Assembly (NCBI GenBank): GCA_964626715.1 | Contig: CAZVGP010000002.1 | Coordinates: 1 to 27,194 of the forward strand | Reading direction: 5' to 3' | From: an uncultured Candidatus Saccharibacteria bacterium | GTDB lineage: Bacteria; Patescibacteriota; Minisyncoccia; Phycocordibacterales; Phycocordibacteraceae | Length of the DNA stretch: 27,194 nucleotides | Shown: positions 1-27,194 of the stretch, one piece after another | How the letters are laid out: each line of letters opens with the position of its first letter | How positions within the stretch are numbered: position 1 is the first letter of the stretch | Notes under the pieces: generated by a model | What the model saw: the letters and a program-made list of their open reading frames with translations, nothing else | What the model was told of the DNA's origin: nothing | Database searches by the model: none | Position numbers and translations under genes: made by a program

Positions 1-1
1 G

Positions 2-148
2 GTTCTCTCCCGCACCTACCGCGATGTTGTTGGGGATACAGAAGGTACGGAGCTTTTCCAAGCGTTCGAGGCGAAAAACAACAAGCTCCTGAAAGGTTCC
101 GGAAAGGATCTTGACCTTCTGAAAGGGGTGTACGGCGAAGCGGTCTAA
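2..148 (+). CDS. 3' end of a truncated CDS, possibly a UDP-glucose/GDP-mannose dehydrogenase family protein
   Basis: Frame 2 is open from the window edge to TAA 146-148 (VLSRTYRDVVGDTEGTELFQAFEAKNNKLLKGSGKDLDLLKGVYGEAV*). The family call rests on recalled resemblance and context only. Confidence 0.4.
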   Translation, partial: VLSRTYRDVVGDTEGTELFQAFEAKNNKLLKGSGKDLDLLKGVYGEAV

Positions 149-170
149 GGTCTGTTCTTGCGCGCGCGGG

Positions 171-182
171 TACAATTACAAT
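171..182 (+). promoter_or_regulatory. Tandem TACAAT TACAAT -10-like boxes; the second is 7 nt upstream of ATG 190 (possible leaderless promoter)
   Basis: gggTACAATTACAATacggtgtATG; no well-spaced -35. Confidence 0.45.
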
Positions 183-189
183 ACGGTGT

Positions 190-1329
190 ATGCGCATCTT
201 AGTGGCAACCGGGCTCTATCCGCCTGATGTGGGCAGTTCTGCGACGTACGCAAAGGCGCTCGAGGGGGGACTCCAGAAGGAAGGGATAGCGGTCTCGGTA
301 CTTCCGTTTTCGCGCGTGCGCCGATTGCCGATACTCATCCGGCACCTGCGGTATTTTTTTCTCGCGCTTCGCGAAGGGAAACACACGGACGTCATCTACG
401 CGCAGGACCCGTTTTCGGTCGGACTTCCCGCGTTTTTCGCGGCGCGCCTCTCGGGAAAGAAGTTTGTGCTCAAAGTGGTGGGCGATTTCGCGTGGGAGCA
501 GGCGGTGGAGCGGTTCGACTTTGCCGGCACGCTCGAGGCGTTCCAGAAGGCGGAGCTTTCGCTTCTGCCGGGCATGATGCGATGGCTCGAGCGCTTCGTC
601 GCCCTGCGGGCAGAGCGCATTGTCGTGCCGTCAAAGTACCTCGGCACCATCGTCGGGCGATGGGGCGTTCCCAAAAAAAAGATCGCAGTCATTTATAACG
701 GGATGGAGGAGCTCGCTGATCCCGGAAACAAGCCGGTTCTGCGCGGCCTTCTCAAATTCCACGGGAAGCTCATCATCTCCGTGGGCCGTCTCGTGCCGTG
801 GAAAGGCTTCGGCGCGCTCATCGGCATGCTTGCCGGCATGAAAAAGGATTTTCCGGACCTGAAGCTCATGATCGTCGGCAACGGACCCGACCTCGCGACC
901 CTTGAGGAAGAAGCGAAGCGGAAAGGAGTCGCGGACGATGTCATTTTCACGGGAGCTCTGCCGCGCGACGTCTTATTGCGGTATATCAGAGCGTCGGACC
1001 TCTTCATTCTCAATAGTAGCTCCGAAGGGTTTTCGAACCAACTTTTCGAAGCCATGGCCATCGGCGTGCCTCTTATCGCAACCAAGGTCGGAGGAAATCC
1101 CGAAGCGATAGCGCATGAAACAGAGGGTTTTCTGGTTTCTCCGAACGACACGGCACGGATCGAAGGATACGTGCGCGCGCTTTTTTCCGACTCTGGCCTC
1201 CGCACGCGGATCATTTCTGGTGCAAAGCGGAAAGTCGCGGAGTTCTCGGAGGAGCGGATGCTTTCTGAAACCGCGAAGCTCCTCAAAAAACTATGCCCGG
1301 TGACTACAACTTCGGATCGCTTCTCATAG
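190..1329 (+). CDS. Glycosyltransferase family 4 (GT-B)
   Basis: N-terminal MRILVATGLYPP, ISVGRLVPWKG, and EGFSNQLFEAMAIGVPLIATKVGG (E-x7-E motif). The last ~11 codons are read from an inserted element. Confidence 0.93.
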   Translation: MRILVATGLYPPDVGSSATYAKALEGGLQKEGIAVSVLPFSRVRRLPILIRHLRYFFLALREGKHTDVIYAQDPFSVGLPAFFAARLSGKKFVLKVVGDFAWEQAVERFDFAGTLEAFQKAELSLLPGMMRWLERFVALRAERIVVPSKYLGTIVGRWGVPKKKIAVIYNGMEELADPGNKPVLRGLLKFHGKLIISVGRLVPWKGFGALIGMLAGMKKDFPDLKLMIVGNGPDLATLEEEAKRKGVADDVIFTGALPRDVLLRYIRASDLFILNSSSEGFSNQLFEAMAIGVPLIATKVGGNPEAIAHETEGFLVSPNDTARIEGYVRALFSDSGLRTRIISGAKRKVAEFSEERMLSETAKLLKKLCPVTTTSDRFS

Positions 1330-1439
1330 GTGTGCGGGCATATATTCTAAACATCGTAACTAACCAAGAACATGAAACAATCTAGGGGAAAAGTGAGTGA
1401 AGCCTTCACACATAATCCGAAGTTGTAGTACCGGGTATG
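1292..1439. mobile_element. E1: inverted-repeat-bounded, MITE-like insert with TATG direct repeats
   Basis: Left IR cccggtgactacaacttcggat (1296-1317) and right IR atccgaagttgtagtaccggg (1415-1435) are perfect except for one extra base. TATG at 1292-1295 and 1436-1439. Confidence 0.75.
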
Positions 1440-1548
1440 CACCCCGTTAGATATCAAGAAATATATTCCTGCTGTTGTATAGAAACATATGAATGAGTCG
1501 CACAGAATATCGAATGCAAGCTCTCACGTCCTATCTAACGGGGTGAAC
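1437..1548. mobile_element. E2: inverted-repeat-bounded, MITE-like insert (CCCGTTAG...CTAACGGG subfamily)
   Basis: Perfect 14-bp IR caccccgttagata (1440-1453) / tatctaacggggtg (1532-1545). Flanks ATGCAC / GTGAAC; AT-rich interior. Confidence 0.75.
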
Positions 1549-2610
1549 GCCATCATGCTTTCCACAGACCGGACGATCCTTGATGCGGACTCTCCCGCGC
1601 GGGCGAGGATGGAGGAGTATGCCGCCGTTCTCGGGAAGCTTTCGATCATCGTGTTTTCGCGCCGCGCGCCGTTCTACGCGCCGACGGTGGGCGTGCCGCT
1701 GTCCATATATCCGACGAATTCTTTTTCGCGCGTTTCGTACCTTCATGATGCGGAACGCATCGGCCGCACGATAGGAGGCGCGGATGTCGTTACCGCGCAA
1801 GATCCGTTTGAAACGGGGCTCGCGGGTCTTCGCATCGCACAAGCGCTCGGCGTCCCGCTCCATGTGCAGGTGCACACGAACTTCCTCGCTCCCGGATTTC
1901 TCGCCGCGCACTGGCCCTTGAACTGGGTCCGCACCATGATCGCCGGTTTCGTTGTCCGTCGCGCCGCGCGCATCCGTACGGTAAGCGAGAAGATCAAGAA
2001 GGCTCTCGAAAAACATTATCCTCGTCTGCACGCTCCGATTTCCGTGCTTCCGATTTTCGTCGATTTGCAAAAATACCGGAATATCGCCAGAACCCGTCAT
2101 CCGAAGTTTAAAACCGCGCTTCTCATTGTGTCGCGGCTCGAGCCGGAAAAAAGAGTGGCGCTCGCGGTTCGCGCCTTGAAGAAGGCGCGCGACGCGGGAT
2201 TCGAGGCAGGACTCACGATCGTCGGCTCCGGAAGCGAAGAGGGAACACTGAAACGCGAAGCAGGACGGCTCGGCATCTCGGCATGGGTCGAATTCGCCGG
2301 ATTTCAGAATAACCTCATTCCGTATTACGCTGTGGCGGACGTCCTCCTCTATCCCGGAGCGCCCTATGAGGGCTTCGGGATGGCGATTATCGAGGCCCTT
2401 GCGGCGGGAGTGCCCGTGCTTGCGGAGGATGTCGGCATCGCGCGACAGGCAGGGGCCGAAATCGCCGAAGGCGATTTCGGCGAGGCCCTGATGAGCCTCC
2501 TTAAAAAAGAGCCTCAAAGAGCGACGTTACTCTATCAACCCTACCAGAGTAAGGAAGAGTATTTGAGAAAGTTCAAGGAGGATCTCACGATTTCAAGCAC
2601 CCATGGATAA
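1543..2610 (+). CDS. Glycosyltransferase family 4
   Basis: VSRLEPEKR and EGFGMAIIEALAAGVPV motifs. Start placed at GTG 1543 (MNAIMLSTDRTIL) immediately after E2; the track start at 1489 lies inside E2. Confidence 0.9.
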   Translation: MNAIMLSTDRTILDADSPARARMEEYAAVLGKLSIIVFSRRAPFYAPTVGVPLSIYPTNSFSRVSYLHDAERIGRTIGGADVVTAQDPFETGLAGLRIAQALGVPLHVQVHTNFLAPGFLAAHWPLNWVRTMIAGFVVRRAARIRTVSEKIKKALEKHYPRLHAPISVLPIFVDLQKYRNIARTRHPKFKTALLIVSRLEPEKRVALAVRALKKARDAGFEAGLTIVGSGSEEGTLKREAGRLGISAWVEFAGFQNNLIPYYAVADVLLYPGAPYEGFGMAIIEALAAGVPVLAEDVGIARQAGAEIAEGDFGEALMSLLKKEPQRATLLYQPYQSKEEYLRKFKEDLTISSTHG

Positions 2611-3571
2611 AAACATCGTCACCATCGGTGGAGGCACCGGCACGTTCGTGGTTTTGTCCGGCTTGAAACAGCTGCCGAATGTTTCTCTCTCTGCCATCGT
2701 CTCGGTTTTGGATGACGGCGGTTCAACGGGGCGCCTGCGGGATGCGTACGGATTTTTGCCGCATGGCGACGCGCGGCAGGCCTTGATCGCGCTTGCGGAC
2801 GAGCGGGCATCACTCACTCGTGCGCTCTTCGCGTACCGCTTCTCAAAAGGCGACGTTGCCGGACACAATTTCGGGAATCTTTTTTTGACGGCTTTGACTG
2901 ACATACTCGGCTCTGACGCAAAAGCGATCGAAGCGGCCTCTGCGGTACTTCGCGTCAAAGGCAGTGTGATTCCCGTTTCAGAAAAGCCGGGAACCTTGGT
3001 TGCGAAGCTTCAAAACGGCGAGACGGTGGTCGGCGAGCACGCCATCGATACGCGCACGCCGGGGCGTTCTCCCATTGTCGCTTTGTCGACTAAAGAGCCA
3101 GCCGAAGTCTGTGCAGACGCGAAGCAGGCGATTGCCCACGCTGACATGATTATTCTCGGACCGGGCGATCTCTATGCCTCTACGCTTGCGAATTTTGCCG
3201 TCAGCGGCCTTGCTGAAGCGGTCAAACATTCCCCTGCGCGCCTCCTCTATATCGTGAATCTGTTCACCAAAGCGGGGGAAACAGACGGATACTCTGCGAG
3301 AAAGCACGTTGCAGAAGTTACGCAGTACGCGGGCAGGAGGCCGGATGTCGTTCTTCTGCATACCGGAGCATTTGTGAAAGACGTGCTTGATCACTACGCG
3401 GAAGAGAAGGAATTCCCCGTGGCTGATGATCTGGGTTCCGACCCTTCGGTTATCCGCAGCGATTTCGCGGATGTGATGGTTGCCGAGAAAGTCGCTGGCG
3501 ATACGATAGCGAGGAGTTTTATCCGTCACGACCCACGAAAAGTCGCTGAAAGCATTGCTGCATTGCTATGA
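2603..3571 (+). CDS. yvcK: YvcK/GlmR (CofD-like, UPF0052) UDP-GlcNAc-binding protein, copy 1
   Basis: IVTIGGGTG, DDGGSTGRLR, GD.RQAL.AL, GHNFGNL, IILGPGDLY, FIRHDP motifs. Confidence 0.92.
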   Translation: MDKNIVTIGGGTGTFVVLSGLKQLPNVSLSAIVSVLDDGGSTGRLRDAYGFLPHGDARQALIALADERASLTRALFAYRFSKGDVAGHNFGNLFLTALTDILGSDAKAIEAASAVLRVKGSVIPVSEKPGTLVAKLQNGETVVGEHAIDTRTPGRSPIVALSTKEPAEVCADAKQAIAHADMIILGPGDLYASTLANFAVSGLAEAVKHSPARLLYIVNLFTKAGETDGYSARKHVAEVTQYAGRRPDVVLLHTGAFVKDVLDHYAEEKEFPVADDLGSDPSVIRSDFADVMVAEKVAGDTIARSFIRHDPRKVAESIAALL

Positions 3572-3660
3572 ATCCCGTTAGAGATTACCACATGGTCGAA
3601 TATTTATGCATCATTACCATGATACGGAAACCTCTGGTTTCCTATCTCTAACGAGATGAA
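3568..3660. mobile_element. E3: inverted-repeat-bounded insert with ATGAA direct repeats at the yvcK1/yvcK2 junction
   Basis: IR atcccgttagagat (3572-3585) / atctctaacgagat (3644-3657), 1 mismatch. ATGAA at 3568-3572 (contains the yvcK1 TGA) and 3656-3660 (yvcK2 start). Confidence 0.75.
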
Positions 3661-4768
3661 GGACAAAACCAGACTCAGTAGCATCCGCCGCGTCTCATTT
3701 CATGTGAGGGATATCTTTCGGCCCTCGAAGGATGCGACGGGCCGTCTGCGCGCGCTTAAAAATGCTGTCATCTCCGGCGGCGACTTTATTGCGAACAAAA
3801 AACATGTGGTCACTGTGGGCGGAGGCACCGGCACGTTCGTGGTCCTCTCCGGTCTCAAAGGGCTTCCGGGCGTCTTACTTTCGGCTATTGTGTCTGTCGC
3901 TGACGATGGGGGTTCGACCGGGCGCTTGCGGGACGCATATGGCTTTCTGCCGACCGGCGATGCGAGGCAGGCCCTCGTTGCTCTTGCGGAAGAAGAGGAA
4001 GAGGAGAATATCCTGCGGGATCTTTTCACGTACCGTTTTCCCAAAGGCGATATCGCGGGGCACAACCTCGGCAATCTTTTCTTGACGGCCTTGCGCGACC
4101 GGCTCGGCTCAGAAGGCGCTGCCATACGCGCCGCTTCCGAAATCCTTCGCGTGCGCGGCTCCGTTGTTCCGGTATCGGAGCATCCCGCAACGTTGGTAGC
4201 CACGCTTGTAAATGGAGAGACAATCGTTGGCCAGCATGCGTTGAATGCCCGCGGAGCCGGCGGCCCTCCCATTACTTCGCTGAGAATCGCAGAGAACCTT
4301 TCCGCATCAAAGGGTGCAAAAAAAGCCATTGAATCGGCGGATATGATTATCTTAGGTCCCGGAGATTTATATACTTCAACGCTCGCGAATTTCGCCGTCC
4401 CGGGCCTCACTGAGGCGGTCGCTCACAGCAAAGCGGTTCTGGTGTATTTCGTAAATCTCTTTACCAATGCGGCCGAGACGGACGGCTACGGCGCCCAAAA
4501 GCATGTCGCAGAGATCACCCGCTACGCGGGCAGAGCGCCTGATGTCATTTTTCTCCATACCGGCGAATTGCCTGATGAGGTGCGTGCGTACTACGCCGGT
4601 AAGAAGGGCTTTCCTGTTGTGGATGATCTTCAGGGTGATCCAACCGTTATTCGAGGGTCGTTTGCAAATCCCGTCATCATCCCGAAGACTGAAACAGACG
4701 TCATCGACCGCTCCCTCATCCGCCACGATCCGACGAAAGTTGCGGAGGCGATTCGGAAGCTCCTATGA
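3656..4768 (+). CDS. yvcK: YvcK/GlmR family protein, copy 2, with a ~45-aa N-terminal extension (start uncertain)
   Basis: Same motifs as copy 1 (VVTVGGGTG, DDGGSTGRLRDAYGFLP, GHNLGNL, LGPGDLY, LIRHDP). Confidence 0.9.
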   Translation: MKDKTRLSSIRRVSFHVRDIFRPSKDATGRLRALKNAVISGGDFIANKKHVVTVGGGTGTFVVLSGLKGLPGVLLSAIVSVADDGGSTGRLRDAYGFLPTGDARQALVALAEEEEEENILRDLFTYRFPKGDIAGHNLGNLFLTALRDRLGSEGAAIRAASEILRVRGSVVPVSEHPATLVATLVNGETIVGQHALNARGAGGPPITSLRIAENLSASKGAKKAIESADMIILGPGDLYTSTLANFAVPGLTEAVAHSKAVLVYFVNLFTNAAETDGYGAQKHVAEITRYAGRAPDVIFLHTGELPDEVRAYYAGKKGFPVVDDLQGDPTVIRGSFANPVIIPKTETDVIDRSLIRHDPTKVAEAIRKLL

Positions 4769-4906
4769 CCCCGTTGTGAAGTTTGGCAATACAATAAGAA
4801 ACATGCAAAATATTTTATCAGATACAGAAAGGTTCAGAAGGTTTTTCGATGTTTCAGGTTGTGCTCGCGAGGCGAGCGTTGCCAAACTCTACAACGGGGT
4901 ATGACC
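4764..4906. mobile_element. E4: inverted-repeat-bounded insert with 7-bp TATGACC direct repeats
   Basis: IR accccgttgtgaagtttggcaa (4768-4789) / ttgccaaactctacaacggggt (4879-4900), 20/22 match. TATGACC at 4764-4770 and 4900-4906. Confidence 0.82.
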
Positions 4907-5422
4907 TATTTTCTGGATTTTGATCGGACGCTGTTTGATACCTCGGCCTTTCTCGCGTATATCGTAGAACGCGATGGATTGGATGAACTTCGATCGAAAA
5001 CCGAGGTCGAGATGGCGGCACGTCTCAATGGTCCCGTGGCGGAAGGCGCAATCCGTTTTGAGAAGGACGAACTCGCGCAGTTCCTTTTTCCTGATGCCGC
5101 GGTGTTTCTCAAGGCACACGGGAAGGAATCGGTTATCGTAACGGCGGGGAATCCTGCGCTTCAAAGAGCAAAATGCGAGAATGTCTTTGCGTCCTATCCG
5201 ATCTTCGCTATCATCTACGCGGATGATGAACGGAAGGGACCGGTGCTCGCGAAAGTGGCCGGTTCGTTCCCGAAACCTTGGATTTTTATCGACGACAAGC
5301 CCGCCGAGCTTGAGTCAGTGGTTGTCCTGCTACCTGAAATGTCCGTCTATCAATCCGGTCGCGGCACTCTTCCTGTGTTGGGAGCGTACCCGGTCATCCA
5401 TTCGCTTGCCGAGCTCCCATGA
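4901..5422 (+). CDS. HAD superfamily hydrolase
   Basis: MTYFLDFDRTLFDT (DxDxT motif I), IVTAG (motif II), FIDDK (motif IV). Start at ATG 4901 right after E4; the track start at 4859 lies inside E4. Confidence 0.85.
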   Translation: MTYFLDFDRTLFDTSAFLAYIVERDGLDELRSKTEVEMAARLNGPVAEGAIRFEKDELAQFLFPDAAVFLKAHGKESVIVTAGNPALQRAKCENVFASYPIFAIIYADDERKGPVLAKVAGSFPKPWIFIDDKPAELESVVVLLPEMSVYQSGRGTLPVLGAYPVIHSLAELP

Positions 5423-5489
5423 ACCCTGTTAGGTATCAGGAGGTGCTTGTGTACATGAATAACCCACGTCCATTATCTAACGGGATGAA
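5419..5489. mobile_element. E5: short inverted-repeat-bounded insert with ATGAA direct repeats, in frame with the downstream gene
   Basis: cctgttaggta (5425-5435) / tatctaacggg (5474-5484), with two G-T pairs. ATGAA at 5419-5423 and 5485-5489, offset 66 nt. Confidence 0.7.
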
Positions 5490-6516
5490 GCTTCTCATCG
5501 TGACGCAGGCAGTCGATCGGGAAGATCCGATCCTCGGGTTTTTTCATCGCTGGATCGAGGAATTCACGAAGCACTGGGATCGCATTGAAGTCATCTGTCT
5601 TCGAGAGGGGGGACACGCGCTTCCGGGAAACGTGCGCATACATTCTTTAGGCAAAGAGCGCCCATCTGCGCATGCAAACGGCGCGCTCCGCCGCCTCGTA
5701 TACGCATGGTGCCTTCTCAAGCTCGCGTGGCAGCTTCGCCGCGGCTACGACGTTGTCTTCGTGCATATGAGTCAGGAGTATGTCCTTGTTGCCGGATGGT
5801 TTTGGAAACTCTTGGGAAAGAAGGTGTATCTGTGGCGGAATCACTACGCAGGTTCCCTAGTGACCGACGCGGCTGCGCTTTTCTGCCAAAAGATTTTTTA
5901 TACCTCCGTGCATTCGTACACTGCAAAATATGCTGACGCAGTGCGCATGCCGGTCGGGGTCGATACAGTGAGGTTCTGTCCGGACACCCGCGCCAGACGC
6001 GTGCCGCGCTCGATCCTCTTTCTTTCACGCATGGCGCCCTCGAAACGCGCCGGCATGCTCATCGAAGCGCTCGCGATGCTCGCGCGCCGCGGCGTCGATT
6101 TTTCCGCTTCTTTCGTGGGCTCTCCTCTTTCTCAAGACGATGCATATTACGAATCGCTGAAGCAGCGCGCAAAGATCGCAGGCATCGCCGAACGCGTTTC
6201 CTTCTTGCCGGCCGTACCAAACGTCAAGGCTCCGGCGCTCTATCGCACCCATGAGATATTCGTGAACTGCTCTCCCTCCGGGATGCTCGACAAGACCATT
6301 CTTGAGGCGGCGTCCTGCGGGTGCATAGTACTTGCCTCGAGCGCGGATTTTGCCCTAGTAGCCGGCCCGGAGTATCATTTTGCAACGGCAGAAGAGCTTG
6401 CCGGAAAGATAGCAGCGAATCTCGGGCATACTCCGGCCGAAACGCTTTCCCTGCTTGTACCGGCGCATGCGCTTCCGGCGCTGGCTGCTCGCCTCGCTCA
6501 AGAGATGCGATCATGA
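5485..6516 (+). CDS. Glycosyltransferase family 4
   Basis: MKLLIVTQAVD start, LFLSRMAPSKR, GMLDKTILEAASCG. Could alternatively start at 5419 with an element-derived 22-aa extension. Confidence 0.88.
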   Translation: MKLLIVTQAVDREDPILGFFHRWIEEFTKHWDRIEVICLREGGHALPGNVRIHSLGKERPSAHANGALRRLVYAWCLLKLAWQLRRGYDVVFVHMSQEYVLVAGWFWKLLGKKVYLWRNHYAGSLVTDAAALFCQKIFYTSVHSYTAKYADAVRMPVGVDTVRFCPDTRARRVPRSILFLSRMAPSKRAGMLIEALAMLARRGVDFSASFVGSPLSQDDAYYESLKQRAKIAGIAERVSFLPAVPNVKAPALYRTHEIFVNCSPSGMLDKTILEAASCGCIVLASSADFALVAGPEYHFATAEELAGKIAANLGHTPAETLSLLVPAHALPALAARLAQEMRS

Positions 6517-7313
6517 GTACCAGCACCATCCCTTGCACTGTCGCCATTCTCACGAAAGATTCCGCCTCGACTCTTGAACGGGTGCTTGAAAGCGTGAAAG
6601 GTTTTTCGGACATCATCGTGTGCGATGGCGGCTCGACCGATGAAACGTCTAGAATCGCATATGCCTTCGGCGCACGCGTGATCCGGCAGGATGCCCGCTT
6701 TCTCGATGCCGAAAGCCGCATCGCCGATTTTGCCGGGGTACGCAACCAGACCCTGCACGCGGCGCGCGAACGCTGGTTTTTCTTCCTGGATTCTGATGAA
6801 GAGGCAAGTCCGGAGCTCGTTTCTCGTATCCGCGAAATCGCCACAGACTCGAAGATAGCAGCCTATTGGATCGCGCGACTATATGAATACAGAGGAGTGC
6901 GCATCACGTGCTCCGCGAGTTATCCTAATCGGCAGATACGCTTTTTCCATCGCGAAGGCGTCACGGGTTTCCGGAAAAGAGTCCATGAGCGGGTCGCCAT
7001 TTCCCCCGAAACTCCGATACGGGCTCTTTCCGAGGCAATCCTCGTCCCGGTTTCGGAAGACCAGGAAATCCTTGCTGCAAAGACAGAGCGGTACCTTCGC
7101 ATGGAGGTTGAGCGTCTCGCGGGAATCGGCCCCGCAGCGCTTCGCAGAGGTGTTTTTGACGGCGCAAAGAGCGTTCTGAGCTGGATCGCGCGCTTCGCGC
7201 ACAGCGCGCTTTTCTGCCACGGCACGTGGCTGCCGCTTTCATACGAATTTCGATCGGTACGTTACCAAGTCGCGCTTGTGAGAATGTTACTTGCACGTCT
7301 TTTCAATATATGA
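6513..7313 (+). CDS. Glycosyltransferase family 2 (LgtF/KdtX-like beta-glycosyltransferase)
   Basis: IIVCDGGSTDET, WFFFLDSDE (DxD), RQIRFF, VHER. Start at ATG 6513 overlapping the upstream TGA (ATGA). Confidence 0.88.
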   Translation: MSTSTIPCTVAILTKDSASTLERVLESVKGFSDIIVCDGGSTDETSRIAYAFGARVIRQDARFLDAESRIADFAGVRNQTLHAARERWFFFLDSDEEASPELVSRIREIATDSKIAAYWIARLYEYRGVRITCSASYPNRQIRFFHREGVTGFRKRVHERVAISPETPIRALSEAILVPVSEDQEILAAKTERYLRMEVERLAGIGPAALRRGVFDGAKSVLSWIARFAHSALFCHGTWLPLSYEFRSVRYQVALVRMLLARLFNI

Positions 7314-8404
7314 AAATCGTCATCATAGTGCAAAACATGGTTACCGGAGGAGTCGCCCGCCTCATTGTTGATGAGATAAACGAACTGGAACGGCGGGGTG
7401 TGCCCGTGTGGCTCATATTCTTCGAGCGGTTACAAGCGGGGAACACGCTTATTGATGGATGCAGTCTGCCTTCCGAACGAAAAATATATATACCCTACCC
7501 ACGCCTGCGGAGCATAACCGGGATGTTCGCACTCGTGCGCTTATTGCGTCATATCCAGCCTGATGTGGTTTTCACGCACATGTGGTTTGCTAACACCGTT
7601 GGGCGTTTTGCTGCCTGCATCGCGGGCATCCCCCAAATCTATATATTTGAGCACAGTGAATACGATACGGTGAAATCCAGAAAGCAGTTCATGTTGGACA
7701 TGCTTCTCCAGCATATCACGACACGTGTCATCGCGGTTTCAGATGCTGTGAAGGGGTCTCTCATCAGGCATCGAATCTATCCAAAGAAAATAACGGTCAT
7801 TCACAACGGGGTTGATTTGACAGGATATACGCATAAAGAAGTTGCCAGCAGCATTCGTGCAGAACTTTCCGTGCCTGCAGAAGCATTCCTGTATATCTTT
7901 GTCGGAAGGCTTATCGGTGATAAGGGAGTTGATGTCTTGCTTCGCGCTTTAGCAAAATTACCGCAGGATATCCGCTTGCTCGTTGCGGGGACTGGCCCTG
8001 AAGCGGCAGCGCTTCAATCACTTTCACACGCACTCGGCGTTAGCGATCGGGCATATTTTTTGGGCGTACGCAACGATGTATCGCGATTACTTTCTGGGTC
8101 AGATGCGCTCGTTCTTCCCTCGCGCCGCGAAGGGTTCGGGTTGGTTATTATTGAGGCGCATGCGGCGGGGTTACCCGTCATTGTCACCGATTTTAAAACT
8201 TCTTCTGATGTCGTTCGAGACGGTGTCGACGGCCTTATTGTGCCACGTGATGATGCCGATGCACTGGCGGCTGCTATGAAGAAGCTCGCCACCGATACGT
8301 TGTTTTATCAAGAACTTGCACGTGCGGCGCCGCAGGATTTGGATGACGTATCCATAGTACACAATGTCGATGCGCTTCTTGCCCTTGCCAGGCGGGAACC
8401 CTAA
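7310..8404 (+). CDS. Glycosyltransferase family 4
   Basis: MKIVIIVQNMVTGG, IHNGVD, FVGRLIGDKG, EGFGLVIIEAHAAGLPVI. ATGA overlap at 7310-7313. Confidence 0.92.
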   Translation: MKIVIIVQNMVTGGVARLIVDEINELERRGVPVWLIFFERLQAGNTLIDGCSLPSERKIYIPYPRLRSITGMFALVRLLRHIQPDVVFTHMWFANTVGRFAACIAGIPQIYIFEHSEYDTVKSRKQFMLDMLLQHITTRVIAVSDAVKGSLIRHRIYPKKITVIHNGVDLTGYTHKEVASSIRAELSVPAEAFLYIFVGRLIGDKGVDVLLRALAKLPQDIRLLVAGTGPEAAALQSLSHALGVSDRAYFLGVRNDVSRLLSGSDALVLPSRREGFGLVIIEAHAAGLPVIVTDFKTSSDVVRDGVDGLIVPRDDADALAAAMKKLATDTLFYQELARAAPQDLDDVSIVHNVDALLALARREP

Positions 8405-8444
8405 CATATTTGTACCTGGCCGCGAGAAAGCGTTGAGAAGGCGC

Positions 8445-8450
8445 TACAAT
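8445..8450 (+). promoter_or_regulatory. -10-like TACAAT upstream of GTG 8464
   Basis: gcgcTACAATagctacgagtaacGTG in a 59-nt intergenic gap; no well-spaced -35. Confidence 0.3.
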
Positions 8451-8463
8451 AGCTACGAGTAAC

Positions 8464-9978
8464 GTGTCACAGAAAATCATTTCCTACACCGAATCCATTC
8501 GCCAGCTGGTTTCTTCGCGTCTTTTTGAAATTATCGTCTGTGCAGTTCTGTTTCTGGTCGCGCTTTTATTCGCGACGTATCATCTCACTGAAAGCCCTGC
8601 CGTCTGGTACGACGAGGGGTTCTATACACAGCTTGCCCTCAACGCTTCCCACGGTGACGGATTCCGCTTGCAGATCGAGCCCGGAGGGCTCGTTTCCGGG
8701 AGCGCCGTAACTGCTGGGTATCCGCTGACTGCACCGGTCGCGCTTTCGTACCTGGTGTTCGGCCAGAGCGTTTTTGCCGGAAGGATCGTGATGGTTCTTT
8801 TTATCCTCGCGCTTCTCGTGAGTTCCTATGCATTCGTGCGGAAGCTGTACGGCGCTTCTGCCGCGATGCTCTCGGCGCTTCTTTTTGTCACGTTCCCGGT
8901 TTTGTACGGAGATGGCAAGAGTGTGCTCGGCGAAGTGCCCGGGCTTTTTTTTGTAATGCTCACGTTCATTTCGCTCCTTGCGCTTGAAAGGCACGAATGG
9001 CGGGGCGTCTGGCGTTTCGTGCTTCTCGGTCTTTTTTCTGGGTTAGCGATCGTGACGAAACCGATTTATATCCTTCTCCTACCGGCCGCATTCGTCGGCA
9101 TCCTCTGGCGCGGCCGCGCATTCTTTCGGCAGCCTCTCGGCATCCTGGCCGCTGCCGCCGCCTTCGGGGTTGCGTTCGGGACATGGATCCTCACACAGTT
9201 CACCGGCACGGATTCTCTCGGCACCATGCTTTCCTTTTATCTGAATCCCTACGAAGCGGGAGATATCGTGCGACTCATGCTCGAGAACCTGCTTCGTTTT
9301 GTGAAGGAGGCAAGCCCGCTCTACCTTCTCTTTTTCCTTGCCGTGTGGTGGGGAAGCTTGTGGTTGCGACGGAAAACAGTTACTGTCGTCGAAGGTACTG
9401 CGGCCGCATTCGCCTGCCTCGTTGTTCTCTTTTACCTCCGCACGCCAGGGTGGTATCGCTATTTCTTTCCGGCACAGATCATAGCGTTATTGTTTTTGCC
9501 TGCAGCTCTGCTCTACCTTGCTTCCTCGATCAGTAATCGGTTTTCCCGTGTCCGGCCTCATCTTCTAATGCTTCTCGTATGCACACTCATCGCGCTACTG
9601 GCAGGAATCCAGCTCTATCAGCTCTCCAGGACCTCGTATGTCGCTTCGTACTACCACAGCACGCGCACCGCGGCGCTTACGGCTTATTTCGATACACTCT
9701 CAACGGATACGAGCATATTTGCCTACAACGTCCCGGAAACAGTGGTCTTTTTCAAGACAAAAGAGTATTATCAATACCTAGCGCCGCATCCGGAGCAGAT
9801 CATCGGCGGGGAAGCATTGCATGCCCTTGTCGCAGGCTCTGCCGATATTGTTATCGTAAATGACGCGACCTACAAGCAAAACTCCGTTCCTTTCAGTGCG
9901 TACGCTCCTCAACAAACTGTAAGCCACTATGTCATCCTCGCAAAAAAAGCTTCTCTCCCTGGTCATTCCGGTCTTTAA
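8464..9978 (+). CDS. Integral-membrane GT-C glycosyltransferase (ArnT/PMT-like, GT39/GT83-type)
   Basis: About 11-13 hydrophobic segments, WYDEGFY acidic motif after TM1, GLAIVTKP, and a soluble C-terminal tail. Confidence 0.85.
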   Translation: MSQKIISYTESIRQLVSSRLFEIIVCAVLFLVALLFATYHLTESPAVWYDEGFYTQLALNASHGDGFRLQIEPGGLVSGSAVTAGYPLTAPVALSYLVFGQSVFAGRIVMVLFILALLVSSYAFVRKLYGASAAMLSALLFVTFPVLYGDGKSVLGEVPGLFFVMLTFISLLALERHEWRGVWRFVLLGLFSGLAIVTKPIYILLLPAAFVGILWRGRAFFRQPLGILAAAAAFGVAFGTWILTQFTGTDSLGTMLSFYLNPYEAGDIVRLMLENLLRFVKEASPLYLLFFLAVWWGSLWLRRKTVTVVEGTAAAFACLVVLFYLRTPGWYRYFFPAQIIALLFLPAALLYLASSISNRFSRVRPHLLMLLVCTLIALLAGIQLYQLSRTSYVASYYHSTRTAALTAYFDTLSTDTSIFAYNVPETVVFFKTKEYYQYLAPHPEQIIGGEALHALVAGSADIVIVNDATYKQNSVPFSAYAPQQTVSHYVILAKKASLPGHSGL

Positions 9979-10891
9979 TGAAGAAGCGAACATCCGCCGT
10001 GTTTTCGAAGCGGTGATGAACGTGCTCGCTGGCAGTCCCTATGCGCTCGAGGTGATTTTCGTCAATGACGGTTCGTCTGACAGGAGCGCAGAACGGATCG
10101 AAGCACTAGCCAAGGAAAACTCCCAGGTCATTTCTATAGAGCTCTCGCGCAATTTTGGAAAGGAGGTTGCGCTTACAGCTGGCATCACCGAAGCGAAAGG
10201 CGATGCGGTTATCATGCTCGATGCCGACCTTCAGCATCCGCCCGCGCGCATCCCGGATTTTATTTCCGAATGGGAGCGCGGTGCAGAGGTAGTCATCGGT
10301 GTACGCGCCATAAGCGAACGGGAGTCGCTATTCCGACGCACCGGTTCTCGCATGTTCACTTTTCTTATGAACACCATCAGCGACATGCCGGCGGTACTTC
10401 ATGAAACTGATTTTCGTCTGATAGATAGGAAGGTGGCGGAAGAGTTCCGCCGTTTCGGCGAACACCGCCGTATCACGCGCGGCATCATCGATTGGCTCGG
10501 ATTCCGTCGCGCATTTGTGGGCTTTTCCGCTCCGGTGCGTGCCGCAGGAGGAAGGCGCTATAGCTATAAAAAACTTTTCGGGCTTGCATTTTCTGCGATT
10601 ATCGCGCACAGTTTTTTTCCGCTCCGTATCACGGGCTACCTCGGCCTTTTGGTTACGGCTTTTGCGGGGTTACTCGGCACGTTCATTATCATCGAACAGC
10701 CGCTTTTGGGAGATCCTCTCAATTTAGAAGTCTCGGGCACCGCGATGGTCGCCGTGATGATTTTGTTCCTGGTCGGCATCATTCTCACTGCCTTGGGGCT
10801 TCTAGCGCTCTATATAGAAAGCATAAAAAATGAAGTGACGGCTCGGCCGCTCTATGCGGTACGGAAAAGAACAGATTCGCAGAATGCATAA
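9929..10891 (+). CDS. Polyprenol-phosphate glycosyltransferase, GT2 (GtrB/ArnC-like)
   Basis: LVIPVFNEE, VNDGSSD, LSRNFGKEVALTAG, MLDADLQHPP, two C-terminal TM helices, RPLY tail. Confidence 0.92.
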   Translation: MSSSQKKLLSLVIPVFNEEANIRRVFEAVMNVLAGSPYALEVIFVNDGSSDRSAERIEALAKENSQVISIELSRNFGKEVALTAGITEAKGDAVIMLDADLQHPPARIPDFISEWERGAEVVIGVRAISERESLFRRTGSRMFTFLMNTISDMPAVLHETDFRLIDRKVAEEFRRFGEHRRITRGIIDWLGFRRAFVGFSAPVRAAGGRRYSYKKLFGLAFSAIIAHSFFPLRITGYLGLLVTAFAGLLGTFIIIEQPLLGDPLNLEVSGTAMVAVMILFLVGIILTALGLLALYIESIKNEVTARPLYAVRKRTDSQNA

Positions 10892-10896
10892 GCACG

Positions 10897-12189
10897 ATGC
10901 GCGACATTCTTGTCACCGCGGACGATCTCGGGCTTACTCAAGGCGTTACTGATTCTATCTTAGAGACTGCTGATGCTGGCGTGGTCAGGGCTGTCAGCAT
11001 TCTCGCAAATGGCGAAGCGACGGAGTATGCGCTTGGCGAGTACTTGAAGCGGAAAGATCATCTGCAGCTTTTCGTGCACCTGAATCTTACGGATGGGCGC
11101 CCTGTTTCAGCTCTTTCTGCGGTCCCGCTTCTTCTTAACGCAAAGGGCATGTTCCGTTATTCAGTAGGTGGCCTGCTGATCCGCTATGTTTTTTTATCAT
11201 CTTCGAGGCGCGCAGAACTGCGCGAGCAGATACGCCGAGAACTCTCGGCGCAGTATGCGTTAGTGCGTGATGGAATCGAAGGGGTAGGGAAGATCAACGG
11301 GGTAAACGGCCATCAGCACGTACACATGGTGCCCTTCGTGTTTGACGTGATCGTCGCGTTGCCTACTATTTCTTCGATTCGCATTCCTCGTGAGCCTTTT
11401 CATATACCAGCAGTCGGTTCGCTTCTTTCAATAGGGACGCGTATCCCCGGATGGATAGCACTGATGATATTTTCAAAAAGGAATCGTGCCCGTGTGTTGC
11501 CGGATCGTATAACAACGGATTACTTTGCCGGGGCGCTCTATTCAGGGCGCATGTCATTCGCTTCTACGTGGGCAGCTCTCAGGAAATTTACAGCAATTCG
11601 CACCCCGTTTTCGGTCGAACTACTCTTTCATCCGTGGCTCGCTACTCAAGCAGAGCTTGAACGATGGAGCGGCAAGCCCGTTGCATCCATGTGGTATTCA
11701 CGGCAGAGAGGCCAGGAACATGCCCTTGTCTTGAGCGGCGAATGCAGAACACTGATACAAGATTTTTCCGAAGGCCGGCCTTCTTCAGCCGATGCAGGCA
11801 TTTCGAAGATCTTTCGTTTTCTGATTTCCGGCACTCTCGCCGCGTTCGTGAATCTTACGGCACTCTATGTGCTCACGAGCCTGCTGGGCGTGTGGTATAT
11901 GTATTCTCTCGTTCTGTCGTTTTTAGTCGCGTTCGCGGTGAGCTTTACTTTACAGAAATTCTGGACGTTTCAAGATACTGCGGTGCATCAGGCAGACAGA
12001 CAACTGATTCAGTTTTTGCTTTTGCAGATTCTGAATCTCGCCGTTAATGCCATTGCCGTGTATGTGCTCGTCGAATATGTTCAGGTATGGTATCTGTCCG
12101 CGCAATTTCTCACTCTTATCGCGATTGCCGCCTGGACGTTTCTTGCTTCTCATTTCATATTCAATATCGATAGTAAGAATCAAACATGA
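10897..12189 (+). CDS. YdjC/ChbG (HpnK/NaxD-like) carbohydrate deacetylase fused to a C-terminal GtrA-like flippase domain
   Basis: N-terminal VTADDLG, HLNLTDG.P, GHQHVH, ELLFHP. C-terminal RFLISG...FTLQKFWTF...four TM helices, typical of GtrA. Confidence 0.85.
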   Translation: MRDILVTADDLGLTQGVTDSILETADAGVVRAVSILANGEATEYALGEYLKRKDHLQLFVHLNLTDGRPVSALSAVPLLLNAKGMFRYSVGGLLIRYVFLSSSRRAELREQIRRELSAQYALVRDGIEGVGKINGVNGHQHVHMVPFVFDVIVALPTISSIRIPREPFHIPAVGSLLSIGTRIPGWIALMIFSKRNRARVLPDRITTDYFAGALYSGRMSFASTWAALRKFTAIRTPFSVELLFHPWLATQAELERWSGKPVASMWYSRQRGQEHALVLSGECRTLIQDFSEGRPSSADAGISKIFRFLISGTLAAFVNLTALYVLTSLLGVWYMYSLVLSFLVAFAVSFTLQKFWTFQDTAVHQADRQLIQFLLLQILNLAVNAIAVYVLVEYVQVWYLSAQFLTLIAIAAWTFLASHFIFNIDSKNQT

Positions 12190-14372
12190 ACATCCTCTAC
12201 ATCGCCAACATCCGATTCCCGACCGAGATGGCGCATGGTGCGCAGATCGCCAAAGCGTGCGAGGCGTTTGCCGCGGCGGGAGAGCATGTGGAACTTCTGG
12301 TGCCGAACCGGTGGACACCGATCACCGAGTCGTGGCAAGCGTACTACGGGGTACGGATATCTTTCCCTGTCACAAAACTTCCGATTCCCGACACGGTCCG
12401 GAGATGGGGAAGCTTCGGTTTTATTGTGCAGATACTTTCATTCGCTTTTGCCCTAGCGCGATACGCGAAAAAGCGAAAAGCCGATGTCGTGTACGGCCGC
12501 GATGAGCATGTGCTGTTTCTCGCGCTGCTTTTCGGCGTGCGGAATGTTGTGTGGGAATCACACGACGGCGCATGGAACTTTTCCGCGCGCTTCGTCGTGA
12601 AACGTGCGGGAAAGTTGGTCGTCGTCTCCGAAGGACAGCGCACGTTCTATACCCAGAAAGGAATTCCAGCCGGAAAAATACTTGCCATAGCGAACGGTGT
12701 CGATGTCGAATCATTCGCGCACGTCGAATCAAGAGAAAAAGTGCGGAAACGTCTCGGCCTCCTGCCGGATGCATTTATTGCGCTCTATGTCGGCGCATTG
12801 AATGGCTGGAAAGGGACCGGAACGCTTTTCGAAGCCGCGAAGCTTCTTCCCGATGTTCGTGTCGTCGCTATCGGCGGGTATCCGAGGCAAGTAGAAACCC
12901 TGCGCAAGCGCTATCCGCAGGTCACGTTTCTCGGGGCTCGCCCGTATTCGGAGCTCCCCGACAATCTTTCAGCCGCTGATGTGTGTGTCCTACCGAATAC
13001 GGGCACAGACCCAGTGTCGGTTTCATTTACTTCACCCCTGAAGCTCTTGGCGTATATGGCGGCAGGAAAGCCGGTCGTCGCTTCTGATTTGCCGAGCGTG
13101 CGGGAACTTGCGGGAGATGACGCCGCTCTCTACGTACCCTCGGATAATTCGTCAGCCCTCGCAGGGGGCATAGAGCATCTTCGAAAAAATGCTGCTATCG
13201 CGAAGCGTCTTGGCAAGAGAGCCCGGGAGCAGAGCTTTTCGTTTGACTGGTCAATACGGGCAAAACGCATCCTCTCGCATCTCAATTCGCATCAGACATC
13301 CGTTCTTGCAATATATCGCGGCAGGCTCTCGGAGAATCGCGGCACGCCCATACGCGTCCGGAGCATTCTTGAACGCTTGGCAAAAGACAAGCGCTTTTCA
13401 CTCACCGTCGCGTCCTGGGACGACACGCTGCCCTTTGCAGCTTCTCGCGTTTATCTCTCAAACGGGAAGTACCAGGACCTAGAAGTTCTTCTTCGCGTCG
13501 TGCGACAGGAACGTGTGCGCATCATCATCGGCCACACCATGTCTGCGTGGTACTATCTTGCACTTTTGAAAATCATGACTGGCGTAAAAATCGTCCTTGA
13601 GATGCACGGCTTTCTGGAAATCGAGGCTCGCTTCTACGGCTCTATCGGCATATTCCGCTACTGGTTTGAACGCGGCATCTACGGGCTTTTCTACCCAATG
13701 TGTGGCCTCATCACGACCTGCAGCGAGAACGCCGCAGAAATTCTCTCCCGCTATAATTCCTCCGTTGCGCCGATATATGGCGGAGTCGACACAAACCTGT
13801 TCCGCCCTGATGTCAGACCGGGAACATTCTTTGATCGCGCGCCAGGTGATATCGTTATCGGCTATGCCGGGAACCTGCGCAAGTGGCAAGGCGTGCCGTT
13901 CCTTCTGGATGCGTTTAAAAAGCTTCGTGCGAAGGATCCCCTCTTCCGACTGGCCATACTCTCGAGCGAGGAAAAAAATCTTCCATCGGGGGGCGGTATT
14001 ACCGTTGTTCCCGGCGTTTTGCACGAGCGGGTCCCGGCATTCCTTGCCGCGTGCGACATCCTTGTCATTCCACGCGTCGAAGACGCCGTGAGCCGGATCT
14101 CGTTTCCCTCCAAGCTTCCCGAGTATCTTTCGATGGGGAAGCCGGTCGTCGCAAGCGCTACCTCCGATGCAGACCGGGTCATTGCGGACGGCGTCGACGG
14201 GTTCGTGTTTCCGCCAGGCGATACGGATGCGTTTCTCGGCATACTGCGCTCGCTCAAAGACGCGGCGCTTCGCGAGCGGGTCGGGAACGCCGCTCGCGAG
14301 ACGGCGCTTCGTAACTTTTCATGGGACAGGCAGGTTGGTATACTGGCCTCACGATTAGAGGTTATTTCCTAA
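12186..14372 (+). CDS. Fusion of two GT4 glycosyltransferase modules
   Basis: 728 aa with two complete GT-B units (FTSPLKLLAYMAAGKPVVASD; FPSKLPEYLSMGKPVVAS). Confidence 0.88.
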   Translation: MNILYIANIRFPTEMAHGAQIAKACEAFAAAGEHVELLVPNRWTPITESWQAYYGVRISFPVTKLPIPDTVRRWGSFGFIVQILSFAFALARYAKKRKADVVYGRDEHVLFLALLFGVRNVVWESHDGAWNFSARFVVKRAGKLVVVSEGQRTFYTQKGIPAGKILAIANGVDVESFAHVESREKVRKRLGLLPDAFIALYVGALNGWKGTGTLFEAAKLLPDVRVVAIGGYPRQVETLRKRYPQVTFLGARPYSELPDNLSAADVCVLPNTGTDPVSVSFTSPLKLLAYMAAGKPVVASDLPSVRELAGDDAALYVPSDNSSALAGGIEHLRKNAAIAKRLGKRAREQSFSFDWSIRAKRILSHLNSHQTSVLAIYRGRLSENRGTPIRVRSILERLAKDKRFSLTVASWDDTLPFAASRVYLSNGKYQDLEVLLRVVRQERVRIIIGHTMSAWYYLALLKIMTGVKIVLEMHGFLEIEARFYGSIGIFRYWFERGIYGLFYPMCGLITTCSENAAEILSRYNSSVAPIYGGVDTNLFRPDVRPGTFFDRAPGDIVIGYAGNLRKWQGVPFLLDAFKKLRAKDPLFRLAILSSEEKNLPSGGGITVVPGVLHERVPAFLAACDILVIPRVEDAVSRISFPSKLPEYLSMGKPVVASATSDADRVIADGVDGFVFPPGDTDAFLGILRSLKDAALRERVGNAARETALRNFSWDRQVGILASRLEVIS

Positions 14373-14393
14373 TGACGCCCGTGTAGCACCCGT

Positions 14394-14981
14394 ATGTCGA
14401 AAGAAGATTGGGCAGAAAATACGCTTCCTAAGATTTTCGCTCAGGCACATCTGTGGCCGTGGAAAGAAGGAGAGATCGAATCGGTTTTAGATGTCGGGTG
14501 CGGCCTCGCCCTGAAATCGAAATACATTCCTGCGCAGATCAGGGTCGGCGTCGACATCCACGAGCCATATTTCTCGCATATCGAATCCGATGTGCCGTAT
14601 GTCGTGGTGAAGTATGACGTCAGGAAGTTGCGTGATGTGTTCGTACCGAAAAGCTTTGACCTCGTGATCGGCTGCGACATTATAGAGCATTTGGAAAAGG
14701 ACGAAGGATTTGAGTTGCTCCGGCAGTGCGAGGAAATCGCCCGAAAAGCAGTCATTTCTGAAAATCCTCGCGGCTTCATCCCGCAGGACCTGGACATCCT
14801 CGGCTACGGCGGCGACCACTGGCAGACGCATCGCTCGGCATGGGAACCGCATGAGTTCGAAAAGCTGGGCTACAAAGTTCTCGTTCGCAATTATACGATG
14901 AGCGACAAAAAACGCCATTCCACTATTATCGGCATCGACCCGCACGTGCAGATGCTGGACGCGATCAAATTCATCGTTTGA
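14394..14981 (+). CDS. Class I SAM-dependent methyltransferase
   Basis: VLDVGCG motif I, VGVD, SFDLVIGCDIIEHL. Confidence 0.85.
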   Translation: MSKEDWAENTLPKIFAQAHLWPWKEGEIESVLDVGCGLALKSKYIPAQIRVGVDIHEPYFSHIESDVPYVVVKYDVRKLRDVFVPKSFDLVIGCDIIEHLEKDEGFELLRQCEEIARKAVISENPRGFIPQDLDILGYGGDHWQTHRSAWEPHEFEKLGYKVLVRNYTMSDKKRHSTIIGIDPHVQMLDAIKFIV

Positions 14982-14984
14982 ACC

Positions 14985-15989
14985 ATGAATCTCAGACATC
15001 TCGTTATCACAGGGGGAACCGGTTCGTTCGGGAACGCGATGGTGAATCGGTTGCTCGACGAGCCCGGCGTTGAAAAAATAACCATCTTCAGCCGCGACGA
15101 ACTGAAACAGCACGACATGCGCGAGCGGTTGGACTCGCCGAAGCTCGCATTCTTTATTGGCGACGTGCGCGATACAGAAGCGGTACAGGATGCGCTCTCC
15201 GGCGCGGATGCCGTATTCCATGCGGCGGCCTTAAAGCAGGTACCGACCGGCGAGTTCTTTCCGATGGAAGATGTCCGTACGAACACGATCGGCACGCACC
15301 ATGTCCTGGATCTAGCGGAAAAATGCGGCGTGAAGAAAGTTGTCGTACTCTCGACCGACAAGGCCGTCTATCCCATAAATGTCATGGGCATGTCAAAGGC
15401 ACTTGCCGAAAAGATTACCGAGGCGAAAGGCCGTACCTGCAAGAGCGATACCATCTTCACAATCACCCGCTATGGCAACGTTATGGCGTCGCGCGGTTCC
15501 GTCATCCCGCTGTTTATTGATCACATCAAACGTGGAGAAACGATTCCGATAACAGACCCGAGCATGACACGCTTCCTCTTGTCTCTTGAAGACGCGATTG
15601 ACCTGGTGTTGTTTGCGTTTGGAAACGCAAAACAAGGCGACTTGTTCATACGCAAGGCCCCGGCCGCTACCGTTCAAACGCTCGCGCAGGCTTTGTTGAA
15701 TATTTTTGAAGCAAAAAATCCAATACGCGTTATCGGCACACGTGCGGGAGAGAAGATCCACGAAACGCTTGCAACAGGGCTTGAGCTTGCTGTGGCAAAA
15801 GATATGGGGGACTATTTCAGGATCCCGAAACTGGTAAGCGGTTTGGACTATGAAAAGTTTTACAATGAGGGCGTGATCAAGAAAACCGCCGGAGACTACA
15901 CATCAGAAAATACCACTCGTCTCGACGTTCCCCAGACAGAAGCGCTGTTGCGGAGTTTGCCCTATATACAAAAGATGCTCAAACAATGA
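14985..15989 (+). CDS. fnlA: UDP-GlcNAc 4,6-dehydratase/epimerase (FnlA/WbjB/CapE)
   Basis: ITGGTGSFG, FSRDE.KQ.DMR, IGDVRD, HAAALKQVP, LSTDKAVYPIN.MG.SKA, RYGNVMASRGSVIPLF, MTRF. Confidence 0.93.
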   Translation: MNLRHLVITGGTGSFGNAMVNRLLDEPGVEKITIFSRDELKQHDMRERLDSPKLAFFIGDVRDTEAVQDALSGADAVFHAAALKQVPTGEFFPMEDVRTNTIGTHHVLDLAEKCGVKKVVVLSTDKAVYPINVMGMSKALAEKITEAKGRTCKSDTIFTITRYGNVMASRGSVIPLFIDHIKRGETIPITDPSMTRFLLSLEDAIDLVLFAFGNAKQGDLFIRKAPAATVQTLAQALLNIFEAKNPIRVIGTRAGEKIHETLATGLELAVAKDMGDYFRIPKLVSGLDYEKFYNEGVIKKTAGDYTSENTTRLDVPQTEALLRSLPYIQKMLKQ

Positions 15990-17104
15990 TGCGGGTAGGA
16001 ATCACCGGCCCGACTGGATTTTTTGGCTATCACCTGCGATGGTTTCTGCTTCCGTATAAGAACGAAATCGAGGTAGTTACCATCGATCGTGATTTTTTTG
16101 AGGCGCGTCGCGATGAACTTCCCGGCATCGTCAAGACGTGTGATGCCATACTCCACCTCGCCGGAGCTCATCCAGGAAATACCAAAGATCAGGAGGCGAT
16201 ATACGCTATTAACATGGGACTGGTGCAGGCCCTCACTGCTGCATGCGATGAGGCGAAGGCAAAACCTTACATCATCTTTGCCTCTTCAACGCACGTGCAT
16301 CGCAATACGCCCTACGGCAAATCAAAAAAAGAGGTAGGAGCTTTCCTTACTGCATGGGGTAAAGAACGCGGCGCAAAAATTACGAATCTTATTATCCCAA
16401 ATGAGTTTGGCGAATGGGGAAATCCCCTTACCTCTTCCGTCGTATCAACATTTTGCCACCAGCTTGCAACCGGAGCTGAATCAACTATTGCAGAAGGAGT
16501 TTCTATACCGCTCATATACGCGCAAGATGTGGCGCGCCGCATATATGAGCTGCTCCACAGCCCCTCGGAGGGTGACAGAGAACTTGCGGGAGCCGATATG
16601 AGCGTGTCCGCTATCTACACGACCCTCAAAGGGTTCCTCGATTCATACGCCGAAGGTGTGATACCTGCGTACCATTCCGCCCTCGAACGACAATTGTTCA
16701 GCACCTTGCGTTCGCATCTTTTTACTAACGGTTTTTATCCGCGTGCGTTCCAGCCGAAGTCCGATGCGCGTGGAACGCTTGTCGAAGTCATAAAATCAGG
16801 AGGCGGCGGGCAAGCATTTCTTTCCACCACTGTTCCGGGTGCAACCCGTGGCAACCATTACCACGTGCGCAAGCTTGAGCGTTTTGCCGTGGTAAAAGGG
16901 AAGGCAATCATTCGTCTCCGGAAACTCCTTTTCGACGAGATTTTTTCATACGAGGTTTCCGGAGATCGTCCCACATACATCGACATGCCCGCATTCATGA
17001 CGCATAACATCACCAATACCGGCTCGGGAGAACTGGTTACCGCCTTTTGGACCGATGAACTCTATAATCCGATGGATGCGGATACCTTTCTCGAAAAAGT
17101 GTAG
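15986..17104 (+). CDS. fnlB: SDR plus cupin bifunctional epimerase/reductase (FnlB/WbjC/CapF)
   Basis: ITGPTGFFG, YGKSK, SVVSTFCH, D.RG..VE, RGNHYH cupin motif, HNITN, DTFLEKV tail. Confidence 0.88.
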   Translation: MMRVGITGPTGFFGYHLRWFLLPYKNEIEVVTIDRDFFEARRDELPGIVKTCDAILHLAGAHPGNTKDQEAIYAINMGLVQALTAACDEAKAKPYIIFASSTHVHRNTPYGKSKKEVGAFLTAWGKERGAKITNLIIPNEFGEWGNPLTSSVVSTFCHQLATGAESTIAEGVSIPLIYAQDVARRIYELLHSPSEGDRELAGADMSVSAIYTTLKGFLDSYAEGVIPAYHSALERQLFSTLRSHLFTNGFYPRAFQPKSDARGTLVEVIKSGGGGQAFLSTTVPGATRGNHYHVRKLERFAVVKGKAIIRLRKLLFDEIFSYEVSGDRPTYIDMPAFMTHNITNTGSGELVTAFWTDELYNPMDADTFLEKV

Positions 17105-17128
17105 TATATACGGTAACCGCTTACTCAT

Positions 17129-18265
17129 ATGCGAAAAATAAAAGTCGTCACGGTCATCGGAACTCGACCAGAAATCATCAAGCTCTCGGAGGTGATCAAA
17201 GAGCTCGACCGGCATGCCGAGCATATCCTTGTCCATACCGGGCAGAATTACGACCACGAGCTCAACGAGATTTTCTTCAAGGATCTGGGCTTGCGAAAGC
17301 CTGATTATTTTCTCGATGCTGCCGGCACAAGCGCGGCGGAGTTGGTTGCGAACGCTATTGTGCGCGTCGATGAGGTTTTGAAGAAAGAGAAGCCAGACGC
17401 GTTCCTGGTCTTGGGTGATACGAATAGCGCTGTTTCGGCGTACGCCGCAAAGCGGCGGAAGGTCCCCATCTTTCACATGGAGGCGGGGAACCGCTGTTTC
17501 GATATGCGCGTACCGGAAGAAGTAAACCGTCGCGTCATCGATCATATGAGCGATATCAACCTGCCCTACAGCGACATTGCCAGGGACAATCTCTTGCGCG
17601 AGGGCCTGCCATCAGACCGCATCGTGAAGACCGGCTCGCCGATGCGTGAGGTGCTCACGGTCCACAAAGGAGCAATCGATGCTTCAAAGGTTCTTTCAAA
17701 ACTTTCGCTTTCGCCTCGGGGATATTTCGTCCTCTCCCTTCATCGTGAGGAGAACGTTGACAATCCGGAGCATCTAAAACGCCTTGTTGCCATCATTGCA
17801 TCCATTGCAAAAACATATAAGAAACCGATCATCTTTTCTGTGCATCCGCGTACGAAGAAGCGTCTTGAGGAAGGGAAGATACTGTTTCCACCAGAGGTTC
17901 AAGTGATGAAACCGCTCGGCTTCTTCGATTACGTGCATCTCGAGGAGAATGCCTTCTGCGTCCTTTCCGACTCGGGAACCATCAGCGAGGAATCAGCGAT
18001 GTTGAATTTTCCTGGTATCTCTTTGCGGGAAACACATGAGCGGCATGAGGCTATCGAAGAAGGATCATTCATCCTCGCAGGTCTCAATCCCGAACGTGTT
18101 CTGCAGGCTGTCGACGTCGCCATCGGTCAACAGCGCGGGAGCGAGCGCGATTTCAAAATCCCAGCGGATTACGATGCTCCCAATGTTTCAAAAAAGGTGC
18201 TGCGTACCATCATCAGTTACACCGACTACGTCAAGCGCGTGGTGTGGTCGGAGACAGGCTTTTGA
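17129..18265 (+). CDS. fnlC: Non-hydrolysing UDP-HexNAc 2-epimerase (FnlC/WbjD/CapG)
   Basis: GTRPEIIKLS, HTGQNYD.ELNE.FF.DL, LGDTNS, HMEAGNRCFD.RVPEE.NR, LSDSGTISEES. Confidence 0.93.
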   Translation: MRKIKVVTVIGTRPEIIKLSEVIKELDRHAEHILVHTGQNYDHELNEIFFKDLGLRKPDYFLDAAGTSAAELVANAIVRVDEVLKKEKPDAFLVLGDTNSAVSAYAAKRRKVPIFHMEAGNRCFDMRVPEEVNRRVIDHMSDINLPYSDIARDNLLREGLPSDRIVKTGSPMREVLTVHKGAIDASKVLSKLSLSPRGYFVLSLHREENVDNPEHLKRLVAIIASIAKTYKKPIIFSVHPRTKKRLEEGKILFPPEVQVMKPLGFFDYVHLEENAFCVLSDSGTISEESAMLNFPGISLRETHERHEAIEEGSFILAGLNPERVLQAVDVAIGQQRGSERDFKIPADYDAPNVSKKVLRTIISYTDYVKRVVWSETGF

Positions 18266-18270
18266 CCGCA

Positions 18271-19194
18271 TCAGTGTGTCTGAGAAATCAAAAGAAGAAT
18301 GTCCTGAGGTATCGGTTTTTTTATCTCGATTTCGAATTCTTGCGCCGAAGGGGAAATTTTCATAGCTCTCAAACCGGTGCCCGCTATGAGTGGTCCACCG
18401 TTCCAGTTATGATTTAAATCTTGCGGATAGAGAACTGATAATTGGCACGAAGAAGCGCTTAAAAGATCAGCAATTCCGCTCCTGACCGTGACCACCTTTC
18501 CTGCTACTTCGGCTAAAGCGTAGAGCATCGGAGATGGAAAAGAAACTCGCTGAAAATCCTCACGAATCGCAGTGTCGTTGCCCGCTGAACTTATTAACAC
18601 ATCCCATCCTGTGTCTGCCAGTTGTTCGCATAGTAGTTCCGTTTGTACGTCTGAAAGACTCGAAGACGAGCGGGCCTTTGGAAATACGAGTGCGGTTTTA
18701 CCCGGCTTGGCCGAATGCTCGATGAGAAAATGCTCTGCCCCACTTACTTCTTGGGCGGTAGTTTTTCGCGGGAGAGAAACGCGTGTTTCCTGCGGCAAGT
18801 CTAAAAGCGCACGGTAGCAATCAAGCAGGGTGATGCTCTTGTACCCGATGAGGCGCGTGATGTCTTTGCGAGCGAAATGCCCGTAGGACAAGCGGCCTTT
18901 TTGAAACGGACGATTACGCATCCACGACACATCCCATGTGGAAGGAAGAGCGGCATGCCGCAACGCGGGGAAAAGAGCCGGAATGAATTGCTGTTCGGCT
19001 GATGTATATATGGTACAGGTCCGTCCGCCGTGTTCTGAGAGCAAGGATTCCGCGAGACTGGAGAGCAGATAGGTGTCTCCTATTCCGGCCGGGCAGATAA
19101 TCGCCCACTCGTCTTCAGCGACGCGGTGTCGTAGTTCGAAGAGAAGCGGTTTCCACTTTTCAAGAAAGCGTTTGATGCGCTGTACGGAGGGCAT
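18271..19194 (-). CDS. Probable GT9 (heptosyltransferase-fold)-like glycosyltransferase
   Basis: AIICPAGIGDTYLL resembles the GT9 N-terminal (S/G)IGD motif; VVTVRSGIADL resembles the GT9 V..DSG..H.A motif. Start placed at ATG 19194 to avoid overlap with the divergent gene. Confidence 0.55.
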   Translation of the reverse strand: MPSVQRIKRFLEKWKPLLFELRHRVAEDEWAIICPAGIGDTYLLSSLAESLLSEHGGRTCTIYTSAEQQFIPALFPALRHAALPSTWDVSWMRNRPFQKGRLSYGHFARKDITRLIGYKSITLLDCYRALLDLPQETRVSLPRKTTAQEVSGAEHFLIEHSAKPGKTALVFPKARSSSSLSDVQTELLCEQLADTGWDVLISSAGNDTAIREDFQRVSFPSPMLYALAEVAGKVVTVRSGIADLLSASSCQLSVLYPQDLNHNWNGGPLIAGTGLRAMKISPSAQEFEIEIKKPIPQDILLLISQTH

Positions 19195-19267
19195 TTTTTG
19201 TTTTGGAAGTACATGGTACCATCGGTATGTCTTTTTTCTAAGCTGATTGTCGGCAGGGGTTTGCATT

Positions 19268-20797
19268 ATGGACAGTTACATTATTGTTCAAGCAGGAGGG
19301 CAGGGAACGCATCTTCGGCCGTTGACGAACAACAAGCCGAAAGCGCTTGTTTCGGTTCGCGGCGAGCCGATGCTTTTGCATCTTATGCGCCGGAATCCCC
19401 AGGCGGAGTTTCTCATCATCGCGTATTATAAGAAAGATATTTTGCGCAGGTATCTCTCGCATTTTGCGAAAGAATTCAATTATCGGATTATTGATCGCGA
19501 AAAAGATGCGACAAGTGCAGGAATCGCACATGCGTTAGAATATATCCCAGACGACACCCCTTTTGTTATTACGTGGTGCGACTTGTGGTATGAGGATCTC
19601 GTGCACCCGGCGCACCTCGACGTAGTAAAAAACAACTACATCGGCCTCTCAAAAACTTTTTCTTGCCGATGGAGTTTTAACAATGACAGCCTTGTTGAAA
19701 AACCCAGTGCTACAGAAGGGATTGCTGGCGTTTTTTTATTTAAGGATAAGAAAGAAATAGCAGATGTTCCCGAAAACGCGGAGTTCTGTGCATACCTGCG
19801 CCAAAAAGGCATCCGTTTTCATCCCTATCATCTTGAAAATGTCGTTGAGATCGGAACGATGGAAGCCTACCGACGCTATTCTGAGTCATTCGCTTATACA
19901 CGGCCGTTCAATTCGATTTCTTTTGAGAGTGATTGGGTCATCAAGCAGTCGTTGGGAGAGCAAGGAAATACTCTCGCACGGCACGAGTCAGATTGGTACC
20001 GCCATACAGCTCGGTTTGATTTTAACTTCATTCCAAAAGTGTTTTCGTTCGCACCTCTGATATTGGAGCGTATACAAGGCATTCCGCTCGGGTATGCGGA
20101 CGTGCCTCTTGAGAGAAAAGAGCACGTTCTCGTGGAAGCCCTTCGTCACTTGCAGTTGCTACATGCGGCAGATGGCGTGAACGTGCCGAATGCATATGAA
20201 AATAACTGCGAGGCGATACTTCATAAAACAAAGCGTCGTTTGGACTCAGTCATAGATCTCGTTCCGTATAGCGCGGACGACGCCATAATTATAAACGGGC
20301 GCAGATGCGTGAACTTCTATACCTCGTGGGAACTCGTTGAACGGATGTGCGAGCCGTATTTGCACGAATCAGCGTATCGGCTCATTCATGGGGATCCGAC
20401 ATTTTCAAATACTCTCTACGATGCCGGGTCAGGAAAAACCTACCTCATCGATCCGCGCGGGTACTATGGCGCGGTAGAGCTCTATGGCGACCCCGCGTAT
20501 GACTGGGCAAAAGTGTATTATTCGATCGCGGGCAATTATGATCAGTTTAACCGAAAGAATTTCAGGCTTAGTTTCGATGGGGGTGGCGCGGAACTTTCTA
20601 TCGCTTCAAACGGATGGGAAGAGACAGCCGATGTGTTTTTCAGCGAGACCAAGGCCGATCCGCGCAAGGTACGCCTATTCCATGCCATCATCTGGCTTTC
20701 ACTCGCGAGCTATGCATGGGATGATTATGACTCCATCTGCGGAGCGTTCTATAATGGTATTCAGTTGTTGATGAAATGCTATGAAGAAACATTTTAG
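19268..20797 (+). CDS. Sugar-phosphate nucleotidyltransferase fused to an APH/choline-kinase-like phosphotransferase
   Basis: N-terminal IVQAGGQGTHLRPLT.NKPKALV and TWCD. C-terminal IHGDPTFSN (Brenner motif) and LIDPRG. Start at ATG 19268. Confidence 0.85.
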   Translation: MDSYIIVQAGGQGTHLRPLTNNKPKALVSVRGEPMLLHLMRRNPQAEFLIIAYYKKDILRRYLSHFAKEFNYRIIDREKDATSAGIAHALEYIPDDTPFVITWCDLWYEDLVHPAHLDVVKNNYIGLSKTFSCRWSFNNDSLVEKPSATEGIAGVFLFKDKKEIADVPENAEFCAYLRQKGIRFHPYHLENVVEIGTMEAYRRYSESFAYTRPFNSISFESDWVIKQSLGEQGNTLARHESDWYRHTARFDFNFIPKVFSFAPLILERIQGIPLGYADVPLERKEHVLVEALRHLQLLHAADGVNVPNAYENNCEAILHKTKRRLDSVIDLVPYSADDAIIINGRRCVNFYTSWELVERMCEPYLHESAYRLIHGDPTFSNTLYDAGSGKTYLIDPRGYYGAVELYGDPAYDWAKVYYSIAGNYDQFNRKNFRLSFDGGGAELSIASNGWEETADVFFSETKADPRKVRLFHAIIWLSLASYAWDDYDSICGAFYNGIQLLMKCYEETF

Positions 20798-21371
20798 ACA
20801 GCAAATCGATACTCTCGATAAAACGTGCGAGCGTTTTGATGAAGCGATTTCCAATCGTTTGCTTGAAGACTGCATGCGTACCATCCGAAACGGCGGTTCG
20901 ATCATCGCGACCGCTCTGGGAAAGAACGTGCCGCTTTGCGAAAAGTTTGTCGGTACCCTGAATTCGCTCTCGATAGCTGCGCATTTCATGCATTCGAATT
21001 CGGCGGTTCACGGCGACCTCGGCGTGGTTGCGGATGGAGATCTGGTCATTACGCTCTCAAAGAGCGGCGAAACGGAAGAGACCATCCAGCTTGCGCGGCT
21101 CCTTGAAAAAATAAAAACCACTAATTGGCTTCTCACCTGCCGCGCAGGGTCCACTGCGGGGAAGATTCTCGGCAATGAGCTCGTTTTTGAAATCCTTTCC
21201 GAAGGCGATCCTTGGGACAAGATTCCCAATAATTCAAGCATCGTGTTTCTCGTATTTCTGCAAGCGCTTTCCATGGAACTTGTAGACCGGCTTTCAATCC
21301 CGCTGGAGGTCTTCAAAAGAAACCATCCTGGTGGGGCTATCGGGGCGTCATTCAAAACGCATGGAACTTAA
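20781..21371 (+). CDS. Stand-alone SIS-domain sugar-phosphate isomerase, KpsF/KdsD/GutQ-like, without CBS domains
   Basis: TALGK, AVHGDLG, LSKSGET.E, and FKRNHPGGAIG (the arabinose-5-phosphate isomerase C-terminal HPGG motif). Confidence 0.82.
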   Translation: MKKHFRQQIDTLDKTCERFDEAISNRLLEDCMRTIRNGGSIIATALGKNVPLCEKFVGTLNSLSIAAHFMHSNSAVHGDLGVVADGDLVITLSKSGETEETIQLARLLEKIKTTNWLLTCRAGSTAGKILGNELVFEILSEGDPWDKIPNNSSIVFLVFLQALSMELVDRLSIPLEVFKRNHPGGAIGASFKTHGT

Positions 21372-21723
21372 GCTGTCTGTCGCCCAGCCGAAGCTCTGGC
21401 TTTTGGATGTCGATGGCGTCATCTTCATCCATAACAGCCATCTTGAAGGCGAAGACCGTCTCGTTCCGGGTATCAAAGCGTTTCTTAGCCAGACACGTCC
21501 GGAAGACACGGTTATCCTCTTTACTGCCCGTAAAGTCGAGTATCGGACAGTAACTGAATCATCTCTGCGTGCCTATGGCGTGCGCTACGATCAGATTTTT
21601 TTTGATATGCCGATGGGGGAACGCATTCTCGTGAATGATGAGAAAAGCGATGGCACAAAGACGGCCTTTGCGATAAGCGTGCCGCGCGATTCATTTCCCG
21701 TTATTGTGGTAAAGCGTGCGTAG
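21361..21723 (+). CDS. Small cap-less HAD-family phosphatase
   Basis: WLLDVDGVI (DxD), ILFTAR, ILVNDE. Start at ATG 21361, overlapping the SIS gene end. Confidence 0.75.
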   Translation: MELKLSVAQPKLWLLDVDGVIFIHNSHLEGEDRLVPGIKAFLSQTRPEDTVILFTARKVEYRTVTESSLRAYGVRYDQIFFDMPMGERILVNDEKSDGTKTAFAISVPRDSFPVIVVKRA

Positions 21724-22870
21724 GGTCTCCGAACGCCTGAAGCGCTTGGGAGAAAGCTCGTGCGTTTTTTGAGAGGTCAAAATCGCGCACAAACGTTGCC
21801 CGGGCGTTTTCTATGAGTTTTGCAGCATGGTGCTTGTCCATCAGTAATTTTCGTATCGCGCTTTGAAGCGCGGATTGATTTTCGGTATCAACGACCTCTG
21901 CGAATCCGTTCTTGCGCGCATAACCCGCGAGGAAGCTTTCTGCCGGCGCATGGACGAGAATGGGCCGCCCCGAAATCAGGTACTCCGACGTCTTTCCGGG
22001 TGTCGCGGTGTTAATCACATCCGGCGCGTTTGTATGCCACGAAAGCGGAAGCAGGAGTATATCGGTGCTCGATTGGATAGCTGACATTTCAGAAGGAGAT
22101 GCCGATGCGAATCTTACGCGCGGTTCATCTGCGAATTTCTTTTCAAGTTGTGTTATGTGGCGCGTGGTATAGAGGGTTATTCGTACCTCGATGTCAGTCA
22201 TATTTCTGATTGCGCGGATGACATTGAGCACACTTCTTTCTTGCGCCCAGTAGATATTCCCCGTGTACAGTATCTCGTACGATTTCGGATGCGATGAGCG
22301 TTCGGACTGTGCGACAGCGTGCGGTAATAGGGTATTCGTAATCACTATGCAATGAAGCTGTTTTCCATATCGTTCACGATACATCTGCGCGTGGGCTTCA
22401 TTCGGGACTATGAGGAAAGCCGCTTTTCTAAGAAGCATCGGTTCGAAACAAAAGGCGAGCTGGTCCAGCGGAAATCCGAAGCGGTTGCCTTTGTACGGGT
22501 CGAAGAGATAGAGCGCGTATGGTTTACCGGTTATCTTTGACAAGATCCATGTGAGCACGAGCGCATGCCCTTTATCGCTCAATCCGATAAGGACTTCTAT
22601 ATCTTCACGGTAAATAATTTGTCTGCCATATCGCACAGTGTCGAAGAGAGACCCTATGAAGGTTCTGGTGCGATTGAAATAAAAGTATCGCCCGGGAAGT
22701 CTTGCTCCAGAAAGCGAAGAGCCTGCTGCCTTATCGGTAGTGAAGATAGCATATGAAGAAGGGTCAAAATTTGCGAAAAGCCGTTCAAAAAATAACGGGC
22801 TTGCGCCGCGCATCGGCGGGGCCCAAGAAGATATGACGAGGATTTTTTTTGGCAAGCGGATATTACGCAT
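21701..22870 (-). CDS. Glycosyltransferase, GT4-like (GT-B)
   Basis: ILVISSWAPP, ILYTGNIY, TPGKTSEYLISGRPILV. Its 3' end overlaps the convergent HAD gene by 23 nt. Confidence 0.82.
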   Translation of the reverse strand: MRNIRLPKKILVISSWAPPMRGASPLFFERLFANFDPSSYAIFTTDKAAGSSLSGARLPGRYFYFNRTRTFIGSLFDTVRYGRQIIYREDIEVLIGLSDKGHALVLTWILSKITGKPYALYLFDPYKGNRFGFPLDQLAFCFEPMLLRKAAFLIVPNEAHAQMYRERYGKQLHCIVITNTLLPHAVAQSERSSHPKSYEILYTGNIYWAQERSVLNVIRAIRNMTDIEVRITLYTTRHITQLEKKFADEPRVRFASASPSEMSAIQSSTDILLLPLSWHTNAPDVINTATPGKTSEYLISGRPILVHAPAESFLAGYARKNGFAEVVDTENQSALQSAIRKLLMDKHHAAKLIENARATFVRDFDLSKNARAFSQALQAFGDPTHALPQ

Positions 22871-24137
22871 GGCGGCGGGTCAGCATGTTCCACTGAATAC
22901 TTACAATGACAAGCGCGGCTATGATTTGGAGGTAGACGCTCACGATGACGCCCCACAAACCAAAAAGGGGGATGAAAAGAACGGCTGAAAGGATAAGCAA
23001 CGATTGCGGGACGTTCGACCAGTAGAACCATGATTTCGGTATCAGGTGTATTTTCGATTGTCCGACTGCGGTGAAGAAGGTAAGCGGCAACTGTAGGCAG
23101 AGTGTGAATGCGAACGCGATTGAGATCGGTATCGCCGTAACGTATTTTGGAAAAAGAATAGGGAAAAGGATCGGTGCGGCGAAGGCATAGAGGGCCGCAG
23201 TGCCGAAGCCGATTGCAAAGAGGATTACGAGCCGATGCACGAGAAGCCCGTTGATTTCCTTGATGGATCGGTGCGTGAGCTTAGGGAGGGCGAGCGGCGC
23301 TACGTTCTTGAACGAAGCGCGCAGCTGGTCTATGGGAGCGGTGGCGAGCGTATAGAGGGCGACGGGCGCAGCACCCAAGAAGTGGAAGATGAGGAAGCTG
23401 TCAATGTTCGACACAACATTTGTGAGAACCCCGATGAAACTCAAATGTTTTCCTTGCGCAATGATTTCCGGGTCATCCTCCGCGTTGGGAGGAAATTTTG
23501 CCATCGTGATGCGGTGGAAGAAATATCGAAGCGCTGTCCACGAAGCGAAATAGGCGGTAAGGATAAGAAAAAGATTCCCTGAAAAATACAGCGCTGCCGC
23601 CATGATAGCGGTTGCGATGCCTTGGCTTACCGCATAGTAACGGATCGCTTCTCCGAACAGCTTCTTGCTCTGAAGATAGACGTTATAGAGCCCCAAGGGA
23701 TCCATAAGGGGAATGAAGATGCCCGCGATAAAGAAGGCAAAGGCAAGCGCGGCGTTCCCCGCGAAGTAATAGTAGAGCGCGAGCGCGATGCTCGCGATGA
23801 GGCCGAGCATTCCCCAGCGAATCTTCACGCGAAGCGACGTCAGAAACGCCCCCTCTTTCCCGCGGGCGATCCCTTGAGCAAGCGGGGTATTGATGCCGGT
23901 CAGGGTGAAGGCGGAAAGCATGCTCACAACTGACAGGACATACTTATAGGTTCCGTAGGTTTCTTTCGGGATGAGGTTTGCGAAAAGGATTGCCAAGGTG
24001 AAGGACGAGAGGGAAGCGGCAAGCTGCCCCAATCCGAGCCATGAACCGCCTCTCATGAGATACCGCACATCGGTTTTCAGGCAACGTTCGCTCCAGCGAA
24101 GCCACGTCTCTCGGCGAGTTTCTGGTTCTTTAAACAC
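22863..24137 (-). CDS. wzx: Wzx-type oligosaccharide flippase
   Basis: About 12 TM segments with the pattern FANLIPKETYGTYKYVLS and ALYTLA. Start placed at GTG 24137, preceded by agggaag; the track start at 24293 runs through element D. Confidence 0.85.
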   Translation of the reverse strand: MFKEPETRRETWLRWSERCLKTDVRYLMRGGSWLGLGQLAASLSSFTLAILFANLIPKETYGTYKYVLSVVSMLSAFTLTGINTPLAQGIARGKEGAFLTSLRVKIRWGMLGLIASIALALYYYFAGNAALAFAFFIAGIFIPLMDPLGLYNVYLQSKKLFGEAIRYYAVSQGIATAIMAAALYFSGNLFLILTAYFASWTALRYFFHRITMAKFPPNAEDDPEIIAQGKHLSFIGVLTNVVSNIDSFLIFHFLGAAPVALYTLATAPIDQLRASFKNVAPLALPKLTHRSIKEINGLLVHRLVILFAIGFGTAALYAFAAPILFPILFPKYVTAIPISIAFAFTLCLQLPLTFFTAVGQSKIHLIPKSWFYWSNVPQSLLILSAVLFIPLFGLWGVIVSVYLQIIAALVIVSIQWNMLTRRHA

Positions 24138-24195
24138 AGCTTCCCTACATACTAGCGCGCCTTGATGAGGGTTTCGATGCCTCTCGGCAAGGATC

Positions 24196-24301
24196 GTATA
24201 CCTCATGAGAGGAGTTCGAGAGGGATAGGCGTATGCAAATTCCATACCCGGTGCCCGCCGTACGTCTGCTCCTCTTCCGGTTTTTTCTCTCACGGGGTAT
24301 A
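24196..24301. mobile_element. D: inverted-repeat-bounded insert with GTATA direct repeats in the wzx/ligase divergent intergenic region
   Basis: IR atacctcatgagag (24198-24211) / ctctcacggggtat (24287-24300), 12/14 match. GTATA at 24196-24200 and 24297-24301. Confidence 0.6.
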
Positions 24302-24303
24302 GT
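24298..24303 (+). promoter_or_regulatory. -10-like TATAGT, 7 nt upstream of ATG 24311 (possible leaderless promoter)
   Basis: ggggTATAGTaggcggcATG. Confidence 0.45.
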
Positions 24304-24310
24304 AGGCGGC

Positions 24311-26566
24311 ATGCACACGAATGATTGGCTTCGGTGGAGCATAATCGGCGGCATCCTCCTCGTCTTTTTCATTCCGCTTTTCGTCACGAATACCCTGTTC
24401 TTCCCGTTTATCACGGGGAAGGGTTTTGCGTTTCGTATCATCATTGAAATAATCTTCGCGCTGTGGTGCATCCTCATCTTGCGCGATCCTTCGGCGCGTC
24501 CGAAAAAATCTTTGCTTCTGTATCTTGTCGGCGCGTTCCTCGTCTTGCTGGGCATCTCCGCGATTTTCAGCGCAAACCCCGACAAGAGCTTCTGGTCGAA
24601 TTTCGAGCGCATGGAAGGATGGATCGGCATCGCGCACGTGGTCGCGTACTTTACGATTCTCTTCTCGACCTTCATCTCCGAGAAGCTGTGGAAACTTTTG
24701 TGGAATACGACCATCGGAGTGTCGGTCATTGAAGCCCTGTACGGTATCCTCCAGCTCACGCATGTATTCCCGATAAACCAAGGCGGCGTACGTCTCGATG
24801 GCACATTCGGGAACGCGACGTACCTCGCCGTCTATATGCTCTTTAGCGTTTTTGCGACCTTGCTCGCCTTTGTATGGTGGGGAAGAGGGGAAACCGCGAG
24901 GTCGCGCACCGCCGCACTTTCCTATGCGGTCGCATTTATTCTTCAGCTCATCATCATCTTTTACACCGCGACGAGGGGCACGATCCTCGGGCTGGTAGGC
25001 GGCTTGTTTCTTGCGGGAATCATCTTTCTGCTGTTTTCCAAAGGGAACAAAAACCTCCGCGGGTGGGGTGTGGCCGCGATCATCGCGATATTCATTCTTG
25101 TGGGCGGTTTTTTTGTCCTCAAGAATACGTCGTTCGTGCAGGGAAATGAGGTTTTGACGCGCATCGCCAGCATTTCGCTTTCCGAAGGCGCGACTCGCTT
25201 CACGATCTGGGAGATGGCATGGAAAGGCTTCATCGAAAGTCCCAAGACCATCGTAATCGGTTGGGGACAGGAGAGCTTCAACTACATCTTCAACAAATAC
25301 TATGACCCGTCGCTGTATGCGCAGGAGCCGTGGTTCGATCGCGCGCACAACGAGTTCATCGACTGGCTCGTCGCGGGCGGCGCAATCGGGTTTCTGCTCT
25401 ATCTCTCGCTCTTTGCGACGTCGCTGTGGTATCTCTTCTGTCCGGGCGGAGCCTTCAGCGCGATCGAGCAGGGCCTCTTTACGGGTCTCCTCGGCGCATA
25501 CGTCTTCCATGACATGTTCGTTTTCGACAACCTCATGAGCTACGTATTGTTTTTCACCGTGCTTGCCTACATCGCGTATCGTTCACGCGCATCGCGGCTG
25601 GCATCGGCGATGCCTCCCGCGGGAGCATCTTCGCCCGCCGCCGCTGCGCAGCACAGCATGTGGAATGCGCCGCTTTCTCCAGAGCTCTCCGCAATTGCCG
25701 CTCCGTGCATTGTCGTTTTCATGGCAATCGTGTTGTACTTCGTGAACGTCCCGGGCATTGCGACGGCATCGAACATCATCCAAGGAATCACATCCCACTC
25801 GGAGGGAGTGCAAACTAACTTCGACTATTTCAAGAAAGCCGTGACCAGTGCGGGAAATGGGGGCTTGGGCCTTCAAGAAGTCCGCGAGCAGATCACGCAG
25901 TTCGCGTTCCAAGTGAAGCATCTCAATGCCGGCGACGCCACGCTCCAATCTGCTGTCGATGGGTTCGTACAAGCCCAGATGAGCGCGCAAGCGGGAGCGA
26001 CGCCAAACGATGCTCGCATCCGGGAATTTTTTGGCACGTACCTCATGCAGACAGGAAAGACGGATGCGGCGCGCACGGAGCTTCTCGCCGCGCACAAGCT
26101 TTCACCCGATAAGCAGCAGATACTCTTCGACCTCGGTACTCTTGAAGAAAACGCCGGGAACTCCGGCACAGCGCTCAATTGGCTCAAGCAAGCGTACGAT
26201 CTTGCGCCCGCCTTCGACACCGCGCGCCTCATGTACGCCGCGGGAGCAATCCGCACGGGCAACCTCTCGCTCGCATCGTCCTTACTTGTGCCGCGCTACG
26301 GAACCATGACACCGGATGACGACAATGTTCTTACGGCATATCTTACCGTCAAGAATTACCAAAGCGTTCTCATGATCCTTAAAGCCCGCGTTGATGCCAA
26401 TCCGGGAGATTATAACGCTCACGTGAATCTCGGTGCCGGTTACTTGCAGTCTGGCGATACCGCAGACGCCATCGCCGAGCTGCAGAAGGCGATCGGCCTC
26501 AATCCGTCGTTCCAGTCCGAAGGGCAATACTATATCGATCAGATCAACGCCGGGAAGCTTCCGTAG
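24311..26566 (+). CDS. O-antigen ligase/Wzy_C-family membrane protein with C-terminal TPR repeats
   Basis: GTFGNATYLA, YTATRG, GWGQESF, DRAHNEFIDWL..GG.IG motifs; C-terminal TPR helices (AIAELQKAIGLNPS). Start placed at ATG 24311. Confidence 0.88.
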   Translation: MHTNDWLRWSIIGGILLVFFIPLFVTNTLFFPFITGKGFAFRIIIEIIFALWCILILRDPSARPKKSLLLYLVGAFLVLLGISAIFSANPDKSFWSNFERMEGWIGIAHVVAYFTILFSTFISEKLWKLLWNTTIGVSVIEALYGILQLTHVFPINQGGVRLDGTFGNATYLAVYMLFSVFATLLAFVWWGRGETARSRTAALSYAVAFILQLIIIFYTATRGTILGLVGGLFLAGIIFLLFSKGNKNLRGWGVAAIIAIFILVGGFFVLKNTSFVQGNEVLTRIASISLSEGATRFTIWEMAWKGFIESPKTIVIGWGQESFNYIFNKYYDPSLYAQEPWFDRAHNEFIDWLVAGGAIGFLLYLSLFATSLWYLFCPGGAFSAIEQGLFTGLLGAYVFHDMFVFDNLMSYVLFFTVLAYIAYRSRASRLASAMPPAGASSPAAAAQHSMWNAPLSPELSAIAAPCIVVFMAIVLYFVNVPGIATASNIIQGITSHSEGVQTNFDYFKKAVTSAGNGGLGLQEVREQITQFAFQVKHLNAGDATLQSAVDGFVQAQMSAQAGATPNDARIREFFGTYLMQTGKTDAARTELLAAHKLSPDKQQILFDLGTLEENAGNSGTALNWLKQAYDLAPAFDTARLMYAAGAIRTGNLSLASSLLVPRYGTMTPDDDNVLTAYLTVKNYQSVLMILKARVDANPGDYNAHVNLGAGYLQSGDTADAIAELQKAIGLNPSFQSEGQYYIDQINAGKLP

Positions 26567-26610
26567 CGATTGTGCACCGGGGTCTTTCATGCTATCGTAA
26601 CGGCGTGAGT

Positions 26611-26626
26611 GCTAGCAATTGCTAGC
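26611..26626. repeat. Perfect 16-bp palindrome GCTAGCAATTGCTAGC
   Basis: Read directly from the sequence. Confidence 0.85.
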
Positions 26627-26640
26627 TCTGTGAAAATCTG

Positions 26641-26672
26641 CGAAAGACTCCCTTACGGGAGTTTTTCGTTTT
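26641..26672 (+). terminator. Rho-independent terminator-like hairpin downstream of the ligase gene
   Basis: cgaaagactccc-ttac-gggagtttttcg (12-bp stem with one G-U) followed by tttt. Confidence 0.7.
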
Positions 26673-26681
26673 CGCGTCGGT

Positions 26682-26824
26682 GGGCCCCGCACTGAGACTT
26701 GGCGCTATGTTTTTTGCGAAGCTGTTTGATTGCCTAGAAGCCAGATTCTATCGAGCATTTGAATATTCAAAGGGATACAAACTTAAAACATGCTTCGCGG
26801 CGCCAAGTTCTAGTGACGGGGCCC
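26682..26824. mobile_element. A: 143-bp inverted-repeat-bounded element
   Basis: gggccccgcactgagacttggcgc (26682-26705) / gcgccaagttctagtgacggggccc (26800-26824), plus inner gcgaagc/gcttcgc pairing; AT-rich centre. Confidence 0.65.
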
Positions 26825-26967
26825 GCCCCGTAGTGAGCTTTTGGCGTGCGGCGCTTCGCCATATGCCTCAAGTCAAATTTTGAAAGTTGTAGAGTATTGC
26901 AATAGATATAATCTCTGCACACTATGGCGCCGTAACAGGCATAACGCCAAAAGTCTACTCACGGGGC
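26825..26967. mobile_element. B: 143-bp inverted-repeat-bounded element abutting A
   Basis: gccccgtagtgagcttttggcgt (26825-26847) / acgccaaaagtctactcacggggc (26944-26967); AT-rich centre. Confidence 0.65.
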
Positions 26968-27010
26968 GGGGTCTTGTGTTTTGAGGAGTTGCCTCCGGTC
27001 TTCTGAAGCC

Positions 27011-27116
27011 GTACACCCCATGAGATAGAGCTTTATTCCCGGAGTTTTCCCTCACTGTGCCTTTAAGGTTTTTCTGCGAATAAAGAATATTGTAGGTTTC
27101 TATCTCACGGGGTACA
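27011..27116. mobile_element. C: inverted-repeat-bounded insert with GTACA direct repeats
   Basis: accccatgagataga (27015-27029) / tctatctcacggggt (27099-27113), 14/15 match. GTACA at 27011-27015 and 27112-27116. Confidence 0.7.
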
Positions 27117-27155
27117 GTGCTATCGTTGCCCGCATCCTGCGGCCGGCGGTAGCAC
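27117..27155. other. Long GC-rich hairpin with several G-U pairs
   Basis: gtgctatcgttgcccgca-tcc-tgcggccggcggtagcac: 18-position stem with one mismatch and three G-U pairs on the + strand. Confidence 0.6.
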
Positions 27156-27194
27156 TCACATAGATTTTTGCTTGGAGCTCGCACCCGTCGGTCG

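Follow-up and report, generated by a model that had tools for sequence, protein, structure and literature searches.

The five short inserts E1–E5, located at gene junctions of a Patescibacteria genome, are best explained as gene-less, MITE-like derivatives of tiny mobile elements that are common in CPR/Patescibacteria; we give this explanation as a whole, including movement driven by a nuclease, a probability of roughly 0.8. The full-length form of these elements measures about 280–300 bp and comprises two terminal inverted repeats and one nuclease ORF. The encoded protein is a GIY-YIG nuclease, and we infer that it moves the elements.

Inserts E1–E5 and their junctions

The window, that is, the whole stretch of 27,194 nt analysed here, had been the subject of a preliminary description made from the letters alone. 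All five inserts reported there were located where claimed, and their CCCG...CGGG terminal inverted repeats were confirmed. Of the five junctions from 1.3 to 5.5 kb they occupy four, as described, the g2/g3 junction at 2603 being empty, and their ATG-spanning direct repeats measure 4–5 bp. The four ATGA junctions listed as unoccupied comparators are all present and all empty. The hosts are ultra-small groundwater bacteria. Coordinates within the window are as follows:

E1, 1296..1435, forward strand: gene-less copy of the CCCGGT...ACAACTT family, arms of 21 and 22 nt with one indel.
E1 flanks, forward strand: TATG at 1292–1295 and 1436–1439.
E2, 1442..1543, forward strand: CCCGTTAGA-family copy with C...G termini, 14-nt perfect arms at 1440–1453 and 1532–1545.
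E2 flanks, forward strand: TGCA left (1438–1441) and TGAA right (1544–1547), wider flanks ATGCAC and GTGAAC.
E3, 3573..3656, forward strand: CCCGTTAGA-family copy, 14-nt arms with 1 mismatch.
E3 flanks, forward strand: TGAA at 3569–3572 and 3657–3660, ATGAA on both sides.
E3 relay reading frame, 3568..3651, forward strand: 27 codons from the left ATG to a TAA in the right arm.
E4, 4769..4899, forward strand: CCCGTTGTRRAG-family copy, 22-nt arms, 91% complementary.
E4 flanks, forward strand: TATGA at 4764–4768 and 4900–4904, TATGACC on both sides, overlapping the arms in part.
E5, 5424..5485, forward strand: short, degenerate CCCGTTAGA-family copy, arms of ~11 nt with 2 mismatches.
E5 flanks, forward strand: TGAA at 5420–5423 and 5486–5489, ATGAA on both sides.
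Empty ATGA stop/start overlap (comparator), 6513..6516, forward strand: others at 7310, 12186 and 15986.

The reading of the first GT4 gene (190–1329), upstream of E1, runs 11 codons into that insert. At E2, the start of the second GT4 gene has been rebuilt as the GTG at 1543. E3 lies between two CofD/YvcK paralogues, and the ATG at 3656 is composed of its last base, A, followed by TG. The GT4 gene downstream of E5 starts at 5485. E3–E5 spare the adjacent genes as had been proposed, the upstream TGA being retained in the left copy of the repeat and the downstream ATG coming from the right copy. The interior GC content of E1–E3 is 0.38–0.41, compared with 0.53 for the genome. No transposase is encoded in the window, which agrees with the preliminary description.

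Target site, duplication and orientation

A preference for ATG(A) stop/start junctions had been suggested, of which one half stands: the start codon is targeted (ATGRR), whereas the stop/start overlap as such is not. Among 64 oriented copies, the TGA of the left ATGA ends the upstream gene in 20, and no upstream gene ends at the left ATGA in 24; true ATGA overlaps account for about a third of copies. The start codon of a long ORF directly follows ...CGGG in 65 of 78 CCCGTTAGA-family copies, the corresponding null values being 1.3% for positions and 35% for ATGAA-like pentamers. Within the genome itself, a start codon with an open frame of at least 60 codons lies at +1 in 15 of 20 copies, while only 1.3% of random positions have such a start (P about 1e-24). 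Selection after insertion, rather than targeting, could explain much of this enrichment.

The 5-nt flanking repeat is identical in 37 of the 64 copies and matches at four of five positions in a further 15. Its variable positions co-vary between left and right (ATGAA, ATGAG, ATGCG, ATGGA), and the target duplication overlapping the ATG spans 3–5 bp across elements. The claim that the insert duplicates the ATG requires revision for the CCCGTTAGA family: the start codon is indeed rebuilt, but the duplication is most simply read as 4 bp (TGAA), since copies with C...G termini carry ATGAA at their left and GTGAA at their right side. On this simplest reading, the rebuilt start codon opens with the last base of the element. 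In all oriented copies inspected by eye, the start-proximal end is the hairpin-bearing or TTTTGCCAGA-type end, and the interior has a uniform orientation relative to the host gene.

Repeat families and nuclease-bearing relatives

The inserts had been regarded as one family. They instead fall into three different terminal-repeat families (E1; E2, E3 and E5; E4), each paired with its own nuclease-bearing relative. The ends recur genome-wide and genus-wide, as the preliminary description had anticipated. The CCCGTTAGA family (E2, E3, E5) has about 20 copies in the 770-kb genome and is patchily present in 13 of 33 genus genomes, with 1–22 copies each; because the searches accepted only copies with near-intact ends, decayed ones are under-represented. 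In the genome, each strand carries 12 occurrences of the paired-end pattern, versus 0 for the reversed control. Copies in the genome look old, with interiors 55–80% identical to the nearest copy (≤61% for E2, E3 and E5). This genome, whose assembly is 81% complete, in 139 contigs and broken at repeats, yielded no coding copy of the CCCGTTAGA family. A published named family with such ends was not found in the literature searched.

Longer coding copies with the same ends had been suggested as a check. These exist, although the protein they encode is a GIY-YIG nuclease and not a RAYT or known transposase: in each family, the same repeats bound a sole ORF of 85–98 aa. One such element is present in this genome, where contig C117 carries a 98-aa GIY-YIG ORF between E1-type repeats, and the ends of E1 plus about 80 nt of its left interior align to it. 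In L031, L027 and L030, GIY-YIG genes lie between repeats of the other types, those in L027 being E4-type ends. The nuclease ORF of the CCCGTTAGA and CCCGGT families begins at the left, duplicated host ATG and ends inside or at the right repeat, with a TAA or the TGA of the new ATGA. The Pfam GIY-YIG domain spans most of each of these single-domain proteins, alignment A1 shows no variation in the core columns for Tyr, Arg, His and Glu, and the nearest PDB sequences are the UPF0213 proteins 1ywl and 1zg2. Public genomes contain at least 591 relatives; among the best 80 of these, 61 have repeats of ≥10 nt, mostly spanning about 264–287 bp, and 45 have an adjacent host start. The nuclease tree showed weak clustering of the GTAC and GATA repeat variants and was excluded from the evidence because it comprised too few columns.

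It might be argued that a conventional transposase, DDE or similar, is missing from the assemblies and moves the inserts as MITEs, with the GIY-YIG gene as cargo or as a separate selfish passenger sharing the ends. Terminal inverted repeats with 3–5 bp target duplications are the classic mark of DDE enzymes, and such a gene might have escaped an assembly that is incomplete and broken at repeats. Against this, model searches of the genome returned no DDE_Tnp_1, TnpB or tyrosine integrase match and only a sub-threshold one for rve; the repeats of the best 80 public loci typically enclose the nuclease ORF only; and several repeat families each have their own GIY-YIG gene. We consider a conventional transposase improbable, though it is the strongest of the competing explanations.

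Empty junctions and mobility

Orthologous empty junctions, the existence of which had been predicted, were found with exactly the expected sequence. Syntenic loci from seven genomes of the same genus provided them for E3 and E4; these and the empty E5 sites come from other species at ~65–70% DNA identity, not from strains. The E3 junction is empty in the orthologous loci of L015 and L016. At the E4 junction, L015 is empty with exactly the predicted sequence, and L016, L017, L019 and L020 are likewise empty. The g5/g6 junction, occupied here by E5, is empty in L013, L015, L016 and L020 and holds other copies in L017 and L018, so that three genomes each have a different copy at this site. In the source groundwater metagenome, a minor allele lacking E1 and E2 was detected, and no empty E3–E5 alleles were seen. 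The sole metagenome joint at E4 was rejected, as it derives from other copies of the E4 repeat (18–20 nt sides) and not from the E4 locus.

The empty junctions and the recurring ends support the earlier proposal of a non-autonomous, MITE-like mobile element. The inserts display the generic MITE features of terminal inverted repeats (11–22 nt arms), a duplication that varies with the site and presence/absence polymorphism. Longer coding elements share their ends; the only gene of these is the GIY-YIG nuclease, which is not a recognised transposase class.

Open frames and predicted RNA folds

In most gene-less copies, a frame is open from the duplicated ATG and stops 4 nt before the host ATG. 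In E3, the ATG of this relay frame overlaps the upstream TGA and the stop lies 4 nt before the ATG at 3656; 27 other copies share the arrangement. The frame from the left ATG is stop-free in 31 of 58 copies, compared with 4 and 0 for the other forward frames, a signal partly confounded by the shared ancestry of the copies. In E2, the frame from the ATG at 1437 stops at the TGA at 1494–1496, and this frame overlaps an in-frame ATG at 1489 that leads into the gene. E5 is in frame (66 nt), so the ATG at 5419 would give the GT4 gene starting at 5485 another 22 residues. A conserved micro-peptide was considered and rejected, since the peptides match each other only in their repeat-encoded parts.

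Each element is closed by a predicted RNA fold, with z-scores from -2.3 to -5.5. The predicted energies are -44.7 kcal/mol for E1 (z -4.1), -31.3 kcal/mol for E3 (z -4.1) and -56.7 kcal/mol for E4 (z -5.5). Such stable predicted stems, together with the invariant placement and orientation at the start codon and the retained open frame, would also suit fixed, non-mobile cis-regulatory RNA leaders or processing hairpins with an origin in situ. As an account of their origin this is contradicted by the empty orthologous sites and the co-varying flanking duplications, and the patchy presence among species, the same ends in coding relatives and the lack of a matching Rfam family speak against it as well; we therefore judge it very unlikely. 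Rfam 15 gave 0 matches at gathering score, none by E-value threshold either, and one chance-level match, outside the inserts. The inserts may have acquired a secondary regulatory role after insertion. A riboswitch or ribozyme was also considered, in view of conserved interior motifs and a conserved compensatory hairpin, and it was ruled out as the origin by the target duplications and empty sites.

Spread of REP/BIME-like hairpins by the Y1 (RAYT/IS200-like) transposase of the genome has the least to commend it, for although the elements are hairpin-forming repeats and a Y1_Tnp gene exists (contig C21:8040–8685), the palindrome on either side of this single gene is unrelated to the inserts and has only about 5 occurrences, and IS200/IS605-type movement proceeds without target duplication, as opposed to the co-varying duplications found here. 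Integron attC sites were dismissed too: the order GTTAGA ... TCTAAC has the reverse polarity of RYYYAAC ... GTTRRRY, and the genome has no Phage_integrase match.

Proposed mechanism

In the nuclease-driven explanation, the GIY-YIG protein would recognise the paired ends and the ATGRR target and would drive the movement of both full-length and gene-less copies. GIY-YIG enzymes are known as nucleases and not as strand-transferases, so the joining step is not accounted for by the nuclease; joining and the fill-in that creates the duplication could be performed by host repair or replication. Copies are presumably tolerated because the left arm would give the upstream gene its stops (TGA, TAG), while the duplicated TG and the last base of the element would restore the start codon. 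Ribosomes may be relayed across the insert, either through an in-frame extension or by translating the open frame up to its stop 4 nt short of the host ATG, and the terminal stem may draw the original ribosome-binding region near the new ATG.

Whether the full-length elements constitute a new class of prokaryotic transposable element is, in our estimation, evenly balanced. Such a class would have a ~90-aa GIY-YIG nuclease as its only protein, would include, at ~280 bp, the smallest autonomous DNA transposon known, and would operate by capture of host start codons. Its members would lack a promoter and, in two families, a start codon of their own, would be expressed from the signals of the host gene and would pass ribosomes on to that gene. 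No description of a start-codon-seeking element with a GIY-YIG parent was found in the literature searched.

Comparison with known systems

The closest paper found describes the Ssn proteins of CDD family cd10448, single-strand-specific GIY-YIG nucleases with NTS/SRM hairpin repeats, the authors of which note an IS-like architecture (Chenal et al. 2025, PMC11893778). A term search of that paper (PMC11893778) gave no mention of start codons or MITEs. Both systems feature a single-domain GIY-YIG protein (about 94 aa in Ssn, 85–98 aa here), a gene flanked on both sides by its cognate inverted repeat and many solitary repeat copies in the genome. They differ in that the ends here pair across the whole 280–300 bp unit instead of forming two self-contained hairpins. 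Moreover, the present elements have co-varying 3–5 bp target duplications and sit on start codons in one orientation, and their ORF is able to start from a borrowed host ATG. The Ssn paper reports none of these features.

Bacterial MITEs that are co-transcribed as hairpins include the Correia elements of Neisseria, ERIC and RUP. They resemble the inserts in small size, terminal inverted repeats, target duplication, high copy number, intergenic location and a stable RNA stem. Known MITEs, however, derive from insertion sequences that encode recognised transposases, their targets (e.g. TA) are not known to be start codons, and no fixed orientation to the adjoining gene is known for them. IS200/IS605 and REP/RAYT elements are likewise very small and hairpin-dependent, with gene-less derivatives outnumbering coding copies, but employ HUH Y1 enzymes and subterminal hairpins without target duplication, in contrast to the GIY-YIG protein and duplications found here. 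Free-standing homing endonuclease genes such as the phage seg genes and I-TevI are also selfish GIY-YIG genes between or within host genes; they possess DNA-binding domains and are not known to have terminal inverted repeats, target duplication or gene-less miniature derivatives. Non-intron insertions encoding GIY-YIG proteins have been described in CPR rRNA genes and look unlike homing according to that study (PMC11270868).

Implications

For annotation, the inserts break assemblies, move predicted starts and produce false N-terminal extensions; in the window, this concerns the end of the first GT4 gene as well as 1489 and 5419. Small nucleases that recognise a repeat of their own may make useful enzymes, a point already argued for the Ssn family. 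Should the nuclease prove to mobilise the elements, it would represent a new transposase class beyond DDE, DEDD, HUH, serine, tyrosine and Cas1, and its elements would lower the known minimum size of an autonomous mobile element. Start-codon capture would offer selfish elements a route into genomes nearly free of intergenic space that leaves genes unbroken.

Inserts at the gene junctions

The six consecutive, co-directional genes of the 190–6516 stretch (g1–g6) are GT4, GT4, two CofD/YvcK paralogues, HAD-like and GT4, and four of their five junctions are filled by five short inserts (E1–E5) bounded by terminal inverted repeats (arms):

E1, 1296–1435: arms of 21/22 nt; TATG repeats at 1292–1295 and 1436–1439
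E2, 1442–1543: perfect arms of 14 nt
E3, 3573–3656: arms of 14 nt with one mismatch
E4, 4769–4899: arms of 22 nt, 91% complementary
E5, 5424–5485: arms of about 11 nt with two mismatches

The preliminary description had placed five inserts with CCCG...CGGG-type arms and flanking repeats at these junctions, and its coordinates and arms agreed in every particular checked. The ATGA overlaps at 6513, 7310, 12186 and 15986, which it had listed as empty, are all present, and inspection found none occupied by an insert. The interiors of E1–E3 have a GC content of 0.38–0.41, compared with 0.53 for the genome, and all five inserts have a predicted fold closed by the arms (z −2.3 to −5.5).

Elsewhere in the window, a CCCGTGAGAG-type insert with imperfect arms and GTATA on both sides (24196–24302) lies just 5' of an ATG at 24311; this family seems placed on TATA-like sequences, not start codons. 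The gene-free segment 26684–27115 holds three consecutive CCCCG...CGGGG-ended inserts (approximately 26684–26825, 26826–26970 and 27013–27115), the last of CCCATGAGATAGA type.

Repeat families

A genome-wide inverted-repeat scan of the source genome (770 kb, 139 contigs with the window as contig C2, 81% complete, from a groundwater metagenome) returned several families, all with CCCG...CGGG ends. The inserts, previously taken as a single family, fall into three: E2, E3 and E5 belong to the CCCGTTAGA...TCTAACGGG family (about 20 genome copies), E1 to the CCCGGT..ACAACTT family and E4 to the CCCGTTGTRRAG family. ACCCAGC-type families are likewise present, as is the GTATAC-CCCGTGAGAT family, whose nested double hairpins are frequent at contig ends. 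These hairpins were seen at C1:2744–2904, C24:5897–5967 and the ends of contigs C36 and C24, with units of 50 and 71 nt, and are a probable reason for much of the fragmentation of the assembly.

A search for the same ends in the genome and its relatives had been proposed, and they were found both genome-wide and in 13 of 33 genus genomes, where the paired CCCGTTAGA pattern occurs in 1–22 copies each. The reversed control of this pattern gave zero occurrences across the 33 genomes, and the pattern exceeds chance expectation.

Empty and occupied orthologous junctions

Same-genus genomes share DNA identity of only about 65–70% and keep gene order. Among their loci (L013–L020), the empty orthologous junctions anticipated by the preliminary description were found at g3/g4, g4/g5 and g5/g6. 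Both L015 and L016 lack an insert at g3/g4, where L015 shows a CTATGAAG-type overlap; g4/g5 in L015 is the exact sequence expected after deleting E4 and one repeat, and lacks an insert in L016, L017, L019 and L020 as well; g5/g6 lacks one in L013, L015, L016 and L020. In L018, g1/g2 reads CTATGAAC, matching the prediction for loss of E1 and E2. A low-depth allele of the source metagenome (depth 9 vs about 27–45) also lacks both, 1295 being joined to 1553 via ten other letters with a clean ATGA junction. In L017, g5/g6 is filled by a copy of 127 nt, and in L018 by one of 105 nt from another subfamily, so there were at least two independent insertions at this junction. The copies here are old, their interiors being 55–80% identical to the nearest copy (no more than 61% for E2, E3 and E5).

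Separately, high-depth short contigs of metagenome runs X1, X2 and X4 join the E4 arms (4768–4787 and 4881–4902) via just 29 other letters within other flanks, so a much shorter E4-type derivative is abundant elsewhere in the community. In L014 (genome G017), g5/g6 holds an insert of ~550 bp (about 2256–2813) with two small ORFs that, by eye, resemble an antitoxin/toxin pair.

Target site, duplication and orientation

We analysed 78 CCCGTTAGA copies, of which 60 came from eight genomes of the genus and 18 from the source genome, which has roughly 20. An ATG or GTG opening at least 60 codons stands at +1 after ...CGGG in 65 of them; by chance, this would be expected at 1.3% of positions (P about 1e-108), or at 35% of ATGAA-like pentamers (P about 2e-18). 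Once the insert was removed in silico, 42 of 64 copies had no more than 20 codons in frame 5' of the adjoining ATG, so these ATGs are real starts. In only 20 of the 64 does the preceding gene stop at the left ATGA's TGA, and in 24 no upstream gene ends at that point; the common factor is thus the start codon and not the stop/start overlap originally proposed as target. Start-like sites make up only about 8% of ATGAA-like pentamers, and the start-codon bias may stem from targeting, from survival after insertion, or from both.

Within the 64-copy set, the two 5-nt flanks are identical in 37 copies and agree at four of five positions in 15, with flanking 5-mers ATGAA (32), ATGAG (8), GTGAA (6), ATGGA (5) and ATGCG (4). 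Copies terminated by C...G have ATGAA on the left and always GTGAA on the right. On the simplest reading, the CCCGTTAGA duplication would be 4 bp (TGAA), the restored start codon taking its first base from the last position of the element. The register is family-specific, with TATGA duplicated by E4 and (T)ATG by the E1 type, and always covers the ATG. Interior orientation, read by eye rather than by scripted tally, is constant: in every oriented copy the host start codon adjoins the same end. This end is recognisable by a variable GC hairpin that follows its arm; in a second subfamily it is the TTTTGCCAGA-type end.

Frames across the inserts

In the left arm, two frames meet a stop (TGA, TAG); the right arm provides a TAA, plus the TGA of the rebuilt ATGA. 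Stops in both arms, together with a translatable frame, would allow the host to tolerate the copies. Of 58 gene-less copies that are 95 nt or longer, 31 have no stop in the frame open from the left duplicated ATG (relay frame), the corresponding counts being 4 and 0 for the other forward frames and 4, 16 and 5 for the reverse ones; in 27 copies the relay frame ends at the TAA that precedes the host ATG by 4 nt. This is suggestive of translatability being kept, not a protein, with shared ancestry inflating the signal. A conserved relay protein was ruled out, as the peptides agree only at their arm-encoded ends (MNPVR... and ...SYL/F). In the window, the E3 relay frame spans 3568–3651, E5 is a 66-nt insert in frame, the E2 frame from ATG 1437 overlaps an in-frame ATG at 1489, and E4 has a 4-codon frame only, followed by a very stable stem.

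Nuclease-encoding relatives

The preliminary description had suggested looking for longer copies with the same ends and cargo, and these proved to carry a GIY-YIG nuclease, one of them on contig C117 of the source genome. There, a 98-aa ORF (Pfam GIY-YIG, E 9e-16) is enclosed by E1-type arms and ATG repeats, starting at the left duplicated ATG and stopping at a TAA within the right arm; the right ATG is the host gene start, with a host promoter-like site just upstream. E1 aligns with this element at both ends and over about 80 nt of left interior, as would an internal-deletion derivative.

Small GIY-YIG ORFs are present in 31 of the 33 genus genomes, and units were found with each repeat type as boundary. 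The L031 unit has CCCGTTAGA arms, a span of 282 bp and an ATGAA repeat, and its nuclease ORF terminates at the TGA of the new ATGA; the L027 unit has E4-type arms, that of L030 is of CCCGTGAGAT type, and L025, L032 and L035 hold units of further types. In some families, the nuclease ORF begins not at the host's ATG but at one of its own, just inside the left arm. No CCCGTTAGA-type coding copy was found in the source genome at its 81% completeness. A profile search returned at least 591 relatives in public genomes, the majority from many lineages of Patescibacteria and some labelled Omnitrophota, Planctomycetota or others. Among the best 80 of these at least 591 loci, arms of 10 nt or longer are present in 61, usually with a span of about 264–287 bp, 45 adjoin a host start, and arm variants switch on both sides together. 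Because GIY-YIG enzymes are nucleases, the joining step in movement would have to be supplied by the host.

Conventional transposase models yielded nothing relevant in the source genome, and the palindromes of its single RAYT-like gene are unrelated to the insert ends. This RAYT/IS200-like Y1 transposase gene (C21:8040–8685; Pfam Y1_Tnp, 34.6 bits) has an identical ~29-nt palindrome on both sides, present in only about 5 genome copies, and is a separate small REP-like system. At L022 (C4; 865–1125, minus strand), an 86-aa GIY-YIG ORF lies directly 5' of a tRNA gene, between two direct-repeat copies (11 nt) of the tRNA 5' end, and looks like a tRNA-targeting relative.

Relation to known systems

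Among published systems, the Ssn nucleases come closest. These are single-strand GIY-YIG enzymes of 94 aa with a single domain; cognate hairpin repeats lie on either side of the gene and also occur as hundreds of solitary copies, a layout termed IS-like by the authors, who suggest domestication (Chenal et al. 2025, PMC11893778). The likeness lies in the small single-domain GIY-YIG protein; in the units described here, the flanking repeats are arms that pair across the whole unit. The inserts described here differ in their target duplications, start-codon insertion and gene-less, MITE-like derivatives, none of which is reported in the passages and term matches covered from that paper. GIY-YIG insertions in CPR rRNA genes have been noted to look unlike homing (PMC11270868). 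The papers searched gave no description of this element type.

The observation is real, and its reading as MITEs is right in substance. That reading needs three corrections: the inserts form three families instead of one, they sit on the start codon as target and not on the stop/start overlap as such, and they have GIY-YIG-bearing relatives with the same ends.

Follow-up and report, generated by a model that had tools for sequence, protein, structure and literature searches.

Three inserts at gene starts in the window (the whole stretch of 27,194 nt analysed here), designated E2, E3 and E5, are short non-autonomous copies, whose repeat ends lie 60-100 bp apart, of a family of inverted-repeat mobile elements. 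The recurring peptide start M-(N/H)-P-V-R, which a first-pass annotation had taken as a sign of possible constraint on a peptide, is what results when the original start codon, the bases duplicated with it and the left repeat CCCGTTAGA are read as codons, and in full-length relatives these same codons form the N-terminus of a 94-aa GIY-YIG nuclease. The conserved micro-peptide, as originally stated, is wrong. Overall, we consider it probable that the inserts are remnants of mobile elements on start codons that derive from a nuclease gene, that their peptides are not under selection, and that an open frame, which we infer to act as a relay, leads from the duplicated start codon to the host gene.

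Short inverted-repeat elements at start codons

The elements have the ends (T/C)CCCGTTAGA...TCTAACGGG(A/G). They insert at gene start codons and duplicate TG together with one to three further bases, and the right-hand start codon is completed by the element's own last base. An element that ends in G leaves GTG as the right-hand start (e.g. locus L084), and in the window the last base of E2, a G, is the first base of the host's GTG start codon. The coordinates of the elements, frames and host genes are collected in Table 1.

Table 1. Elements, reading frames and host genes in the window.
Feature	Position	Strand	Details
E1, second element family	1293..1436	+	ends CCCGG...CCGGG; stacked before E2
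E2, left target duplication	1437..1441	+	ATGCA, degenerate ATGAA; its ATG starts the 'micro-peptide' frame
E2, frame from duplicated ATG	1437..1496	+	19 codons, then TGA; right repeat not reached
E2, non-autonomous inverted-repeat element	1440..1545	+	arms 1440-1453 and 1532-1545; 14 nt, 100% complementary
E2, internal ATG frame	1489..1542	+	in the frame of the GT4 gene that starts at GTG 1543; 18-codon extension
E2, right target duplication	1543-1547		GTGAA; one mismatch in left copy
GT4 glycosyltransferase, host gene 3' of E2	1543..2610	+	PF00534, PF13439
E3, frame from duplicated ATG	3568..3651	+	27 codons; TAA 3649-3651 within right repeat
E3, element	3572..3657	+	arms 3572-3585 and 3644-3657; local hairpin ahead of right arm
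E4, third element family	4765..4903	+	duplicated-ATG frame stops after 4 codons, inside left repeat
E5, with left duplicated ATG	5419..5484	+	arms about 5424-5435 and 5473-5484
GT4-like glycosyltransferase, host gene 3' of E5	5485..6516	+	

A start codon adjoins 84 of the 99 unique copies that were collected, compared to 0-1 matches for a control pattern, and M-x-P-V-R stands at the head of most of the 125 oriented elements, which come from 16 genomes. Terminal inverted repeats are present in E2, E3 and E5, with arms of 12-14 nt. Across 84 copies, the arms are complementary at 1059 of 1092 positions (97%), and 83 of the 84 have complementary terminal bases. The arms of E2 close its predicted fold, and the fold of E5 includes two G-U pairs in the left arm. 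Counts of G-U pairs in the arms do not separate an RNA stem from a DNA stem.

The target-site duplications vary with the site and are found on both sides (ATGAA, ATGGA, ATGAG, ATGCG, ATGTA, GTGAA). Copy number is about 18 in the source genome and 0-23 in its relatives. An empty site is provided by the nearest GT4 homologue (genome G010), which has a bare ATGAAG junction with no insert, at a locus that is not strictly orthologous. We thus see four features of a miniature inverted-repeat element (MITE), namely inverted repeats, site-variable duplication, dispersed copies with an empty site, and a longer coding relative. The left ATG of E3 overlaps the TGA of an upstream CofD/YvcK gene, and that of E5 (5419-5421) overlaps the TGA of a HAD-like gene. 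The E3 reading given in the first-pass annotation, MNPVRDYH, is correct, but its ATG had been placed at 3569 and lies at 3568. The ATG frame of E1, from the second family, reads MPGDYNF... and stops after 30 codons. No Rfam family matched within the window, and a promoter scan of E2 and E5 found nothing. An integron attC site was also considered, on account of the GTTAGAT/ATCTAAC cores, and was rejected, as these stand in reversed order.

Full-length relatives carry a GIY-YIG nuclease gene

Full-length relatives of 275-278 bp, with the same ends, are present in genomes G011, G019, G037 and G038, and carry the gene for the 94-aa nuclease (Pfam GIY-YIG match, E=1e-16). Translation of the nuclease would begin at the host ATG in its duplicated copy, and the frame closes with a TGA that overlaps the host gene's ATG, so the element's own gene borrows the start codon of its host. 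These nuclease genes are under coding constraint (150/126/267 by codon position; pN/pS 0.22-0.44). The right end of E3 corresponds to the final codons of this gene in the full-length relatives. The unpaired or distant repeat ends of the source draft genome yielded no full-length copy bounded by CCCGTTAGA ends; this genome does hold a full-length relative of the E1 type, with a GIY-YIG gene, at C117:530-827.

As an alternative, the first-pass annotation had proposed that the inserts are what is left of a small cargo gene after decay. For the ends this is supported, since the GIY-YIG gene of the full-length relatives begins M-N-P-V-R-D, but it does not extend to the interiors of E2 and E5, where no homology to the nuclease gene was detectable (z=0.5 and -1.3), the similarity of both inserts to the nuclease element being limited to their ends.

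No selection on the amino-acid sequence of the short copies

The codon-level readings of E2 and E5 on which the micro-peptide was based are accurate. Translation from ATG 1437 gives MHPVRYQEI and translation from ATG 5419 gives MNPVRYQEV, and the first eight codons differ at five sites, of which four are silent third-position changes. Four of five at one codon position corresponds to P=0.045, uncorrected for the choice of frame, pair and window, and the pattern is confined to the first 23 aligned bases. Past this point, the pairwise alignment of E2 and E5 contains gaps of 8, 8, 26 and 2 nt, and codon phase is kept in just 32 of the 70 aligned columns. Over the whole alignment, substitutions are distributed 4/4/5 by codon position, and the silent-change pattern is no more than chance would give. 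In addition, the E2 frame stops after 19 codons (TGA 1494-1496) and the E5 frame continues into the GT4 gene, so the two 'peptides' are not collinear. An internal ATGAAT is indeed common to E2 (1489) and E5 (5455), and in both inserts CACGTCC precedes the right repeat and ...LSNG is in frame with the downstream GT4 gene. Alignment shows that the right-end motif (G/T)CC-TA-N-TCTAACGGG recurs across the element family, and as CACGTCC and LSNG match this motif they are not peculiar to E2 and E5.

Variable sites in five subfamilies of short copies are distributed 41/49/52 by codon position, which is the even spread that the first-pass annotation itself had named as evidence against its reading. 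The codon-position test was run on these other subfamilies, without copies of the E2/E5 type; in 300 genomes of the order no further such copy was found, bar one loosely similar left end. As the copies were collected by their repeat pattern, the invariance of the repeat codons was dropped as an argument. The peptides of different copies are unrelated past the repeat-encoded ends, and variation from residue 6 onward falls at first and second codon positions. Neither residue conservation beyond the repeat nor an excess of third-position or synonymous changes was found. In short, there is no selection for amino-acid sequence in the short copies.

That E2 and E5 encode a conserved micro-peptide (MNPVRYQE...) under purifying selection on its amino-acid sequence is therefore extremely improbable. 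The silent changes in the first eight codons and the recurrence of M-x-P-V-R in many copies speak for it, but what recurs is one arm of the inverted repeat, complementary to the opposite arm, and beyond this part the codon-position counts, the frame-breaking gaps, the stop at codon 20 of E2 but not of E5, and the lack of further copies among the 300 genomes all speak against it. The observations behind the micro-peptide were confirmed in part, and the interpretation in the first-pass annotation, with its two alternatives taken together, is partly supported.

An open frame, a proposed relay, from the duplicated ATG towards the host gene in many short copies

In termination-reinitiation coupling and leaderless initiation, the stop and the following start are no more than a few nucleotides apart and the upstream sequence is unimportant. 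There is no Shine-Dalgarno peak genome-wide in the source genome, whereas a -10-like hexamer is most frequent 6-9 nt upstream of start codons, and a Shine-Dalgarno-like motif lies upstream of only 8 of 69 left ATGs. The host start, with the right repeat adjoining its ATG, has no ribosome-binding signal of its own. Initiation in this genome seemingly takes place on leaderless mRNAs or at stop/start overlaps, so that the original ATG, on the left, would remain the place of initiation and ribosomes would go on into the insert.

The short copies of at least 90 nt (n=119, combined sets) fall into length classes 0, 1 and 2 as 24/63/32, where class 1 is the length that puts the TAA of the right repeat in frame with the duplicated ATG. 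Within class 1, the ATG frame is open in 42 of 63 copies, compared to a mean of 7.8 in the other frames (combined sets). For the first set, the frame was open in 36 of 84 copies against 13-21 for other frames, and in 31 of 69 against 9.7 in shuffles, and in an unseen replication set 17 of 22 class-1 copies were open against 1-7 for other frames. Indels within subfamilies are of 0 or 3 nt. The signal is strong in the source genus and in G037, and weak in G033 and G027. The copies are interrelated, and cluster weighting (average linkage; single linkage merged nearly all copies) leaves an excess of about 14/36 versus 5-10 for other frames. In classes 0 and 2 the frame is open no more often than the background, so that host genes evidently cope without a relay frame, and an open relay frame is present in only about one third of all copies.

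In the commonest length class, where the frame would stay free of stops up to the TAA of the right repeat, which lies 4 nt ahead of the host ATG, a ribosome could terminate at the TAA and then restart on the host gene, and the upstream frame would act as a relay of indifferent sequence. Under this proposal, E3 would represent the relay design, E5 an in-frame fusion, and E2 a relay lost by a premature stop. We see that in E3, as in the 42 open class-1 copies, the open frame ends only a few nucleotides short of the host start: E3 is of the 'class 1 open' type, with its TAA 4 nt ahead of the host ATG at 3656. E3 likely has a sequence-independent relay frame. A relay frame is not shown for E2 or E5, as E2 stops prematurely and E5 is a fusion instead. 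Moreover, at the length of E5 an open frame means little. The suggestion in the first-pass annotation that the inserts are translated from the duplicated ATG is plausible in that this frame is preferentially open in a large subset of relatives, but the peptide-level constraint that came with it did not hold. A multi-step relay, with a stop and a nearby restart as in E2, was considered as a general feature and rejected, with 10 extra cases against about 9 expected in shuffled controls.

The open frames could instead be without any translation function, inherited from a few founder copies that arose by deletion in the nuclease gene and have not yet decayed. Such inheritance would fit the weakening of the excess by cluster weighting, the identity of the left-end frame with the nuclease frame, and the lineages that show no excess (G033, G027). 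We regard it as unlikely, because the right-end frame of class 1, with its TAA, differs from the nuclease frame with its TGA overlap and is thus no simple vestige, because open copies in many genomes have unrelated interiors, and because the excess was seen again in the unseen set. Furthermore, 142 variable columns within subfamilies contain no stop in frame and only 3-nt indels, in groups that were chosen from open copies and are biased to that extent. It is also rather unlikely that the hairpin works alone and the frames are irrelevant, whether by RNA arms that juxtapose the upstream stop or original start with the host start, or as a DNA hairpin recognised by the nuclease. The arms are almost always complementary, covary at positions 9-11 and close folds with z-scores of -2.3 to -6.3, there are compensatory changes in the hairpin ahead of the right arm, and Ssn-type GIY-YIG nucleases cleave ssDNA at hairpin repeats (PMC11893778). 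Yet a hairpin leaves unexplained the excess of one length class and of one sense-strand open frame, and G-U pairs show no sense-strand bias (14 vs 10), so an RNA-level stem is not specifically supported.

A reading confined to the two glycosyltransferase genes holds that E5, and E2 via its internal ATG, supply real N-terminal extensions to the GT4 proteins, like in-frame Rickettsia palindromic elements. The 66-nt frame of E5 has no stop and would add 22 codons to the start of the GT4 gene, and the internal frame of E2, which overlaps the stop of the first E2 frame, is likewise open into its GT4 gene; gene callers would pick 5419 and 1489. We find this reading quite improbable. Homologues across the genus, in 23 genomes, align from residue 1 of the 5485..6516 product, which makes ATG 5485 the conserved start, and the junction of the G010 homologue has no such extension. 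Chance alone would leave a frame of 22 codons open in about 40% of cases, and in-frame (class 0) copies are mostly closed, with 2 of 17 open in the first set and 0 of 7 in the second.

Returning to the relay frame, we tentatively put forward a fuller scenario, to which we give somewhat less than an even chance: a family of miniature GIY-YIG hairpin elements would occupy the start codons of ultra-small bacteria that lack Shine-Dalgarno signals, the nuclease would be translated from the host start, the ribosome would be returned to the host gene at the stop/start of the right repeat, and short copies, once without the nuclease gene, would be rendered harmless through selection for an open relay frame, whatever its sequence. 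The gene-less descendants are apparently tolerated when ribosomes keep flowing to the host gene. If true, this would account for the survival of transposons in compact genomes that have hardly any intergenic DNA, and would provide a natural setting in which leaderless and coupled translation could be tested in uncultured bacteria. For annotation, gene callers will report these frames as genes or add false N-terminal extensions, as with the ORFs 1489..2610 and 5419..6516.

Comparison with known systems

Bacterial MITEs that have been reviewed include Correia/CREE, ERIC, RUP, Nezha and Chunjie (PMC10969869, PMC3184786). Like them, the present copies are short, non-coding and multi-copy, with terminal inverted repeats, target-site duplications and hairpin folds, and MITEs may also be co-transcribed with their neighbours and occasionally contain chance reading frames or fuse with host genes. 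In contrast to these MITEs, the present copies are almost exclusively located at start codons, which are restored by the element's last base, and their full-length partner encodes a 94-aa GIY-YIG nuclease and no known transposase. Chunjie differs further in its 9-bp repeats and 21-bp terminal inverted repeats. In the literature searched on such elements, no description of a relay reading frame was found.

The nuclease resembles the Ssn family, in which a small stand-alone GIY-YIG protein is encoded by a gene flanked on both sides by a hairpin repeat that occurs many times elsewhere in the genome, as set out by Chenal et al. 2025 (PMC11893778). A single-domain, repeat-flanked GIY-YIG protein of about 90-100 aa is likewise found in our full-length relatives and at C117. 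The likeness is one of domain, size and flanking repeats, and membership of cd10448 and ssDNA cleavage are putative. The Ssn repeats are hairpins of about 30 bp that cluster around genes and are not described as bounded cassettes with start-codon target duplications, nor, in the parts consulted, is the Ssn gene described as translated from the start codon of a host gene (PMC11893778).

Rickettsia palindromic elements are also palindromic and mobile, and persist in or beside coding regions by means of an open frame (Ogata et al. 2000, as reviewed in PMC10969869). They differ in that they land within genes and are included in the protein product (PMC10969869). Most frames of the present family end just before the host start and leave the host protein unchanged, and only copies of the E5 type would extend it. 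Finally, the arrangement is similar to translational coupling at stop/start overlaps and to leaderless initiation, in which a stop lies near the next start and the downstream gene has no Shine-Dalgarno sequence. Compared to classical coupling, the upstream frame here comes from a mobile element, and the start codon is the host gene's own, duplicated.

Inverted-repeat elements at start codons

The window holds a surface-glycan gene cluster (two GT4 genes, two CofD/YvcK paralogues, a HAD-like gene and a GT4-like gene), and five of the window's gene junctions are exactly occupied by short inserts, E1 to E5. E2, E3 and E5 belong to one inverted-repeat family, and each lies between a duplicated original start codon (left ATG) and the start of the host gene; in E3 and E5 the left ATG overlaps the TGA with which the upstream gene ends. 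The second CofD/YvcK paralogue (window 3656-3805) has some 46 extra N-terminal residues before its Pfam domain, which begins at residue 51, compared to residue 5 in the first.

Short inserts at gene junctions, with window coordinates
Insert	Left ATG	Repeat arms	Host start	Repeat family
E1	1293			Other than that of E2/E3/E5; similar CCC...GGG ends
E2	1437	1440-1453 + 1532-1545, perfect	GTG 1543	E2/E3/E5
E3	3568	3572-3585 + 3644-3657	ATG 3656	E2/E3/E5
E4	4765			Other than those of E1 and E2/E3/E5; similar CCC...GGG ends
E5	5419	~5424-5435 + 5473-5484	ATG 5485	E2/E3/E5

Approximately 18 paired copies with ends CCCGTTAGA...TCTAACGGG and largely unrelated interiors were found in G000, the genome holding the window (770 kb, 139 contigs). 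Using the repeat pattern itself to collect copies, we see the same ends in 15 of the 40 related genomes examined, each with 1-23 copies, compared to 0-1 hits for a reversed control pattern. A start codon adjoins 84 of the 99 unique copies, irrespective of the strand that encodes the gene. The flanking bases are duplicated and vary by site (ATGAA, ATGGA, ATGAG, ATGCG, ATGTA, GTGAA), which is the mark of target-site duplication, and the short copies agree with MITEs on every criterion examined. The base 5' of CCCG is complementary to that 3' of CGGG in 83/84 copies, indicating that the right-hand start codon takes its first base from the element; where the element ends in G, the host start becomes GTG, as for E2 and locus L084 (left ATGAAC, right GTGAAC).

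In the related genome G027, most copies of the element lie between duplicates of TTGA(C) or TATCA instead of start codons (loci L020, L053, L054, L057, L059, L064 and L067). These flanks resemble -35 and -10 promoter hexamers, suggesting that target preference differs between lineages. A central (A/G)GTCGA(A/C) motif, frequently with an ATG in front of it, is common to many copies of ~115 nt (alignment A1; window 3593-3601 in E3), and its occurrence in differing codon phases points to a nucleotide-level signal.

Full-length relatives encode a GIY-YIG protein

Four related genomes (G011, G019, G037 and G038) hold elements of 275-278 bp whose ends are those of E2, E3 and E5, and each element encodes a protein of 94-95 aa with a Pfam GIY-YIG match (E ~1e-16). 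In all four, the nuclease frame begins at the duplicated host ATG (M-N-P-V-R-D...) and ends in ...L-S-L-T-G, with a TGA that overlaps the ATG of the host gene. Upstream of the GIY motif, three of the four genes have the first ATG as their only in-frame one, suggesting that the nuclease relies on a start codon borrowed from the host. Only one coding member of these families was found in G000. This element of 298 bp, which has inverted repeats of the E1 type (C117:530-827; L173:231-528, minus strand), contains a 98-aa GIY-YIG frame that opens with the duplicated host ATG and closes at a TAA of the right repeat, 6 nt 5' of the host ATG. The coding partner of the short copies, a predicted GIY-YIG nuclease, resembles the Ssn systems of GIY-YIG and hairpin repeats (PMC11893778).

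The inserts show no constraint on the encoded peptide

The first-pass annotation had seen an MNPVRYQE-type micro-peptide in E2 and E5, either under peptide-level constraint or left by a decayed cargo gene. The M-x-P-V-R start is accounted for by the original start codon, two duplicated bases, a T and the repeat read as CCC GTT AGA. A coding origin of the frame is borne out by the GIY-YIG relatives, but E2, E3 and E5 share only their first 14-19 nt and last 12-23 nt with the full-length forms, and no interior homology to these is detectable in E2 or E5.

As to constraint, the first eight codons do read as claimed, with five base differences, four of them silent third-position changes. This excess gives P=0.045 for the pre-chosen frame, but loses significance when correction is made for having chosen frame, pair and window. 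Full alignment of E2 and E5 requires gaps of 8, 8, 26 and 2 nt, leaves only 32 of 70 aligned columns in common codon phase, and places 4/4/5 substitutions at the three codon positions. The E2 frame stops after 19 codons, and that of E5 continues into the GT4 gene. CACGTCC and LSNG are indeed common to both inserts, but match a right-end motif that recurs in many family copies. As 300 genomes of the order yielded no further E2/E5-type copies, substitutions were counted in five other subfamilies with alignable interiors, picked among open copies. Variable interior columns numbered 41/49/52 at codon positions 1/2/3, the even spread named beforehand as refuting the claim; the nuclease genes in the same frame, as a positive control, gave 150/126/267 and pN/pS of 0.22-0.44. 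Variation just past the repeat core is greatest at codon positions 1 and 2, and further on the element peptides bear no relation to each other. Peptide-level constraint is seen in none of E2, E3 and E5.

The frame across the insert is often open

A first set comprised 69 copies that have a start codon on their left; 31 of these had a stop-free ATG frame, compared to 9.7 in interior shuffles and 7 and 18 in the other sense frames. Copies whose length brings the TAA of the repeat into frame, 4 nt ahead of the host ATG (class 1), numbered 37 in this set, 26 of them open. A six-frame count over 84 copies gave 36 open in the ATG frame versus 13-21 for the others. Due to kinship among copies, nominal P-values are overstated and cluster weighting was applied, which reduced the excess to ~14/36 versus 5-10. 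The pattern was then assessed in 41 further oriented copies from another five genomes of the genus, which had played no part in framing the idea. Class 1 comprised 22 of these, with mutually unrelated interiors, and 17 of the 22 were open, versus 1-7 in other frames. In the combined set, 119 copies measured 90 nt or more and divided 24/63/32 among the length classes; the ATG frame was open in 42 of the 63 class-1 copies against a mean of 7.8, and classes 0 and 2 were open at background rates. Both the genus of G000 (35/45) and G037 show the effect strongly, G033 and G027 weakly. Indels inside subfamilies, again for groups picked among open copies, measure 0 or 3 nt. Two-step relays of the E2 type were not enriched. 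One antisense frame is also unusually often open in G000 elements (10/15); in copies of class 1, its codons lie directly opposite those of the ATG frame.

E3 is a complete putative relay design, with 27 codons leading to a TAA (3649-3651), 4 nt and the host ATG. E5 forms a 66-nt in-frame fusion to the GT4-like gene, and is too short for its openness to carry much meaning; GT4 homologues begin at the right-hand ATG (5485), and the junction of the G010 homologue has no insert. For E2, with its premature stop, the internal ATG could act as a restart site, though without statistical support. Two other genomes have an element of unrelated interior directly on the start codon of their homologue of the GT4-like gene 5485-6516 (G024:C1:10474-10578 and G019:C8:4031-4157), reflecting either repeated hits on the same kind of gene or a very old insertion.

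Translation context

Across the whole G000 genome, no positional Shine-Dalgarno peak was found upstream of 841 long reading frames. A TATAAT-like (-10-like) hexamer peaks 6-9 nt upstream of starts (66 cases, versus ~3 per position elsewhere), and xTGA overlaps make up one third of starts. Together, these data suggest that leaderless and coupled translation may be the norm in G000; an SD-like motif occurs at only 8 of 69 left ATGs. Insertion would leave the original start signals with the left ATG and only the repeat before the right ATG, so ribosomes would be expected to enter the insert. For class-1 copies, E3 among them, the predicted course is termination at the TAA of the repeat, followed by a restart on the host gene. 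We infer all of these translational steps from sequence. The available reviews and literature searched yielded no account of the position on start codons, of start-codon borrowing or of the relay frame.

A separate, abundant short-hairpin family (CCCCGTGAGAT...) with GTATAC flanks is also present (window 24286-24296 and 27015-27113; G000 C1:2750-2898 and C24:5897-5967; many contig ends). Nesting or tandem arrangement is frequent among its copies, as is a location at contig ends, and they may be the Ssn-type solo repeats of G000.

What the first reader, a model, noticed from the sequence alone, without database searches (positions are those of the whole stretch)
8464..12189. Complete lipid-carrier amino-sugar modification module with a YdjC-deacetylase-GtrA flippase fusion
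Adjacent genes encode a GT-C transferase, a polyprenol-phosphate GT2, and a YdjC deacetylase fused to GtrA. This matches the logic of the Bordetella lgm and Francisella flmF/naxD/flmK pathways: load HexNAc on C55-P, deacetylate it, flip it, then transfer hexosamine. Those pathways modify lipid A. No lipid A genes are in this window, and if the host is CPR (generally lacking LPS) the acceptor must be something else, such as pilin or S-layer glycan or the repeat unit. A single-polypeptide deacetylase-flippase would channel the lipid intermediate; I have not seen it characterised.
Basis: partly seen in the sequence, partly recalled or inferred. Interest (0 to 1): 0.72.

Follow-up and report, generated by a model that had tools for sequence, protein, structure and literature searches.

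The report
Deacetylase-flippase fusion in surface-glycan module
Three tightly packed genes in an ultra-small, lipid-A-free bacterium look like a self-contained kit for putting a free-amine sugar on the cell surface, with the deacetylating enzyme and the presumed membrane "flippase" joined in one protein. The pathway logic is known from pathogens, but this fused form has not been studied experimentally.

Summary
Window 8464-12189 encodes a GT-C transferase whose nearest fold is ArnT, a GtrB/ArnC-type polyprenyl-phosphate GT2, and one 430-aa protein joining a YdjC deacetylase to a four-helix GtrA domain.

The fusion is not a sequencing artefact. I retrieved 66 distinct fused proteins at 31-47% identity, and the five ChbG-type catalytic positions are invariant in 53 that I aligned. 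The same GT-C gene lies directly upstream in all eight fused loci examined.

Related fusions link every pair of components: GT2-YdjC, GT-C-GT2, GT-C-GtrA, and a reversed GtrA-YdjC in picocyanobacteria.

The 0.77-Mb genome (81% complete) has no LpxC, LpxB, KdtA or Omp85. LpxC was found in 0 of 41 genomes of the order. So this is not a lipid A system.

Best reading: a three-component extracytoplasmic glycosylation system with a built-in cytoplasmic-face deacetylase. It probably adds hexosamine to the Wzx/Wzy glycan of the surrounding conserved operon.

Acceptor, sugar identity and flipping are all inferred.

The module is absent from same-genus and same-family genomes.

This scan had already noted the same fusion type on other DNA.

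Verdict: a new variant of a known kind, of moderate interest.

The parts
8464..9978 (+). GT-C fold membrane glycosyltransferase (504 aa), presumed extracytoplasmic transferase that uses the lipid-linked amino sugar
   Evidence: Pfam PMT_2 and PMT are above cut-off. The AF2 model has pLDDT 93.9. The nearest folds are ArnT 5f15/5ezm and Swiss-Prot ArnT entries at TM 0.57-0.63 and 11-16% identity. W48, D50 and E51 (the first-loop DE motif), K152, E157, K199 and R332 are invariant in 50 homologues. It lies directly upstream of the fusion in all 8 fused loci.
9929..10891 (+). GtrB/ArnC-type polyprenyl-phosphate glycosyltransferase (GT2, 320 aa)
   Evidence: PF00535 3.3e-34. Solved relatives are GtrB sll0501 at 2e-61 and ArnC at 1e-38. 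The best NCBIfam hits, PgfS (203 bits) and ArnC (145 bits), are both far below their equivalog cut-offs. It has two C-terminal TM helices at 237-255 and 274-292. D47, D98, D100 and Q102 are invariant.
10897..11760 (+). YdjC/ChbG-type de-N-acetylase domain of the fusion (residues 1-288), with no signal peptide or N-terminal TM helix
   Evidence: Pfam YdjC 3.3e-34. The fold matches ChbG 7vi8 and EF3048 2i5i at target TM 0.79-0.83. D9, D10, H61, H139 and H245 are invariant. The first four align to ChbG D10, D11, H61 and H125. Residues 174-200 form an amphipathic basic helix.
11761..11793 (+). Short, poorly conserved linker (residues about 289-299)
   Evidence: pLDDT is 73-77 here. Mean pairwise identity is 0.17, against 0.38 in both flanking domains. 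The median gap between the aligned domains is 6 aa in 66 fused proteins.
11794..12189 (+). GtrA-family four-helix membrane domain of the fusion (residues 300-430)
   Evidence: Pfam GtrA_DPMS_TM 3.7e-20. Helices span 300-329, 334-357, 366-394 and 399-429. The QKxWTF motif (Q353, K354, W356, T357, F358) is conserved. The domain is as conserved as the enzyme domain (0.377 against 0.380; TM2 0.498). It is the only GtrA domain found in the genome.
5419..8404 (+). Context: conserved upstream cytoplasmic glycosyltransferases (GT4 at 5419-6516, GT2 at 6321-7313, GT4 at 7226-8404)
   Evidence: Pfam assignments are. Homologues lie upstream of the module in the same order in L019, L021, L022 and L023.
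12186..14372 (+). Context: double GT4 glycosyltransferase (728 aa), joined to the fusion by an ATGA overlap
   Evidence: There are two GT4 modules. A homologue lies next to the module in L003, L004, L005, L019, L021, L022 (1137 bits) and L023.
14394..14981 (+). Context: class I SAM methyltransferase (195 aa); whether it belongs to the module is uncertain
   Evidence: Pfam Methyltransf_25/11/12. An orthologue sits at the same position only in L022. Other fused loci carry unrelated methyltransferases next to, or fused to, the YdjC-GtrA protein.
22863..24293 (-). Context: Wzx-type flippase (Polysacc_synt)
   Evidence: Pfam PF01943 5e-13. Homologues lie a few kb from the module in L003, L004 and L023.
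24233..26566 (+). Context: Wzy_C (polymerase/ligase/O-OTase superfamily) protein with a C-terminal TPR domain (777 aa)
   Evidence: Pfam Wzy_C 4.2e-17 plus TPR families. Homologues occur in L003 (852 bits) and L004.

Best explanation
This is a three-component extracytoplasmic glycosylation system of the GtrB / GtrA / GT-C type, with a fourth activity, a de-N-acetylase, built into the GtrA component.

Proposed steps (each is inferred; the basis is given):
1. The GT2 transfers an N-acetyl-hexosamine from a nucleotide sugar to polyprenyl phosphate on the cytoplasmic face. Basis: family assignment.
2. The N-terminal YdjC domain removes the acetyl group, giving polyprenyl-P-hexosamine. It has no signal peptide and is held on the cytoplasmic face about 10 residues from TM1. 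Basis: intact Zn/acid-base site, topology, and analogy with NaxD/LgmC.
3. The GtrA domain binds the lipid intermediate and moves it to the outer leaflet. Basis: family role only; this is unproven even for the family.
4. The GT-C enzyme transfers the hexosamine to an extracytoplasmic acceptor.

The organism has no lipid A pathway, so the acceptor is not lipid A. The most likely acceptor is the Wzx/Wzy-type heteropolysaccharide built by the GT4/GT2 genes of the same conserved operon. The result would be a side branch carrying a free, possibly later modified, amine.

The fusion probably ensures that deacetylation precedes export.
For: Domain and fold assignments.

Catalytic competence:
- D9, D10, H61, H139 and H245 are invariant in 53 fused homologues.
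- Four of them align to the ChbG base and Zn ligands (PMC9402603).

Functional coupling:
- All 8 fused loci have the same GT-C family directly upstream. A GtrB-like GT2 is adjacent or within two genes in 7 of them; the eighth contig ends.
- Unfused versions keep the same neighbours (L006, L019, L023, L024).
- Rosetta-stone fusions join every pair of components: GT2+YdjC (P0082, P0158, P0219), GT-C+GT2 (P0236, P0326, P0344, P0347), GT-C+GtrA (P0290, L035, L075), GT2+GtrA (L030, L034, L036, L039), and reversed GtrA-YdjC beside a GtrB-like GT2 in Prochlorococcus/Cyanobium.

Topology:
- There is no N-terminal TM helix, and four TM helices follow the enzyme domain.
- In six relatives a SAM methyltransferase, which must be cytoplasmic, follows the fourth helix. 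This fits both ends of the GtrA domain being inside the cell.

Constraint on the membrane domain: it is as conserved as the enzyme domain, while the linker is not.

No lipid A pathway.

Single system: the genome has one YdjC, one GtrA, one GT-C of this family and one GtrB-like GT2.

Glycan context:
- The GT4/GT2 genes on both sides are conserved with the module in L019 and L021-L023, and Wzx plus Wzy_C-TPR in L003, L004 and L023.
- A WbaP-type initiating transferase lies elsewhere in the genome.

Precedent: three-component systems decorate O-antigens and Gram-positive wall polymers (PMC11127046; PMC13390465 introduction).
Against: - No biochemical or expression data exist for any member.
- Sugar identity is unknown. 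The GT2 is closest to a glucose-transferring GtrB, and N-acetylation of the substrate is implied only by the deacetylase.
- GtrA-family flippase activity has never been shown directly. For Rv3789 it has been challenged (PMC12992685), and LgmD is dispensable in Bordetella (PMC4993483).
- The acceptor rests on synteny alone. The GT-C carries PMT/GT39-type Pfam hits, and its closest fold, ArnT, uses a lipid acceptor, so a protein or lipid acceptor is not excluded.
- The genome is 81% complete.
Confidence: 0.62

Rival explanations
1. The donor pathway is the same, but the acceptor is a protein such as pilin, an S-layer protein or an adhesin. This would be an O-glycosylation system like actinobacterial Ppm1/Pmt or streptococcal Pgf.
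For: - The GT-C hits Pfam PMT_2 and PMT, the protein O-mannosyltransferase families, and sources name its relatives "glycosyltransferase family 39".
- The best NCBIfam match of the GT2 is PgfS of the streptococcal protein-glycosylation system (5e-60).
- A Wzy_C-TPR protein in the locus belongs to the superfamily that includes O-oligosaccharyltransferases.
Against: - The PgfS score of 203 is far below its 500 cut-off.
- Structurally, ArnT is closer than Pmt1/2/4, which rank 34-35 or lower.
- The module is embedded in, and co-conserved with, cytoplasmic GT4/GT2 genes and Wzx.
Confidence: 0.2
2. The donor pathway is the same, but the acceptor is a membrane-anchored lipid or lipoglycan, such as a glycolipid or an LTA-like polymer. 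The module would then act as a surface-charge modifier, the monoderm counterpart of ArnT/LgmB and analogous in purpose to gpgSDF or hexSDF.
For: - The closest folds are all ArnT, which has a lipid acceptor.
- Synthase-deacetylase-flippase triads that make cationic amino-sugar lipids are known (PMC11483062; PMC10128005).
Against: - Identity to ArnT is only 11-16%.
- The gpg and hex systems use other enzyme families and have no GT-C step.
- Synteny points to a Wzx/Wzy glycan.
Confidence: 0.13
3. The GtrA domain is not a transporter. It would be a membrane anchor and polyprenyl-phosphate binding platform that presents the substrate to the deacetylase, and flipping would be done by another protein or occur spontaneously.
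For: - The GtrA-like domain of P. furiosus DPMS is the membrane domain of a synthase (5mlz match; PMC12992685).
- In CPR genomes GtrA is fused to many different partners: GT2, GT-C and a GT47-like domain.
- The Rv3789 flippase role is disputed, and LgmD is dispensable.
Against: - The membrane domain is as conserved as the catalytic domain and carries invariant polar residues.
- It is the only GtrA domain in the genome. I did not look for other candidate transporters of a monosaccharide-P-lipid.
- The 2026 DPMS study itself argues that its GtrA-like domain may flip the product.
Confidence: 0.3
4. The fusion is an assembly or sequencing artefact, or a decaying gene.
For: One relative (L019) has an in-frame stop between the two domains, followed by an ATG 30 nt later, so a single base change separates the fused state from the split state.
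Against: - There are 66 distinct fused proteins from many samples.
- The linker is short and consistent, and the catalytic residues are invariant.
- The AF2 model is confident across both domains (pTM 0.82).
Confidence: 0.01

Closest known systems
Bordetella LgmA/LgmB/LgmC(/LgmD) and Francisella FlmF2/NaxD/FlmK lipid A hexosamine modification
   Same: They use the same four-step logic and the same enzyme families: an ArnC-like GT2, a YdjC-family deacetylase acting on the lipid-linked HexNAc, and an ArnT-like GT-C. lgmA-C are required for GlcN on lipid A (PMC4993483). The family assignments of NaxD and LgmC come from my own knowledge.
   Different: Their acceptor is lipid A, which this lineage does not make. 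Their deacetylase is a separate protein. Sequence identity to ArnT/ArnC-type enzymes is low.
Shigella/Salmonella GtrA-GtrB-Gtr* and Gram-positive CsbB/GtcA/YfhO three-component glycosylation
   Same: They combine a GtrB-type GT2 (2e-61 to GtrB sll0501), a GtrA-family four-helix protein and a GT-C transferase that decorates a finished surface polymer outside the membrane (PMC11127046; PMC13390465).
   Different: These systems have no deacetylation step and their components are separate proteins. They transfer Glc, Gal or GlcNAc unchanged.
Picocyanobacterial GtrA-YdjC proteins (Prochlorococcus MIT 0707, Cyanobium; loci L038, L045, L047, L067, L077)
   Same: The same two Pfam domains occur in one polypeptide, next to a GtrB-like GT2.
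   Different: The domain order is reversed. They form a separate clade in the YdjC tree (support 99), so the fusion arose independently. The hosts are diderms with LPS. No A3-type GT-C scored in the up to 7 kb held on either side.
Pyrococcus furiosus type III dolichyl-phosphate mannose synthase (5mlz)
   Same: A cytoplasmic enzyme domain is fused to a GtrA-like four-helix domain that holds the polyprenyl-phosphate sugar and may flip it.
   Different: The enzyme domain is the GT2 synthase rather than a deacetylase. The polar-pocket motifs of that TM domain are reported absent from bacterial GtrA proteins.
Mycobacterium PpgS (Rv3631) / Rv3779 galactosamine decoration of arabinogalactan
   Same: It is a non-LPS precedent. 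Polyprenyl-P-GalNAc is made by a GT2, and GalN ends up on a cell-wall polysaccharide through a GT-C (my own knowledge). PpgS is a weak NCBIfam hit of the GT2 (5e-7).
   Different: To my knowledge the deacetylase of that pathway has not been identified. There is no YdjC-GtrA fusion, and sequence similarity is very low.
HpnK (hopanoid) and ChbG (chitobiose) YdjC deacetylases
   Same: They share the fold and catalytic residues.
   Different: Scores are far below both equivalog cut-offs: HpnK 95 against 232.6, and ChbG 72 against 227. Both are soluble or stand-alone proteins acting on other substrates.

Membership tests
YdjC/ChbG carbohydrate deacetylase family (PF04794) | Profile match above the curated cut-off, and the YdjC alpha/beta barrel fold | tested here: met
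   119.4 bits against a 29.7 cut-off. Foldseek gives target TM 0.79-0.83 to 2i5i and 7vi8.
YdjC/ChbG carbohydrate deacetylase family (PF04794) | General base D10 and Zn ligands D11, H61 and H125 (kpChbG numbering) | tested here: met
   D9, D10, H61 and H139 align to them (PMC9402603). All four are invariant in 53 fused homologues.
YdjC/ChbG carbohydrate deacetylase family (PF04794) | General acid H206 | tested here: inconclusive
   H245 in an FHPG motif is invariant. Its equivalence to H206 was not shown residue by residue, because the pairwise alignment ends at residue 160.
GtrA family (PF04138) | Profile match above the cut-off and four transmembrane helices | tested here: met
   72.7 bits against a 26.1 cut-off. 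Four helices lie between residues 300 and 429.
GtrA family (PF04138) | Translocation of a polyprenyl-phosphate sugar | not testable with these tools
   The activity has not been demonstrated directly even for the family.
GtrB/ArnC/DPMS-type polyprenyl-phosphate glycosyltransferases (GT2) | GT-A catalytic domain with DxD motifs plus a C-terminal two-helix membrane hairpin, and close similarity to characterised members | tested here: met
   PF00535 3.3e-34. GtrB sll0501 2e-61 and ArnC 1e-38. TM helices at 237-255 and 274-292. D47, D98 and D100 are invariant.
ArnC and PgfS equivalogs (NCBIfam NF007986, NF047588) | Score above the equivalog cut-off | tested here: not met
   ArnC 144.8 against 529; PgfS 203.3 against 500.
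GT-C fold glycosyltransferases, PMT_2 clan (GT39/GT83-like) | Profile match, a multi-helix GT-C fold and an acidic motif in the first outer loop | tested here: met
   PMT_2 48.3 against 26.1. ArnT, OST and ALG are the top folds. D50 and E51 are invariant.
ArnT / LgmB / FlmK lipid A amino-sugar transferases | Lipid A as the acceptor, so the host must make lipid A | tested here: not met
   No LpxC, LpxB, KdtA-N or Omp85 in the 81%-complete genome. LpxC was found in 0 of 41 genomes of the order. Identity to ArnT is 11-16%.
HpnK (TIGR03473) and ChbG (NF002559) equivalogs | Score above the equivalog cut-off | tested here: not met
   HpnK 95.2 against 232.6; ChbG 72.2 against 227.
Three-component extracytoplasmic glycosylation systems | Co-located polyprenyl-P sugar synthase, small GtrA-type membrane protein and GT-C transferase | tested here: met
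   All three are in one tight operon here and in 8 of 8 fused loci; the GT2 was seen in 7 of the 8.

The most novel reading that the evidence does not exclude
The fusion is a gated export device. The GtrA domain holds polyprenyl-P-HexNAc against the tethered deacetylase and releases only the free-amine product to the outer leaflet. In relatives with a third, methyltransferase domain, it would release a further methylated product. Ultra-small bacteria without LPS would thereby display cationic or N-modified amino sugars on a surface polymer. Such a charge and recognition determinant might matter for attachment to hosts or for phage evasion, and it is gained and lost as one cassette.
Probability: 0.2. 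Interest if true: 0.65.

Novelty: new variant of a known kind. Interest (0 to 1): 0.45.

Why it matters
GtrA proteins are the least understood part of a very widespread way of decorating bacterial surfaces. Whether they flip lipid-linked sugars at all is still debated.

A natural fusion of a GtrA domain to an enzyme that must act on the same lipid intermediate gives a handle on that question. The free amine produced is easy to label from one side of the membrane, so flipping could be measured directly.

It also shows that the "load, deacetylate, flip, transfer" route, known from lipid A modification and polymyxin resistance in pathogens, exists in lipid-A-free ultra-small bacteria. There it must serve another surface glycan.

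The envelope chemistry of these organisms is almost unknown, and it probably governs their attachment to host cells.

Tried and rejected
- **Complex prediction of the GT2 with the fusion:** no verdict. This counts neither for nor against binding.
- **Sequence search of solved structures with the GT-C:** only spurious short hits. Fold search was needed.
- **A methyltransferase as a fixed fourth member of the module:** rejected in that form. Methyltransferases lie next to, or are fused to, the YdjC-GtrA gene in many relatives. They belong to different families and are not orthologous to each other or to window 14394-14981, at 16-26% identity. Only L022 has the window's type.
- **Is the fusion common in the host's lineage?** No. 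No full-length match was found in 400 sampled genomes of the phylum or in 400 of the class. The GT-C family was not found in five complete genomes of the same genus, family or order. These are samples, so this means "not found in those searched".
- **Recent foreign origin judged from composition:** no signal. Window GC is 0.533 and genome GC is 0.535.
- **Sequencing-error and dead-enzyme readings:** rejected.
- **Literature:** I found no paper describing a YdjC-GtrA fusion in the searchable library. This is not proof that none exists.
- **Phylogeny:** the FastTree of 245 YdjC domains is a quick tree with many open forks. I use it only for two points: the CPR-type fused proteins cluster together, and the cyanobacterial reversed fusion is a separate clade. 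I do not use its counts of gains and losses, because some "unfused" rows may be fragments.

Full report
**What is there**

The + strand of window 8464-12189 carries three tightly packed genes.

- *GT-C gene, 8464-9978.* It encodes a 504-aa polytopic membrane protein with Pfam PMT_2 and PMT hits above cut-off. A sequence search of solved structures gave nothing useful. An AlphaFold2 model built on 50 homologues is confident (pLDDT 93.9). Its best solved match is ArnT of Cupriavidus (5f15, E 2.6e-8, TM 0.65), followed by OST, ALG and Aft enzymes. In the Swiss-Prot library, 29 of the 30 rows listed are ArnT, at TM 0.57-0.63 and only 11-16% identity. The first-loop acidic motif (W48, D50, E51) and several charged residues are invariant in the family.
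- *GT2 gene, 9929-10891.* It encodes a 320-aa GT2 (PF00535, 3.3e-34) with two C-terminal TM helices. It is closest to the polyprenyl-phosphate glucosyltransferase GtrB of Synechocystis (2e-61) and then to ArnC (1e-38). It falls far below the NCBIfam equivalog cut-offs for PgfS and ArnC.
- *Fusion gene, 10897-12189.* It encodes a 430-aa protein with a YdjC domain (residues 4-288, 119 bits) and a GtrA domain (307-421, 73 bits). Its model (pLDDT 91.5, pTM 0.82) shows a YdjC barrel matching ChbG and EF3048 (target TM 0.79-0.83), a short linker and four TM helices.

**Is the fusion real and functional?**

A word-index search and an exhaustive HMMER search returned 66 distinct proteins with both domains in the same order. 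Sixty are 399-457 aa long. Six are 638-710 aa and carry an extra C-terminal methyltransferase. The median gap between the two domains is 6 residues. Where sources name an organism, it is a Paceibacterota, Nomurabacteria, Pacebacteria or similar candidate-phyla bacterium.

In 53 aligned fused proteins D9, D10, H61, H139, E241 and H245 are invariant. The pairwise alignment to Klebsiella ChbG places D9, D10, H61 and H139 on D10 (general base) and on D11, H61 and H125 (Zn ligands) (PMC9402603). H245 sits in an invariant FHPG motif and is presumably the general acid, though I did not show that equivalence residue by residue.

The GtrA part keeps the QKxWTF motif. It is as conserved as the enzyme part (mean pairwise identity 0.377 against 0.380; TM2 0.498), while the linker is not (0.17). 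A sequencing error or a dead domain is therefore excluded.

**Are the three genes one system?**

I built profiles of the four modules and scanned every locus fetched. All eight distinct fused loci (window, L001, L003, L004, L005, L020, L021, L022) have the same GT-C family directly upstream. Seven have a GtrB-like GT2 adjacent or within two genes; the eighth contig ends just after the fusion.

Unfused relatives keep the same neighbours:
- Kaiserbacteria loci have GT-C, GT2 and YdjC, and one of them has a stand-alone GtrA 6 kb away (L006, L023, L024).
- A Yonathbacteria locus has YdjC and GtrA as adjacent genes in the same frame, separated by one stop codon and 30 nt (L019).

Other fusions link every pair of components:
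- GT2+YdjC (P0082, P0158, P0219)
- GT-C+GT2 (P0236, P0326, P0344, P0347)
- GT-C+GtrA (P0290, L035, L075)
- GT2+GtrA (L030, L034, L036, L039)

Marine picocyanobacteria carry the reverse order, GtrA-YdjC, beside a GtrB-like GT2 (Pfam-confirmed for L038, L067 and L077). Their YdjC domains form a separate clade (support 99), so this is an independent fusion.

In the window's own genome each of the four modules occurs exactly once.

**Host and acceptor**

The window is a whole contig of a 770-kb, 139-contig assembly that is 81% complete. Genomes of the same phylum, class and order are 0.4-1.4 Mb. This is a CPR/Patescibacteria-type organism.

LpxC, LpxB, the KdtA N-domain and Omp85 were not found in it. 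LpxC was found in 0 of 41 genomes of the order, 37 of them at least 90% complete. The system therefore cannot be an Lgm- or NaxD-type lipid A modifier.

The module sits inside a glycan operon that is conserved with it:
- GT4-GT2-GT4 upstream and a double GT4 downstream recur in L019 and L021-L023.
- L022 shares almost the whole window from 5419 to 22870.
- A divergent Wzx / Wzy_C-TPR pair recurs in L003 and L004, and Wzx alone in L023.
- A WbaP-type initiating transferase lies on another contig.

By analogy with O-antigen and Gram-positive wall-polymer decoration (PMC11127046), the most economical reading is that the GT-C adds the hexosamine to this Wzx/Wzy polymer outside the membrane. That rests on synteny only. 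Protein or lipid acceptors remain possible.

**Mechanism and its weak points**

The YdjC domain starts at residue 1 with the catalytic ADDLG motif and has no signal peptide or TM helix. Four helices follow, and in six relatives a SAM methyltransferase follows the fourth helix. Both ends of the GtrA domain are therefore cytoplasmic, and deacetylation happens before export, as proposed for NaxD and LgmC.

An amphipathic basic helix at residues 174-200 may lie on the membrane surface. This is inference.

That the GtrA domain flips the product is the family's presumed role, not a shown one. The Rv3789 case is disputed, LgmD is dispensable, and the GtrA-like domain of archaeal DPMS is part of a synthase, although a 2026 structure suggests that domain may itself flip its product. 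An anchor or platform role is a serious rival.

A complex prediction for the GT2 with the fusion gave no verdict and counts for nothing.

**Distribution**

The fusion was not found in 400 sampled genomes of the phylum or in 400 of the class. The GT-C family was not found in five complete genomes of the same genus, family or order. The window has the same GC content as the genome.

So the module is a patchy accessory cassette that travels with variable glycan loci.

**Comparison and novelty**

The pathway logic equals Bordetella LgmABC and Francisella FlmF2/NaxD/FlmK, and more generally GtrABC-type three-component systems. Membership of the lipid A systems fails on the acceptor. Membership of the ArnC, PgfS, HpnK and ChbG equivalogs fails on score.

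Public databases already annotate such proteins as "ChbG/HpnK family deacetylase" or "ChbG ... / putative flippase GtrA". I found no paper on the fusion.

Earlier notes of this scan describe the same fusion type in at least five other genomes. They also describe the reversed cyanobacterial form, which had a follow-up. I confirmed the reversed form independently.

I rate this a new variant of a known kind, with interest 0.45.

Noticed in passing
L001:9264-9968, L003:9308-10024, L004:9341-9967; proteins P0011, P0037, P0101, P0107, P0109, P0119; L053:6758-8560: SAM methyltransferases of several unrelated families (Methyltransf_23/11, FkbM/Methyltransf_21, MTS) lie directly after the YdjC-GtrA gene or are fused to its C-terminus. 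Planctomycete proteins fuse YdjC to a methyltransferase without GtrA. This suggests that the lipid-linked amino sugar is often methylated before export.
   Followed up: partly
L006:5287-7008 and the DNA-less contig of P0045: In Kaiserbacteria-type unfused loci a NodU/CmcH-type carbamoyltransferase lies directly upstream of, and overlaps, the YdjC gene, between it and the GT-C. Deacetylase plus methyltransferase plus carbamoyltransferase recalls NodB/NodS/NodU tailoring of Nod factors.
   Followed up: no
L029:3445-4983, L035:6956-8887, L075:6806-8500, L030, L034, L036, L039; also ~510-550-aa GtrA-N-terminal ORFs in L043, L044, L048, L049, L081, L085: In CPR genomes the GtrA domain is fused to many different partners: GT-C, GT2, a GT47/exostosin-like domain, and others not identified. 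GtrA fusions appear to be a general habit of these genomes.
   Followed up: partly
L019:6974-8317: A Yonathbacteria locus has YdjC and GtrA in the same reading frame, separated by a single stop codon and 30 nt, with an ATG start for GtrA. One substitution separates the split state from the fused state.
   Followed up: yes
window 22863-26566: A divergent Wzx (- strand) and a 777-aa Wzy_C + TPR protein (+ strand) overlap by about 60 nt at their starts. The same pair recurs in L003 and L004. Whether the Wzy_C-TPR protein is a polymerase, a ligase or a protein O-oligosaccharyltransferase in an LPS-free organism is open.
   Followed up: partly
window 14985-18265: Three genes resemble the CapE/FnlA, CapF/FnlB and CapG/FnlC route to UDP-L-FucNAc: Polysacc_synt_2 with its C-terminal domain, an epimerase/reductase with PF14667, and a UDP-GlcNAc 2-epimerase family protein. 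All three are conserved in L022. The pathway assignment comes from my own knowledge and was not tested.
   Followed up: no
L003:1130-5378 and L004:363-4568: UbiA-type prenyltransferase (fused to a phosphatase in L003), a small EamA/SMR-like membrane protein, an SDR epimerase and a GT-C/large membrane protein lie together. This resembles the mycobacterial decaprenyl-phospho-arabinose or pentofuranose three-component route, here in CPR bacteria.
   Followed up: no
window 2603-4768: Two tandem YvcK/GlmR-like (CofD-related) paralogues lie inside the glycan cluster (TIGR01826 at 7e-83 and 8e-79). L021 has a single homologue at the corresponding place.
   Followed up: no
G143, G668, G702, G256, G284 (whole genomes): Complete genomes of the same genus, family and order lack both the fusion and its GT-C family. 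The module, and probably the whole glycan locus, varies between close relatives.
   Followed up: partly
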